DNA of 63,853 nt, counting the filler. It is 4 parts of 4 records of this genome, joined end to end, with 100 filler letters (N's around TTAATTAATTAA, not from the genome) between each part and the next. Parts side by side here need not be neighbours in the genome. Positions count along the whole stretch, not along the records: positions 1 to 25,144 come from DRR723986_6991; 3 more parts are not named here. One strand, given 5' to 3'. Below, in pieces: positions 1-63,853 of this stretch. The translations under genes and the position numbers were made by a program. Every line of letters starts with the position of its first letter. The stretch's first letter is position 1. The notes below the pieces were generated by a model, which was not told the origin of the DNA, searched no databases, and saw nothing but the letters and a program-made list of their open reading frames with translations.

Positions 1-1410
1 GGTCGGCGTCGCCAGACCCATGGCGCAGGGACAGGCAATGATCAGAACCGACACGCCCGCCACAAGCGCATGGGACAGCGCCGGCGAGGGCCCCAGCAAG
101 AGCCAGGTCAGCACCGTCACCAGGGCCAACGCCATGACCGCCGGAACGAACCAGAGCGTGATGCGATCCACAATTCCCTGGATCGGCAGCTTGGCACCTT
201 GTGCCTCTTCCACCATCCGGATGATCTGGGCGAGCGTTGTATCCGTCCCGACGCGAAGGGCACGAAACTGAAAGCTGCTGGCTCCGTTGACGGTGCCTCC
301 GGTCACCGGGTCGCCCTCTGCTTTCTCGACCGGAACAGGTTCACCGGTGATCATGCTTTCATCGACACGGGCGCTGCCTTGGGTCACTTCCCCATCCACC
401 GCGACGCGTTCTCCGGGGCGGACGACCAGAATATCGCCGACGCCGATCCGGTCGATGGCGACGTCCATCGGCTCTCCGTCCACCAGGATCCGCGCGCTGC
501 TTGGCTGGAGACCCAGCAGATTCTGGATTGCGGCACCGGTACGGCCCTTGGCGCGCGCCTCCATCCATCGCCCCAAAAGGATCAGTACGACGATGACGGC
601 CGCCGCCTCGAAGTAGACCGCGCGGGACGCTTCGGGCAGAAGCGACGGCGCGAACAATGCGGTGAGTGAATAGAGATAGGCCGCGCCAGTGCCGACAGCC
701 ACGAGGCTGTTCATGTCAGGCGCGCCTTTCAGCAACGCGGAAAAGCCCTTGGTGTAGAAATGCCGACCGGGCCAGACCAGAACGACGGTCGTCAGGACGA
801 ACTGGATCATCCAGCTGGTCTGGTGGCCGATCGTGCGACCGATCAGGTCATGCATGCCCGGCACCAGATGTGCGCCCATTTCCAGCAGGAAAACCGGCAG
901 CGCAAGGGCTGCCGCAAAGGCCGTCTTGCGGGCGAATGCTCGGGCTTCGTCCTGCTTGCGGGTGCCGCGATCCTCGGAAGACGTGTCGCCAGTTGCCTCC
1001 GCCGGGTAGCCGGCCTCTTCGGCCGCCTTCAGCAGATCGGCCATATCAAGCGATCCATCGGCAAAATCGACGGTTGCCGTTTCTGACGCGAGATTGACAT
1101 TGACGTCCAGGACTCCGGGCACCGATGAAAGGGCTTTCTGCACACGACCCACGCAGGAGGCACAGGACATGGAGGAAATGTTCAGCCGCACCGATTGGGT
1201 TCTGGCGGGATAGCTCGCCTGGCTCAACGCCTCGACCACTTCGCCGATCCGGGATCTGGAATCGACCTGCGCCTGCGCCGTTTCGGTCGCGAGGTTCACA
1301 TTCACCTCGGTAACGCCGGGCAGGGCTGAGAGCGCTCGTTGGACCCTGCCAACGCAAGACGCGCACGACATATTCTGGACCGAGATTCGCAGGCTTTGAG
1401 AGCTTTGCAT
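1..1410 (-). CDS. copA: Cu(I)-translocating P1B-type ATPase, N-terminal part (runs off window start)
   Basis: Not in the ORF track; hand-translated from ATG at 1410: [23 protein letters not shown], a second MSCASC HMA domain, [17 protein letters not shown], and [14 protein letters not shown] at the window edge. Confidence 0.95.
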
Positions 1411-1437
1411 CGCTTATTCCTTATTCATCCCGGATGA

Positions 1438-1468
1438 CACCTAGGGCCTCCCCTTACTGGAAGGTCAA
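1438..1468 (-). promoter_or_regulatory. CueR/MerR-type promoter-operator for copA
   Basis: Minus strand TTGACC-19 nt-TAGGTG with dyad ACCTTCC-N7-GGAGG. Confidence 0.75.
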
Positions 1469-1486
1469 CAGCTTCAGAAATTTTTC

Positions 1487-1517
1487 TTGACCTTCCTTCG
1501 CGGGAAGCACCCATCCT
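1487..1517 (+). promoter_or_regulatory. CueR/MerR-type promoter-operator for copZ
   Basis: TTGACC-19 nt-CATCCT with CTTCC...GGAAG dyad in the spacer. Confidence 0.75.
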
Positions 1518-1542
1518 GAGCGTCACAATCAAGGAGAGACCA

Positions 1543-1749
1543 ATGAGCAATTTCACTGTCCCAGACATGAGCTGCGGGCATTGCACCGCTGCCATCGAAA
1601 AGGCCATCAAAGCGATAGACCCGTCTGCAACTGTTGTGTGCGTGCTTGCAACAAAATCCGTGTCTGTGGAGAGCAATCTGAGCGAACCGGCTGTGTCCGA
1701 AGCAATCCGCAGCGCGGGGTTTAATGTGTCCTCTCTTTCAGAAACCTGA
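1543..1749 (+). CDS. copZ: CopZ-like copper chaperone (HMA domain)
   Basis: MSCGHC motif, 68 aa, AGGAG RBS, divergent from copA. Confidence 0.9.
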   Translation: MSNFTVPDMSCGHCTAAIEKAIKAIDPSATVVCVLATKSVSVESNLSEPAVSEAIRSAGFNVSSLSET

Positions 1750-2249
1750 ATCTTTCCGGGGCTGAAGTATCCTGTGTCAGCTGTTCGGAGGAACAGGTCT
1801 GCATGGTCCATGACCCTAGACCTGACGGGCACATTGTGGTGCGGGAAGACTGGGTGTAGTCCTGAACTCCTCCTGCCCCACTTGGAGCTTCACCGGTTTG
1901 CGTAGGAAACGCAACGTCGACAAGATGACGGTGTCGCCGCATCGCGATTTTCCTTTGCCGAGCGCATCGCATCAGCGCCGGATCAAGACTTGCAGTTGAT
2001 GTCCGCCCTGCCCCCTCGCAATTCCTTCCGTGGGCACGTGTGCTCGCCGAGGATGACAGGCGACGGACGGATCGCGCGCAACCATGGAAGTGACGATCGC
2101 GCGGGCATCCTCATCAGAGTTTTGTCTCGTTATGTAACGGTCTCTCCATTTGCGACCTGCTGATACAAGGCGCCGAGTGCTTGGCATTCCATCAATAAAA
2201 TCACGTGCCATATAGGTCTTATCGCAACAGCGGATATGAGGTTTTCCAA

Positions 2250-2840
2250 ATGAAACGCACTACTCTCCTTGCAGCAATCGCGGTGACAACAGCCGCCGTT
2301 GGTGGAGCAGCCCTCGCGGATGCCAATCATGGTCACGGCGGCCAGGCAGATGTCACGCAGGTGTCGGGCCCGATGCAGAACAGTGGTCCCGGCATGATGG
2401 GGATGATGGGTGGCATGGACGGCATGACGGACATGATGCGGCAAATGCATGGCGGCATGATGGGCGGCGGCATGATGGGCGGAATGGGCCCGATGGGTGG
2501 CTCCATGATGCAGACGTTCGACTCAGATGGCGACGGCACTGTGACGGCCGAGGAAATGCACGCCCGGTTGCAGGCGCAACTGGCCGAATACGACAGCGAC
2601 GGCGACGGCGCGCTCTCGATCGCGGAGTTCGAAACCCTTCACAGCGCCATGATCCGCGAGATGATGGTGGACCGGTTCCAACATCTGGACGCCGATGGTG
2701 ATGGATCGGTCACGTCGGAAGAAATGGCGGCACCGGCCGTCATGATGGAACGCGCGCAAATGATGCGCAATCGTATGATGGCCGCACAGCCCGAGATGGG
2801 CGCGGACATGAGCGACGGCAATATGATGAATGACAACTGA
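2250..2840 (+). CDS. Exported Met/Gly-rich EF-hand protein
   Basis: Signal peptide MKRTTLLAAIAV...ALA, HGHGG, Met-Gly tract, three DxDGDGxxxxxE loops. Confidence 0.85.
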   Translation: MKRTTLLAAIAVTTAAVGGAALADANHGHGGQADVTQVSGPMQNSGPGMMGMMGGMDGMTDMMRQMHGGMMGGGMMGGMGPMGGSMMQTFDSDGDGTVTAEEMHARLQAQLAEYDSDGDGALSIAEFETLHSAMIREMMVDRFQHLDADGDGSVTSEEMAAPAVMMERAQMMRNRMMAAQPEMGADMSDGNMMNDN

Positions 2841-2897
2841 GCGATCGGTGCCGGCGCAGCGTCGGCACCGCATCCTTTCGGTTTTATGGAGGCTTTC

Positions 2898-2993
2898 ATG
2901 ATGGGTTTCGGCATGGGCGGAATCTGGATGCTGCTCCTCATCGTCTTCCTGGTGTTGGGGATTCTCGCATTCGTCAAATATCTGTCCAAGTGA
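2898..2993 (+). CDS. 31-aa single-pass membrane microprotein
   Basis: GGAGG at 2888-2892, then MMGFGMGGIWMLLLIVFLVLGILAFVKYLSK*; below the ORF-track cutoff. Confidence 0.7.
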   Translation: MMGFGMGGIWMLLLIVFLVLGILAFVKYLSK

Positions 2994-3010
2994 ACGAAAG
3001 GAGATTGGGA

Positions 3011-3397
3011 ATGGCATATACCTATGATCGCATTCTGAATGGCACCGACATCGACGACGCGGAAATGCGCATTCGCGCGGCCCTTGCCGACATGGGCTTC
3101 GGCGTCCTGACTGAAATCGACGTCAAGGCAACGATGAAAAAGAAGATCGACGTCGAAATGGCACCCTACCGCATCCTCGGGGCCTGTAATCCTGGTATGG
3201 CAAACAAGGCCATCGGGATCGAGCCGCGCGTGGGCGCGATGCTGCCCTGCAACGTGATCCTTCGCCAGGTGGATGGCGGCACCGAGATCAGTGCCATTGA
3301 CCCAGTCGCATCAATGCTGGCCATCGACAACCAGCAGCTCCACGAGGTCGCGGGCGAGGTTCGAGACTTGCTTCGCAAAGCGGTCGATGACGCATGA
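3011..3397 (+). CDS. DUF302 domain protein
   Basis: GFGVLTEIDVKATMKKK...YRILGACNP...GAMLPCNV signature. Confidence 0.9.
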   Translation: MAYTYDRILNGTDIDDAEMRIRAALADMGFGVLTEIDVKATMKKKIDVEMAPYRILGACNPGMANKAIGIEPRVGAMLPCNVILRQVDGGTEISAIDPVASMLAIDNQQLHEVAGEVRDLLRKAVDDA

Positions 3398-4112
3398 TCG
3401 CACTGTGTCCGGCAAGAGGCCGCGATTGGCAAATTGGTCGATCTCCCGCAGGATCACCAAGGCAGCCATAGCGGCGCTTCTGGTCGTGGCTCTTGCGATC
3501 CTGTTCATCGGGCCGTTTGCGGGTGTGATCGAGCGTATCGACGGCATCCGGATATCCGGATGGGTGGAGGCCGCAGGGCTATGGGGTCCGATGCTTGTCA
3601 TCGCCCTGATGACGGTCGCGATCGTCGCCACACCAATCCCGAGCGCACCGATCGCATTGGCGGCGGGGGCGGCCTACGGACATACATTGGGAACCGTCTA
3701 CATCGCAGCCGGAGCCGAACTGGGCGCACTTGCCGCATTCGCACTGGCGCGATTTCTTGGCCGCGACGCTCTCGTTCACTGGCTCGGTGAAAAGGTAGAC
3801 GCGGGCTGGCTGGGATCGCAGAACGCCTTGACACTCACGGTCTTCGTCAGCCGGTTGCTGCCGTTCATTTCCTTCGACTTCGTCAGCTACGCGGCTGGGC
3901 TGAGCAGGCTGCACTTTTTGCGGTTTGCAGTCGCGACACTCGCCGGAATCATCCCCGCGAGCTTCGTTCTTGCCCATTTCGGCAACGAAGCGGTCAGCGG
4001 GAGTACATCCCGCGCCACCTGGGCCGCCATAGGGTTGGGGGTTCTGACGCTGACGCCCCTTGTTGTCGTGGCCGTGCGGGACTTGCGAAGACATCGGGTG
4101 CGCCATGACTGA
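3387..4112 (+). CDS. TVP38/TMEM64 (DedA/VTT) family membrane protein; start uncertain
   Basis: PIPSAPIALAAGAAYG and RLLPFISFDFVSYAAG motifs. Confidence 0.85.
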   Translation: MTHDRTVSGKRPRLANWSISRRITKAAIAALLVVALAILFIGPFAGVIERIDGIRISGWVEAAGLWGPMLVIALMTVAIVATPIPSAPIALAAGAAYGHTLGTVYIAAGAELGALAAFALARFLGRDALVHWLGEKVDAGWLGSQNALTLTVFVSRLLPFISFDFVSYAAGLSRLHFLRFAVATLAGIIPASFVLAHFGNEAVSGSTSRATWAAIGLGVLTLTPLVVVAVRDLRRHRVRHD

Positions 4113-4235
4113 TCGCCGCGCCCCGGTGCGGCCCCCGCCCGATCTTTCGAGCGCCGTCAGATCGACAAGTAGAACGCGCCATCCGGCGATCGCTGACGGC
4201 TTTCAAGCCAATCCGTTGTTTGAGGGAACCCGGCC

Positions 4236-5159
4236 ATGCTGACCGCCGCCATACCATTTCCGGACATAAGCCACGCGCTGTTCTCGATCGAGATCGGCAG
4301 CTTCACCTTTGCGCTTCGCTGGTACGCGCTTGCCTATATCGTCGGCCTGTTGATCGGTTGGCGTCTCTGCGTCATGGCGGTCAGCCGTCCGGCACTGTGG
4401 TCCGGGGCCGGTGCGCCGCTGGACCGCCGCCAGATCGAGGATCTTCTGACCTGGATCGTTCTGGGCGTCATCCTCGGGGGGCGGCTCGGGTTCGTGCTGT
4501 TCTACCAGCCGGAATACTACCTGGCCAATCCGCTGGAGATACTGAAGATCTGGCAGGGCGGCATGTCCTTCCATGGCGGTTTCCTTGGCGTTGCCACCGC
4601 GGGGCTGGTCTTCAGCCTTCGCCACAAGGCACCGATGCTCAGCGTGGCCGACCTGCTTGCGCTGGCGACCCCGCCGGGGCTGTTTCTTGGGCGGCTCGCG
4701 AACTTCATCAACAATGAGCTCTGGGGCCGGCCCACAGGCGTTCCTTGGGCCGTGATCTTTCCGGGGGACGCCGCGCAGGATTGTCTCGGCGTCGTTTCCA
4801 TTTGCGCCCGCCATCCCTCGCAGATTTACGAGGCGCTGCTTGAAGGCCTGCTTCTTGGCACCGTTCTGACCTACCTCGCTTGGCGGCGCGGTTGGTTGAG
4901 GATGCCGGGAGCGCTGACCGGGACATTCCTGGTCGGATACGGCGCTGCCAGAAGTTTCGTAGAGCTGTTCCGCCAGCCGGATGCGCAATTCGTAGTCCCC
5001 GGAAATCCGGTCGGTCACGCGATCCATTTCGGCGATTGGGGTCTGACGATGGGGCAGGTGCTGTCCGCACCCATGATCCTGATCGGGCTGGCCTTGATAC
5101 TGCACACGTTCAGACAATCACGAACTGCGATCAAGCAGGACGCCGGCTTTGTCGGCTGA
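4236..5159 (+). CDS. lgt: Prolipoprotein diacylglyceryl transferase
   Basis: [44 protein letters not shown]. Confidence 0.95.
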
Positions 5160-5191
5160 CTGAATTTGGTCACGGAAGGGAGGAAACAGGA

Positions 5192-5812
5192 ATGTGCAAC
5201 GATATGAAAGGGAGTGATTGCGGACCATCGACCGAGACCGCGTTGATTGAGGGGCGTGATGCGTTCCTTGGCTTTCTTGTCAAACGCCTCGGCAACAGGG
5301 TTGAGGCCGAAGATGTGTTTCAGGACTTCTGCATTCGGGTTCTGGCCCACAAGGATCAGCTGCGTAATGTCGAACGGATGGACGCCTGGCTCTATGCCAT
5401 TTTACGTTCGGCACTGAACGATCACTATCGCAAGGCCGCGCGGCGACGGCATGTTGTGGAGGCAATGGCGGCCGAGCCTGCGGACTGGGCTGAGGATGCA
5501 GCCGGTCTGCTATCGCAACCATGCCGCTGTTCCGAGGGCCTGCTCTCCGAATTGCGGCCGGCCGACGCCGATCTGATCCAGCGGATCGACCTGCAAGAGG
5601 ACGACCGTGCCTCTGTCGCTGCTGACATGGGGCTGAGGCGCGGCACCTTGGCTGTGCGGCTGCATCGCGCACGCTCCGCCCTGAAGGACAGTTTGCTAAG
5701 CCATTGCGGGACCTGTTGCGAGACGGATCGTGATGACTGCTACTGCCCGCCTGCCCGATGCGAGACTCCCGGGCAGCATTCGAATTGCAGGGAGGACGCC
5801 GCCGTGATGTGA
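5192..5812 (+). CDS. ECF sigma factor with CxC linker and C-terminal Cys-rich domain (CorE-like)
   Basis: Sigma2 AEDVFQD...AWLYAILR, PCRC linker, sigma4 AVRLHRARSALK, tail HCGTCCETDRDDCYCPPARC. Confidence 0.85.
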   Translation: MCNDMKGSDCGPSTETALIEGRDAFLGFLVKRLGNRVEAEDVFQDFCIRVLAHKDQLRNVERMDAWLYAILRSALNDHYRKAARRRHVVEAMAAEPADWAEDAAGLLSQPCRCSEGLLSELRPADADLIQRIDLQEDDRASVAADMGLRRGTLAVRLHRARSALKDSLLSHCGTCCETDRDDCYCPPARCETPGQHSNCREDAAVM

Positions 5813-5829
5813 GCCGGGAGGCCTTTTCT

Positions 5830-5857
5830 TGTAATGATCCCGAGAGCTCGGCGTCTA
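5830..5857 (+). promoter_or_regulatory. Putative ECF-type promoter
   Basis: TGTAAT-N16-CGTCTA, 18 nt after the sigma gene stop and upstream of the DUF5676 operon. Confidence 0.55.
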
Positions 5858-6022
5858 CAGTTTGGAATCTGAAGCATTGGGGGCGGCCACGACGCATGAG
5901 AAACACAGACAGGCCGAGCTTAAGGTCCAGTCAGGGCGTTCCGACCGCGACCAATGACCGAGCTTCGGGGCACAAGATCAGGAGGCTTCACAACGCCACC
6001 GCGCACAACAAGGAGAATTGAC

Positions 6023-6388
6023 ATGATCGCAATCATCTATTTTGCCGTCCTCGCGGCGATCCTGTTTGTGGCCCTTCGCTTCATCTGTGGTGACTGCGTG
6101 ATGGGAAAGTCCGGACCCGAAGGGGCGGTGCGCATTCCGCTGGTGGCCCTTGGTTGGGCGCTAAGCCTCTTTCTGGCCCTGACATTCCTGATCTGCGTGG
6201 CGTTCGACCTGATGTTTCCCGGCTATGCAATGAATGAGATCTGGGCAGGGTTGCTGCCAGGCTTTGTCTGGCTGACGCCCGCAGGGTTCGTGATCGGCCT
6301 TGTCGAGACCTTCCTCTACGGCTGGTATGTTGCCCTGATCTTCGGAGGCCTGTTCAACACCATTGCAAATCGCGGGAGGGTGGCATGA
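6023..6388 (+). CDS. DUF5676-like membrane protein
   Basis: AGGAG RBS; GWALSLF...LLPGFVWLT...GLVETFLYGWY pattern. Confidence 0.75.
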   Translation: MIAIIYFAVLAAILFVALRFICGDCVMGKSGPEGAVRIPLVALGWALSLFLALTFLICVAFDLMFPGYAMNEIWAGLLPGFVWLTPAGFVIGLVETFLYGWYVALIFGGLFNTIANRGRVA

Positions 6389-7767
6389 CACGCTTCAACC
6401 GTCCCTCGCTGCGGTTTCTCGGTGCCGCCGGAACTGTCACCGGATCGCGCTACCTTCTGGAGATCGGCCGGCGGCGCATTCTGGTCGATTGCGGCCTGTT
6501 CCAGGGCTTCAAGCAGCTGCGCGCGCGAAACCGGAAACCCTTCCCGGCGCGGCCCTCCACCATCGACACGGTTTTGCTGACGCATGCGCATCTGGACCAT
6601 TCCGGCTACCTTCCCGCATTGATCCGGGCCAGTTATGGTGGTCGCGTCATCTGCACCCGTGCCACGGCCGAGCTGTGCGGTCTGATCCTGCCGGACAGCG
6701 GCCACATACAGGAAGAGGAGGCACGCTTTGCCGCGCGCCGGGGGTTCTCCAAGCACAAGAACCCGAAACCGCTTTACACGCTGAAGGACGCCGAGGCGGC
6801 GCTTGATCGGTTCGATACCGTGGACTTCGGGCAAAGGGTCGATCTGGGCGACGGTATCACCGCGACCTTCATTCCGGCAGGGCACCTTCTGGGCGCAGCA
6901 CAAATCCGGATCGGGGTCGGCGGAAACGTCATCCATTTCAGCGGCGATCTGGGACATGATCCGGACCCGCTGATGCGTCCGCCCGAGCCCTTTGCCGGTG
7001 CCGATGTTCTTGTCTGCGAATCCACCTATGGCAACCGCGCCCATCCTGACATCGACGCAGAGGCGGAACTGACACCTATCTTGAAACGGGTCTTCGCACG
7101 GGGGGGAACGGTCTTGATCCCGTCTTTCGCTGTCGGCCGTGCCCAGGGGTTGATGTTGCACATTTCGCGGCTGATTGGACGCGGCGAGATTCCCTATGTC
7201 CCGGTCTTTCTCAACAGCCCCATGTCGGTCGACGCCACCGAGATCTACCACCGGCACCATGACGAACATCATGTCAGCTGGGAAGAGTGCTTGGCGATGT
7301 TCGAGGTGGCCAAGCGGGTGAACACCGTCGAGCAGTCCAAGAACCTGAACACCCGCCAGGGGCCGATGATCATCATCTCGGCAAGCGGCATGCTGACCGG
7401 CGGGCGCATCCTGCATCATCTGGTCAGTTTTGGAGGGGATCGCCGCAATGCGATCCTCCTGTCGGGCTTTCAGGCCGGTGGCACGCGTGGTGCCGCTTTG
7501 GCCGATGGTGCGCGTCGTCTACGGATGTTTGGCCACGAATACCCCATCGAGGCCGAGGTCGTGCAGCTTCAGTCGTTTTCTGGCCATGCCGACGCCGAAG
7601 AGATCCTGCGCTGGATGTCGGCCGGTCCGGCATCGCGCATGACTTACGTGACACATGGCGAGCCTTCGGCATCCGATGCCCTGCGCTTCCGCATCGACCA
7701 TGAACTCGGGCGACCGGCCCGCGCGCCCGAGCATCTGGAAACCGTGTATCTGGACCGTCCGCGATGA
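6385..7767 (+). CDS. MBL-fold beta-CASP ribonuclease family protein
   Basis: THAHLDHSG, AGHLLG, SGDLG, ESTYG, SGHAD, THGE motifs. Confidence 0.93.
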   Translation: MTRFNRPSLRFLGAAGTVTGSRYLLEIGRRRILVDCGLFQGFKQLRARNRKPFPARPSTIDTVLLTHAHLDHSGYLPALIRASYGGRVICTRATAELCGLILPDSGHIQEEEARFAARRGFSKHKNPKPLYTLKDAEAALDRFDTVDFGQRVDLGDGITATFIPAGHLLGAAQIRIGVGGNVIHFSGDLGHDPDPLMRPPEPFAGADVLVCESTYGNRAHPDIDAEAELTPILKRVFARGGTVLIPSFAVGRAQGLMLHISRLIGRGEIPYVPVFLNSPMSVDATEIYHRHHDEHHVSWEECLAMFEVAKRVNTVEQSKNLNTRQGPMIIISASGMLTGGRILHHLVSFGGDRRNAILLSGFQAGGTRGAALADGARRLRMFGHEYPIEAEVVQLQSFSGHADAEEILRWMSAGPASRMTYVTHGEPSASDALRFRIDHELGRPARAPEHLETVYLDRPR

Positions 7768-9272
7768 CCGATACACTCGCACTCGTCCGCTCCGGGATAG
7801 ACACCTACCGCCAACCGGTCATCTACATGCACGAAGACTGCCACATCTGCCGTTCGGAAGGGTTCGCCGCCGAGACCCGAATTCGCGTTGACCTGCGCGA
7901 CCGCTGGATCATTGCCACGCTGAACGTGGTCGCGCGCGGTGCATGGCTGGCCGCGGAGGAGGCTGCGCTGTCGGTTTCGGCATGGCAGGCGCTCAAGGCG
8001 CAAGCTGGCGACCGGGCAGGTTTTTCGCATCCCGAGCCGCCTGTTTCGTCGTCAATAATCCGGGCCAAAGTCTATGGGGAGCGTTTGCGGCGAAAAGATT
8101 TTGCCGCGATCATTCGCGATACGCTCGACAACCGTCTCTCGGATCTCGAACTCGCCGCCTTCATCACTGCCAGAGCCGGAAACCGTCTTGACGAGCGGGA
8201 GACGGTCGCCCTGACCCGCGAAATGCAGGCTGCGGGCGAAACGCTTGACTGGGGTGGCCAGACCGTCCTGGACAAGCATTGTGTCGGCGGGCTGCCGGGC
8301 AACCGGACAACCCCGATCGTCGTCGCCATCATTGCCGCAGCCGGGCATCTGATCCCCAAGACGTCGAGCCGGGCGATTACTTCCCCCGCCGGGACCGCAG
8401 ACACGATGGAGGTCATGGCACCTGTGGCGCTGGACGCTGCAGCGCTGCGCAAGGTGGTCGAAGCGGAAGGCGGTTGCGTGGTCTGGGGCGGCGGACTGAA
8501 CCTCAGCCCCGCTGACGATCACTTCATCCGCATCGAGCGGCCGTTGGATTTCGACAGCGTCGGACAATTGGTCGCCAGCGTCCTGTCAAAGAAGGCGGCT
8601 GTCGGTGCAACCGACGTGTTGATCGATGTGCCGGTCGGGCCAACGGCCAAGGTGCGCTCGGCGCAGGCCGCGGCGGCCCTGGGATCCCGCCTGAGCGCGG
8701 TCGGTCAGGCTATCGGGCTGCGCGTCGCGCTTCACGAAAGCGATGGCACGGCCCCGGTCGGGCGCGGCATTGGCCCTGCGCTTGAAGCGGCGGATGTTCT
8801 GGCGGTGCTCCGGCGTGCTCCGGCTGCGCCGACGGATTTGCACGAACGAGCCCTGGACCTTGCGGGTCGGCTGCTCGACCTAGCACCGGGTGCATCTGGC
8901 AAGACAGGCAGGGCGCGGGCAGAGAAAATGCTCGACAGTGGCGCGGCAGAAGCGAAATTCCTGGCGATCTGCGCCGCACAGGGTGGATTCCGCGAACCTG
9001 GTGAAGCGCCGCGCCGCACTGAGATGCTGGCCTCGGCGGCAGGATATATAACCGCCATCGACAACCGTTTGATTGCTCGCATCGCAAAGCTTGCCGGCGC
9101 ACCGCGCCAGCAACGGGCGGGTGTGCGTCTTCTGGTGCGGGTCGGGGAACGAGTGGAGAAAAGTCAGCCGCTTTATGAAATCCACGCCGAGACGACCGGC
9201 GAACTGGCCTATGCGCGCGCATATGCCGAAGCCCATGTCCGCGCGCTCAAACTGTCGGAGGATACGGCATGA
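7764..9272 (+). CDS. Thymidine phosphorylase family, AMP-phosphorylase-like subfamily
   Basis: DKHCVGGLPGNRTT, PKTSSRAITSPAGTAD, long N-terminal extension with CHIC. Confidence 0.9.
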   Translation: MTDTLALVRSGIDTYRQPVIYMHEDCHICRSEGFAAETRIRVDLRDRWIIATLNVVARGAWLAAEEAALSVSAWQALKAQAGDRAGFSHPEPPVSSSIIRAKVYGERLRRKDFAAIIRDTLDNRLSDLELAAFITARAGNRLDERETVALTREMQAAGETLDWGGQTVLDKHCVGGLPGNRTTPIVVAIIAAAGHLIPKTSSRAITSPAGTADTMEVMAPVALDAAALRKVVEAEGGCVVWGGGLNLSPADDHFIRIERPLDFDSVGQLVASVLSKKAAVGATDVLIDVPVGPTAKVRSAQAAAALGSRLSAVGQAIGLRVALHESDGTAPVGRGIGPALEAADVLAVLRRAPAAPTDLHERALDLAGRLLDLAPGASGKTGRARAEKMLDSGAAEAKFLAICAAQGGFREPGEAPRRTEMLASAAGYITAIDNRLIARIAKLAGAPRQQRAGVRLLVRVGERVEKSQPLYEIHAETTGELAYARAYAEAHVRALKLSEDTA

Positions 9273-10216
9273 TCCTTGTTCCGTTCCCGGAAATGAAAAC
9301 TCTCGCGCGATCGCTCGCGCCTGCATTGGATGCAGATCTCTGTCCGCTCGACTGGCATCGCTTCCCCGACGGTGAAAGCCTGATGACCTTGCCGGACGAC
9401 ATGAGAGATGCCGATGTCGCGATACTGGCGACGCTTCGTGATCCTGACCGCCTGGCCCTGCCGCTGCGGTTCGCCGCACAGACGGCCCGAGAGCTGGGGG
9501 CCCGGAATGTCGGCCTGATCGCGCCCTATCTGGGATACATGCGACAAGACCGGCGCTTTCGCGATGGACAGGCCGTCAGCGCGAAGCTGTTCGCCGGATT
9601 TCTCGCCGAGAGTTTTGACTGGCTGGTGACGGTCGATCCCCATCTGCACCGCATTGCGCGGTTGGAGGATATCTTCTCAATCCCGGCCGAGCGTGTCGCG
9701 TCCGCCCCGCTTCTCGCCAAGTGGATCCGTACAAATCTGCCCGATGCCATACTCTTGGGACCTGACAGCGAAAGTCAGCAATGGGTTGCTGAAGTGGCCC
9801 GGCTTGCCGCACGGCCATACGAAGTCTTGCGAAAGATCAGGACCGGTGATCACGAGGTCGATATCAGCGTGCCGGAGAGCGCCGCTCTGCTTGAGGGCAC
9901 TCCGGTGATACTGGATGACATCGCGTCTTCCGGCAGGACGATGGCGCGCGCTGTCGAACAATTGCTTGCAGCCGGAACCGGTTCGCCGGTCTGTCTGGCG
10001 ATCCACGCGGTCTTTGCGGAAGGGGCCCATGACGTCATCATGTCGGCCGGGGCCGCACGGATCGTTACCACCGACACCATACCACACCCCTCCAATGCGA
10101 TCGGAACCGCCGCTGTGCTTGCCAAGTCACTTCGGTCATTTGTGTCGAGTCTTGACCTTCCAGCAAGTGGAAGGACTAGGTTGACACCGACTTGCTCCGA
10201 TAGGAATTCCCAATGA
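9269..10216 (+). CDS. prs: Ribose-phosphate diphosphokinase family protein
   Basis: [35 protein letters not shown] loop. Confidence 0.88.
10152..10182 (+). promoter_or_regulatory. CueR promoter-operator for the second ATPase, inside the prs 3' end
   Basis: TTGACC-19 nt-TAGGTT with ACCTTCC-N7-GGAAGG dyad. Confidence 0.85.
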
Positions 10217-12576
10217 CCGATCACACTCATCAATCCGCGCCCGAAACCGACATCTATGTTTGCCCGATGCACCCCGAGGTGCGGCAGAACGGTCCGGGCG
10301 ATTGCCCGAAATGCGGGATGCACCTTGTGCCGGAATCGGAGGCCGGTGCCCATGCAGGGCACGATCATCACGGGCATGAGCACCACGGGCACGACCACCA
10401 GTCAAGCGCAGCCCCGGCAGACGGCAGGTATGATACGGTCCCCGCCGAATATGACGGGGCCGTCTATACCTGTCCGATGCATCCGCAGGTTCGCCAGGTC
10501 GAACATGGCTCCTGCCCGATCTGCGGTATGGGGCTGGAGCTTGAGTCCGGCATCCCGGTGGAGGACGGCCCGAACCCCGAACTGGTAGATTTCACGCAGC
10601 GCTTCTGGGTTGGCTCGGTCCTGACCATCCCGCTTCTGATCCTCACCATGGGTCCCTATCTCGGCTTTCCCGGAGTGCGCGAGATATTCGGTGAGCGGGC
10701 AACCCTCTGGATCGAGCTGGTTCTCGGAACCCCAGTTGTCCTTTGGTGCGGCTGGCCGTTTCTGGTTCGGGGCTGGAATTCGTTCAAGACGATGAACCTC
10801 AACATGTTCTCCCTGATCGGCATGGGCGTGATGGCGGCCTGGCTATTCAGCGTCGTCGCTGTTCTCTCACCCGGCATATTCCCCGACGGGTTTCGCGACG
10901 CCGAAGGGCATGTCGGCGTCTATTTCGAGGCGGCGGCGGTGATCGTGACGCTGGTGCTGCTCGGCCAGGTGATGGAACTGCGCGCCCGTGAAGGAACCGG
11001 CAAGGCAATCCGCGCGCTGCTGGACATGGCGGCCAAGACCGCGCGGGTGATCCGGGACGATGGCTCCGAAGAAGAGATCCCGCTGGAGGATGTGCAAGTC
11101 GGCGACCGTCTGCGCGTGCGGCCCGGCGACAAGGTGCCGGTCGATGGCGTGGTTCTGGATGGCCGGTCCTCGGTCGACGAAAGCATGATCTCGGGTGAAC
11201 CCGTGCCGGTCGAGAAGACCGAGGGCGACCCGCTGACCGGTGCCACGATCAACGGCACCGGCAGCCTGGTGATGGAGGCGACGCGAGTCGGGTCCGACAC
11301 GATGCTGTCGCAGATCGTCGAGATGGTTTCGAACGCGCAACGCTCGCGGGCCCCGATCCAGAAATATGCCGACAAGGTGGCGGGTTTTTTCGTTCCGGCC
11401 GTGATCGGTATCGCGGTCCTGTCCTTCATTGCGTGGGCGATTTGGGGGCCAACACCGGCGCTGTCCTACGCCCTGATTTCGGCGGTGGCGGTTCTGATCA
11501 TCGCCTGTCCCTGTGCGCTCGGCCTTGCGACACCGATGTCGATCATGACGGCGACTGGGCGAGGCGCGCAGGCCGGGGTTCTGATCAAGAACGCCGAGGC
11601 GCTGGAGCGGTTTGAGAAGGTCGATACCCTTATTGTCGACAAGACGGGGACGCTGACGATGGGCAAGCCACAGCTTGTCGCCGTCCTCCCCGAGCCCGGT
11701 CACGACGAGGCCGAGGTTCTGCGTCTTGCCGCGTCGCTGGAACGCGGATCGGAGCACCCTCTGGCCGAAGCGATCGTGCGCGGCGCGGAGGAGCGTGACG
11801 TAAAAATGGCCAATGCCGACGATTTCGAGGCGGTTACCGGCAAGGGTGTCAAGGGTGTCGTGGACGGCCAGGCGGTCGCGCTCGGCAACCTGGCGATGAT
11901 CCGCGAACTGGGGCTGGAGGCGGGCGAGTTGACCGCCAAGGCCAATGACCGCCGCGACGAGGGCGAGACAGTGATGTTCGTGGTGCTGGATGGCGAGATC
12001 GCCGGTCTTGTCGCGGTCGCCGACCCGGTGAAGGAAACCACCCCCGCCGCGATCAAGGACCTGCACGAACTGGGGTTCCGCGTCATCATGGCGACCGGTG
12101 ACAACGAGCGCACCGCCAAGGCGATCGGCGCGCGGCTCGGCATCGATGAGATACGGGCCGATGTGCTGCCCGAGGACAAGGCGCGGATCATCAAGGAATT
12201 GCAGGCCGAGGGCCACAAGGTCGCCATGGCCGGCGATGGCGTGAACGATGCGCCCGCGCTGGCGCAGGCCGATGTCGGCATCGCCATGGGCACCGGCGCC
12301 GATGTGGCCATCGAAAGTGCGGGCATCACGCTGGTCAAGGGCAACCTCGACGGGATCGTGCGGGCGCGTCGGCTAGCGCGGGCCACAATGCGCAACATCC
12401 GCCAGAACCTGTTCTTTGCGCTGATCTACAATGCCTCCGGCGTGCCGGTCGCGGCGGGCGTTCTGTTTCCCTTCTTCGGCATCCTCATCAGTCCGATGTT
12501 TGCTGCCTTTGCAATGAGCGCCTCATCGATCTCAGTGGTGCTCAATTCACTGCGCCTTCGCGGCGCAAAGGTCTAG
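10213..12576 (+). CDS. Cu/Ag-translocating P1B-type ATPase (CopA/SilP-like)
   Basis: Two YxCPMHP...CPxCGM domains, His-rich linker, [20 protein letters not shown]. Confidence 0.96.
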
Positions 12577-12591
12577 AAATGGAAGACCAAC

Positions 12592-12855
12592 ATGAACAAT
12601 CACTCTGATCCGGCCAACGCCAATTGCGACCCGTCGGAATCACCTTCCCATACGCCGTCCTTTTGGCGGTCGCGTGCAGGCATCTACCTGATCGTTGCAC
12701 TGGTCGTCGGCGGTCTTCTGTTGGGCTACGAGCACCGCGTCCACATCCTTGGTAGCAATTGGCTCATTTGGCTGCCGCTACTGCTCTGCGTGGGCATGCA
12801 CTTCTTCATGCATGGGGGCCACGGCGGACATGGCGGAGGAGGAAATAGGACATGA
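12592..12855 (+). CDS. DUF2933-like small membrane protein
   Basis: EHRVH and LLLCVGMHFFMHGGHGGH. Confidence 0.8.
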   Translation: MNNHSDPANANCDPSESPSHTPSFWRSRAGIYLIVALVVGGLLLGYEHRVHILGSNWLIWLPLLLCVGMHFFMHGGHGGHGGGGNRT

Positions 12856-13508
12856 CCGATCCCGGAACCGCCTATGGCCTTTGGCTTCTGGTTTTCATCA
12901 ACTCCGCCGTCTTCATCATGTTTGCCTTCAGCTTCTTCAAGCCACAGACGTCAAGGGACTGGCGGAGTTTCGGGGCATTCAGCGCCTTCATCGTGGCCCT
13001 ATTCACCGAAATGTACGGGTTTCCCCTGACCATCTTCTTTCTGTCCGGCTGGCTTCAGTCAACCTGGCCAGATATCGACTGGTTTGCGCATGACAGCGGA
13101 CATCTACCTGAAATGATGTTCGGCTGGCAATCGAACCCTCATTTCGGCCCCTTCCATATCCTGAGTTTCGCCCTAATCGGAGGCGGTTTCTGGCTGATCT
13201 CTGTGGCTTGGCACCATCTGTGGTCGGCGCAAAGGCAAGGGCGGCTGGCCACGACAGGCCCTTATTCACACATTCGACACCCACAATATATGGGCTTCGT
13301 GGTGATCATGGCGGGCTTTCTCGTGCAATGGCCAACGCTGCTGACGCTTGCAATGTTCCCGGTGCTGGTCTGGATGTATGCACGTCTCGCCCGCGCCGAG
13401 GAGGCCGACAGCAAGTCGCGCTTCGGGGAAGCCTGGGATCGCTACGCCGAAACTGTTCCCGCATTCATTCCGCACCTGCGGTCGCGCCTGGTAAGCTCAA
13501 AAAGGTAA
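12852..13508 (+). CDS. Isoprenylcysteine carboxyl methyltransferase (ICMT/PEMT)-like membrane protein
   Basis: LATTGPYSHIRHPQY...EE...FGEAWDRY...VPAFIP; ALFTEMYGFP. Confidence 0.85.
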   Translation: MTDPGTAYGLWLLVFINSAVFIMFAFSFFKPQTSRDWRSFGAFSAFIVALFTEMYGFPLTIFFLSGWLQSTWPDIDWFAHDSGHLPEMMFGWQSNPHFGPFHILSFALIGGGFWLISVAWHHLWSAQRQGRLATTGPYSHIRHPQYMGFVVIMAGFLVQWPTLLTLAMFPVLVWMYARLARAEEADSKSRFGEAWDRYAETVPAFIPHLRSRLVSSKR

Positions 13509-13519
13509 CGGACAGAGGT

Positions 13520-14017
13520 ATGACAAGAACCAAGAAGAACGGAAACCCCGCGACAATGACCCGAAAGGCGATGGCGATTGCCTCCCTGTTCGCATTCGGA
13601 TTGGCAACTGGCCCATTGGCCCAGTCCGATGAGGAGGAAGCCGACCGACCAAGAGTCAACACCCAAATGCATGGCGACGCCGCCGGAGCGCCCGCACCCG
13701 ATCCAGATACCATCATCGTGCCGGAGACCCTGAGCGCGCCTTCATATTTTGGCCAGATCGCGTTCGAGCAAAACTGCGCATCGTGTCATGGTGAAAACGG
13801 AGCTGGCGGGACCGGCAACGGTCCGCCGCTGATCCATCCTATTTACGAACCTGGTCATCACACGGATGGGGCGTTCCTGCGGGCAGCGATGGCAGGCGTG
13901 CAGTCGCATCATTGGAATTTCGGCGATATGCCTGCTGTGGAAGGGGTCACGGAAGAAATGGTTGTATTGATCGTCAGCTACATCCGCGAATTGCAACGCG
14001 CCAACGGGATAGAATGA
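13520..14017 (+). CDS. Exported monoheme cytochrome c
   Basis: Signal-like N-terminus, CASCH, GPPL, HHWNFGDMP. Confidence 0.88.
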   Translation: MTRTKKNGNPATMTRKAMAIASLFAFGLATGPLAQSDEEEADRPRVNTQMHGDAAGAPAPDPDTIIVPETLSAPSYFGQIAFEQNCASCHGENGAGGTGNGPPLIHPIYEPGHHTDGAFLRAAMAGVQSHHWNFGDMPAVEGVTEEMVVLIVSYIRELQRANGIE

Positions 14018-15114
14018 TGGCAAGACGCCCCGACCCGCCGCCGGTGCAAGGAACCGTCGTGCTGATCGGTGGCACGGGCGATGTCGGCGGGCGACTGGTC
14101 CGGTTGCTGGTCGACCATACGGCAGCCCGCATACTGCTGGTTTCGCGCAGCGGTGTTGTGTCAGGTGATCGTGTCGAGGCGCTGCGGCTTGATATCGCCG
14201 GGAAGGACGCCGCTGGAAAGCTGCCGCCTGGCGCGACGGTGGTAAACCTAACCGAAGCTACGCCCCGATCGGTCGCGGCCGAAGTGGTCCGCAACGGCGG
14301 GAGTTTCCTCGAGACCTCGGCGTCCCCGGATTACCTGAAGGCGCTACGACAGGACGTTCTGGTCGCTGGAGGTACGGGCACCGCAATCCTCTGCGTCGGG
14401 GCCGCGCCCGGCCTCAGCACCTTGATGGCAGCCGAACTCCTGCGCGATACAGAGGCTGAAAAGGTCGACATCGGATTGGAACTCGGCATGGGCCGGCACT
14501 ATGGACAGGCCGCGACGGAATGGTCGATCGGTTCCCTCAGCTTCCCATATCGGCTGTCCGGTTCCGGAAACGCCTTTGTTGCGCCCGGAGCCCTCCGTCG
14601 CTCGTTTGCTTTCGGGCGGGGCTGTCGGGCGCGTCCAGCGCTTGGGATCGGCCTTGCAGTGGATGGTTTCGCGGATGGTTCGGGCAGCGGCCCCGCTGCC
14701 CTTGTCCGTACCTTCCTGGCGATCGATCCGCCTTTCGTGACGCGCGCTGTTGGACTGCTCTTACGGCTCGGTCTCGGTCCGGTGCTGTCGCGGCGCAAAC
14801 GCGGCGTGACGCGGGCCTTGAGGCGGCTGCCGGAACTGGGTCAGGCGCGCACCCGGATCGTTGTCGAGGTGCGGGATCCGGACGGCAGCGTCGTTGCCTC
14901 GCGTCATGTTTCTGCCGGCGATCAGGCCGAAGTGACGGCGGCGATGATCCTCGCCACGATCCGCGCATTGTCGGCGGCGGACAGGCCGATGCCCGGCCTG
15001 TCGTCCATCGTCGATCACCTGACATTTGCCGGGGCGCTGAACGATCTCCGCCTCCTCCTGCCGGGCATGGCAGTCGAGACCTGGTCGACCGGGCGAATTG
15101 GAGGAAAACCGTGA
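14014..15114 (+). CDS. Saccharopine-dehydrogenase-like NAD(P)-binding oxidoreductase
   Basis: GGTGDVG Rossmann motif, GAAPGLS; ATGA overlap with the cytochrome gene. Confidence 0.7.
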   Translation: MMARRPDPPPVQGTVVLIGGTGDVGGRLVRLLVDHTAARILLVSRSGVVSGDRVEALRLDIAGKDAAGKLPPGATVVNLTEATPRSVAAEVVRNGGSFLETSASPDYLKALRQDVLVAGGTGTAILCVGAAPGLSTLMAAELLRDTEAEKVDIGLELGMGRHYGQAATEWSIGSLSFPYRLSGSGNAFVAPGALRRSFAFGRGCRARPALGIGLAVDGFADGSGSGPAALVRTFLAIDPPFVTRAVGLLLRLGLGPVLSRRKRGVTRALRRLPELGQARTRIVVEVRDPDGSVVASRHVSAGDQAEVTAAMILATIRALSAADRPMPGLSSIVDHLTFAGALNDLRLLLPGMAVETWSTGRIGGKP

Positions 15115-17180
15115 ACCGCACCAGGAACGTCTTGCGGTTGGCCCGGATTGCTGTCGGCCTGGCGAAAGATGTCTGGACGCTCCGGCGATATGATCCGGCC
15201 AGCGGCGACACTGGTGCACCGGATCGGTTCGCGCAAAACCTGCTCGCACTGGGGCCGGTTTTCGTCAAGCTTGGCCAGATCCTCAGCACCCGCCCCGATA
15301 TTCTGCCCGAAAGCTATGTCGCGCGGCTTGCGGAATTGCAGGAGCGTGCGCCCCATGTGGATTTCGCCACGGTGCGGCGCATCGTCGAGGATGAGCTGGC
15401 AACGCCGCTTGAAACCGCCTTTGCCAGCTTCGAGGCCGAACCCGCCGCCGCCGCGTCCCTGGCCCAGGTACACAAGGCAAGCCTGGCGGATGGCACGGCG
15501 GTCGCGGTCAAGGTGCAGCGATCAGGGCTGGAGCCGCTGTTCCACCGCGATCTCGACGCGCTCGACCTTGGGCTGAGGATCGCGCGACTGGTGCTGCCGC
15601 GCCGTCTTCGGCGCACGAATTTGTCGGCGTTCCTCTCGGAGTTTCGGCGCTACTCGCTGGCCGAACTCGATTTTCGCGCCGAGGCGGCTGTCATGGACCG
15701 GTTTCGCGGGAACCTCGCCGGGCAGGACCGCATCCGAATTCCAAGACCCTATCCCGACCATGTGACAGCCCGCGTGCTGACCATGGATTGGGTCGATGGC
15801 CTGCGCCTGTCCGAGGTCTCGGCCGCCCTTCCCGAACAAACCCGGTCCGCACTGGTCGAGGCGCTTGTGTCGATGCTGCTGAAAATGTTCGTGTCGGACG
15901 GGCTGTTTCACGCAGACCTGCATCCCGGCAATATCGTCTTTCATGCCGACGGCACGGTGACACTGCTCGATTTCGGCATGTATGGTGAGCTGAACGCAGC
16001 GCAGCGCGACCGCTTCGTGCTGTACTGGATGGCCGTGGCACAGCGGCAGACCCGGCGCGCCTATCACCATTTCAGCGCGCAGACCGAAGCCCTTCCTGGC
16101 GCCGATCACGCGCTGTTCCGGCAAAAATTCGAGGGGCTTGCGGCAAAATTCTACGCGGCCCCGTCGCGCGAGGCCAGTCTTGCGCGAACCTATCTTGCAA
16201 TGATGCGCGCAGGCTACCGCGCCGGTTTCGTATTCCCTGCCTCCCTCATGCTCCATGCCAAGGCGCTGACCACTGCGGAGGCGCTGCTGTTCGTGCTGGC
16301 GCCCGACGCACGGTTCGACGATTTGTCGCGCCCGTTCATCGCGCGCGAGGTCGCCGCGCGTCTGGCATCCAGTGACCCCTTGGGGCGCCTTGCGCAGGTG
16401 CTTCCCGAGCTACTGCTTACAGGCGCCCTGCCGCCCGCCGAGGCGATTGACGAGACCTGGGACGATTCCGCAAGCCGCAAAATGGGGAGTGGAATCCTTG
16501 AGGCTGTCATCCCATCCGGCGAGGGAATTGGCCGTGCCGCGCTGACGAAGCTTTTTAGTCACGTCGCCCTGCGGCATCTGGGAAAGGAGACCGACTCGAT
16601 CCTCTCGGACAGCTGGGCGGGCTATGAAGGGCTTGAACGCGACCTTCCGCTGGAGCCGAACGCTGGCGCTATCCTGACAACGCATCTTGCCGCCCTGACG
16701 CTTGCGCTGCACCGAACGCTGGTCGCGCGAGGGCGGTCAGAGGCGCAGAGCCATGAGATCATCCATGCGATCGGATGGGACATCTACGATCGGATGGCCG
16801 ATCCGCCGTTCGAGATCGCCCGCGCCATCACCACCGATCCTACCAAGCGAATGCGCATCGCAACGGGCCTGTTTCGCCGTTTCCCCTTTGGACCACCGGC
16901 CTATGGCTGGCGCGACATCGAGGCGGGTGGCAACGTCGTCGCCTTCGACTGCACGAAATGCCCGGTGGCCGAGTTCTTCGCGGCCCATGAGGCCTCGTCG
17001 CTGTGCACAGCAACATGGTGCGCACTCGATTTCCCGGTGGCCGGAAAATGGGGTGGGCAATTGGTGCGTCCAAAGACCATTGCCGGGGGCCACGATCATT
17101 GTGATTTCAGGTGGCATACCTTGCCACTGTTGGACAAAAACGAAACCGGAGAGGCAGCTGAGGATGCAGGACAAGGATAG
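15111..17180 (+). CDS. ABC1/UbiB atypical kinase fused to a C-terminal ATC-hydrolase-like Cys domain
   Basis: GTG after GGAGG; FVKLGQ, AAASLAQVH, VAVKVQ, HADLHPGN, LDFG; C-terminal FDCTKCP...CALD...TIAGGHDHCDFRW. Confidence 0.85.
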   Translation: MNRTRNVLRLARIAVGLAKDVWTLRRYDPASGDTGAPDRFAQNLLALGPVFVKLGQILSTRPDILPESYVARLAELQERAPHVDFATVRRIVEDELATPLETAFASFEAEPAAAASLAQVHKASLADGTAVAVKVQRSGLEPLFHRDLDALDLGLRIARLVLPRRLRRTNLSAFLSEFRRYSLAELDFRAEAAVMDRFRGNLAGQDRIRIPRPYPDHVTARVLTMDWVDGLRLSEVSAALPEQTRSALVEALVSMLLKMFVSDGLFHADLHPGNIVFHADGTVTLLDFGMYGELNAAQRDRFVLYWMAVAQRQTRRAYHHFSAQTEALPGADHALFRQKFEGLAAKFYAAPSREASLARTYLAMMRAGYRAGFVFPASLMLHAKALTTAEALLFVLAPDARFDDLSRPFIAREVAARLASSDPLGRLAQVLPELLLTGALPPAEAIDETWDDSASRKMGSGILEAVIPSGEGIGRAALTKLFSHVALRHLGKETDSILSDSWAGYEGLERDLPLEPNAGAILTTHLAALTLALHRTLVARGRSEAQSHEIIHAIGWDIYDRMADPPFEIARAITTDPTKRMRIATGLFRRFPFGPPAYGWRDIEAGGNVVAFDCTKCPVAEFFAAHEASSLCTATWCALDFPVAGKWGGQLVRPKTIAGGHDHCDFRWHTLPLLDKNETGEAAEDAGQG

Positions 17181-18492
17181 AAGCGACACCTTCCGCGAAG
17201 GCTCGATCACCCTGGGCGGTGCTGTCGCGATGGGAACGGGCGTGATGATAGGCGCGGGCATCTTTGCGCTGACTGGGCAGATCGCTCAACTTGCCGGACC
17301 GCTCTTTCCGCTGGCCTTCATCGCGGGCGCAATGGTGACCGGCTTCAGCGCCTACAGCTACATCCGGATGTCGAACAAATGGCCATCCTCGGGCGGGATC
17401 GCGATGATCCTGCAAAAATGCTATGGCCCCGGCGCGGTTGCGGCAGGAGCCGCCCTGCTGATGGCTTTGAGCATGGTGATTGCCGAAAGCCTCGTGGCAC
17501 GGACGTTCGCAACCTACGTCCTGCGTGCCTTTGACATCGAGGTCGGGCCGCTGGTGCCGATCCTCGCCGTGGGCGTCATCGTCTTCGCTTTCCTCGTGAA
17601 CATCGCCGGCAACCGGTCGGTCGGGGTTTTCTCGCTGATCATGGCGGCGATCAAGATCGGCGGCATCGGATTGTTCGGAATCGCCGCGATCTGGTCCAGC
17701 GGCTTTCAGTTCGCGGCCGCGTCCGAGACCGTGCAGGACTACGGCGTGATCAGCTTCATTGCATCCGTGGCGTTCGCGATCCTGGCTTTCAAGGGCTTCA
17801 CCACCATTACCAACAGCGGATCCGAAATCACCGAACCGCACCGCAATGTGGGTCGGGCCATCGTGCTTTCCATCGGGATCTGCGTGGCAGTCTATCTGCT
17901 TGTTGCCTTCGGTGTCGGCTCGAGCCTGACCATCGACGAGATCGTCGCCGCACGGGATTATTCGCTCGCCGAGGCCGCTGAACCCGCCCTGGGGCAAACC
18001 GGCTTCTTTCTGACCGTGATCCTGGCGGCGGTGGCAACGGCCTCCGGCGTGCTCGCCAGCGTGTTCGCCGTGTCGCGGATGCTGGCGATGTTGACGGAAA
18101 TGAAGATGATTCCGCATCGGCATTTCGGAATGTCCGGCCCGATCCAGCGGCATACGCTGGTCTACACCGTTGTCATCGCGTCCCTGCTGGCAGTGTTCTT
18201 CGACCTTGGTCGGATCGCTTCGCTCGGTGCCTTTTTCTACCTGGTCATGGACATGGCCGTGCACTGGGGCGTGTTCCGCTACCGGCGAAAGGAGATCGGT
18301 GCCTCTGGCTTGGTGCTGCTTGCGGCACTGGCGTTCGATGCCGTGGTGCTGGTGGCTTTCACGGCGATGAAACTTCAGAGCGATCCGCTCATCGTGCTCT
18401 ATGCCATTGGCGGCATCGCCGCTGTCTTCACATTCGAACGGATCTACCTGTCGCGGTGGCTGGCACCCCGGCAGGCCACGCATGACCACTGA
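17164..18492 (+). CDS. APC-family amino acid permease
   Basis: GTGVMIGAGIF, FAILAFKGF, many TM segments. Confidence 0.9.
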   Translation: MQDKDRSDTFREGSITLGGAVAMGTGVMIGAGIFALTGQIAQLAGPLFPLAFIAGAMVTGFSAYSYIRMSNKWPSSGGIAMILQKCYGPGAVAAGAALLMALSMVIAESLVARTFATYVLRAFDIEVGPLVPILAVGVIVFAFLVNIAGNRSVGVFSLIMAAIKIGGIGLFGIAAIWSSGFQFAAASETVQDYGVISFIASVAFAILAFKGFTTITNSGSEITEPHRNVGRAIVLSIGICVAVYLLVAFGVGSSLTIDEIVAARDYSLAEAAEPALGQTGFFLTVILAAVATASGVLASVFAVSRMLAMLTEMKMIPHRHFGMSGPIQRHTLVYTVVIASLLAVFFDLGRIASLGAFFYLVMDMAVHWGVFRYRRKEIGASGLVLLAALAFDAVVLVAFTAMKLQSDPLIVLYAIGGIAAVFTFERIYLSRWLAPRQATHDH

Positions 18493-18586
18493 TATTTGCC
18501 GGCGCGACAGCAGACCGGCAGAGGCCGGACCGGAAAGGACAACGTCCCGGCAACGACAGCCTGCAAGGTCACGACAGGGCTCCAAT

Positions 18587-19228
18587 TCATGCCTGGAGCG
18601 CGCGAATCAAGGCGGCCAATGCGGTCAACGCCAGGACGGAAAACCCGAACATCACCACCGCGACAAGTACATATCCCGATCGGCCGGCAACTCTCCGCGC
18701 CAACCCGCCAAGTCTGTCTGAACTCTCGAGCGCGGTGACATAAAGCGGGAGAGCGCTCACCAGCGTGGCATAGAGATAGACGCCGGAGATGTTCTCGAAA
18801 AGGACCGAACGCGCCAAAGTCGGCGCCACGACCCGAAGCGCGGTCGCGCGGCTTCCTCCAAAGGAATCGAACCAGTCGGCCGACACAACATAGATCACGG
18901 CATGCAATGCGATGAAGCCGACAACGCGGACCGGCATATCCACGAGGAGCACAAGCTTGATCCCGTAGCGCTGGTCCGGCTTCGAGACGATCCACGCATA
19001 CAGGAAGAAACTCACGTAGTTTACGGCAAAGACAACCGGCAGACCGTTGGTAATGACCTGCCGCATGAACCTGTCGAGCGGAGGTCCACCGCCAACCAAC
19101 ATGGCACTAAATCCCGGTGTCAACGCAACGAAGGCCAGTAGCGGAGGCACCATGGCGAGCAGGCTGAAGATGAATGTGTTTCGCACGAAATGGACGGCGG
19201 ACATCTCAATGGCGAAGTATTTTTGCAT
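18587..19228 (-). CDS. Hypothetical integral membrane protein
   Basis: Open frame with several hydrophobic segments from MQKYFAIEM. Confidence 0.6.
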   Translation of the reverse strand: MQKYFAIEMSAVHFVRNTFIFSLLAMVPPLLAFVALTPGFSAMLVGGGPPLDRFMRQVITNGLPVVFAVNYVSFFLYAWIVSKPDQRYGIKLVLLVDMPVRVVGFIALHAVIYVVSADWFDSFGGSRATALRVVAPTLARSVLFENISGVYLYATLVSALPLYVTALESSDRLGGLARRVAGRSGYVLVAVVMFGFSVLALTALAALIRALQA

Positions 19229-19777
19229 AATTGCCAATCTTCCACGCTCAACGGTCAAACGTCGATGGCACGTGCTGAGCGAAGAGAGAAGTTTTTCCCG
19301 TTTTGGAGGATCGGAGCATTTCCGAACCCGGTGGCCCCTCTTGCGCACAGCGCATGTCGGGCGTGCTTTCAGGGTGTTTACCCGATTTGATGATCATGCA
19401 GAGACTTGCCGCCGCAATAAGCTGGAATGAGCGCTTGTGTGGCAGCGCGTAAACATCATCCCACTAGAGACTGTATTTGTCAGGCAGGTTGAGCGGTCCA
19501 TTTGTGGCGAGCTTTGCACATGGCGTTTGCGATATAAGGGCGCTTAGACGATGGCGACTGAGTCAGGAAACTGCACGGCTCGAGTTAGAAATGACGGAAC
19601 AGTTGGATACTTGAACCAGCCTTTCAGAACCAACTCAGAAAGCCCCCCAGGAACCGCCCGCAAGCTGTTCACGCAGTCCCAACCACATTTTATAGCTCAG
19701 GCCCGAATTTGCCTACATGCGGGTTCCGCAAGCGCATTGAGGTTTCCTTGATCCTAACGCGCACTGCCGCCCGCGGA

Positions 19778-20620
19778 TCATCTGGAAATTTCCCCTGCCA
19801 ACACCGCTCGTCCGTGCACAGCCAACGTCGCTGAAAACCTCTGGCACCCAAACTTGCGGATCACATCGAGGACCCGCGCTTCGTAGGCAACGTGCCCAAT
19901 CAAACGACACAGGTCGGACGCGTGGAACTGGCGGTTCGCAGTGGGCGCAGCTTGCATCTGTCTCAGCAATTCGCGCTCTTTCGGGTCCGTTATCCGTTTC
20001 TGCGATGGTTTCACATCGGAACGAGACGGGGTTCCCGGCGATTTTCGCCATCGGCGCATGAAGCCAAGCAGGAAGCCGGCCGGCACCCTACCGTTGCCTC
20101 GGGACCGATTGAAGGCGAGGAAGCGATCCCAGATGATCTGGGTGTCGACGTTCCAGCAGGGCAGCGTGGCCTTCGCTGCTTTGATGAGCTCCGCCCAACT
20201 GGTCTGAAAAACGTTCGAACTCGCGGTGATTTCGATCAGTCCTGAGAAGATAGTTTTGTTATTATTATCTCTAGATAGTGATGTGTCGCCTTCACCTGAC
20301 ACGAGATCATGGGTTTCACTCTCCTCGTCGAAGGCTGAAAACCGAAAGATCCAGGGCGCGAACTTGCCATTCGGCTTCGCCCGCTCGAGCTGCAACTCTG
20401 ACGTCTCAAGTTCGCTCAGAAGAACCGTAAGATACTGTCGTGAGACACCCATCTTCTCTGCAAGGGCCGAGAGGGTGAAGGCTGCCGTTCCGCGCGACAA
20501 CCCGTTGTAGCCATCCTTCCAGGCGAGGGCATCGAGGATGAGGGTGGCAAGCTTGTGCGCTGCAACAGAGAGATTTGTCTGCGTGATCCGTCGCAGGATC
20601 AGGCCGGTCGTAGGTTCCAT
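19778..20620 (-). CDS. HTH-domain protein, possibly plasmid backbone/replication related
   Basis: AAGGAG RBS; FTLSALAEKMGVSRQYLTVLLSEL HTH. Confidence 0.65.
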   Translation of the reverse strand: MEPTTGLILRRITQTNLSVAAHKLATLILDALAWKDGYNGLSRGTAAFTLSALAEKMGVSRQYLTVLLSELETSELQLERAKPNGKFAPWIFRFSAFDEESETHDLVSGEGDTSLSRDNNNKTIFSGLIEITASSNVFQTSWAELIKAAKATLPCWNVDTQIIWDRFLAFNRSRGNGRVPAGFLLGFMRRWRKSPGTPSRSDVKPSQKRITDPKERELLRQMQAAPTANRQFHASDLCRLIGHVAYEARVLDVIRKFGCQRFSATLAVHGRAVLAGEISR

Positions 20621-20856
20621 GGTCGAGGTCTCCTTGGAGATCCGACGCCATGTCGCGAAACAACAACATTATTGCCAGCAAAACAACTTTGCTGGTTGCA
20701 GGTGTTTTAGCCGTGCGCTAGGAAGCTCTTGTTCACGGAGTTCTCTTGCACGGCGTCAGGCTTCACGGTCTGGCGTCGTCTTCTTTTCGGGGGTTTTGCA
20801 CAGCTTCCCGTGCGGGGTTGTGAGGAAGCGCGCGGCGAAACCGCGGGCTGGTTTTG

Positions 20857-21510
20857 TCAGTAGCGAACCTCTTCAGAGCCATAGTTCCCGGCGTGATCGC
20901 GCCAGTCGACGAAGACGGAACGGTAGAAGTAGCTGCCGCATCCATTCGGGATGCTCAGGCCGGATGCGGCCGGCACTTGGCCCACGTTGGACCTTGTCCA
21001 TCGGTAATCGCCCTGCACGCCGTAGGACCCCAACCGCGTGGAGTCGCTGCGATTGCAGTCGCCATCTCGGTTTTCGTGCTGGCGGTACTGGATGTGATAG
21101 ACGCGAATGCTGCGCACGAAATCAAAGGCGTCGCCCGAGATGTCGATGTCGGCTTGCTCATCCGCTTGGACGCGGACAAGGGGGATCGGAGTCGATTCCT
21201 GCGGTTCGGGCGGATCGCTGAACGTGATGTCATAAAGGCGTTCCATAGGCGACATCGGACTGGGACCGTTGAACGACACACCCATCGGACACCGCCAGAT
21301 TTGTAAGGGCGGCTCGATCGGCCATGGCGTGATCCGCCGAATGAAGACCGCTCTGGCATGCGCGCAGGGCGCGGAGGCAGGCCAGCCGCCCGCAAGGCAG
21401 AGGAGGATTGCACAGTCCACCTGATAGGCCTGAGCCGGACCTGACGAGGCCATTAGTCCGGATATGCTTAGTACCGTGGCTGTTGCCACGCTGTGGATCA
21501 CGTGCTTCAT
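20857..21510 (-). CDS. Exported Cys-containing protein, TrbM/KikA-like N-terminus
   Basis: Signal peptide ending AQA, then YQVDCAILLCLAGGWP...C; GGAG RBS. Confidence 0.6.
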   Translation of the reverse strand: MKHVIHSVATATVLSISGLMASSGPAQAYQVDCAILLCLAGGWPASAPCAHARAVFIRRITPWPIEPPLQIWRCPMGVSFNGPSPMSPMERLYDITFSDPPEPQESTPIPLVRVQADEQADIDISGDAFDFVRSIRVYHIQYRQHENRDGDCNRSDSTRLGSYGVQGDYRWTRSNVGQVPAASGLSIPNGCGSYFYRSVFVDWRDHAGNYGSEEVRY

Positions 21511-21773
21511 GATGCCGACTCCATCTATAATGGTGCAGCGATACGAAACAACATTAATGATAGCAAGGAGATTTGATCGATGATTGCGTGCAAGTCTTGC
21601 CTTCGTCGCTCATCATATTCTCGAACCTGGCAGCGGACTGCGGAAGAGTTGCGGCCAATTAACCGGCCAAGATCTCGGTCACTACGCCACTTTATGGGTC
21701 GGCAACCTCATGATAGTGTGTAGTTTTAGAAGAGTTGATTCATGGCCAAAATAGCGGCCAGAAAGCAGGACAA

Positions 21774-22973
21774 GTGACGACCCCGGATGATGGAGAAACG
21801 GTAGGACTTTTCGAGCCTCTCATGGTTTCTGAAGGTGCTCCCGCGCGCGCAAGTCTAAACGATCTCGCGCTCGAGCTGGCAGAAAAGTCTGCGGCGTTTC
21901 GGAGCGGGTTGCCTTCTTCCGTCTCGGAAGCGTTGGCAGATCTCGTGCGGGCGATGAACTGCTACTACAGTAACCTCATCGAAGGGCACGACACCCATCC
22001 CATCGACATCGAACGCGCGATGCACGGCGACTACAGCGCTGATCCATCGAGGCGAAACCTTCAGCTCGAAGCCAAGGCGCATGTTGCAGTCCAGAAATGG
22101 ATCGACGGAGACGGTATGGCGGAGCAACCAACCGCGCCCGCGTCGATTATCGAGCTGCATCGCCGCTTCTGCGAGCTGCTGCCGCCTGAGCTTCTCTTTG
22201 TCGAGAACCCAAAGACGGGCGAAAAAATTCCGGTTGTGCCTGGCGAGCTTCGGACGCGCTATGTTGAAGTCGGGCGACACATTGCCATCAGCCCTGGCGC
22301 AGTGCCACGTTTTCTCGAACGCATGCACAAGGCTTACAGCCTGCCTGGCAGGATCGAACCCATCCTTGCTGCGGCTTGCGCCCATCACCGGCTTCTCTGG
22401 GTGCACCCGTTCCTCGACGGGAACGGGCGTGTTGCCCGCCTCATGTCTTACGCCATGCTGCAAAGAACGCTCGACACGCGCGGCCTCTGGTCTGTGGCGC
22501 GCGGGCTTGCACGACAAGAGGTCTCCTACAAAGAGCACCTTGCTGCCTGCGACGGTCCCCGACGTGGAGATCGCGACGGTCGCGGTACGCTCAGCGAAGC
22601 CGCACTTGCCTCCTTCGCAGGCTTCTTCCTGCGCACCAGTATCGACCAGGTGGAGTTCATGGAAAGCCTCATGCGACCTGATCGGCTGCGTGACCGCATC
22701 CTTATTTGGGCTGAAGAGGAAATCCGCGCCGGAGCGCTGCCTCCAAAATCCGATACTGTACTGAAAGCCATGCTCTATCAGGGGCAGATCGAGCGCAGGG
22801 AGGTCGAAGCCATCCTTGGCACGAGCGATCGCACTGCGCGGCGGGTGACGTCTGCGCTACTTGAAACGGGTGCCCTGTCCTCAACATCGACCCGCGCGCC
22901 GCTCAAACTAGCGTTCCCTGCCAAATATGCAGGTCGGTGGATGCCGGGGCTGTTTCCCGAACGGGGTGAATGA
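21774..22973 (+). CDS. Fic family protein with N-terminal inhibitory motif and C-terminal HTH (start GTG 21774 or TTG 21735)
   Basis: HPFLDGNGRVAR catalytic motif, SNLIEG motif. Confidence 0.92.
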   Translation: MTTPDDGETVGLFEPLMVSEGAPARASLNDLALELAEKSAAFRSGLPSSVSEALADLVRAMNCYYSNLIEGHDTHPIDIERAMHGDYSADPSRRNLQLEAKAHVAVQKWIDGDGMAEQPTAPASIIELHRRFCELLPPELLFVENPKTGEKIPVVPGELRTRYVEVGRHIAISPGAVPRFLERMHKAYSLPGRIEPILAAACAHHRLLWVHPFLDGNGRVARLMSYAMLQRTLDTRGLWSVARGLARQEVSYKEHLAACDGPRRGDRDGRGTLSEAALASFAGFFLRTSIDQVEFMESLMRPDRLRDRILIWAEEEIRAGALPPKSDTVLKAMLYQGQIERREVEAILGTSDRTARRVTSALLETGALSSTSTRAPLKLAFPAKYAGRWMPGLFPERGE

Positions 22974-23024
22974 GAGGATGAAGTGCGGCAATGTAGCGAT
23001 CAACAAGAGATTTGAGGTAGAACA

Positions 23025-23220
23025 TTGATTAGTTTCAGATAAGGAAGCAAAGGAGAGAGTGCGAAACTTCCACCTGAAGCAGGATTTGATGACCGGGCTG
23101 ATATTATCAGGTGGCATCTGGCAGAGGTTTTCGGCTCCAAGAACCTGTCTTTTCTCATTGGCTCCGGTTGCTCTGCCTACATGCACGAAGGAAATGAGCC
23201 TGGCATTCCGACGATGGGAT
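23025..23220 (+). pseudogene. 5' remnant of a SIR2-like protein gene
   Basis: TTG start after GAGG, in-frame TAA at 23040-23042, then ...AEVFGSKNLSFLIGSGCS...GIPTMG; similarity ends near the RND 3' end. Confidence 0.65.
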
Positions 23221-23247
23221 ACGAAGAACTTACCGGCATAGACCGCA

Positions 23248-25144
23248 TCATGCTGACCGATCACGCGGACGCATATCCTCCAGCACCGCATAGAATGCGG
23301 GCAGCACCAGCAGGATCAGCACCGTCGCGGCCAGCAGCCCGAAGACGACCGAAATCACCAGCGGTTTCAGCGTTTGCGCCTGGGTCGAAGTTTCAAGCAA
23401 CATCGGCGCCATGCCCATGATGGTGGTCGAAACCGACACGAAGATCGGCCGGAACCGGGCGCGCACGGCCTCTCCGGCGGCGTTTGCGGCGGACAGCCCA
23501 TCCGCCCGGCGCGCATTGATCACACCGACCAGAAGGATCGCGTTGTTCACCACGATCCCGGCCAGCGACACCGCCCCTACCAGCGAGGGCATCGAGATGT
23601 TGTAGCCCATCAGCACATGGCCCCAGATCACGCCCAGAAAGGCCAGCGGTATGGTGATCATCACGATCAGCGGCTCGACATAGTTGCGGAACTGAAAGCT
23701 GAGCACGACATAGACACCGACCAGCCCGATCAGAAAGCCCCGCAGGATCGAGCCGACGGTTTCCGCCGAATTCGCGGCCTGACCGCCGATCTCGACCCCA
23801 AGGCGCGGGGTGTCGGCAACCAGATCGGTCAGGAAGCCCTCGGCCAGCTGCGCGGTGATCGCATCGGCATTGCCGACACGTCCATCGACATCGGCCGAGA
23901 CGGTCACGGTGCGCAATCCGTTCCGCCGGGTGATGCTGCCCCAACCGCGCGCTTCGGTGATCGTGGCAATCGTGGCAAGCGGCACCGTGCCGCCATCCGG
24001 CAGCGCAATCTCGAAGGCGTTTAGGTCGGCGCGGGTGGCACGATCATTGTCTGCAAGCCGCACCTCCAGATCAAAGGCCAGATCGCCGCGCCGGATCTCG
24101 GCAAGCTGTGTCCCCAGGAAAGCCGCCCGCAACTGCCCTGCCACCTCTCCTGCTGTCAGCCCGAGTGCTTCGGCCCCCGGCGACAGGCTCAGCCGCAGTT
24201 CGGGCGCGCCAGGGCGCAGGTCGAGCATCGCGTTGCGAACGCCGGCATAGGAATCCAGTTCGGCCAGCGTGGCACGCCCCGCCGCCTCCAGCGTCGCAAG
24301 GTCGGGATGGCTCAGCCGCAGTTCCACGGCAGTGCCCTGCGGGCCGATCCCCGGTTCGGTCAGGATCAGAGAGCTGACGCCGGGCAACACTCCGATTTCC
24401 TCGCGCCAGAGGCTGACGATCTCGTCAAGGGTGCTGGTGCGGGTTTCGGCCCCCAACAGGTCGACCGCAACGGTGGCGACATGCGCGCCGGTCTCGCCCG
24501 CCGACAGGTTGCGGCCCAGGCGGGTGATGCGGCGGATCACAAGGGGCTGCGCCTCGGGCTGAGCGGGGCTCAAACGCGCGGTCACGCGGTCAAGCGCCGC
24601 CTCGACCTGGTCAACCGCCTCGATCGTGCGCGACAGGGGTGTGCCAGCGGGCAGCATCAGCCGCGCTTCCAGAACGTCGCCGTCAATCTCGGGCATCGCC
24701 TCGCGCTCGACCACGCCACCACCCAATGCGCCAGCGGTCAGGATCAGGGCCCCGATGGCCAGCCCCGCGACCAACCAGCGCCAGCGGATCACGGCATCGG
24801 CAAGGCGCCCCACGCCCTTTTCGCGCAACAGATCGAACCCAGCGTCAAAACGGCGGCGAAAGCGCGAGGGCGCGCTCTGCGTCATCCCGCCCTTCAGATG
24901 GTGCGGCAGGATCAGGAAGGCCTCGACCAGCGAGGCCGCGAGCGCCGCCAGCAACACGACCGGCAGCACTTCCAGCACCGCCCCCAACTCGCCCGCCAGG
25001 AACGCCAGGGGCAGGAAGACCGCCAGCGTCGTCAGGAAGGACGAAGTCACGCCCGGTGCAACCGCCGCGACGCCCGCGGCCACGGTATCGATGGTCGTTC
25101 CTTTGGCGGCGTGTACCGCGATGGAATCCGCGATCACGATGGAA
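23248..25144 (-). CDS. RND (AcrB/AcrD/AcrF) efflux permease, C-terminal part (5' cut by contig end)
   Basis: SSFLTTLAVFLPL, GIVVNNAILL, RFRPIFVSVSTTIMGMAP. Confidence 0.92.
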
Positions 25145-25244
25145 NNNNNNNNNNNNNNNNNNNNNNNNNNNNNNNNNNNNNNNNNNNNTTAATTAATTAA
25201 NNNNNNNNNNNNNNNNNNNNNNNNNNNNNNNNNNNNNNNNNNNN
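25145..25244. other. Artificial contig linker
   Basis: N44-TTAATTAATTAA-N44, stops in all six frames. Confidence 0.99.
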
Positions 25245-25245
25245 A

Positions 25246-25953
25246 AAGGGCATCAACATGTCCCGGATCATGCGGTCGTTTTATAAGCATGCGGAACGGA
25301 CGTTTAGCTTTGAAGTGATCGAAGCGGCGTTGGATGATTATATTTCAGATCTGGAGAGTTTTGACGCCCGGATCCAGATGCGGTTCAGCTACCCCGCGCG
25401 CGTGAACAGCCTGCGCTCGGGGCTGTCTGGGTATCAGTATTACGATATCGCGTTGGAATTGGTAGAAACCAATGGGGTGCGCCAAAAAATCATGCACCTT
25501 GATTACGTCTATTCGTCCACCTGCCCATGTTCCCTAGAGTTGAGCGAACATGCCCGTGTGACACGCGGACAGCTGGCCACGCCGCATTCGCAACGCTCTG
25601 TGGCGCGCATCTCGGTAGAGGTGGATTGCAACACTGATTGCTTGTGGTTCGAGGATTTGATTGGCCTGTGTCGTCAAGCCGTGCCGACGGAAACACAGGT
25701 GATGGTCAAGCGGGAAGACGAACAAGCCTTTGCTGAATTGAATGCTGCGAACCCAATTTTCGTCGAAGATGCAGCGCGTTTGTTTTGCGAGGCGTTGCTG
25801 GCGGACCATCATATTGGCGATTTTCGTGTCGTGGCGAGCCATCAGGAAAGCCTGCACAGTCATGACGCGGTGAGCATCCTTACCGAAGGGCCAACTTTTG
25901 CGGCGCAAAGCTTGGACCCGAAACTGTTCAATACGCTGTTCCACGTTGGGTAA
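25246..25953 (+). CDS. folE2: GTP cyclohydrolase FolE2, 5' truncated
   Basis: KGINMSR, YSSTCPCS, ATPHSQRS, VKREDEQ, FVEDAAR, HQESLHSHDA. Confidence 0.93.
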   Translation, partial: KGINMSRIMRSFYKHAERTFSFEVIEAALDDYISDLESFDARIQMRFSYPARVNSLRSGLSGYQYYDIALELVETNGVRQKIMHLDYVYSSTCPCSLELSEHARVTRGQLATPHSQRSVARISVEVDCNTDCLWFEDLIGLCRQAVPTETQVMVKREDEQAFAELNAANPIFVEDAARLFCEALLADHHIGDFRVVASHQESLHSHDAVSILTEGPTFAAQSLDPKLFNTLFHVG

Positions 25954-26043
25954 AAACCAATCGCAGATTTCGGGTGTCCCGGTTGCCTCATGTTTTGGCA
26001 GGCGGGTCATCTTGTGCGTGGAAACGCCATCGAAACCTGTGAC

Positions 26044-26076
26044 GCTGCATCGCAGCAAATAATGCTGCACTTGCAA
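26044..26076. promoter_or_regulatory. Tandem PhaR-like boxes
   Basis: GCTGCATCGCAGC and TGCTGCACTTGCAA, matching CTGC-N3/4-GCAG (second box with one mismatch). Confidence 0.6.
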
Positions 26077-26263
26077 AGTGAATCTTGTAACATATCTCTG
26101 ACGTAAGAATCGTGTTGATCAGTGATGACAACAGGACGGAACGGAAGGGGAGTGCAATGCGCACCCAAAATGAGCATCCAACCACCCGATCCTGCTTTGG
26201 CGGGCTGGGTGAGGGTCCCCTGATCGCGTTTTCACCACTTCAGTTTTTCAAGGAGCTTTCTCA

Positions 26264-26941
26264 ATGACTTCGATCTCTAATCCGCTTGAAATGCAGGCAG
26301 CGGCCTTTCGTTTTGCAGGGTATGCAATGTCATCCCAATTGAAGATCATGCAGATTATGACCGAGACTGCGCTGCAGGCTCCGATGTATTCGGCGCAAAC
26401 GTGGCGGGCCTATGCTGCGCCAGTTTTCGCTGAGACACCGCAGACCAAGACCGCTGATAAACCTGCGCAGCCAGCTCAGGCGCCAAAGCCCGCGATACAG
26501 GCAGCGCGAAAAGCATCGGTCGCCAAATCCACAGCAGCAAAGCCTGTCGAGGTAAAGCCTGTGGCGGCACAAGCGCCTGCTGCGAAGCCTGTCTCTGTAG
26601 TTGCCAAAAAACCGACGCAAGCCACTGCGAAAACCGCCTCCGATGCCGGACAAGCGGCAAGTGCCCCGAAAAAACCAACCCCTGCTGCGGTTGCGCCTAA
26701 AGTCGCCACGACGACCCCTGCCAAACAACCTGCGAAGCCTGCGGTGACTCCTACTCAGGCAGCCGTGCCAGTGGTTCCTGCGGTGGCGGAAACCGCGAAA
26801 CCTGTAGCTGCTAAAGCAGAACCAACCCCAGCAAAACCGGCTCAAGCTGCAGCAAAGCGCACCAAATCAGCTCCGCGTCGCGCCCGTACCACGACAAATC
26901 GAGGCCGCCCCGCCCAAGGCAAGTCACCTACGAAAAGCTGA
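26264..26941 (+). CDS. Ala/Lys/Pro-rich low-complexity protein
   Basis: AAGGAG RBS; short helical N-terminus, then repeated AAKP/AKP units. Confidence 0.8.
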   Translation: MTSISNPLEMQAAAFRFAGYAMSSQLKIMQIMTETALQAPMYSAQTWRAYAAPVFAETPQTKTADKPAQPAQAPKPAIQAARKASVAKSTAAKPVEVKPVAAQAPAAKPVSVVAKKPTQATAKTASDAGQAASAPKKPTPAAVAPKVATTTPAKQPAKPAVTPTQAAVPVVPAVAETAKPVAAKAEPTPAKPAQAAAKRTKSAPRRARTTTNRGRPAQGKSPTKS

Positions 26942-26994
26942 GGCGTCGCAGGACGGCTTGACACTTCTGCCTGACCACGCCAACGCTGCGAACC

Positions 26995-28443
26995 ATGTTG
27001 GATTTTCGCCCTGTTGGATATGTGATTGGCCTGCTGGTCGCCATTCTTGGCGCAACCATGGTGCTGCCTCTGTTCGCCGACCTGATCGAAGGGCGCGGCG
27101 AGTGGCATGTCTTTTTGGAAAGCGCCGTCATTACGGTGCTGACCGGCGGGCTTATCGCGCTTAGCTGTGCGAATGGGGTCCGCGAAGGGCTGACCATTCA
27201 ACAGACCTTTTTGCTCACCACAGGTGTTTGGGTGGCGCTGCCAATGTTTGGCGCAATCCCCTTTATGCTGGGTGAGACCGAGCTTCGTTTTGTGGATGCG
27301 ATGTTTGAGGCCATGTCGGGCCTGACGACAACCGGATCTACGGTGATCTCAGGCTTGGATGATCTGCCGCGTGGATTGTTGTTGTGGCGCGGCTTGCTAC
27401 AATGGCTTGGCGGCATTGGTATTATTGTTGTCGCTATGGTTTTCTTGCCTGAGTTGCGGGTCGGCGGGATGCAGATCTTTCGCTCTGAAGGGTTTGACAC
27501 ATTCGGGAAAATCTTGCCCCGGGCGCAGGCGATCTCGGGCCAGATTTCTATGATCTATCTGGGTCTGACAGTGGCCTGTGGCATGACCTATCTGGGCATG
27601 GGGATGTTGCCGTTTGATGCGATGGTCCATGCGATGACCACAATCGCGACCGGCGGATTTTCGAACTATGATGCCTCGTTCGGGACTTTTTCTGGCCCAG
27701 CTGAGTATGCGGCGTCTTTCTTTATGATCCTCGCAGCTTTGCCATTTGTGCGATATGTTCAACTGGTCAACGGACAATCGCAACCGCTGTTCAAAGACAG
27801 CCAGATCCGCGGTTTCCTGATGGTGATCGTGGTGCTTGTGGCCCTGACTGTTGCGATCCTGACCAATGTTTTTCCCCACGATTGGGAGCAGGCCCTGCGG
27901 GAGGCTTTGTTCAATATCGTTTCGATCACTTCGGGCACCGGATACGCCAGCGTTGACTATATGCAATGGGGCGGCTTTCTGGTGATGCTGTTCTTTTTCA
28001 TCGGCCTTATCGGTGGGTGCGCGGGATCAACGGCCTGTTCGATCAAGATCTTTCGCTATCAATTGCTGTTTTCATCGGTCTGGGTGCAAATCCAGCGTAT
28101 CCGCTCGCCCAATGGCGTGTTTGTCCCACGGTTTCAGGGGCGGCGGGTCGATAACGAGGTTCTGAGTTCGGTCATGTCGTTCTTTGTCTTTTTCATCGTC
28201 ACCATCGGTGTTGTGGCTGTGGGATTGGCTTTGACAGGATTGGATATGATCACCTCGGTTTCAGGCGCGGCAACAGCCGTTGCCAATGTGGGGCCGGGGC
28301 TGGGAAGTGAAATTGGGCCAGCAGGGAACTTTGCAGGATTAAATGATACCGCAAAGTGGATGCTGACCGTGGCCATGTTGATTGGCCGACTGGAGCTGAT
28401 GGCAGTCTATGCCATCCTGACCGTACAATTCTGGAGAGCTTGA
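26995..28443 (+). CDS. trkH: Trk potassium uptake membrane protein
   Basis: FEAMSGLTTTG, ATGGF, GCAGST, GRLE. Confidence 0.95.
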   Translation: MLDFRPVGYVIGLLVAILGATMVLPLFADLIEGRGEWHVFLESAVITVLTGGLIALSCANGVREGLTIQQTFLLTTGVWVALPMFGAIPFMLGETELRFVDAMFEAMSGLTTTGSTVISGLDDLPRGLLLWRGLLQWLGGIGIIVVAMVFLPELRVGGMQIFRSEGFDTFGKILPRAQAISGQISMIYLGLTVACGMTYLGMGMLPFDAMVHAMTTIATGGFSNYDASFGTFSGPAEYAASFFMILAALPFVRYVQLVNGQSQPLFKDSQIRGFLMVIVVLVALTVAILTNVFPHDWEQALREALFNIVSITSGTGYASVDYMQWGGFLVMLFFFIGLIGGCAGSTACSIKIFRYQLLFSSVWVQIQRIRSPNGVFVPRFQGRRVDNEVLSSVMSFFVFFIVTIGVVAVGLALTGLDMITSVSGAATAVANVGPGLGSEIGPAGNFAGLNDTAKWMLTVAMLIGRLELMAVYAILTVQFWRA

Positions 28444-28455
28444 GGAGTAAGCCCG

Positions 28456-30039
28456 ATGAAAAGACCCCTAGGTGCACAGATTTCTCATGCACTTAAAGAC
28501 CGCGGAGTGGATGTTATTTTTGGCATCCCCGGTGTTCATAATCAGGAAATGTACCGCGGGATCGAAGAGGCGGGCATTACACATGTTCTGGCGCGTCACG
28601 AGCAAGGGGCCGGTTTCATGGCCGATGGCTATGCGCGTGCGTCGGGTAAGCCGGGGGTCGCTTATGTGATTACTGGGCCGGGTGTGTGCAACATCATGAC
28701 TCCGATGGGGCAGGGCTATTCTGATTCCGTTTCGATGCTGGTGATTTCATCGTGTCTTGATGAAACGGCGGCGCGTAAGGGACAGTTGCACCAGATGAAA
28801 GACCAAGAAGCCGCTGCTGCGACGGTGTGTGACTGGTCGCATACTGCGCATTCGCCAGCCGCCGCCTATGGTTTGATTGAGCGCGCGTTTGAAGAGTTCG
28901 AAACCCAACGCCCGCGCCCGAAACACATTCAGGTCCCAATCGCACAGCTAGAAGCAGATGCTGATCCAGCTCCGTTTCCAAATGTTCCGGCTTTGCGCAC
29001 CAAAGCGTTGGAACCTGACATTGCACCAGTCTTGTCCCTGTTGAACATCGCGCAGCGTCCATTGTTCATTCTGGGCGGCGGCGCGCGATCGAATTTGTGG
29101 CGTCAGATTGTGACACAGTTGGGGGCCGCAAGCCTGACCACATATGCAGGTCGTGGTATGATCGGGGCCGGATATAAACTGGATTTTGGGGCTGCTCTGG
29201 CACGACCGGGCAGCGCTGACATCGTGGCCTCAGCAGATTTGGTTATCGCAGTTGGTACGGAACTGGCCGAAGTGGATATATGGCGAGAAGACCTTGGACA
29301 TACGGCGACATTGGTGCGGGTTGATATTGACCCAACAGTCCTGTCGGACGGACAGCGCGCTGCGGTCAAATTGCAGGCCGATGGCGAGAGCTTTGCCAAA
29401 TCGCTTTGGGGGGCAACCGAGGGGTCCAAGCCTGCGACGGGGTGGAGCGAAGAGGAAGTGGCAAAGGCGCGTGCGGGGTGGCATGCGGAAACAGATATGG
29501 AGCGCCCCGGTATTGTGCCCATCGCCAGTGCTTTGCGCGATGCGATGCCCGAAGACACGATGATTTTCTCGGATATGACCCAATTTGCCTATGTTGCCAA
29601 AGAAGTCTGGGACATGCACCGTCCCTATCATTGGCATCACCCGTTTGGGTTTGGGACTTTGGGCTATGCGCTGCCTGCCGGAATCGGCGGGGCGGTGGCC
29701 CGCCAAGGCAAGCCCACGGCTGTTATCATAGGGGACTATGGGTTCCATTATACCATGCCCGAATTGGGTGTGGCCGTTGAGCTTGGATTGCCGTTGCCGA
29801 TTATCCTTTGGGACAATGGCAAATTGAAAGAGATCGAGGACAGCATGACACGCGCGCAAATTGCCCCCAATGCGGTGATTGCCCGAAACCCTGATTTCTG
29901 CAAGCTCGCCGAAGCCTTTGGTGCCATTTCGGTCGCGCCTGCGTCTTTGACCGAAATGGCAAGCGCGGTTCAGGCTGCGTTTTCTGCCAATGGACCAACT
30001 TTGATTTACCTGACACCTGATGTTTTGAGAGAAGCGTAG
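28456..30039 (+). CDS. Thiamine-pyrophosphate-dependent enzyme (ALS/2-oxoacid decarboxylase-like)
   Basis: FGIPGVHN, RHEQGAGFMADGYAR, GDYG...DN TPP motif. Confidence 0.92.
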   Translation: MKRPLGAQISHALKDRGVDVIFGIPGVHNQEMYRGIEEAGITHVLARHEQGAGFMADGYARASGKPGVAYVITGPGVCNIMTPMGQGYSDSVSMLVISSCLDETAARKGQLHQMKDQEAAAATVCDWSHTAHSPAAAYGLIERAFEEFETQRPRPKHIQVPIAQLEADADPAPFPNVPALRTKALEPDIAPVLSLLNIAQRPLFILGGGARSNLWRQIVTQLGAASLTTYAGRGMIGAGYKLDFGAALARPGSADIVASADLVIAVGTELAEVDIWREDLGHTATLVRVDIDPTVLSDGQRAAVKLQADGESFAKSLWGATEGSKPATGWSEEEVAKARAGWHAETDMERPGIVPIASALRDAMPEDTMIFSDMTQFAYVAKEVWDMHRPYHWHHPFGFGTLGYALPAGIGGAVARQGKPTAVIIGDYGFHYTMPELGVAVELGLPLPIILWDNGKLKEIEDSMTRAQIAPNAVIARNPDFCKLAEAFGAISVAPASLTEMASAVQAAFSANGPTLIYLTPDVLREA

Positions 30040-30066
30040 GCTGAGAAAGCTCCCTGCGCGCCTTAC
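30036..30066. repeat. REP-like imperfect palindrome, copy 1
   Basis: GTAGGCTG...GCGCGCCTTAC, related to 39939-39967. Confidence 0.45.
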
Positions 30067-30095
30067 AGGCTTGCGTCCTGCGGACGGCGGAAGGC

Positions 30096-30136
30096 GGCGT
30101 AGCAGCGCGCGGGCAAAGCCCGCGCGCTGCTACGCC
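30096..30136. repeat. Perfect 19-bp GC-rich inverted repeat
   Basis: GGCGTAGCAGCGCGCGGGC-AAA-GCCCGCGCGCTGCTACGCC. Confidence 0.9.
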
Positions 30137-30220
30137 CAACGGGAGGAGATAGCCCGGATGGGTATCGACGACGGGCGGGAGCGGCTGCGCTCGATTTTGT
30201 GATATCAATTTTGCTAAAAG

Positions 30221-30249
30221 CAAAGGCGCATGAAATTCATGCGCCTTTG
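30221..30249. terminator. Likely bidirectional terminator hairpin between convergent genes
   Basis: CAAAGGCGCATGAA-A-TTCATGCGCCTTTG, 14-bp inverted repeat. Confidence 0.75.
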
Positions 30250-30274
30250 TTCGTTCTAAGTCTTGTGGATCCGA

Positions 30275-32029
30275 TCAATCCCAGCAGCTGACGAGCACTG
30301 TCATACCAGTCGCGCGACGTCCCAGTTCGTCAGGGGACACATTGGCCCCTTCGGTGACAATCGGCGCGCGCAAGCCAGCTGCGTCCAGCACGTTTCGTAA
30401 GGCGCGTGCATCAGCGGCGAAACTCACGTTCTTGGGTAGTTTTTGCCCGGTCTGGAGATCTGGCAACAACATCCCGATCACAGTTCCCCCTGCATCCATG
30501 ACTGGCCCGCCTGCATCGCCGTCTTGCGGGGTCATTGCCAAGCGGATCAATTCGGTTTCACCGCGCAGGCCCCGTAAGTCCGCCAATGTGCCCTGTGTCA
30601 GAGTAGACGCGCCCAGCAATCCTTCGTAGGAAAAACCAGAAACTGTCACGCCTGAGTTCAGCCGTGGGGATCCATCCCGAAAATTGGCCACAGCCATAGG
30701 GGCCAACGCCACCTTGGGGCGCAAAACCGCAACACCCAGAGCATCATCCGAACTGACGACTTCGGCTTGGTAGTCGTGATCCAAGGTCACGCGCGCGCAG
30801 CCTTTGACAGCTTCGCTTACGGTCACAACTGTGCCTTTTTCATCGACGTAGAATCCGGACCGGGATTGGCGCGGCTTACGGATTTTAAGACCGGAAACAA
30901 GATCGACCTGTTGTTCGATATCGGAACCCGTTGCCGGGTCCAAAACACCGTCCGTCCGGGTAAAGCTAGTCTTCATTTCGGTCAAAACACGTGTGCGGCG
31001 GTCTTCGTCGCCTTCTGGCCAAATCAGGGTGAAACCTTTGATTTCCCCGTTGCTCAGAGCCGCCTGTGTGTAAGAAACGATGCCATTGCCACGTCCTTCG
31101 ATGGTAAAGCTGTCTTTCCCGCGGGAACGGGGGCCATTGAGAGGCACGATTTCAAGCGTCTGCAGGATTTCATAGAGGCCAAACAAAGTGGCTTTGGTGC
31201 CTGGCTGAGAAATGAGTAGAACACGAGCGCCGACGTCACTTTGGCTGTCATAATGGGCAAATGGGGGTTCATAAGTTGAAAACCGGACTGCATCCAAGGG
31301 CATGTTCAGTTCGATACCGGCTTTGTCATCATACCGACGGGCCATGCCAACGCTGATTAGCGGTGCGTTATATGCATCCATCAGAACACGACGCTGCAGG
31401 GTTGTTAGAATTCCTGTGGATTCATACCCGTTGAACGTCTGCCATTCCCCCATAGAGCGCCGTGTGCCGGGGCCAAAAGCACCATCGATCCGTGCACTAT
31501 AAAATCCAGATGCCTGCAAGGCTGTTTGCAACGCCTTTTTTTCGTCGCTGCTCAGCGCGCGTTCGCTCCGGCGTGCCTGGCTTGGTGTTTCGTCTGCTGC
31601 TGGTTTCGGGTTGGCGACAACGGTTTCAGTGGGGGCAGGGGTGTCGACAGGCAATACCGGTGATATCACCACAGCGCTGCGGTTCAGAACATTGGCCCCA
31701 ACGGGCCAAAATTGCTGATTCAGCGCCGAAGAAAGGGCAACAAAGCTATCTCTCGGGATCTGCCGTTCTCTGCGATAGACGCGCAAGACACGCTCGGCAT
31801 CCTGACGTGCGTAGGGGCCCAGAACAATCCCGTACCAACTGCCCCCCAGCGAGAAACCGTTCACATCAGCCAGTGCGTCCGAGTAGATTTTAGCGCGCTC
31901 TTGGGCCACGCGCAGGTTTGGGTGGGCTTCGATTTGAATCCAGACGAAGTCTTCGGAACTCTGTTGGGCGCTCACGGCGCGCACGGCAATCATAAGCGTT
32001 AGAAAAAATGCAGCGAAAACTCTTATCAT
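30275..32029 (-). CDS. Exported peptidoglycan-binding protein with trypsin-like domain
   Basis: Signal peptide, LQTALQASGFY...IDGAFGPGTR PG-binding motif, SGFYV...GDAGGPV protease-like domain. Confidence 0.85.
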   Translation of the reverse strand: MIRVFAAFFLTLMIAVRAVSAQQSSEDFVWIQIEAHPNLRVAQERAKIYSDALADVNGFSLGGSWYGIVLGPYARQDAERVLRVYRRERQIPRDSFVALSSALNQQFWPVGANVLNRSAVVISPVLPVDTPAPTETVVANPKPAADETPSQARRSERALSSDEKKALQTALQASGFYSARIDGAFGPGTRRSMGEWQTFNGYESTGILTTLQRRVLMDAYNAPLISVGMARRYDDKAGIELNMPLDAVRFSTYEPPFAHYDSQSDVGARVLLISQPGTKATLFGLYEILQTLEIVPLNGPRSRGKDSFTIEGRGNGIVSYTQAALSNGEIKGFTLIWPEGDEDRRTRVLTEMKTSFTRTDGVLDPATGSDIEQQVDLVSGLKIRKPRQSRSGFYVDEKGTVVTVSEAVKGCARVTLDHDYQAEVVSSDDALGVAVLRPKVALAPMAVANFRDGSPRLNSGVTVSGFSYEGLLGASTLTQGTLADLRGLRGETELIRLAMTPQDGDAGGPVMDAGGTVIGMLLPDLQTGQKLPKNVSFAADARALRNVLDAAGLRAPIVTEGANVSPDELGRRATGMTVLVSCWD

Positions 32030-32297
32030 CTGGGGTCTCTAGCTTGGGGAATTCTGAACATTAGCGCAGTTTACGCGTGATCCTGCAATATGCACCACAC
32101 CTGAGACGACGGGGAAAATCATGTGTGTCGATATCACGACACGAGGAGTATCACGGCAAACACGTTTAAAGAGAGGTGGATCTGTAACTCCTACCTAACA
32201 AAGAGAAATATTCTGTTTTCAAATCAGGTGGCGTGTGTACGATGGCCAGAAATTCTGCAGAACCATTTTTTTATTCTAATATTTCTGAGGGCGCTCC

Positions 32298-33413
32298 GTG
32301 TCATTATACGATCAATTCAAGACCAAGATTCGCTCTCAGCAGCATCGATTGCGAGCGGTTCGGACCCTGAAAGGGTTGCGATCCCGTTTAGAGGCAGAGC
32401 TGCCGACAAAGCAGGCACAAAACGCACTGTTGCTCGCGACTTGGAATATACGGGATTTCGACAGGGCGGACCGTCGTGGATATGGGGCTCGTCTGGATGA
32501 AATGCTATTCTATATTGCCGAGGTCCTGTCCAAATTTGATTTCGTTGCGGTGCAAGAGGTGCACCAGCTGAACGAATGGCAAGAGATCATGGATATCTTG
32601 GGCCCGGATTACGGCTATGTCTGTTCCCAAGCCGAGGATGAGGTTTTGGGCGGAAACGGACAGCGACTTATGTTTGTGTTTGACCGCCGCAAAGTTCAGT
32701 TTTTGAACACTGCGGGTGAGATTACCCTCCCGAAAGCGCTGGCGATGTCAGAGGCTGGCGAACACAATGCACGTGATCTGTTACACAAAGGAAAACAGTT
32801 TCGGGGCGCGCCTTATATAGCCCATTTTCGCACAGAGGGGCTCAGATTTTCGATCTGCACCGCGCATGTTCATTATGGTGCCGAATGCGGCGCCAAATTA
32901 AACCAACGTGTGCAAGAGCTGTCGCAGGTCATTGGTTATTTTTCGCAACGCGCAGATCGTGGGTTAAAGGAAAAATCTGCGATGATCTTGTTGGGGGATT
33001 TCAATATTGTTCACCCCGGGCATCAAGTCCTGCATTTGTTGGAAAGCGAGGGGTTCTTTATTCCCTCAGAACTGAAGACCCGATCTAACTTCATCCAGAA
33101 CAAGCATTACGATCAGATAGCGTTCAAAACAGATCCATCTGTAGTCACCTATGCCTCTGATGATCTCCTTCCTAACTCTGGGGTGGTCAATCTTTTTGAC
33201 ATGATCCTGACAGAGACAGACGCCGAAGCTTATATGCCTGACGCGGCGCAGACACCGAATGGGGCTGGTAAGTCAGATCCCGCCCTTCGTAGTTATTACA
33301 GTGAGTGGAAGACGTTTCAGATGTCTGATCACAGTCCCTTGTGGGCTCGCATCGACATCAACACGGCAAAGACAAACTTGGATGATCTAGAAGGTCAATT
33401 GCGACAAGAGTAA
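32298..33413 (+). CDS. Endonuclease/exonuclease/phosphatase (DNase I-like) family protein
   Basis: ATWNI, AVQEV, LGDFN, YDQI, SDH motifs. Confidence 0.88.
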   Translation: MSLYDQFKTKIRSQQHRLRAVRTLKGLRSRLEAELPTKQAQNALLLATWNIRDFDRADRRGYGARLDEMLFYIAEVLSKFDFVAVQEVHQLNEWQEIMDILGPDYGYVCSQAEDEVLGGNGQRLMFVFDRRKVQFLNTAGEITLPKALAMSEAGEHNARDLLHKGKQFRGAPYIAHFRTEGLRFSICTAHVHYGAECGAKLNQRVQELSQVIGYFSQRADRGLKEKSAMILLGDFNIVHPGHQVLHLLESEGFFIPSELKTRSNFIQNKHYDQIAFKTDPSVVTYASDDLLPNSGVVNLFDMILTETDAEAYMPDAAQTPNGAGKSDPALRSYYSEWKTFQMSDHSPLWARIDINTAKTNLDDLEGQLRQE

Positions 33414-33504
33414 AAGATGTGCCGTTGACGCCTTTGTGTTGCTTGCATAGGAAAGGCGCGACTTTGTCGATAGCGCGCCCGTCCTCGGGCCCAGAGGGAA
33501 TGCC

Positions 33505-34443
33505 ATGACCGATCAGACCAGCGCGCCGCGCTCTTTTCAGGAAATTATCCTGCGGCTTCAAACCTATTGGGCCTCTAAGGGCTGCGCCATGTTGCAACCC
33601 TATGATATGGAAGTTGGGGCAGGGACCTTTCACCCGGCAACTACCCTACGCTCACTCGGCAGCCAGCCTTGGGCGGCCGCCTATGTGCAGCCCTCGCGCC
33701 GTCCAACCGATGGACGGTATGGCGAAAACCCCAACCGCTTGCAGCACTATTACCAGTACCAAGTGCTGATCAAACCCAGCCCCCCCAATCTGCAAGAGCT
33801 GTACCTTGGTTCTTTGCGGGCGATTGGTGTGGATATGGACCTGCACGACATCCGTTTCGTCGAAGACGATTGGGAAAGCCCGACCTTGGGCGCGTGGGGT
33901 TTGGGTTGGGAAGTCTGGTGTGATGGCATGGAAGTCAGCCAGTTCACCTATTTCCAACAAGTGGGGGGGCATGATTGCCAACCTGTTTCAGGTGAGCTGA
34001 CTTACGGTCTTGAACGCTTGGCCATGTATGTTTTGGGCGTCGATCACGTGATGGACATGCCATACAATGATCCTCAATCGCCCACAGCTTTGACCTATGG
34101 GGACGTTTTCAAGCAAACCGAAGAAGAATACGCACGCTGGAACTTTGACGTGGCCAACACCGAGGTTCTGTTGCGCCATTTCGAAGAAGCCGAAGCAGAA
34201 TGTGCCAACATTTTGGCCCAAGAGCATGATGATCCCAAAACCGGGAAACGTATTATCATGGCGCATCCCGCCTATGATCAGTGCATCAAGGCTTCGCACA
34301 TCTTCAACTTGTTGGACGCACGCGGTGTGATTTCGGTGACCGAACGCCAAGCCTATATCGGGCGTGTTCGTGCCCTTGCCAAACAATGTGCGGATGCCTT
34401 TGTGCAAACCACAGCGGGCGGCTATCGTGCAGAGGCAGTGTAA
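33505..34443 (+). CDS. glyQ: Glycine-tRNA ligase alpha subunit
   Basis: [37 protein letters not shown]. Confidence 0.98.
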
Positions 34444-34457
34444 AAGGCAGAGCCAGC

Positions 34458-35144
34458 ATGGATGACGCAACCCGCGATCAGTACGAAGAGAAGCTGCGCA
34501 AACAACGACGTAGAACAAAACGTCTGATGCGCACCGCCCAAAGCGAAGGCTTTATGATGGGGGCCGCTGCTATGCTGCGCCCGGGCGATGTGGTGGTGGA
34601 TTGCGGCGCGAACGTTGGGAACGTAACGGCCGTGCTTTGTGCAACCGGGGCTACGGTCCACTGTTTTGAGCCGGATCCCTACGCCTATGGGCTGTTAAAT
34701 GATCGCTTTGGCGAGGCTGAAAATATCCACCTGCACAACAAGGCCGTGGGCATCGAGGCTGGGAGCATCGGGTTGATGCGGTCGGCCACCTTTGATGACG
34801 ATCCTAAGAAAAACACGGTGATGAGCACGACCTTGCCCGGTGGGCGGGGTATCAGCACTGATGGCGCTGATATCATCGATGTTGAGATGATTGATTTCCC
34901 CGCTTTCTTGACGGATCTGATTGCAAGGTCTGGGGATATCGCGATGCTCAAGATGGATATTGAGGGCGCAGAACTTGATATCCTTGAAGTCATGCAAACC
35001 CGTCACTTGTTTGATCCAATCCGGATCACTCTTGTCGAAACCCATGAACGCAAGTTCCCAGAAATGCGCCCCCGGTTCCGCGCCTTAAAATCCCAGATCG
35101 CGCAAGAATTCTCGACCAGTAAGGTCAATCTCGACTGGATTTGA
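34458..35144 (+). CDS. FkbM family methyltransferase
   Basis: VDCGANVG, FEPDP, KMDIEGAE. Confidence 0.9.
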   Translation: MDDATRDQYEEKLRKQRRRTKRLMRTAQSEGFMMGAAAMLRPGDVVVDCGANVGNVTAVLCATGATVHCFEPDPYAYGLLNDRFGEAENIHLHNKAVGIEAGSIGLMRSATFDDDPKKNTVMSTTLPGGRGISTDGADIIDVEMIDFPAFLTDLIARSGDIAMLKMDIEGAELDILEVMQTRHLFDPIRITLVETHERKFPEMRPRFRALKSQIAQEFSTSKVNLDWI

Positions 35145-35195
35145 TGTCACAGGAGTACCGGCCGTATGGGTCGTCACGCAGACATACCCACCGGA

Positions 35196-35837
35196 TCAGG
35201 CAAGACCGGGCAGCAGTGTTTTGATTCCGTCAGTGATCATCCCGATTGCAATGGCGGCAAGGATCATTCCCATGAGGCGGCTCATGATGACGCGTGCGGT
35301 GCCCGAAAGATGCTTGGCCAAGGTTGGGGCGTTGTAAAACGTGATGGCAAGCAAGGCGATCAAAAACAAGAAAACACCAGCAAAACCAACCAGGTGTGCG
35401 GTGTCTTTCACTTGATGTGCGTAGATGATCAGGGTTGTGATTGTGCCCGGCCCCACGATGATGGGGAACGTCAGCGGATAAAAGGCGACAGTTTCCGGCG
35501 CGGGATAACTGTCCTTTTCCCCGGCGCTTCCGTGATGCGAACTGCTTTCAGCGCCATTCAGCATATTCAGCGCAATGAGCAGAACAACCAAACCTCCAGC
35601 AACGCGGAAATCATCGACGCTGATGCCAAACATGTTCAAAACTTGAGTTCCTGCAACCGCAAACGCGCTGCCAAGGATCAAGCAATAGAGCGCTGTCTTG
35701 AGCGCAATCTTGCGCTGCTCTGCGACACTGGCACCCTCGGTCACGCTCAGAAAAATGGGCAAGTTGGTGACTGGGTTCATGATCGCAAACAAAGCGCCAA
35801 AAAAAGTTACGGCAAATGTGGTGTCCACAGCAGGCAT
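35196..35837 (-). CDS. MarC family membrane protein
   Basis: LFAIMNP, FRVAGG, PLTFPIIVGPGTI, RLMGMIL. Confidence 0.92.
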   Translation of the reverse strand: MPAVDTTFAVTFFGALFAIMNPVTNLPIFLSVTEGASVAEQRKIALKTALYCLILGSAFAVAGTQVLNMFGISVDDFRVAGGLVVLLIALNMLNGAESSSHHGSAGEKDSYPAPETVAFYPLTFPIIVGPGTITTLIIYAHQVKDTAHLVGFAGVFLFLIALLAITFYNAPTLAKHLSGTARVIMSRLMGMILAAIAIGMITDGIKTLLPGLA

Positions 35838-35926
35838 CCTGATAATCAGACATATACTGCCCCGCACGGTGACCTAAATTGGGCCCTAGCGAAAGAGGCA
35901 AAACAGACAGAAGGCGTGAGAGTACA

Positions 35927-36448
35927 ATGGGAAAATTCCTAGTTATCTTGCTTGTGCTCAGCACAGCGGTCGCAGGGGGTGCGATCTACTATTTGCAGAT
36001 CTATGGCTATTACTTTGAAGTTGTGCCAACGCCGGGCAAAGACGTTAAATTGGCGCCCAAAGATGGCACCACGCCCGTTGCGATTGCGTATAGCAATTTT
36101 GAAGCGATTGACGCAGACAGCTCTCCCATCCGGTATCGGGGCTGTTTCAAAACGGACCTGCGCCTTGATGACCTTAAGCAGACGTATGTGGCCTCGGCCA
36201 AGGTTGAACCCCGTACGGCCCCGGATTGGTTCACCTGTTTCGATGCGCAAAAGATAGGCACAGCGCTGGAAGAGGGGCGCGCTATAGCCTTTTTGAGTGC
36301 TAAGAATGTTGGGTTTGGCGTCGATCGGGTGGTTGCGATCACCGATCAAGGGGATGGATACATCTGGCACGAATTCAATGACTGTGGCGAAAAAGCGTAT
36401 GACGGGACCGTGGTGGGCGAAGAATGCCCGCAACGGTCTGAAAACTGA
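35927..36448 (+). CDS. Conserved roseobacter membrane-anchored protein (DUF6446-like)
   Basis: N-terminal TM, then YYLQIYGYY, IDADSSPIRYRGCF, WFTCFDA. Confidence 0.7.
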   Translation: MGKFLVILLVLSTAVAGGAIYYLQIYGYYFEVVPTPGKDVKLAPKDGTTPVAIAYSNFEAIDADSSPIRYRGCFKTDLRLDDLKQTYVASAKVEPRTAPDWFTCFDAQKIGTALEEGRAIAFLSAKNVGFGVDRVVAITDQGDGYIWHEFNDCGEKAYDGTVVGEECPQRSEN

Positions 36449-36467
36449 TCGAAGTTGAGAGAAAACA

Positions 36468-37679
36468 ATGACCGGCGCTGTGATCATTCCTGACTTCCTG
36501 ACTGCGACGTTGGGATTTGCCGTCTATCTAGTAGGGGCAGAGATAAACGCGCGCGTTCCGGTGTTGCGTCGGTTCAACATACCCGAACCTGTCACTGGGG
36601 GATTGCTGGCCTCGGTTGTTGTGTTGATCCTATACTTGGTCGCCAATATCGAACTCGCCTTTGCGATGGAGACGCGCGATTTTCTATTGGTTCTATTTTT
36701 TGCAGGGATCGGTTTGAATGCGCGCCTGTCCGACTTGATATCGGGCGGTAAGCCTTTGCTGCTGCTTCTTATCTTAACCCTTGCGACTATTCTTGCGCAA
36801 AATGTGATTGGGGCGGCTGGGGCCTTTATGTTTGGCTATCCGTGGCAATCAGGGGTCCTGTTCGGCTCTGCGTCGCTGATCGGGGGGCATGGCACCGCAA
36901 TCGCATGGGCCCCAGATGTGGCAACCGCGACAGGGTTGGACGGCGCGACAGAACTGGGCGTTGCAGTCGCGACCTTGGGTTTGGTTCTCGCCGCTCTTGT
37001 CGGTGGCCCAGTGGCGAAATTTCTTGTTGAAAAGCACAATCTCAGCCCCAATCGACCAACCGAAGAGCACACCGTTGGCCTGCCCGATACAGGATCTGCT
37101 GACAGTAAACACATTGATCACCTAACGGTGATGCGCGTGCTTCTCCATTTGAACCTCGCCATCATTTCCGGATATTTCTTATCCGAAGCCATTGTCGCGG
37201 CTGGCCTTAAACTGCCGTTGTTCGTGCCTTGTCTGATCATGGGGATCGTGATTGCCAATCTGCGGTCTGCCATTTGGCCCGAGGCGCACCCAGTTTCCCG
37301 CACGCCTGCGCTTGCGATGATTTCAGAGTTCGCGCTGGGGGCGTTTTTGGCGATGTCTTTGATGAGCCTGCAGCTGTGGACCATCGCCGAGCTGGGCGCC
37401 GTGATTGCAGTGATCATGTTGGCACAGACCACCTTTACCGTCGCATTTGTGCTGTTTGTTCTGTTCCCCATCATGGGCGGCGGATACCGCGCCGCTGTGC
37501 TGGCGGCTGGATTTGGCGGCTTTGCCTTGGGGGCGACCCCAACCGCAATCGCGAATATGACCGCTGTAACCAAGCGATATGGCCCGTCGCCTATTGCCTT
37601 TATTGTGCTCCCCCTTGTATCCGCTTTCTTCGTGGATATCGCTAATGCCATCGTCATTCAGGCGATCGTGAACTTCTAA
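36468..37679 (+). CDS. gltS: Sodium/glutamate symporter
   Basis: NIPEPVTGG, GGHGTA, GATPTAIANM, PLVSAFFVD. Confidence 0.92.
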   Translation: MTGAVIIPDFLTATLGFAVYLVGAEINARVPVLRRFNIPEPVTGGLLASVVVLILYLVANIELAFAMETRDFLLVLFFAGIGLNARLSDLISGGKPLLLLLILTLATILAQNVIGAAGAFMFGYPWQSGVLFGSASLIGGHGTAIAWAPDVATATGLDGATELGVAVATLGLVLAALVGGPVAKFLVEKHNLSPNRPTEEHTVGLPDTGSADSKHIDHLTVMRVLLHLNLAIISGYFLSEAIVAAGLKLPLFVPCLIMGIVIANLRSAIWPEAHPVSRTPALAMISEFALGAFLAMSLMSLQLWTIAELGAVIAVIMLAQTTFTVAFVLFVLFPIMGGGYRAAVLAAGFGGFALGATPTAIANMTAVTKRYGPSPIAFIVLPLVSAFFVDIANAIVIQAIVNF

Positions 37680-37688
37680 GGACCGACC

Positions 37689-39890
37689 ATGCCCGACCTG
37701 CTGATCGAACTGTTTTCCGAAGAAATCCCCGCGCGGATGCAAACCCGTGCTGGTGAGGATCTGAAAAAGCGGGTGACTGATGGTTTGGTCAACGCAGGTT
37801 TGACATATGCGGGCGCGGCTGCCCTGACCACGCCCCGGCGTCTGACCCTGACCATTGAGGGGCTTCTGGCTGAATCCCCCACCATTCGCGAAGAGCGCAA
37901 AGGCCCCAAGGTCGGCGCGCCTGACAAAGCAATCGAAGGGTTCCTGCGTGGCGCGGGTCTGACCCGTGATCAGTTGGAAGAGCGGGACACGCCCAAAGGC
38001 GCGGTGTACTTTGCCATGATCGAAAAAGCCGGGCGTCCTGCGGCCGACATCATTGCCGAGGTGTTGGAAGACACCATTCGCAACTTTCCATGGCCGAAAT
38101 CCATGCGCTGGGGCAGCGGCAGCCTGCGCTGGGTGCGCCCGTTGCATTCGATCCTGTGTATCCTCAGCGATGAAGCGGGTAGCGAAGTTGTGCCCATGGA
38201 CGTGGATGGCATTGCTGCCGGTGACACCACCGAAGGGCACCGGTTCATGGCACCGGGCCGCTTTAGCGTGACCGCGTTCGAAGACTATGAGGCCAAGTTG
38301 AAACGTGCCTTTGTGGTCTTGTCCCCGTCTGAGCGGGCTGAACATATCTGGAACGACGCCACCAATCAGGCCTTTGCCGCCGGGTTGGACGTCGTCGAAG
38401 ATAATGGCCTGCTGGCCGAGGTTGCCGGGTTGGTTGAATGGCCCGTTGTCCTGATGGGCTCGATTGATGATGATTTCCTAGGGCTGCCGCCTGAGGTGTT
38501 GCAAACTTCGATGAAAGAACATCAGAAGTTCTTTTCGGTGAAGAACCCCAAAACGGGTCGCATCGAAAAGTTTATCACCGTGGCCAACCGTGAAACCACT
38601 GACAACGGCGCGACCATTCTGGCAGGCAACCAAAAGGTTCTGTCGGCACGTCTGGCGGATGCCAAGTTCTTTTGGGAGAACGATCTGCGCACGGCCAAAT
38701 CCGGCATGAGCGCGTGGACCGATGCCTTGGGCAACGTGACCTTCCACAACAAGCTGGGCACACAGGCCGAGCGGATTGAGCGTATCGCAGCACTGGCGCG
38801 CGAATTGGCCCCAGTGACCGGCGCGGACGCGGATCAGGCCGAAAAAGCTGCGCGTCTGGCCAAGGCCGATCTGAGCTCGGAAATGGTTTATGAGTTCCCC
38901 GAGTTGCAGGGCCTGATGGGCCGCTATTACATCGAGGCCGCTGGCGAGGATGCTGCCGTCGCCGCGGTGGCCGAAGAACATTACTCGCCGCTTGGTCCAT
39001 CCGATGATGTCCCAACCGCGCCTTTGTCCGCGACAGTCGCACTGGCCGACAAGCTGGACACGCTGACCGGGTTTTGGGCGATTGACGAGAAACCCACCGG
39101 TTCGAAAGACCCATTCGCCCTGCGCCGCGCGGCTTTGGGGGTTATTCGGTTGGTGTTGGAGAACAATTTGCGCCTTTCGCTGGTCGAGCAACTCGAAGCA
39201 GCGTTGAAGGTTCTTTTGAAACTGCCGGAATGGCAGGCGGCTTTGCTGGCGGCCAAAGCAGAACAAGCAAAGGCAGGCGACGAGGAAAAAGATGGGGCAG
39301 CAAAACGCGTCCACGATTTTGCCCATCAGGTTGAGGCAGTGAATGCCATCATTTCAGCTGCGCCGGCGGATTTGCTGTCCTTCTTCAATGACCGTCTTAA
39401 GGTGTTCCTGCGCGATGAGGGTATCCGTCATGACGTGATCGACGCCTGTATCGCGATGGAAGGCAACGACGACCTCAACCTGTTGGTTAAACGCGCCCGG
39501 GCACTGAACGCCGTGATCGCGACCGAAGATGGTCAAAACCTCGTCCAAGGCTTCAAACGCGCCAACAACATCCTGACCCAAGCCGAGGACAAGGATGGCG
39601 TTGAATACTCCTATGGCGCGGATCTGAAATTTGCGGAAACCGACAGCGAAAAAGCTCTGTTTGGGGCACTTGCCGAGGCTGAGACACAGATCGCACCCGC
39701 GCTTGAGGCCGAGGATTTCCCAGCCGCTATGACCGCAATGGCGGCCCTGCGCGGCCCGATTGATGCGTTTTTCGATGATGTGCAGGTGAACAGCGACAAT
39801 CAGGTGCTGCGCCGCAATCGCCTGAACCTGCTGAGCCAGATCAGAACCATTTGTTCCAGCGTGGCGGATTTGACCCGTATCGAAGGCTAA
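37689..39890 (+). CDS. glyS: Glycine-tRNA ligase beta subunit
   Basis: LLIELFSEEIPARM, WPKSMRW, EFPELQG, GSKDPFALRR. Confidence 0.98.
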   Translation: MPDLLIELFSEEIPARMQTRAGEDLKKRVTDGLVNAGLTYAGAAALTTPRRLTLTIEGLLAESPTIREERKGPKVGAPDKAIEGFLRGAGLTRDQLEERDTPKGAVYFAMIEKAGRPAADIIAEVLEDTIRNFPWPKSMRWGSGSLRWVRPLHSILCILSDEAGSEVVPMDVDGIAAGDTTEGHRFMAPGRFSVTAFEDYEAKLKRAFVVLSPSERAEHIWNDATNQAFAAGLDVVEDNGLLAEVAGLVEWPVVLMGSIDDDFLGLPPEVLQTSMKEHQKFFSVKNPKTGRIEKFITVANRETTDNGATILAGNQKVLSARLADAKFFWENDLRTAKSGMSAWTDALGNVTFHNKLGTQAERIERIAALARELAPVTGADADQAEKAARLAKADLSSEMVYEFPELQGLMGRYYIEAAGEDAAVAAVAEEHYSPLGPSDDVPTAPLSATVALADKLDTLTGFWAIDEKPTGSKDPFALRRAALGVIRLVLENNLRLSLVEQLEAALKVLLKLPEWQAALLAAKAEQAKAGDEEKDGAAKRVHDFAHQVEAVNAIISAAPADLLSFFNDRLKVFLRDEGIRHDVIDACIAMEGNDDLNLLVKRARALNAVIATEDGQNLVQGFKRANNILTQAEDKDGVEYSYGADLKFAETDSEKALFGALAEAETQIAPALEAEDFPAAMTAMAALRGPIDAFFDDVQVNSDNQVLRRNRLNLLSQIRTICSSVADLTRIEG

Positions 39891-39938
39891 GCCAATGCGG
39901 TGCGCTTACCTAGCGTCGCTTTGCATCTTTCCGCTAAC

Positions 39939-39967
39939 GTAAGGCTGCGCCGCAAAGCGCGCCTTAC
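39939..39967. repeat. REP-like hairpin, copy 2
   Basis: GTAAGGCTGCGC-CGCAAA-GCGCGCCTTAC between glyS and ppdK. Confidence 0.55.
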
Positions 39968-40026
39968 AACACCCTTGCGCCACGCTGAATCCCTCTTATG
40001 CTGCGGGGAACTCAAAAGGTGCCGCA

Positions 40027-42576
40027 GTGCAGAATAATCCAGATACCACCCTCATCACGCCTGACGCTCCGGTGGCAGCAACCACTCATGGTGGTCGGGC
40101 CAAATGCCTGCAACGACTGGTGCGATTGGATCTTCCGGTGCCACGGACCGTGGCATTGTCCTTTGATGCCGTGCATCAGATCGCCGAAGGGCAATTGCCT
40201 GATCTCGAGGCAATTCTGGAACAGTTCAATCCGACGTCTTTGTTGTGCGTGCGACCCAGCTCTGAAGACCCCGATTGGGGCGGACCGGGCGCTGTTTTGA
40301 ACATCGGCATGAATGATGCCCGGTATGTGGATCTCTGCGACACGTTGGGGCCAACAGCGGCTGCGGCGCTGTATCTGCGATTTGTCCAAACCTATGCCGT
40401 GCATGTCGCGCGCTTGGACCCGGATGTCTTTGACGATGTTGTCGAAGAGGGCCCGCAGGGCCTGTCCGAAATGCTGCACGCCTATGAAACTGAAACCGAC
40501 GAAGTGTTCCCGCAAGAACCGGGCGAGCAATTGGGCGCGGTTTTACGCTCGATGGCACGCGCATGGGAAGGGACTTCTGCCCGTCTGCTGCGTCAGGCCA
40601 AAGGCGCACCCGCTGATGCGGGGCTAGGTCTGGTCGTTCAGGAAATGATCCCGGGCCTTGGGCTGGGCGAAAGCGGATCTGGTGTGTTGCAACTGGCCAA
40701 TTCGACAACGGGCCTGCCGCAGATCACGGGGCGCTACCTTAGCCAGTCACAGGGTCGCGATGCGTTGGGGGCAGGGGCGCCTTCGCTGTATCTGGAATGT
40801 GATCCGCGTGGTCCCTCGCTGGAAGAAAAGGCACCCGGTGCATTTCAGGATTTGAAAACCCACGCCGCATTGATGCGAAAGAAGCTGCGCGAAGAGATGC
40901 AGGTTGAGTTTGTGATCGAAAACGGCAGTGTGCATATTCTGGATGGCGTCCGGGTGCAGCGATCATCCCGCGCCGCCGTGCGTATTGCCGTGCGGCTGGC
41001 GCAGGACGGCATCATTCCAGAACAGGAAGCGGTGATGCGGGTGGATCCGCATACCTTGAACGAACTGTTGCACCGACAAGTCGATCCCGAAGCGGAACGC
41101 GATGTCTTGACCACCGGAATTGCCGCCAGCCCGGGGGCGGCAACGGGTAAGATTGTGTTCACGTCGGCAGAAGCACAGGCAAGCGCCGCGCGGTCTGAAC
41201 CTTGTATTTTGATCCGCCGCGAAACCTCGCCCGAGGACATTCGTGGTATGCATGCCGCTGTTGCGGTTTTGACCGAAAAAGGTGGCATGACGAGCCACGC
41301 CGCCGTGATCGGACGGGGGATGGGGCTGCCCTGCATTGTTGGGGCGTCTGGGCTGCGGTTCCAGACCAAGAAAAAGGCGCTGATGGCCCCAGATGGGCGT
41401 GTGTTCAAGACCGGTGATATCCTGACAATCGATGGCACATCGGGACAGGTTCTGGTTGGGGAACCCGCCATGCTCGAAGCGGCGTTGGATGATAGTTTTC
41501 AAACGCTTATGGGGTGGGCTGATAAAGAACGCGACATCGGCATTCGCGCAAATGCGGACACCCCGGCGGATGCGCAGACAGCCCGCAATTTCGATGCCCA
41601 GGGGATTGGTCTGTGCCGGACCGAGCATATGTTCTTTGAGCCCGGGCGCCTGACGGTGATGCGCGAGATGATTTTTGCAGAAACATCATCAGGACGTGCG
41701 GCGGCGCTGGAGCGGCTTTTGCCCATGCAACGCGACGATTTCACACAGCTTTTCCGAATTATGCAGGGCAAGCCGGTCTGCATCCGTCTGTTTGATCCGC
41801 CACTACATGAATTCCTGCCCACTACCCGTACTGGTCAACGCGAACTGGCCGAAGCGCTGGATCTGCAAGTCAGCGATGTGACGCGACGTGTCGAAGCGAT
41901 GACAGAATACAACCCAATGCTGGGTTTGCGCGGGGTCCGTTTGGGCGTCACGGTACCTGAAATCTATGACATGCAGGCGCGTGCGATTTTTGAGGCGACG
42001 CTTGAGGCCAGCAAACATGGCGCTGCTGTCGTGCCCGAGGTGATGATCCCGCTGGTCAGCGCCAAACGAGAGGTCGAGCTGGTAAAGGCCCGCATCGACA
42101 CAGTCGCGGCTGCAGTTGCCTCTGAAATGGGCACGGATTTTGATTACCGTTTGGGGGTCATGATGGAAACGCCACGCGCTTGTTTGCGGGCGGATGAGAT
42201 TTCTCCCAACACGGCGTTCCTGAGTTTTGGGACAAATGACCTGACACAGATGACCTATGGCCTGTCGCGTGATGATGCGGGCCGGTTTATGTCAGCCTAT
42301 GTGCAACAAGGCGTTTTCACCGAAGACCCGTTTCATGTTCTGGATACCGAAGGCGTGGGAGAATTGTTGAAACTGGGCGCCGAGCGTGGCCGTAAAGCCC
42401 AGCCAGATGTGACGCTTTCGATTTGCGGGGAACACGGCGGTAACCCCGAATCAATCGCTTTTTGTCGCGATGCAGGGTTCGATTATGTGTCGTGTTCGCC
42501 CTTCCGAGTCCCCGTTGCGCGTTTGGCCGCAGCCCAGTTGGCAATCGCTCACAAGTTGGGGGGAATCGGTAAATAA
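40027..42576 (+). CDS. ppdK: Pyruvate phosphate dikinase-like protein
   Basis: ETSPEDI, GGMTSHAAV, GLCRTEHMF, SFGTNDLTQ, ICGEHGG; N-terminal domain divergent. Confidence 0.88.
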   Translation: MQNNPDTTLITPDAPVAATTHGGRAKCLQRLVRLDLPVPRTVALSFDAVHQIAEGQLPDLEAILEQFNPTSLLCVRPSSEDPDWGGPGAVLNIGMNDARYVDLCDTLGPTAAAALYLRFVQTYAVHVARLDPDVFDDVVEEGPQGLSEMLHAYETETDEVFPQEPGEQLGAVLRSMARAWEGTSARLLRQAKGAPADAGLGLVVQEMIPGLGLGESGSGVLQLANSTTGLPQITGRYLSQSQGRDALGAGAPSLYLECDPRGPSLEEKAPGAFQDLKTHAALMRKKLREEMQVEFVIENGSVHILDGVRVQRSSRAAVRIAVRLAQDGIIPEQEAVMRVDPHTLNELLHRQVDPEAERDVLTTGIAASPGAATGKIVFTSAEAQASAARSEPCILIRRETSPEDIRGMHAAVAVLTEKGGMTSHAAVIGRGMGLPCIVGASGLRFQTKKKALMAPDGRVFKTGDILTIDGTSGQVLVGEPAMLEAALDDSFQTLMGWADKERDIGIRANADTPADAQTARNFDAQGIGLCRTEHMFFEPGRLTVMREMIFAETSSGRAAALERLLPMQRDDFTQLFRIMQGKPVCIRLFDPPLHEFLPTTRTGQRELAEALDLQVSDVTRRVEAMTEYNPMLGLRGVRLGVTVPEIYDMQARAIFEATLEASKHGAAVVPEVMIPLVSAKREVELVKARIDTVAAAVASEMGTDFDYRLGVMMETPRACLRADEISPNTAFLSFGTNDLTQMTYGLSRDDAGRFMSAYVQQGVFTEDPFHVLDTEGVGELLKLGAERGRKAQPDVTLSICGEHGGNPESIAFCRDAGFDYVSCSPFRVPVARLAAAQLAIAHKLGGIGK

Positions 42577-42750
42577 CCGCAATATATGGTAGTTTTTTGA
42601 CTTCTTTTGTCTTTTAATAGGGATGAGATTATTTCAACTACTTCCTTGCATTTTCGACAAAACTGGACCTTCGCGGCGCTCTGATGTATGGCGCTGCGAG
42701 CGTTGGCTAAGTTTGGCCACTGCGGAACGAGTATTGTGGGATATATTGCG

Positions 42751-43407
42751 ATGAAATGGTTGCTTAAGATTGCTGTCCTTTCGACGGCTATGTTGGTGCC
42801 TCAGGTTTCTGTTGCGGACAAAGGTCTAGTAACTCTGTTGGAGAACGAACAATCTTCCTTGAACACGTTGCCCGGTGCACGGTTTCGCGAATACCTGAAA
42901 GCCATCCGTCCCAAAGCGCCTGCAGCCAATACGGTGCAAAAGCCCGTTGAGGTGACTTATACCCGAGCATGGATTGACCAACGTGCAGCCGCTGATGGCG
43001 ATGCGGATTGGCAATGTCTCTCCGAAGCTTTGTATTTTGAAGCCCGCGGTGAAACCGTAAAGGGGCAATTCGCCGTTGCCGAAGTCATCATGAATCGTGT
43101 CAAAAGCAGCCGGTTTCCCGATTCCGTATGCGGGGTGATACGTCAGGGGACGGGGCGTAAATATCAATGCCAGTTCACCTATACCTGTGATGGCCGCAAA
43201 GAAGTGATCGCTGAAAAGCGCGCGTTCGAGCGGGTCTCAAAGGTTGCCCGCGCCACCATGGATGGGGTGACGCAATCCCTGACAAGCGGTGCCACGCATT
43301 ACCACACCACGGCCGTGCGCCCGAATTGGTCCAAAGTGTACAAACGTACAGCCAAAATCGGGGTTCACTTGTTTTACCGCCACAACTATCGCACTGCGAG
43401 CAACTGA
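42751..43407 (+). CDS. SleB-like cell wall hydrolase
   Basis: CLSEALYFEARGE, CQFTYTCDG, GATHYH. Confidence 0.92.
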   Translation: MKWLLKIAVLSTAMLVPQVSVADKGLVTLLENEQSSLNTLPGARFREYLKAIRPKAPAANTVQKPVEVTYTRAWIDQRAAADGDADWQCLSEALYFEARGETVKGQFAVAEVIMNRVKSSRFPDSVCGVIRQGTGRKYQCQFTYTCDGRKEVIAEKRAFERVSKVARATMDGVTQSLTSGATHYHTTAVRPNWSKVYKRTAKIGVHLFYRHNYRTASN

Positions 43408-43562
43408 GCGGGCCACGCGCGCAGGGATGACCCGTCAGATCTGCGCGGGGATATCGGAAGAACGACGCATTCGACCACTGGTGTGGCGTTTGTGAGGCTG
43501 CTATAGGCCCGCGCACTGCGTAATTTGCGCACATTGTTTCCCGAGCCCCGGAGGGCACCACC

Positions 43563-44480
43563 ATGAGCTCTGAGATCCGTCTCGCTTTTGCGCATCCATC
43601 CGAACGATCCGAGGCCACCGCTCCGCGTGGGCCTCTGGACCGGATTTCTCTACGCGACTATATCGTCGAGGTTGAAATCGGTGCGTTTCAGGCCGAACGT
43701 GGAACCACCCAGCGGATCTGTTTCAATGTCGTGGTCGAGGTCACACCGCTGACTGGGCCCATTGATGATGATGTGGATCGGATCCTGTCTTATGATCGCG
43801 TCACCGAAGCCATCGCGCATGAGCTGTCCGAAGAACGGCTGAACCTGCTGGAAACTTTGGCAGAACGTGTGGCCGAGCGGATTTTGCTAGAACCTCAGGC
43901 CGTAAGAGCCTTTGTTCGCATCGAAAAACTGGATCGTGGTTCTGGTGCGTTGGGCGTGGAAATCGTGCGTTCAGGCGAAGTTGCCCATGAGATTACCGAA
44001 GATGATGGCCCGCATCCGCGTCTCGTTTATTTGTCAAACGATGCCATCGCGCATGACAATCTGGGGAGCTGGATTGATCAACTGCAAGCGCGGGAACGCC
44101 CGTTGATCTTGTGTGTCGGGGCAGCAGATTTGGCGGCGCCTCAGACAGGTCACACAATGACCCAACGCCGGATTGACCTTTTGGCGATTGAGCAAAACGC
44201 TTGGAAACTGGCATCGCGCGATCACCGCTGTGTTGTCGTTGCGACGCGGACTGAATTGGACTGGGCGATGAAGAACGGCCAGATTTGCGTTTGGGCCCCA
44301 TCCAAAATCGTTTTGGATGCGGTTGATGGCCCGTCCGCGGCCCCGTCGGATTCTGTGCCGCTGGCGGCGTGGTTTGCAGCCACTTTTGAAGCAGACGAGA
44401 TGTTGGTGATTGATGCAGAGCTGCCTGAAAACCCAGGCGTTCCCCTGCGTCGTGTTTCATTGGATCAGGCGCAGCTGTGA
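43563..44480 (+). CDS. folB: Dihydroneopterin aldolase with C-terminal extension
   Basis: IGAFQAE, LSYD, LLETLAE; adjacent to folP. Confidence 0.8.
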   Translation: MSSEIRLAFAHPSERSEATAPRGPLDRISLRDYIVEVEIGAFQAERGTTQRICFNVVVEVTPLTGPIDDDVDRILSYDRVTEAIAHELSEERLNLLETLAERVAERILLEPQAVRAFVRIEKLDRGSGALGVEIVRSGEVAHEITEDDGPHPRLVYLSNDAIAHDNLGSWIDQLQARERPLILCVGAADLAAPQTGHTMTQRRIDLLAIEQNAWKLASRDHRCVVVATRTELDWAMKNGQICVWAPSKIVLDAVDGPSAAPSDSVPLAAWFAATFEADEMLVIDAELPENPGVPLRRVSLDQAQL

Positions 44481-45475
44481 CCGCGTACTACCGTCCGCTG
44501 GTGCAGCAGGGGGCTGCACGACCGGATTCTGCCGTGCCGCTGGCCGGGACCCAGCTTTGGTTTTCTAATGTTGAGGTGTTGTCGCGCGACACACCAGCCT
44601 GCGTGATATCTGTTCGTGACGTTCCCGCTGATTGGCTGACGCGCCTTTGCTCGGCGCGTCGTCCCCTTGCGGGACTAGATTTATCGCAGCCTCAAATTAT
44701 GGGGATCTTAAACACGACCCCCGACAGCTTTTCAGATGGTGGTCGACACAACAGCGTTGAGACGGCGCAAGCTGCTGCCGCTGACATGGCACGGGCCGGC
44801 GCGAGTATTCTGGATATCGGCGGGGAATCGACCCGCCCTGGCGCAGCTTTTGTGCCTGCTGAGGAAGAGATCGCACGCACTGCTCCGATTATCGAAGCCA
44901 TTCGCGCCCATTCTGAAGTTGTGATTTCTGTTGATACGCGCAAAGCGACTGTTGCGCAGGCTGCACTGCAAGCTGGGGCATCGTTGGTGAACGATGTGTC
45001 CGGGTTCACCTTTGATGCAGAGCTGGCACCAACCTGTGCGGCGGCGCATGTGCCTGTGTGTGTGATGCACGCGCAGGGGGATCCGGCTACGATGCAGGAC
45101 GAACCTGCGTATGAGAATGTCCTGCTTGATGTGTACGATTTTCTGGAGCAGCAAATTCAGATGCTGGAATTCCATGGGGTGTCACGCTCTGACATTCTGG
45201 TTGATCCGGGTATCGGGTTTGGAAAGTCGCTGACCCACAATTTGACCTTGCTGCAAAACCTAAGCCTGTTTCACGGCCTAGGGGCCCCGATCTTGCTGGG
45301 TGTGTCGCGCAAGGGGTTCATTGGAAAGCTTGGGCAAGAACCGCGTGCGGATCACCGCGCGCCGGGGTCTATTGCCGTTGGGCTTGCCGGGCTAAGCCAG
45401 GGCGTGCAGGTTCTGCGGGTTCATGATGTGGCAGAGACGATGCAGGCCGTGCGTCTATGGCAGGCGGTGCGTTGA
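44477..45475 (+). CDS. folP: Dihydropteroate synthase
   Basis: MGILNTTPDSFSDGG, DIGGESTRPG, DPGIGFGK, SRK, RVHDV. Confidence 0.97.
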   Translation: MTAYYRPLVQQGAARPDSAVPLAGTQLWFSNVEVLSRDTPACVISVRDVPADWLTRLCSARRPLAGLDLSQPQIMGILNTTPDSFSDGGRHNSVETAQAAAADMARAGASILDIGGESTRPGAAFVPAEEEIARTAPIIEAIRAHSEVVISVDTRKATVAQAALQAGASLVNDVSGFTFDAELAPTCAAAHVPVCVMHAQGDPATMQDEPAYENVLLDVYDFLEQQIQMLEFHGVSRSDILVDPGIGFGKSLTHNLTLLQNLSLFHGLGAPILLGVSRKGFIGKLGQEPRADHRAPGSIAVGLAGLSQGVQVLRVHDVAETMQAVRLWQAVR

Positions 45476-45481
45476 CCAGAT

Positions 45482-46408
45482 CTATGTGTTCGACCGGGTA
45501 AAGAGCCGCTTGAACGCGCCATATTGGCTAAGGGCCACCCCAAGCAAAATCAGGATCAGCGCCCAAAGCAGGGACGGGGGCAAAGGTTCGTTCAGAACCA
45601 ACCACCCAAAGAAAACCGACCAGAGCGGCACCTGATAGTTGGTCAAGCTCATGAATGTTGGGCCAGCACTGCGCACCACCATCACCCGCAGCAAAAAGGC
45701 ACCTGCTGTGGGCACCAGCCCGAGTAGGGCAAGTGCTAGGAATGTACGCGAATCCACGGCGGGGGGCGGGCCTTCGACCAGCAAGGCGCACACCAACGCG
45801 ATGGGGGTTCCAATCGCCAGAGTGATCGCGGTCAACCCGGTCGAGTCCACTGCAGGGAGCTTGCGTAGCAACACGCTTGACACGGCATAACACCCTGCGG
45901 CTCCCAGAACCGCCAAACGCCCATAGGTTTCATTCGCCGAGGCCGAGCTTTCAAAGGCTTGCCCGCCGATCAGAATGACGACCCCGGCAAACCCGATGAC
46001 AAAGCCCGCAACCTTGCGCCAGCTGAGCTGTTCGCCGGGCACCAAGAAATGGGCCAACGGAAGAACCATCAGAGCAACAGACGCCATGGACACGCCTGTG
46101 AAGCCGCTGGTGACGAACTGCTGCCCCCAACTGATCAACAAAAACGGCAGGGCAGTGCTCAGCACGCCGATAACAAGTGTCAGACCTACGGTGGCGGGCG
46201 TGGGGCGTTCGGCAAACAGAGACCCACCACGTATTTGCCAGATCAACCCAACCAAGGCGGTCGCAAAGACAACGCGGGCTGTCGCCAACCAAAAGGGCGT
46301 GATCCCTTCTAGGGCGATTTCAATGACCAGAAACGTCGCCCCCCAGATCACGCCAAGGGCAACGACCATAATCCAATCTCGGCGGGAAATGTCGGGGATT
46401 TGTGTCAT
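45482..46408 (-). CDS. DMT/EamA family transporter
   Basis: IWGATF, LPFLLISWGQ, duplicated EamA pattern. Confidence 0.9.
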   Translation of the reverse strand: MTQIPDISRRDWIMVVALGVIWGATFLVIEIALEGITPFWLATARVVFATALVGLIWQIRGGSLFAERPTPATVGLTLVIGVLSTALPFLLISWGQQFVTSGFTGVSMASVALMVLPLAHFLVPGEQLSWRKVAGFVIGFAGVVILIGGQAFESSASANETYGRLAVLGAAGCYAVSSVLLRKLPAVDSTGLTAITLAIGTPIALVCALLVEGPPPAVDSRTFLALALLGLVPTAGAFLLRVMVVRSAGPTFMSLTNYQVPLWSVFFGWLVLNEPLPPSLLWALILILLGVALSQYGAFKRLFTRSNT

Positions 46409-46415
46409 GGCGCGA

Positions 46416-46444
46416 CTTGACCCCGGACCAAAGCCGGGGTCAAG
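46416..46444. repeat. 11-bp inverted repeat just upstream of the DMT start
   Basis: CTTGACCCCGG-ACCAAAG-CCGGGGTCAAG. Confidence 0.7.
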
Positions 46445-46476
46445 CGCGGAAACCCATCTTACGAAAAACCCCCGCG

Positions 46477-47628
46477 TTAGGCGCAGGCGTCGCGGACCAT
46501 TTTCTGGAACTCGGCCAACATGACCTCTCCGCCCAATCCTTCGGCCAAAGCAGCCACAGAATAATCCGGGGATCGCAGCGAACGCTGCATCTTTTCGCAG
46601 ACCCAAACATCTTCGGTTTGGAAATCCCCTGTTTCAAGGGCAGGCTGGGTCCAGTTCTTGGATTCGATCAAACCGGTTTCCGGGTCGTACCCCGGTGTCC
46701 CTTTCAGCGGCTCTTTGTAGTTCCACCAGCTTTTGGGGGTCCAGGTGCGCGACCGCATGATCATAGTGTCGCCATCAATCGGTTCGATTGTTGAGACTGT
46801 CAGGGACCAAGGTGACGGCACAACCAGCGTGGTGGGGAACATCATGTAAACCCCCCCATACCCCGGATCTTTGGCCCCCTCAAAGGTGGGCATACCGCTG
46901 CCTTTGGCCTGCTTTTCAACAAACATCGGGATGCGGTTTTTGATGCCGTCGCGTTCGGTGGAATACCACACCATATGTTCGCCGTGCTGATCCCAGACAT
47001 TCAATCCGGGCTTAGGTCCGCCCAGCGTGTTTTCATGCAGATAGGCCAGATGGTAGCCATCAATGGCGTTCTCAAAAAAGACTTTCCAGTTGCACTTGAT
47101 CCGATAGACGAACTCTTCGCTGCACTCCAGTTTCCCTGCAGTGATGTCATGCGGAAAGGGCGCTGCATCAAGCGGTGTGATCCAGTCCTCAAAACTGGCG
47201 CTAGGGTTTGGGTTGGCAAACACCATGCCTTTCCAACGACCGATGGACGCGTCGTGCAGGTTCAGAGATTTCCGATCCAGATCAGGGAAACATTCTGACT
47301 TGTCCGGTATGCCACGCAGGCGCCCATCCAGACCAAAGGTCCAGCGGTGATAGGGACAAACCAGCGTTTTACCAGCGTTCCCTTTCCCTTCGAGCAGCTC
47401 TGTTCCCCGGTGGCGACAAATGTTTTTGAAAGCGTTGAGATTGCCATCAGCATCCTGAACAACCGCAATGGGCTGAACGCCAATGCGTGCTGTGACGTAA
47501 TCCCCAGCCTGACCAAAGTCACTTTCAAACGCCACAAGTTGCCACGTGTTGGAGAACAAGGTTTCCTGTTCACGCTGGAACCATTTGTCTGAATAATAGG
47601 CCTCTTTGGGCAAAATTTGCGCGGGCAT
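46477..47628 (-). CDS. Rieske non-heme iron oxygenase alpha subunit
   Basis: CRHRG...CPYHRW Rieske motif, NWKVFFENAIDGYHLAYLH. Confidence 0.92.
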   Translation of the reverse strand: MPAQILPKEAYYSDKWFQREQETLFSNTWQLVAFESDFGQAGDYVTARIGVQPIAVVQDADGNLNAFKNICRHRGTELLEGKGNAGKTLVCPYHRWTFGLDGRLRGIPDKSECFPDLDRKSLNLHDASIGRWKGMVFANPNPSASFEDWITPLDAAPFPHDITAGKLECSEEFVYRIKCNWKVFFENAIDGYHLAYLHENTLGGPKPGLNVWDQHGEHMVWYSTERDGIKNRIPMFVEKQAKGSGMPTFEGAKDPGYGGVYMMFPTTLVVPSPWSLTVSTIEPIDGDTMIMRSRTWTPKSWWNYKEPLKGTPGYDPETGLIESKNWTQPALETGDFQTEDVWVCEKMQRSLRSPDYSVAALAEGLGGEVMLAEFQKMVRDACA

Positions 47629-47720
47629 GGGTATCCTTTCCTAGCTTAGCCTACAGTTAGCGATCAATTTTGACAAATTAAAGGGGCGGCTAGAAAATTA
47701 TGATAGCAAAGGGATGGCAC

Positions 47721-47749
47721 AAAAAAAGCCCCCGGTCGAAACCGAGGGC
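47721..47749 (-). terminator. Intrinsic terminator of ilvC
   Basis: GCCCTCGGT-TTCG-ACCGGGGGC followed by T7 on the minus strand. Confidence 0.85.
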
Positions 47750-47774
47750 CATAAGCTGTCAAACTGTGACGGGC

Positions 47775-48086
47775 TTAGTTCTTTTCTTTGTCGACCATTT
47801 TACCAGCCGAGATCCAAGGCATCATGCCGCGCAGTTTTGCGCCGGTTGCTTCGATCTGGTGTTCGTCGTTGTGACGACGCGCGGCTTTGATGGTGGGCTG
47901 GCCAACGGCGTTTTCCAACATAAAGTCACGAACGAACTTACCGTCTTGGATGTCGGTCAGAACGTCTTTCATACGTGCTTTGGTTTCGTCGTAGTTCAGG
48001 ATACGCGGGCCGGTGACGTACTGGCCGTATTCTGCTGTGTTCGAGATCGAGTAGTCCATGTTGGCGATGCCGCCTTCATAGATCAG
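47775..48086 (-). CDS. ilvC: Ketol-acid reductoisomerase, C-terminal part
   Basis: [21 protein letters not shown]...LRGMMPWI. Confidence 0.95.
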
Positions 48087-48186
48087 NNNNNNNNNNNNNN
48101 NNNNNNNNNNNNNNNNNNNNNNNNNNNNNNTTAATTAATTAANNNNNNNNNNNNNNNNNNNNNNNNNNNNNNNNNNNNNNNNNNNN
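48087..48186. other. Artificial contig linker
   Basis: N44-TTAATTAATTAA-N44. Confidence 0.99.
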
Positions 48187-48187
48187 G

Positions 48188-48778
48188 ACCGTCGGCATGC
48201 CCAAGGCGATCACCGCTGGCACCGGGCTTGATGCCTTCGCCCATTGCGTCGAGGCCTATAGCAGCCCGCATTACCACCCGATGAGCCAGGGGATTGCGCT
48301 GGAAGGGATGCGGCTGGTGATCGATTATCTGCCCCGCGCCTATGCCATTGGCACCGATCTGGAGGCCCGCGCCCAGATGATGAGCGCCGCCGCCATGGGG
48401 GCGACCGCCTTCCAGAAGGGACTGGGGGCGATCCATGCGCTGAGCCACCCGATCGGCGCGGTCTATGGAACCCATCACGGCACCACCAATGCCGTTTGCA
48501 TGCCCGCCGTGCTGCGCCTGAATGCCCCCGCCATTGAACAGCGCTTCGACCGAGCCGCCGCCTATCTGGGCATAAAGGGCGGCTTTGCCGGGTTCCAGAC
48601 CTTCGTGCAGGACTTCAATGACAGCCTTGGCATTCCACGCACCCTGTCCGAGATGGGCGTCGGCCGCGACCGCATTGACGAGCTGACGGCGATGGCGCTG
48701 CAAGATCCGTCTTGTGGCGGCAACCCGGTGGCGCTGACCTCGGATAACGTGAAGGCGCTGTTCGACGAGATCATCTGA
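48188..48778 (+). CDS. Iron-containing alcohol dehydrogenase, C-terminal part
   Basis: GLDAFAHCVE, GAIHALSH, HHG. Confidence 0.92.
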   Translation, partial: TVGMPKAITAGTGLDAFAHCVEAYSSPHYHPMSQGIALEGMRLVIDYLPRAYAIGTDLEARAQMMSAAAMGATAFQKGLGAIHALSHPIGAVYGTHHGTTNAVCMPAVLRLNAPAIEQRFDRAAAYLGIKGGFAGFQTFVQDFNDSLGIPRTLSEMGVGRDRIDELTAMALQDPSCGGNPVALTSDNVKALFDEII

Positions 48779-48857
48779 GGCCGGGATTTCCCGTTTGATC
48801 CGCCCCCGGTGCAAGGCTAGGCTTTGCGCCGGGGCACGGAACGAAGGACAGCACAAG

Positions 48858-49685
48858 ATGACCAGCACAGAGCCAATCACCGGCATCGACTGGCAGGACG
48901 CCTTTGCCAATGCCGACTACATCCCCGGTGGTGACGGCTTTCCCGCGATCTGGGACCAGCGAGCGCAGGCGTTTCGCGCGCACTGGCCGCATGTGGAACC
49001 TGACGTCGCCTATGGTGATGCCCCCCGCGAACGGCTGGATCTGTTCCGGCCCGAGGGGCTGACCAGGGGCCTCGTTGTCTTCGTGCATGGCGGCTATTGG
49101 ATGCGGATGCAAAAGGGGTTGTGGTCGGATCTGGCTGCCGGGCCACTGGCACATGGGTGGGCGGTGGCAATGCCGAGCTATACGCTGGCCCCCGATGCGC
49201 GGATTTCGCAGATCACCGGCCAGATTGGCGCCGCCATCACCCGCGCGGCTGGCCTTGTTGACGGCCCGATCCGGCTGGTGGGGCATTCCGCCGGCGGTCA
49301 TCTGGTCACCCGGATGATCTGCGAGGGCGGCCCGCTGGCAGTTCCGGTCGCGGGCAGGATCGAGCGGGTCATTTCCATCAGCGGCGTTCACGACCTGCGG
49401 CCCCTGCGGCTGAACGCCATGAACGACACCTTGCAGATCGACGGGGCCGAGGCCGAGGTCGAAAGCCCGGTTCTGCTTGACCCCTTGCCCGGCAAATCCG
49501 TCACCTGCTGGACCGGCGCGTTGGAGCGGCCAGAATTCCTGCGACAGTCGCAGATTCTGGTGGAGGCGTGGCAAGGCAAGACCGACATAACCCCGGCGGC
49601 CTATGATCCCGGCAGGCATCATTTCGATGTGCTTGACGGGCTGAAAGACCCAGACCACCCTTTGACCGAAGCGTTGCTTGGCTAA
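48858..49685 (+). CDS. Alpha/beta hydrolase (arylformamidase-like)
   Basis: HGGYW, GHSAGG, HHF. Confidence 0.9.
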   Translation: MTSTEPITGIDWQDAFANADYIPGGDGFPAIWDQRAQAFRAHWPHVEPDVAYGDAPRERLDLFRPEGLTRGLVVFVHGGYWMRMQKGLWSDLAAGPLAHGWAVAMPSYTLAPDARISQITGQIGAAITRAAGLVDGPIRLVGHSAGGHLVTRMICEGGPLAVPVAGRIERVISISGVHDLRPLRLNAMNDTLQIDGAEAEVESPVLLDPLPGKSVTCWTGALERPEFLRQSQILVEAWQGKTDITPAAYDPGRHHFDVLDGLKDPDHPLTEALLG

Positions 49686-50767
49686 CGGGCTCCGATGTCT
49701 TCCGGCGCGATGGCGACCGTCTTGATCACCGCATGGCAGGCCGTCCCTTGCGTTAGCGCAAGAGACGCGACCGATCGGCGTGTGACCCGGGCCAGCACCA
49801 CACCCGCAGGCGTGTCGAGCGACAAGATCGCACCGGGGCCATCTCCGGCGCGAATGTCGCGCACGGTGCCTGGCAGGATGTTGAGCGCCGACAGCCCGAC
49901 AGGCCGATCGCGTGACAGAATGACGTCATGGGCGGCAATGCGGATGCGAGTGGATTGACCCGGTTGTTGCGCGATGCGGGGCAGGAACAGGGGGCAGCCG
50001 CCCGCGTCAAGCTCGGACAGCCCATCCGCGTGATGTGCCACCACCGTTGCAGTCAACAGCGCCCCGGCAGACCGCGCGCCAAGCGGCGTGACAGCGGGAT
50101 CGGCCAGCACCTCTGCTGCACTGCCTTGCCGGATCACCTGCCCGTTTTCCAGCGCGATGACTGTTGTGGCCAGCCGCGCAACCTCGGCTGCCGAATGGCT
50201 GACGTATAGAATGGGGGTCTCGACCTCGTCCCGCAACCGTTCCAGATAGGGCAGAATCTCGGCCTTGCGGGCCTCATCCAGCGCGGCCAGAGGTTCATCC
50301 GCGACGATCAGGCGGGGCGCGGACAGGAGGGCACGGCCAATCGCAACCCGCTGTTTTTCCCCGCCCGACAATCCCCCCGGCCGACGTGCCAGAAGATGCC
50401 CGATCCCCAGCATCTCGATCACATGCGCCATATCCTCCACCCGCGCGCCTTTCGGGGCGAACCAGCGGCCATAGGCAAGGTTCTGACGCACCGTCAGATG
50501 CGGGAAAAGCCGTCCTTCCTGAAATACATAGCCGATCCTGCGCTTGCACGGTGGCAGCCAGATTCGCCGGTCACTGTCCAGCAGAACCTGATCGCCGGCA
50601 ACCACGCGACCGCGATCCGGGTTCAGCAACCCCGCCACCGCGTTCGCAATCGTCGTCTTCCCTGAACCCGAACGCCCAAAGAGGACGGTGACACCCGGCG
50701 GTGCATCAAACGAGGCGTCCAGCGAAAACCCCTGAAACGCGTGCTGGACAGATACGGACAACGTCAT
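49682..50767 (-). CDS. modC: Molybdate ABC transporter ATPase
   Basis: GRSGSGKT, LSGGEKQRVAIGRALL, SALNIL TOBE region. Confidence 0.96.
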   Translation of the reverse strand: MTLSVSVQHAFQGFSLDASFDAPPGVTVLFGRSGSGKTTIANAVAGLLNPDRGRVVAGDQVLLDSDRRIWLPPCKRRIGYVFQEGRLFPHLTVRQNLAYGRWFAPKGARVEDMAHVIEMLGIGHLLARRPGGLSGGEKQRVAIGRALLSAPRLIVADEPLAALDEARKAEILPYLERLRDEVETPILYVSHSAAEVARLATTVIALENGQVIRQGSAAEVLADPAVTPLGARSAGALLTATVVAHHADGLSELDAGGCPLFLPRIAQQPGQSTRIRIAAHDVILSRDRPVGLSALNILPGTVRDIRAGDGPGAILSLDTPAGVVLARVTRRSVASLALTQGTACHAVIKTVAIAPEDIGAR

Positions 50768-51456
50768 GAGCCTGACACCCGCGCCGCGACGCGTCTGGCC
50801 ACGACCTCTGACAGCAAGAGCGCCGCCATGGCAACAGCGACAGAGACGACAACCAGCCTCAGCGCCGCGTCTTCACCGCCCGGAACCTGCAAGAACGCGT
50901 AGATAGCCGAGGGCACCGTTCGGGTCTGTCCGGGGATGTTGGATACGAAGGTGATGGTTGCCCCGAATTCACCCATGGCCTTGGCGAAGGCCAAGATCGC
51001 ACCGGCGATGATGCCGGGCAGGATCATCGGCAGCGTGACCGTGGCGAAGACCCAAAGACGCGATGCCCCAAGCGTCGCGGCGGCTTGTTCCAGCTTGGGG
51101 TCTACTGCTTCGATCGACAGGCGGATGGCACGGACCATCAGCGGGAACGCCATGATCGCCGCGGCCAGCGCAGCCCCGGTCCAGCGAAAGGCAAGGACGA
51201 TACCCATCTCCTGCAACAGGCTGCCCACAGGACCGCGCGTGCCGAAAGTCAGCAGCAGCAGATAGCCTGTCACAACCGGTGGCAGGATCAACGGAAGGTG
51301 CACCAGACCATTGATCAGGCCATGACCGGGAAACCGCCAGCGCGCCAGTGCATAGGCAGTAAAAATGCCGAACGGCAGGCTGATCAGCGTTGCCCAAAGC
51401 GACACGCGCAGCGACAGGGCCACCGCCTGCCATTCCTCGGGTCCAAGCCAACTCAT
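50764..51456 (-). CDS. modB: Molybdate ABC transporter permease
   Basis: LPLILPPVVTG, GEFGATI. Confidence 0.96.
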   Translation of the reverse strand: MSWLGPEEWQAVALSLRVSLWATLISLPFGIFTAYALARWRFPGHGLINGLVHLPLILPPVVTGYLLLLTFGTRGPVGSLLQEMGIVLAFRWTGAALAAAIMAFPLMVRAIRLSIEAVDPKLEQAAATLGASRLWVFATVTLPMILPGIIAGAILAFAKAMGEFGATITFVSNIPGQTRTVPSAIYAFLQVPGGEDAALRLVVVSVAVAMAALLLSEVVARRVAARVSGS

Positions 51457-51460
51457 GCGC

Positions 51461-52249
51461 CTAGCCCCCCACGACCGAGAAGCCTTCGGCCTCGAACACG
51501 GCACCGGCCTCTGGCCCTTGCAGGAAGGTCAGGAAATCGGCGGCATCCTCCCCCGCCGGGCCGTAAAGCAGCGCCGCCGGATAGGAGATCTGCTGATGGC
51601 TTTCGGGCGGGAACGAGGCGATGACGGTCACATCCGGTTCCGCCCGTGCATCGGTCGCATAGACGATGCCAAGCGGTGCCTCTCCCAGTGCTACCAGGGC
51701 CAGCGCCGCCCGGACATTGTCGGTCTGGGCAACCTGATCAGACACCTGATCCCAAAGCCCAAGCGTCTCCAGTGCCTGACGCCCATAGATCCCCGCTGGC
51801 ACCGCCTCGGTCAGCGCCATGGCAAGGCGGCCCGACCCAAGCAGGGTAGCCAGATCCAGATCCGGCGACAGCAGAACCGGGGCCGCCACATCATGGGCGA
51901 CCAGCACAAGACTGTTGCCGAGCAGATCCCGGCGGCTGTCCGGGTCAATCAGATCACCCGCCTGAAGCAGATCCATCCAGTCGGGGCTGGCCGAGATGAA
52001 GATATCGGCAGGGGCCCCAAGCTGGATTTGCCGGGCCAGAGCGGAAGACCCGGCAAAAGACAGCACGATCTCATCTTCGCTGATCGCCTCATAGCTTTGC
52101 GCAATCTGTGTCAGGGCCGTGGTCAGGCTGGCCGCGGCAAAAACGGTGATCGTTTCGGCGCGGGCCGCAGCCGCCCAAAGGCAAATCGCCATCGGCAGAA
52201 GAACCAGACGCGAGACCAAGACCCATATCAGGCGCATATTGGCAATCAT
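51461..52249 (-). CDS. modA: Molybdate-binding periplasmic protein (start 52249 or 52237)
   Basis: FAAASL, SFAGSS, GAPADIFISA, VPAGIYG, GIVYATD. Confidence 0.95.
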   Translation of the reverse strand: MIANMRLIWVLVSRLVLLPMAICLWAAAARAETITVFAAASLTTALTQIAQSYEAISEDEIVLSFAGSSALARQIQLGAPADIFISASPDWMDLLQAGDLIDPDSRRDLLGNSLVLVAHDVAAPVLLSPDLDLATLLGSGRLAMALTEAVPAGIYGRQALETLGLWDQVSDQVAQTDNVRAALALVALGEAPLGIVYATDARAEPDVTVIASFPPESHQQISYPAALLYGPAGEDAADFLTFLQGPEAGAVFEAEGFSVVGG

Positions 52250-52251
52250 TT

Positions 52252-52275
52252 CGTTATATACTTATAAACATATTG
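52252..52275. promoter_or_regulatory. ModE-type Mo-box
   Basis: CGTTATATA-CTTATA-AACATATTG, AT-rich site filling the modE-modA gap. Confidence 0.65.
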
Positions 52276-52683
52276 TTATTCGCGCCTGCCACCCGTGTCG
52301 CCCCTATCGGAAGGCGGATCTCGCAGCATGGCGCGGATGGCGTTGATCCGCGCGGCCCCGGCTTCAGCGGTGATATCCTCCAGTTTGCGAAAGTGTTCCA
52401 GCACCTGTTCACCCATGTCGCTCAGACGAGCCCCACCGCCATTTGCACCGCCCCGAACCCGTTCGACAAGCGGATCCTGAAAGGCGCTATTCAATTGATC
52501 TACAAGGCTCCATGCGCGCTTGTAGCTCATGGACATGGCCCGGCCGGCAGCGGCAATGGACCCGGTGTCGCGGATATGTTCCAGCAAATCCGCTTTTCCG
52601 GGCCCCAGCATTGCCTCTTCCCCGAAGAGAACCCTCAGGCGAACACGGGGAGGTGCATCAATGGCAGAATTCGAGTTGGTCAT
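52276..52683 (-). CDS. modE: ModE-family winged-helix regulator lacking molybdate-binding TOBE domains
   Basis: GPGKADLL...TGSIAAAGRAMSMSYKRAW...GGANGGGARL. Confidence 0.88.
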   Translation of the reverse strand: MTNSNSAIDAPPRVRLRVLFGEEAMLGPGKADLLEHIRDTGSIAAAGRAMSMSYKRAWSLVDQLNSAFQDPLVERVRGGANGGGARLSDMGEQVLEHFRKLEDITAEAGAARINAIRAMLRDPPSDRGDTGGRRE

Positions 52684-52874
52684 GCCATAGCAATAGCCAT
52701 GATCAGGGCGACTCTGCAAGGCGGCAATATGTTTGCAAGAACATATTGCTGCCAAGCCGAACATCCTTGTGGCAAAGGAAATTGCAAATCAATCCAGCCG
52801 TGCCTTATATTATTTCAATCCATCGGCAATTGTCGAACCCCGAGGGGGTGTCATTTTGGGAAGGTGCTTTGCCC

Positions 52875-53822
52875 ATGTCAGATAGGCCGACAAAGGCGCA
52901 TCCCTTCCGCGTGGTGCAGGCGTTGCAGGCAGGCGATGCCGCGCGCTCGCCGCTGGTGGCGTCGTGGTCGCGCTCGGCGCAGTTGCACGGGCTGGATCCG
53001 TCTTCAAGCTATCGCCCCACACGCATGACCGAGGCCGAATTCAGGCAAGCGCATGAGCGGAGCGAGCCGCTGTTGCGCATTGCCGAACCGACATTGGACC
53101 GTCTGTTCAAACTGGTGCAGGGCTTTGGCGGGTGCGTGATGCTGGCTGATGCAGATGGCGTCCCCGTGGACCGGCGCGGCAGGGCTGGTGACGACCGGGA
53201 CTTTGCGGATTGCGGCCTTTGGACCGGCACCATCTGGACCGAGGCGCAAGCGGGCACCAACGGCATCGGCACCTGCATCGCAGACGGGCGCGGCGTGACG
53301 ATTCACAAGGATCAGCACTTTCTGGCCTCCAATATCGGGCTTAGCTGCACCAGTGCGCCAATTCACGATTCCCAGGGGCAATTGGCCGCCGTGCTGGATG
53401 TATCCTCAGCCAGCGAAAGCATGACCCGCGATGTGGCAAAACTGGTGTCGCAATCTGCGGCAGAGGCTGCGCGTCGGATCGAGGCCGACTATTTCCGCGC
53501 CAGCTTTCCCTGCGCGCGGTTCCTGCTGGCCCCCGGCGTCGAACGGGGGCAAGGCGCGCTTCTGGCCGTCGATGCGGATGAGCTGGTGGTGGGCGCAACC
53601 CGCGCCGCCCGCAAGCATCTGGGGCTGACCGGCGACCTGTCCGCCAACCCGGTGCCCGCCGCCGACCTTCTGGGCTTCAACGCCCACGAATCGGCGGAAG
53701 AGGCCGAACGCGCTGTGCTTTTGCGGGCTTTGTCGCGCGCCGGTGGCAATGTCTCCGCCGCCGCGCGGGCCCTTGGCATCAGCCGCGCCACCTTCCATCG
53801 CAAGCTTGGCCCACGCGCCTGA
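52875..53822 (+). CDS. GAF + Fis-HTH regulator (AcoR-like, no AAA+ domain)
   Basis: SWSRS, WTEAQAGTNGIGT, CTSAPIHD, GNVSAAARALGISRATFHRKL. Confidence 0.88.
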   Translation: MSDRPTKAHPFRVVQALQAGDAARSPLVASWSRSAQLHGLDPSSSYRPTRMTEAEFRQAHERSEPLLRIAEPTLDRLFKLVQGFGGCVMLADADGVPVDRRGRAGDDRDFADCGLWTGTIWTEAQAGTNGIGTCIADGRGVTIHKDQHFLASNIGLSCTSAPIHDSQGQLAAVLDVSSASESMTRDVAKLVSQSAAEAARRIEADYFRASFPCARFLLAPGVERGQGALLAVDADELVVGATRAARKHLGLTGDLSANPVPAADLLGFNAHESAEEAERAVLLRALSRAGGNVSAAARALGISRATFHRKLGPRA

Positions 53823-53838
53823 ATTTTCCCGGTCCTAC

Positions 53839-53858
53839 CTGTCTCAGATCTGAGACAG
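53839..53858. promoter_or_regulatory. Perfect 20-bp palindromic operator (AcoR-type)
   Basis: CTGTCTCAGATCTGAGACAG between the regulator and the aldehyde dehydrogenase. Confidence 0.75.
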
Positions 53859-53961
53859 ATCGCCCCCGCGCCCGCCTCACCCCCCGGTGACGCCGCCACA
53901 GCTGCCGGTCATCTTCCCTGTCATCGCCGCGAGGAGGCGGCATGTCACAGGAGGAGACACC

Positions 53962-55425
53962 ATGAACCAGATGGAAACGATTCACACCAAGGGCGCCCCG
54001 TTCCGGGCCCGTTATGACAACTTCATCGGCGGTGCGTTCGTGCCCCCCGTCGATGGCGCATATTTCGACAACATCACGCCCATCACCGGCGGCAAGATCT
54101 GCGAAGTGGCGCGATCTGGCGCTGCGGATGTGGATCTGGCGCTCGATGCCGCCCATGCCGCGAAAGAGGCCTGGGGCAAGACCTCTGCCGCCGAACGGTC
54201 CAACATCCTGCTGAAGATCGCAGACCGGTTAGAGGAAAACCTGGACCTTCTGGCGCAGGCCGAGACGTGGGACAATGGCAAGCCGATCCGCGAAACGACT
54301 GCTGCCGATATTCCGCTGTCGGTCGATCACTTCCGCTATTTCGCCGGTGTCCTGCGCAGTCAGGAAGGCACCATGTCCGAGATCGACGCCGATACCGTGG
54401 CCTATCACTTCCATGAACCGCTTGGCGTCGTCGCACAAATCATCCCGTGGAACTTCTCGATCCTCATGGCCGCATGGAAGCTGGCCCCGGCGCTGGCCGC
54501 TGGCAATTGCATCGTCATGAAGCCCGCCGAACAGACCCCTGCCGCCATCATGGTGCTGGCGGAACTGATCGCCGATCTGCTGCCCGCCGGTGTTCTGAAC
54601 ATCGTCAACGGCTACGGGGCCGAGGCAGGTGACGCGCTGGCCCGGTCGACCCGGATCGCCAAGATCGCCTTTACCGGGTCCACCGCAACCGGCCGAAAGA
54701 TCATGGAAGCCGCGACGGTCAACCTGATCCCCGTCACGCTGGAGCTTGGGGGCAAGTCGCCCAACATCTTCTTCTCGGACGTGATGGCGCAGGATGATGC
54801 GTTTCTGGACAAGGCGGTGGAGGGCTTCGTCCTTTTCGCCTTCAATCAGGGAGAGGTCTGCACCTGCCCAAGCCGCGCCCTGATCCAGGAAGACATCTAC
54901 GAGGAATTCATCGCCCGCTGTATCGACCGTGTGAAAGCCATCAAGCAGGGCGACCCGCGTGACATGTCCACCATGGTCGGCGCGCAGGCCAGCGCGCAGC
55001 AGCAGGAAAAGATCCTGTCCTATCTGACCATCGGGGTTGAGGAAGGGGCCGAAGTGCTGGTTGGCGGCGATGCGGCCCGGTTCAATGGTGATCTGTCGGA
55101 AGGCTTCTATATCCAGCCGACGATCCTGAAAGGTCACAACAAGATGCGGGTCTTCCAGGAGGAGATCTTTGGCCCCGTGGTATCGGTGACCACCTTCAAG
55201 GACGAGGCAGAGGCGCTGGCGATTGCCAATGACACGATGTACGGCCTCGGGGCTGGCGTCTGGTCGCGCGATGCCAATCGCTGCTATCGCTTCGGTCGCG
55301 CGATCGAAGCGGGTCGGGTCTGGGTCAACAACTACCACGCCTATCCGGCGCATGCGGCTTTTGGCGGCTACAAGCAGTCGGGTATCGGGCGCGAGACCCA
55401 CAAGATGATGCTGGATCACTACCAG
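53962..55425 (+). CDS. NAD-dependent aldehyde dehydrogenase (AldB/ExaC type), 3' truncated
   Basis: [45 protein letters not shown]. Confidence 0.95.
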
Positions 55426-55525
55426 NNNNNNNNNNNNNNNNNNNNNNNNNNNNNNNNNNNNNNNNNNNNTTAATTAATTAANNNNNNNNNNNNNNNNNNN
55501 NNNNNNNNNNNNNNNNNNNNNNNNN
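55426..55525. other. Artificial contig linker
   Basis: N44-TTAATTAATTAA-N44. Confidence 0.99.
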
Positions 55526-55551
55526 TGCACAACCGGCATTTGGACACGACG

Positions 55552-55557
55552 TTTATT
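55552..55557 (-). promoter_or_regulatory. Candidate polyadenylation signal
   Basis: AATAAA on the minus strand about 170 nt past the TGA at 55724. Confidence 0.5.
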
Positions 55558-55723
55558 GCAAAGTCGACGAGCACACACACTTGACAAACACCGCGCATGG
55601 GCCTCCCCACTTTTTGCGCCCCCCCCCCAACTTCGCTCATCCCACCCCTTGCCCTCCCCTTCCATTTCCCTTCCATTCCCCTTCCCTCCACCTAAACCAA
55701 GCCAGCGCACAAGCGGACTGCTT

Positions 55724-57864
55724 TCACTTGCGCTGGGGGGACGGCACGCGGTTGGCAATGGGGTCTCGCATCACCGCCGCGAGCTCGTCCTCGCCGAGCG
55801 ACCGCAGGTACACGCGCACGTCGGCCATGGAGCCCTCCAGCCACGACGAGTGCTTGTCGGTCTCGTACCTGCCCACGAGGATCTCGGGCGCGTGCGCGGC
55901 GGGCGGCGTGGTCTGGAAGCCGCGCTTGTCGCACACCTTGTCCGCAAGCGAGCCGTTGACGTACAGCGCCATGCACTCCTCCTCGAACACGCCGGCGAGG
56001 TGCGTCCACACGCCCGGCTTGGCGGCGGCCTTGGACTGCGGCCCGCGGAACTTGCCCTGGCGGTCCTGCACGAACCACGCGTACTTGCCGTCGTGCGACA
56101 GCGACAGCGCCGAGCCGAACATGCCGTCCGCGTCCTTGAGCTGCACCCCCGCGCCGCTGCAGTTGGCCACGGTGGTCGGGTTGACCCACGCCGTGACCGT
56201 CAGGTGGCCCGCGGAGCGCGCGAGCAGGGGCTTCGGCCCAACGTCCTCGCCCGCCAGGCGCACGCGCACCTCGCCCTCCTTGCCGTCAAGGTCCAGCGCG
56301 CCAAGCTCGTCCTCTGCGTTCCACCGACGGAACGACGCGCCCGGGCGGGTCGCCACGGTCGCGTGGCGCGCCAGCACACCGCCCGGCGCGACGATGGTGC
56401 TCGGGCCGAACCACGCCCACAGCTCCGGCGCGGTCTCCGCCTCGCCCTCCTTGCCCTCCTTGCGCGGCCGCCGCTTCCCTGCGGCGGAGGCGGAGGCGGA
56501 GGCGCCCGTCTGCAGCAGCAGCGAGTGGCGGTCGGCGGCGATGGCGCTGTCGTCGCCGCACGAGCACTGCAGGCGCGAGAAGAAGGTGTCCAGGAACGGC
56601 AGGGGCACGCTCTGGTAGCCGACGAGGCACAGGCCGTTCACGTTGTCCTTCTCCATCACCTTGCCGCCCTTCTCGTTGAACTGGTGCTCCTCCGCGGCGC
56701 AGAACTGGGAGGCGGACAGGGGGTACCAGACGAAGCGCATGTGGTTCTGGCTGGACACCTGCGCCACGCCGCCCTCGTACGACATGCCCATGGCCGCGCA
56801 GATGGACTCCTCGGTGCTCTCGCCGCCGTCGCCGCGCTCGGCGCTGAACACGGCCGAGTACAGGCCCGTGCCCTTGTCGCGCAGGGTGGGCACACCGTCG
56901 AACTCGCCCGTGCCAAAGCACTGGGGCACCTCGGCGAACAGGGGCTCGGGGCGGCACACCAGGCCCTCCTTGCGCACGAACGTCTCGTAGCCGGCCTCCT
57001 GGACGAGCGAGCTCTTGGCGTACTCGGTCGCCTCGTACAGCCAGCAGTTGTTCGGGTTCAGCGACTTGGTGGAGGCGAGGCGGTAGACGAAGAAACCGCA
57101 GCTCGGCGTCACGTCGCACTTGGACTTGCAGTTGGTCGCCGTCTCGCCCGCGTACGCCAGCGACAGCCACCCGGCGCCGTTGCTCGAGCGCGTGCCCGCG
57201 CGGCGCTCGTAGCCCTCGATCACGCGGTCCGACGGGTCGCCGCGGATCGCCGTGAGGAACAGCCCGCCGTCCTGGTCCTGCAGCCTGCACCCCTTGTCCG
57301 TGCGCGGGAAGGCGCACGTCAGCGTCTTGGGGTCGTACGAGAAGCCGTCGTTGCACCCGCCGTAGCTCTTGACGCACACCGCCTTGCACTCCTCCTCGGA
57401 CTTGCCGCTCAGCACGTTGCAGTCGCGCGGGTCGCACACCCGGTTGGCCTGCGCGTTCCACGCCTCCACCGACGTCTCCAGGCGCTGCACGTGCGAGATC
57501 ACGACGTTGGCGATCTCGCCGTCCAGGGGCTTGTCCGGGCGGTTGTGGCACCCGGACAGGTACGAAACGGCGAACTCGGGCGGCGCTGCCGCCAGCTCCT
57601 CGGCGGTGCGGAAGCGGTCCATCACGTCCGCGTCCTCGTGGTCGTCCGACGGCGTGGTGGGGTCGAACTTGGCGATCGCGTCGCGCGCGGCCTCGAACTC
57701 GTCCACGAAAATCACCACCTCTGGCGACGGCTTGCTCGGTGACATGTCCACCACGACGCGCACGTGGTACGTGACCCGCGGGGCAAAGTCGGCGCTGGTG
57801 CACACCGCGCTCGTCATCCTCCTCGACACCGACACGCACAGGCTGCTCATCGCGCTCAGGTCGT
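55724..57864 (-). CDS. Eukaryotic mosaic lectin-like protein, last exon (PAN/apple-like modules, C-terminal LamG-like domain)
   Basis: Codons almost all end in G/C; CKSKCDVTPSCGFFVY...CWLY; TVTAWVNP...WTHLAGVF...LYVNG...MADVRVYLRSL. Confidence 0.8.
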
Positions 57865-57978
57865 CTGCGTCCAACACAAGTGGGAGCGTTCAAAATGGAG
57901 TGTTGGGGGAACAAAGAGGGGGGGGGGGGCAAAGGGGGGACAAGGGAAGGAGGGAGTTCGGGAGTTCATTTCGCTCAC
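57865..57978 (-). other. Spliceosomal intron (114 nt, phase 1)
   Basis: CCCA|GTGAGC ... GACGCAG|AC; splicing joins the two frames as FRQP-N-DLSAM. Confidence 0.8.
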
Positions 57979-60719
57979 TGGGCTGGCGGAAGAACACGAA
58001 GAGCGAGTTTGCGCACTCGTTGACCTCGCCGCCGATGGTGATGAGGTTCATGGCGGGCCCCGTGAAGCTGTTTGCCCTGGCGTCGAACACCAGCGAGAAG
58101 GTGCCGTTGAGCTCGGTGCGGCCGGCGACGAGCTCCGTGTCGGTCCGCTTCTTGTAGTCCCTGTGCCACGACGGGTCCTCAAAGTCCCTGCTCGCGCGCG
58201 TGCCGTACACCTCGAGCTCGTCCAGCACGTTGCCCTCGTACGGGGGGATCACGCGCACGGCGGTGGCCCACACGGGGGTCTCGAGGCGGAACACGTGGCG
58301 CTCGAAGCTGGTCAGCTGGAAGCTCCCCACGGCGAACCAGTGCACGGGGTCGGTGGCGTGCGACGCGTCCGGCTCCATCGTGTACTGCACGTGGAACTTG
58401 CCCGTGTAGTTGGCGTTGCAGCACCCCACGCCGTCCGAGGTGCGCCCGAGCGCGATGCGCTCCACCACGACGGGGGACTCGAAGCGCACGCCGACGAAGC
58501 GGTTCCAGTGGACCAGGTTGGCGCCGGGGGACCACGAGTGGTCGTTCCCGTACTTGCCGTCGTTGATGTTCTTGAAGCAGTGCACGCCAATGTCCTTGAC
58601 GCGCGCGCCCGTGCCGGGGGTGTTGGCGGTGCAGCCCTCGCCCGAGCCCGACGCGAACGGCACGCCGCCGTTGGACGCCAGCGCCACGTCGTTCCACGGC
58701 GGGTGCGCCAGCACCTCCACGCCCTCCGCGACGAGCGAGTTGGGGCTGACCACGTCGGGCGTGGGCGCGGGCGTGGGCGACAGGCACTCGGGCGGCTCGG
58801 GCTTCTCCTCCACGGGCTTGTCGCAGTGGAGCACCATGTTGTACGGGCACCGCAGGTCGTCCCACCCGGCCGCGCACGGCGGGGCCGAGTTGTCGGTCCC
58901 GCAGTACGCCGCCTCCGTGACCGCGTCGCGCGGCAGCGGCTTGCCGTAAAAGGCGTACGAGCAGCGGCAGTCCGCCATGGTGGGCGGCGGCTCGCACGAC
59001 AGCTTGGCCACCTTCCCGGACGCGTCCTGGCACTCCAGCCCGTCGCCGCCGCCGCTGAGGGCGCAGCCCTTGCCGAGCGTGACGTTGCGCACGTCCCCGT
59101 CCCCGCACGCGAACGTCACCGAGAACTCCTTGTGGCAGCGCGGCGCCGGGTTGCCGAGGCGGTCCTTGTCCACCTTGAACTCGCACTTGTCCTTGCCGTT
59201 GCACAGCAGGGCGAGGCGAGCGCGCGTGTTGTCCCGGAGGTCGCTCTCGCAGTTGGCGCCGTACGACGCGGCGACGACGCGGATCGTGCCCGCGCCCTTG
59301 CGCTTGGCGGGCTGGCCGTAGATCTCGAACTCGTCGATGCACGACGTCGCCTCGGGGACGATGATGCGCATCGCCGTGGCCCACACCTTGTTCTTGAGCG
59401 CGAACACGTGGCGCGACGCGTTGAACATGCGGTACTCGGCCACCGTGATCCACCGCGCGTCGGGGGTCTCGTCGTCGGGCTGGCTGTCCATCGTGTACTG
59501 GAGCTCGAACCACCCCGTCCACCCGTCGTTGCAGCACGACTGGTTGGGCGGCTTCCGGCCCACCGCCACCTTGGCCACCCACGCGGGGCGCCCCAGCCGC
59601 ACGCCCACGAAGCGCTTGCCGTCGCGCGTCGCGGCGCCCGGCTGCCACGAGTGCAGGTTGCCGTACAGCCCGTCGTTGATGTTGCCGTAGCAGTGCGGCC
59701 CCGTCATCTCGCGCGTCGTGCCGAACCCGCCCACGCCCACCGAGCACCCGTCCTCCCTCGACCCCGTGGCGAACGGGATCGCGCCGTTGGACTGGAGCGC
59801 AAGGTCCGTGTCCGGCGGCGTGGTCAGGGGGTGCGGCTCGCTCACCAGCGTCAGCGCGTTGTCCGTCACCGGCCGCTCGGCTCCAGCGCCGGCGCCCTGC
59901 AGGCACTGGAACGTGCCGGCGCGCGCCTGGTACGCGTCCAGCGGGCACACGAACCGCCGCACCCAGTGCTTGAGCCCCAGGTTGAACTGCTCGTGCGTGC
60001 ACTGGGTGGTGCCGCCCCCGCCGCGGCGGAACATGAACGACGACGGCGCCGTGCGCACGGTCGGCTCGCACCCGCGCGGCGGGAAGGTCGTGCACGTGCG
60101 GTCCACCGTGTTGTACGTGTAGTAGCCGCAGGTCGTGGACGCCGCGCACAGCCGCCTGCAGTTGGTCTCGTCCATGTCGCCCTTGGTGTCGAGGAAGTTG
60201 GTCGCGCACTGCACGCCCATGCCCATGGTCTCCCACTCGTCCGAGTCGGTGGCGTAGCTGCCGAACTTGCCCGCCGTGACGTTGAAATCCTCCTTGAGCG
60301 TGCACCGCCGGGGCGACTCGATCCCTTGGAAGTCCGCCCCGGACACCCGCGCCCCGGACGAGATGGCCGAGTTCTGCACCAGCTTGTAGTGCCCGCCGCC
60401 CACGTGCCACTCCAGCATGTCCACGTCCGCGCGGAAGCCGTTGAGCGGCAGCGCCTTGCCCACGGGCATCTTGTACACCATCACCAGGCCCACGTCGGCG
60501 TCGGGACCGTGCGCCTCCTCTGCCATCACCTGGTAGGACCCTTGGTCCGCGAACGCCTGCAGCATCGCGTCCGGCAGGCGCTGGTCCTGCTGGTTCGGGC
60601 CCTCGTTGTTGATGATCACGTCCGACGGCACCGACGCCGCCAGGGGGGTCTTGCCCGACTGCGTGCTCACCAGCATCCACCCGCCGCCCGCCGTGACCAT
60701 GTCGCACCACACCACCGCG
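57979..60719 (-). CDS. Eukaryotic mosaic protein, middle exon (fibrinogen-like part, PAN-like, two discoidin-like repeats, SUEL-type lectin)
   Basis: VWCDMVTAGGGWMLV; CRRLCAASTTCGYYTY; ASYGANC...CNGKDKC...GNPAPRCHK. Confidence 0.8.
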
Positions 60720-60849
60720 CTGTTGTTGTTTTTTGTTTTAAAAACCACCCCCCCAAAAGGCATCATTGGTCAGCGTGAGCTCTCACCAAACAACACAACA
60801 ACCAAGCCCCGCCAAACAAACATGGGCTCTTTCGCACACGCACACTCAC
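60720..60849 (-). other. Spliceosomal intron (130 nt, phase 2)
   Basis: AAG|GTGAGT ... CTGAC ... AACAACAG|C; splicing restores SGYYRVTMGTTT-S-AVVWCDM. Confidence 0.88.
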
Positions 60850-63800
60850 CTTGTCGTGGTTCCCATGGTGACCCGGTAGTAGCCCGAGGTGGCGTTCGCG
60901 ACGCGCTCCTGGGCGTCGAGGCAGTCGGCAAAGACGCGCTCGCTCTCGACGCTCGGCACGCCCCAGATCTCGACCTGCTGCAGGCCCGAGTGGGGGCTCG
61001 TCGGGGCATAGTACGAGTCGACGGACACGCGCCAGTAGCGGGCCTCGGCGGCGGTGGACCCCTCGGGCAGCACCACGACGTTGGAGGGGTTCTGCGGGCC
61101 GCCCAGCGTGTTGTAGAGCTCGGTGCTGGCGATGGTGCGGAACAGGTCCCCGCCGGTGGACGAGCCCAGGGTCACCTGGCGGACGTCCTCGCTGGTGCTG
61201 CCGCTGCCGTAGTTGCTGTTGTAGATGACCACCTTCTGCACGCGGAAGCTCTTGCCCAGGTCGATGGTCACCGACACGCGCTTGTCCTTGTTGGCGAACT
61301 TCCACGGCACGCAGTCGTGGCCGGCGCACCCGTCCACCACGTGGTCGGCCTCGAAGCCGGGCAGGTCGCCCGTGCTGGTCACCTTCTTGCGCAGGGCGAG
61401 GTTCTGGCCCACGCCGATGCCCCGGCGCCCGCGGCCCGCGATCCAGATGTTGCGGATGTCCTCGACCGACAGCGCGCGGTTGAACACGCCCACCTCGTCC
61501 ACGCCGCCGGGGTTCTCGCCGGCCGAGCCGATGCGCATCAGGCGCGTGCCGCACGCCACCTTGTCCACCTGGCCCACGCGCTGCAGCCCGCCGGTCTCCG
61601 ACCCCACGTAGAACGTGCTGGTGCCGTCGACCGAGTCGTCGCGCGCGCCCCTGCCCGTGACCACGACGAGCTGCCACGCGCCCACGGTGACGCTGAAGCC
61701 CGAGTCGACGGGGAAGAAGGCGCCGCGCCGCCCCGAGTACACGCCCAGCACGTTCGCCATGGAGCCCGAGGAGCGGGTCTGGATGGGCGAGTCCTGCGTG
61801 TTCTTCACCACCGTCTTGACCGCGCCGGGGCCCCAGTACACCCAGGCGTAGATCGTGTACTCGCGCGACAGCACAAGGGTGTCGCCGGTCGCCAGGAAGC
61901 CGGACGAGAGGTCGAGCGTCGGCACGCCGCCCAGCGGCGCCTTGCCCACGCGCCCGCCGCCCACCTCGAACTGCACGTTGCGCGCGCCGTCGCACGCAAA
62001 GAAGGGCGGGGCGCCGTCGGCGAACTGCACGTGCGCGTCCGCCTCGTCGCTGTAGCGCCCGTACAGCGCGCGCACCACCGTGGACAGCACGCCGCCGTTG
62101 TTGTACGGCGTGTCGTCGTAGTGACAGATGCCCTGGTCGATCACCGACGCCCCGTCCGCGTCGCGGCTCAGGCGCAGCAGGCCCTTGGCCGTGTAGTGCG
62201 CCGTGCGCCCGAGCACCTCCTCCTTGCACACGTCGCGCTGGCGCCCGATGCTGCCGTAGTTGAAGTCGTACACGTCGCCGTCGTCCGCCATCACGAGCGA
62301 CGCGCGCAGCGGGCGGCGCCCCACGTCGAACACGCGGCCCAGCGTGAACACGAGGTCCTGGCGCGTCGGGTCGTCGGGGTCCGCCTCGTACCCGCCCAGC
62401 GGCAGCGGGTCCAGCACGCGCTGCAGCGTGGTGGAGCCGTTCAGCACCGCCTCGCACCCCTCCGCGCACGCCCCCGTCGTGGTGAACAGCAGCAGGTGCG
62501 ACAGGCGCCGCTGCAGCGCGGACTCGGGCGCCAGCGCGAACTGGCGGATGGCCGCGTCGTTCCCAAAGTCGGAGAAGATGGGCGCGTACGCCTTGTTGTT
62601 CCACACGCGCTCCTTGTTGCACCCGCTGCGGTACGAGTGGCGCACCTCCGGCTGCCGCAGCGCGCGCGTGTACAGGCTGGCGCACTTGATGCTGCCCGCC
62701 AGGCCCCGCCCCACCTCCACGCGCGTCGCCTTGGCGGGGAAGCTGGCCACGATGCCCTTGACAAACGGCGAGTCCTCGCCGTACGGCTCGCCGTTGCGGA
62801 ACGTGGTGATCACCTGCTTGCCGTCGTCGCCCTCCTCCCACGTGAACGCCAGGTGCACGAAGCTCTCCGTCGCGTCCACCTTCTCGTCCGTGCCCCACGG
62901 GTCGGCGGAGCGCACGCCGCCGTCGCTCCCGGGCGCCCAGTGCCCGCGCCCCGACGCCAGCTGCGGCACGCCGTACGTCACCGCGTCGAACACCACCCGG
63001 TCGCCCTTGGTCCGCACCGCGATCGCCTCGGCGTTGGTCTGGTCCAGCGCGCCCAGCCGCACCCACGCCTCCAGCGTCTTGGCGCGCACGACCTGCTTCA
63101 GGGCCGGCCCCGCGAGGAAGTTGCCCTCCTCCCCGTCGTCCTCTTCCCCGTTGCCCTCGCCCTCGCCCTCTCCCTCGTCCCCGTCCAAGGGGTCCAGGGG
63201 CAAGGGGGTGCTGGCGGGCGTGGGCGTGGGCGTGGCGACGATGCGCTCGCACAGCGGGAACTGCAGCGAGGCGCACGGGAAGGCCTTGATGCCGCGCGCG
63301 TCGAACACCGTGCACGAGCCCTTGACGCCGCTCGCGTACCACTCGTTGTACGCCCCGGACGCCACGGGCATGGTCATGCCCTCCACGCCGAGGTCCCAAA
63401 GCCACCCGCCCGCGCCCTTGTCGTCGCAGCCGCCCTCCTTGCACTGGGCGGCGAGCCAGCCGCAAAGGTTGCGGCTGCAGAACTCGCGCAGCGCGCTCAT
63501 CTTGTGGAGCGACTCCACGGTGGCCAGGCGCCCGTTGTTCTCCCTGCAGTACGCCGCGGCGTCGTCGCGCGGCAGCTGCGTGGGGCCCTTGAACAGCACG
63601 TCCATGCCGGCCATCGCCCACACGCTCACCATGTTCAGCTTGTCGGCCGAGTTGCAGCTGCGGCCGCCGCGCAGGCAGCGCGTGCCCTTGTTGCCGGCGA
63701 AGCAGTCGCTGTCGGGCGGGCTCGTGCCCCCCATCTGGAACCGGTCGCACGCCGCCTCGAACGACTCGGCGTCGGGGTGGGTGCTCTCGAACATGTCGAA

Positions 63801-63851
63801 CGACGGCGACGAGAACGTCGCCCAACGGTCCGTCGCGCCCGTCGCGCCCGT
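60850..63851 (-). CDS. Eukaryotic mosaic protein, upstream exon open past the window end (C-type lectin, two LamG-like, F5/8-type domain)
   Basis: AAAYCRENNGRLATV...WLWD...C...PLCE; TLEAWVRL; YTIYAWVYW...VDEVGVFNRAL; NLALRKKV...IDLG...VEIWG. Confidence 0.82.
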
Positions 63852-63853
63852 CG

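Follow-up and report, generated by a model that had tools for sequence, protein, structure and literature searches.

The stretch of DNA analysed here (the window; 63,853 nt, in which all positions are counted, with 1 to 25,144 coming from DRR723986_6991) carries an operon that we read, with a probability of roughly 0.5, as a sigma-controlled energy-failure module whose PRPP synthase (PRS)-like enzyme removes ribose-1,5-bisphosphate (R15P). Gene order, motifs, residues and co-occurrence were established directly, and from them we infer every reaction and signal. The core would be a two-enzyme R15P module, to which a nuclease is frequently added, in bacterial islands for survival of energy failure at low oxygen. 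The nuclease would degrade RNA to 5'-NMP, the phosphorylase would convert NMP and Pi to base and R15P, and the trio's enzymes probably turn RNA into sugar-phosphate once respiration has failed. The locus has the following features:

1..1410, minus strand: 5' part of copA1, a Cu-type P1B ATPase gene cut by the window edge
1438..1517: two divergent putative CueR/MerR-type promoters, for copA1 (1438-1468, minus strand) and copZ (1487-1517, plus strand)
5192..5812, plus strand: CorE-like (ECF44/ECF238-type) ECF sigma factor, 206 aa, from profile matches and comparison with PMC4937300 and PMC3107203
5830..5856, plus strand: ECF-type promoter motif with -35 TGTAAT, 16-bp spacer and -10 CGTCT (core TGTAAY-N16-CGTC at 5830-5855), predicted target of the adjacent sigma factor
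6023..6388, plus strand: DUF5676 membrane protein (start at 6023) with the N-terminal CxxC extension typical of its clade, accessory
6385..7767, plus strand: beta-CASP metallo-beta-lactamase-fold nuclease of the TTHA0252 type, with HAHLDH, H167, D188, H401 and H424 intact
7764..9272, plus strand: archaeal-type AMP/NMP phosphorylase homolog (TIGR02645/PRK04350), with an N-terminal CxxC in its clade
9269..10216, plus strand: PRK07199 class III-like PRPP-synthase homolog with a remodelled pyrophosphate loop (GPDSES-QW)
10152..10182, plus strand: putative CueR/MerR-type promoter (TTGACC, 19-bp spacer, TAGGTT) within the prs reading frame, before copA2
10213..12576, plus strand: copA2, encoding a Cu-type P1B ATPase that has two HMBD domains; its translation is coupled to that of prs

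This layout agrees with the original prediction of four genes with overlapping ATGA junctions between two Cu-ATPase units: the reading frames overlap at 6385, 7764 and 9269, a fourth ATGA overlap at 10213 couples prs to copA2, and both flanking Cu-type P1B ATPases were identified by profile. The DUF5676 protein scored 27.5 bits in the profile search against a cut-off of 27.6, and such a protein is encoded at 40/80 close loci and at 4/51 random ones. In the window the trio has neither phosphoketolase nor acetate kinase beside it; within 9 kb of the set they occur at 7/51 random and 11/80 close loci.

The nuclease carries MBL, beta-CASP and RMMBL domains with all metal motifs intact. Its best PDB match, TTHA0252 of Thermus thermophilus (2DKF, E 4e-70), shares all these motifs and according to PMC4229858 acts on RNA as a 5'-3' exonuclease and probably also as an endonuclease, whereas the nuclease gene studied here is linked in an operon to predicted NMP catabolism. 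RNA need not be the source, a nuclease gene being absent at 30 of the 51 random loci.

The phosphorylase scored 552 bits with TIGR02645 (cut-off 434.6) and 633 bits, above cut-off, with PRK04350; with TIGR03327, the AMP phosphorylase equivalog, it reached 443.6 bits, below the cut-off of 535, and with true thymidine phosphorylase (TIGR02643) only 146 bits. AMP phosphorylase of Thermococcus kodakarensis was the top PDB match (4GA4-6, E 2e-94), thymidine and pyrimidine-nucleoside phosphorylases following at E 1e-33 or weaker. In an alignment 48-49 of 49 homologs retain G176, S202-S207, T211, D264, S272 and K296, positions that we take to be AMP-binding and catalytic (the SRAITS phosphate-binding stretch and the catalytic Asp, Ser and Lys). 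The PDB ranking and the retained residues thus support the AMP-phosphorylase-like identity that had been claimed, and by family and residues the predicted reaction, NMP + Pi to base + R15P, is very likely. According to PMC8376864, all NMPs are substrates of the archaeal enzyme, which yields base and R15P. In domain layout the window enzyme agrees with that of T. kodakarensis (4GA4, 4GA5, 4GA6), an AMP (NMP) phosphorylase acting in the pentose bisphosphate pathway, but the partner in its family is either a PRS-like protein or PhnN, and neither form III RuBisCO nor R15P isomerase was found in the genomes checked. In the literature we found no assay of any bacterial member of the phosphorylase family or of any PRK07199 member.

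The PRS-like protein scored 366.5 bits with PRK07199 (cut-off 322) and has the fold of the archaeal class III PRPP synthases (M. jannaschii 1U9Y, S. solfataricus 4TWB, T. volcanium 3MBI/3LPN; TM 0.85-0.90, with 0.90 for the Thermoplasma enzyme), with which it has in common the residues for adenine, Mg and ribose phosphate and the catalytic Lys and Arg. It keeps F32, D34, H125, D166, K189, R191, D216, D217 and T224, the adenine, Mg, R5P and catalytic residues of canonical PRPP synthase (E. coli F35, D37, H131, D170, D220, D221 and T228; KxR) being present. Since nearly all canonical catalytic residues are retained, ordinary PRS activity is possible. Unlike the archaeal enzymes, which have PDxGA/PDxGG, the protein and its family have a GPDxES-QW loop: GG is replaced by E168/S169, the pyrophosphate-loop Gly is Glu in 39/39 family rows, and the Gly-containing PDxG(G/A) loop of canonical PRPP synthase is absent from all 39, whereas GG is found in 6/6 housekeeping PRS enzymes and Gly in the five PDB alignments examined. 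H127, R128, W172 and D194 are additional invariant residues of the family (H127, R128 and D194 again setting it apart from the archaeal class III enzymes), and the ES..W pattern recurs in 120 of 150 distant representatives. A further difference from the archaeal synthases is that PRK07199 is always an additional copy beside a housekeeping prs, which was present in 5/5 genomes, and nearly always stands beside the phosphorylase. The protein has the appearance of a PRPP synthase remodelled to catalyse another reaction.

The nuclease-phosphorylase-PRS-like set is a widespread mobile set (49/401 Pseudomonadota genomes); the phosphorylase was found in 49/401 genomes and PRK07199 in 42/401, 41 of these 42 also carrying the phosphorylase. 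R15P isomerase (TIGR00511) was above cut-off in none of the 49 phosphorylase genomes and form III RuBisCO (TIGR03326) in none of five genomes checked, so that the isomerase-RuBisCO pair that defines the pentose bisphosphate (AMP) pathway was not found. Neither family occurs among the window proteins scanned, as originally noted, and in G001, the nearest genome, neither exceeds its cut-off. Among phosphorylase genomes without PRK07199, 7/8 have PhnN, in three of them as an N-terminal fusion to the phosphorylase directly behind nadC, versus 7/41 of those with it. Such fusions, found at 3/51 random loci and each behind nadC, join a phosphorylase of the same family to a partner that consumes R15P (PhnN being ribose 1,5-bisphosphokinase), but have a P-loop kinase instead of a PRS fold, are confined to one clade and come with neither nuclease nor metal or low-oxygen island. 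The complementarity of PhnN and PRK07199 is statistically weak, because the three fusions form one clade, the remaining cases come from two more lineages and a broken gene, and PhnN is common overall (87/401 genomes). Pairing with the phosphorylase, the PhnN alternative and the absence of the isomerase support the earlier view that the place after R15P is taken by a PRS homolog.

A less probable alternative is an ordinary, ADP-insensitive class III PRPP synthase beside the NMP phosphorylase: stress would free bases, extra PRPP from R5P would re-salvage them during inhibition of the housekeeping class I enzyme, and R15P would be cleared by unrelated phosphatases or reused by reverse phosphorylase activity, with sigma control unchanged. 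The nearest structures and sequences are indeed active archaeal class III enzymes, the core catalytic residues are all kept, and E. coli PRS is inhibited by ADP (PMC9232217). Such an enzyme would, however, leave R15P without a linked outlet, with no isomerase in 49/49 and no PhnN found in 34/41 genomes, and would not explain the family-wide Gly-to-Glu change or the exchange of PhnN for PRS. We rather favour the PRS-like protein as the R15P outlet, not a spare ordinary PRPP synthase; the active site of E. coli PRS holds ADP and R5P simultaneously (PMC9232217). For this outlet R15P + AMP <-> R5P + ADP, the PRS reaction minus the gamma-phosphate, is our tentative preference, and a PhnN-like conversion of R15P to PRPP is a rather doubtful alternative. 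Forward, the preferred reaction would save one phosphate bond and feed R5P to phosphoketolase/acetate kinase fermentation; in reverse it would allow base salvage at the cost of one high-energy bond. By a rough estimate the catabolic direction would be uphill by +18 to +23 kJ/mol overall, and feasible in starved cells only marginally.

The sigma factor resembles the Myxococcus xanthus proteins CorE and CorE2 (ECF44, a group now placed in or next to ECF238) in its linker CxC (C111 and C113, invariant in 11/11 aligned rows), the 3-8-2 spacing of four conserved cysteines in the cysteine-rich domain (CRD) at its C-terminus, a promoter with AAY at -35, G at -10 and 16-18 bases, and a nearby P1B ATPase. 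CRD cysteines are C172, C175, C176, C183, C185, C190 and C199, of which C172, C175, C183 and C185 correspond by spacing to CorE 181, 184, 192 and 194. The promoter pattern fits the CorE-like (former ECF44) test of an AAC-type -35, a G in the -10 and 16-18 bases. Fermentation, nucleotide and lipid genes make up most of its predicted targets, which, unlike those of CorE/CorE2, are not confined to metal export.

With one match in the window versus 0.49 expected, the single ECF site is not beyond chance. Upstream of the trio the motif occurs at 34/70 close loci, and downstream sequence gave 2 matches in 1.31 Mb, the pattern having been derived from the same close loci in which it was then counted and related genomes not being independent. 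The sigma gene, found in 6/401 genomes, is present in 17/18 motif-positive versus 4/29 motif-negative genomes. In the random sample 8/9 matches fall in four loci of sigma-bearing genomes, and G001 has two matches genome-wide, one being the trio site. At many loci the motif is retained with diverged spacers as a separate site ~315 bp before DUF5676, and in one genome (G105) it lies ahead of phosphoketolase-nuclease-phosphorylase and again ahead of prs, which is displaced there. Its retention despite diverged spacers and its position before both halves of this split operon argue for selection for sigma control. On a Roseovarius plasmid the same motif heads copA-yfcC-arcA-argF-arcC (arginine-deiminase genes) and CFA synthase-GAPDH II; other targets are mostly fermentation or lipid genes. 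The claimed ECF-like promoter is thus present, conserved and sigma-linked in relatives, and motif conservation and covariation with the sigma gene support sigma control for this lineage; in the Rhodobacteraceae island the operon is likely to be read from it by the adjacent Cys-rich sigma factor.

That the trio is a mere passenger, low-oxygen cargo moved into metal islands, with the sigma and copA links being by-products of rearrangement and no shared physiology, is improbable. The genes around the trio come in freely varying order, the phosphorylase is on 114 plasmid records, 36/70 close loci have no motif, and the genes usually between sigma and DUF5676 are missing in the window; these points are consistent with a passenger, but not the retention of the motif before DUF5676 and both G105 operon halves.

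Regulation by low oxygen is known for the operon in Bradyrhizobium. The original prediction knew of no functional description of the cassette, yet published work describes the orthologous Bradyrhizobium diazoefficiens operon bll3117-bll3116-bll3115 as microoxia-induced and FixK2-dependent, with 6.6-30.6-fold lower expression of bll3115-3117 in a fixK2 mutant. It comprises the same three families, but in the order phosphorylase-PRS-nuclease, with a FixK2 box in place of the ECF promoter and without DUF5676, sigma or copA. Locus L111 has the bll3117-3115 gene order, the same box at -74 and 39-43% identity to the window proteins. Low-oxygen island genes occur at 22/51 random loci. FNR-type boxes are not enriched directly before the operon (9/47 versus 55/381 control promoters); before the window operon the best score is 5.8 of 9, and no box was found in window positions 1-21000. 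Judged from these arrangements, placement under a Cys-rich, apparently metal-sensing sigma factor replaces the usual low-oxygen regulator. It is conceivable, if doubtful, that PRK07199 proteins, rather than being PRPP synthases, are ADP/AMP-dependent R15P phosphotransferases of a RuBisCO-free bacterial bisphosphate pathway and that a CorE-type sigma took over these and other fermentative genes in marine Alphaproteobacteria. If so, nuclease, NMP phosphorylase, PRK07199, phosphoketolase and acetate kinase would ferment the ribose of the cell's own RNA for ATP, and a CorE-type metal-sensing sigma would treat metal poisoning like hypoxia.

An anti-phage nucleotide-depletion system, also raised originally, is very improbable. 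An NMP-cleaving enzyme and a nuclease do lie together on mobile DNA, on one plasmid with BREX 10 kb away, but PADLOC models match 0/5 proteins, 50,697 phage records gave one unannotated match, and the neighbours are stress, fermentation and metal genes, with FixK2 regulation in Bradyrhizobium.

In Myxococcus the extra Cys of the CorE2 type gives Cd/Zn specificity, and CorE Cys189 is required for Cu activation (PMC4937300, PMC3107203). By spacing, not by direct alignment with CorE, C176 of the window sigma matches CorE2 Cys174 and R180 stands at the place of CorE Cys189; the copper-specific pair (Ala at CorE 185, Cys at CorE 189) was not found, and unlike CorE the protein has no Cys189/Cys178 equivalent. 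Copper as the signal is unproven because this pattern is CorE2-type (Cd/Zn), and the copper switch is not supported in the form originally proposed. The sigma factor may sense a soft metal or thiol status, copper and other signals each being possible and Cd/Zn hardly less so.

It is accordingly unlikely that copper activates the sigma factor and that the trio belongs to copper resistance. The CorE-like sigma, the CxxC in DUF5676 and in the phosphorylase N-domain (75/75 full-length close homologs) and copA directly after prs at 58/76 close loci would suit this, as would a P1B ATPase within 9 kb at 7/51 random loci, which we judge well above chance expectation. These are nonetheless only seven, and the neighbourhood search does not bear out copper as the general context: the copper linkage is lineage-specific. 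The sigma is also far rarer than the phosphorylase, its other motif targets are mostly not metal genes, and copA2 has a putative copper switch of its own downstream of the trio, a CueR-type promoter missed in the original prediction. We take TTGACC-N19-TAGGTT and the 1438..1517 elements to be CueR/MerR-type by the CueR consensus. The 19-bp spacer holds an ACCTTCC-N7-GGAAGG dyad, and the last ~23 prs codons overlie the promoter; copA2 would be co-transcribed by read-through in addition to using this promoter. In G001 a cueR gene was found above cut-off just beyond copA1.

Re-reading of the ORFs confirmed all five frames, with the coordinates and ATGA overlaps originally predicted, and a fourth ATGA overlap, at 10213, was found to join prs to copA2. 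The features discussed here are:

1-1410, minus strand: copA1
5192-5812, plus strand: CorE-like, Cys-rich ECF sigma factor
5830-5856: ECF motif, TGTAAT-N16-CGTCT
6023-6388, plus strand: DUF5676 gene
6385-7767, plus strand: beta-CASP nuclease
7764-9272, plus strand: TIGR02645 phosphorylase
9269-10216, plus strand: prs, encoding the PRS-like protein (PRK07199)
10152-10182: predicted CueR-type promoter, inside the last prs codons
10213-12576, plus strand: copA2

Family scans recognised the nuclease, placed TIGR02645/PRK04350 and PRK07199 both above the cut-off, and returned a weak SigZ-like ECF match for the sigma and a match at the cut-off for DUF5676; Cu-type P1B ATPases flank the region of the trio (nuclease, phosphorylase and prs) on both sides. 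Ribose-1,5-bisphosphate (R15P) isomerase and RuBisCO families were found neither among the scanned window proteins nor above the cut-off in the nearest genome. Among named loci, that of Nioella ostreopsis is nearest to the window (98% protein identity). An Rfam scan of window 1-21000 gave no match, and matches in a sigma-70 promoter/terminator scan were not in excess of shuffles. Contigs from four estuary metatranscriptomes span most of 1-14000, some crossing gene junctions; they were kept out of the expression evidence, since genes cannot be ranked by contig depth and the samples may contain DNA. Contigs over 2472-3265 are far deeper than adjacent ones, a depth not readable as expression level.

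The best solved relative of the phosphorylase is the AMP phosphorylase of T. kodakarensis (E 2e-94), with thymidine and pyrimidine-nucleoside phosphorylases far behind, and the positions that we presume to bind AMP or to act in catalysis are kept in 48-49 of 49 homologs. The T. kodakarensis enzyme is reported to split every NMP into base and R15P (PMC8376864). We searched for TIGR02645 in 401 genomes sampled evenly across the Pseudomonadota, found it in 49 of them at 51 places, and fetched about 9 kb per side for all 51. In three of these loci PhnN (ribose 1,5-bisphosphokinase) is fused to the phosphorylase, directly behind nadC. NadC consumes PRPP and PhnN is the bacterial R15P kinase; the fusions thus provide independent evidence that the phosphorylase family makes R15P. 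The arrangement of nadC followed by the fusion (loci L156:8989-11046, L158:8311-10362 and L159:8455-10257) may possibly feed NAD synthesis via NMP -> R15P -> PRPP. A CxxC motif in the phosphorylase N-domain (window 7764-7860) is present in 75 of 75 full-length close homologs versus 15 of 50 random ones, and another lies in the DUF5676 extension (window 6083-6100); through these motifs the island clade may be sensitive to thiols or metals.

PRK07199 was found in 42 of the 401 genomes, 41 of which also carry the phosphorylase. PhnN is present in seven of the eight phosphorylase genomes lacking PRK07199 (the eighth stops at a contig edge) and in just 7 of the 41 possessing it, a difference whose nominal P of 5e-5 is overstated, as the fusions all belong to a single clade and the remaining cases amount to two additional lineages and one broken gene. 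This pairing, and the presence of PhnN where PRK07199 is absent, support the original prediction that a PRS homolog occupies the R15P slot. A housekeeping prs was co-present in five of five genomes examined. The predicted model of the PRS-like protein (pLDDT 95) matches class III archaeal PRS (TM 0.90), and it keeps the residues with which the E. coli enzyme binds adenine, Mg and R5P (PMC9232217), so that ordinary PRS activity may be retained. The glycine loop after D166 has E168-S169, W172 stands where Arg is normally found, and H127, R128 and D194 are new invariants of the family (39 rows); the pattern ES..W recurs in 120 of 150 distant cluster representatives. We take the pyrophosphate loop to contact the terminal phosphate, and a Glu at this site would fit a PRS chemistry without the gamma-phosphate, R5P + ADP <-> R15P + AMP. 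By a rough energy estimate the catabolic direction would be uphill and no more than marginally feasible in starved cells; the reverse direction, if used, would be a salvage route costing one bond. The E. coli PRS active site accommodates ADP and R5P at once, as stated in the available part of PMC9232217. A PhnN-like step from R15P to PRPP would be the better fit to the fusion analogy and the worse fit to the active-site geometry. The predicted complex of phosphorylase and PRS-like protein scored 0.00 and carries no weight either way. Phosphorylase-PRS fusion proteins (seven matches) were not counted as support, each coming from a single contig and at least two being visibly frameshifted. Only P0006 (724 aa, single contig), where the PRS-like domain stands in front of a phosphorylase without N-domain in the layout of the PhnN fusion, looks deliberate.

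Within the 51 random loci the PRS-like gene was found in 41, the nuclease in 21 and a P1B ATPase in seven, the nearest genome being one of the seven. Genes of low-oxygen-island type (Usp, phosphoketolase, acetate kinase, PpsA, ADH, CBS-BON and others) occur in 22 of the 51, a count that has no background control and uses a marker list drawn up after the annotations were seen. Of 306 close relatives the best 80 were compared, and in 58 of 76 cases copA directly follows prs; the phosphorylase was found on 114 plasmid records. These counts therefore define the phosphorylase-PRS pair as the core, the nuclease as a frequent addition and copper as a trait of one mobile sub-lineage. In Sphingomonadales-like loci (L065-L068, L072, L077) a gene for a CsoR/RcnR-family repressor stands divergent to DUF5676-trio-copA, which makes a third type of regulatory layout, and in two unrelated genomes (L120, L128) the pair adjoins a second, N-ATPase-like ATP synthase operon.

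The window sigma has the cysteine spacing of CorE, a linker CxC and four C-terminal cysteines, as given in the available parts of the CorE literature (PMC3107203; PMC4937300; PMC7826278; PMC8999054). Matched by spacing only, the extra Cys that confers the Cd/Zn response on CorE2 is present, and the Cys responsible for Cu activation of CorE is absent. The window site at 5830-5856 is unremarkable as a single match. The ECF motif (TGTAAY-N16-CGTC type) is conserved: most sigma loci have it just after the stop codon of the sigma gene, and a further copy with a different spacer stands some 315 bp ahead of DUF5676. After exclusion of 10 loci with too little flanking DNA, 70 close loci were left, and in 34 of them the motif was found in sense orientation upstream of the trio; two matches were counted in 1.31 Mb downstream. 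The sigma, searched for in 50 of the 80 close genomes with three short loci then dropped, was present in 17 of 18 motif-positive versus 4 of 29 motif-negative genomes. Motif conservation and covariation overturn the notion that the sigma link is merely local and support control of the trio by the sigma, as originally predicted. Since the motif pattern was derived from the close loci, the random sample is an independent test: the sigma occurs in six of 401 genomes, five of which carry the phosphorylase, and eight of the nine motif matches in the 51 random loci fall within the four loci of sigma-bearing genomes. Genome-wide, 16 of 22 exact matches in four genomes lie inside islands, and one of the two in the nearest genome is the trio-promoter site. 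G105, a genome from another family, has the motif before phosphoketolase-nuclease-phosphorylase and separately before a displaced prs. On a Roseovarius sp. AK1035 plasmid (L184, 2593-21110) we found six motif copies and two divergent CorE-like sigmas, the motif-headed units being copA-yfcC-arginine deiminase-argF-arcC, CFA synthase-GAPDH II, a DMT transporter, the second sigma, DUF3141-fabI, and the trio. In most relatives a small gene and a DUF3141-fabI-Rieske-CBS block part sigma from DUF5676; the window has neither, which leaves the trio as the apparent sole target there. The small gene, of no known family, stands after the sigma behind an ECF motif in most loci (L152:2128-2457 and close loci; cluster c20). 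Because many genomes hold two or more paralogous sigmas, the sigma that reads 5830-5856 is deduced from adjacency. In its regulation the window copy is a variant, probably controlled by a CorE-like sigma.

With two mismatches allowed, the predicted CueR-type promoter at 10152-10182 was seen at this place in 21 of the 79 close loci; two further predicted ones face copA1 and copZ, and in the nearest genome cueR lies just past copA1. Together these promoters therefore indicate that copper export is switched separately, downstream of the trio. Copper as the signal had been put forward for the cassette; this is too specific, given the CorE2-type extra Cys, the absent Cu-activating Cys and the copA2 promoter. 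In window 10152-10216 the prs frame extends about 23 codons beyond the family domain, through the CueR-type promoter, to the ATGA overlap; the LDLP peptide of this tail coincides with the -35 box of the copA2 promoter and is found, variously decayed, in many close loci. Scans with CusR- and CsoR-type consensus motifs gave no consistent match.

Two studies report on bll3115-3117 of Bradyrhizobium diazoefficiens: the genes are induced under microoxia at protein and RNA level (PMC6515984), and loss of fixK2 lowers them 6.6- to 30.6-fold, a FixK2 box being located at -74 (PMC9104804). Locus L111 has this gene order and box, its proteins being 39-43% identical to those of the window. An FNR/FixK box directly upstream was rejected as a general rule, as there was no enrichment over control promoters of the same loci (9/47 versus 55/381, score 7.5), nor in the close loci (3/54 versus 30/327). 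Strict FNR-type boxes precede the sigma gene in 2 of 20 close loci, 8 of the 20 being short of upstream DNA, and none was found in window 1-21000. Besides the Bradyrhizobium tables, searches of the open-access literature yielded no description or biochemical study of the cassette. Low-oxygen FixK2 control of the trio in Bradyrhizobium is already known, and what is added here is probable CorE-like sigma control in the window lineage.

The module is real and widespread. Roughly every eighth proteobacterial species in the sample has the phosphorylase, which is annotated 'thymidine phosphorylase' and whose likely product has no known route. Together, the invariant change in the loop and the exchange of PhnN for PRS point to a possible new PRS-fold activity and a RuBisCO-free bacterial R15P pathway, a tentative reading to which we give roughly one chance in four. 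From the promoter result a regulon can be predicted for the CorE-like sigmas of Alphaproteobacteria, a group that is uncharacterised in the cited CorE literature. The result also suggests that the same survival genes on mobile islands are turned on by metal stress and by oxygen limitation, via different regulators.

Elsewhere in the window, a conserved block upstream of an EF-hand gene (2130-2250; GTC.C..ATGTAACGG...TTGCGACC, CACGTGCCATAT) is common to loci L001-L003 and is probably a two-component regulator site. The copA2 unit includes an ABC1/UbiB-type kinase fused to a C-terminal ATC-hydrolase-like domain (14520-17180). Partial domains in 23251-48775 (RND permease, ketol-acid reductoisomerase C-terminus, Fe-ADH C-terminus, FolE2) and a GC content that varies between 0.51 and 0.71 suggest a patchwork assembly for the part of the window that lies beyond the island. 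Three long minus-strand ORFs of high GC, unlike other window DNA, fill 55727-63851, and two of them carry laminin-G/concanavalin domains and collagen-like repeats.
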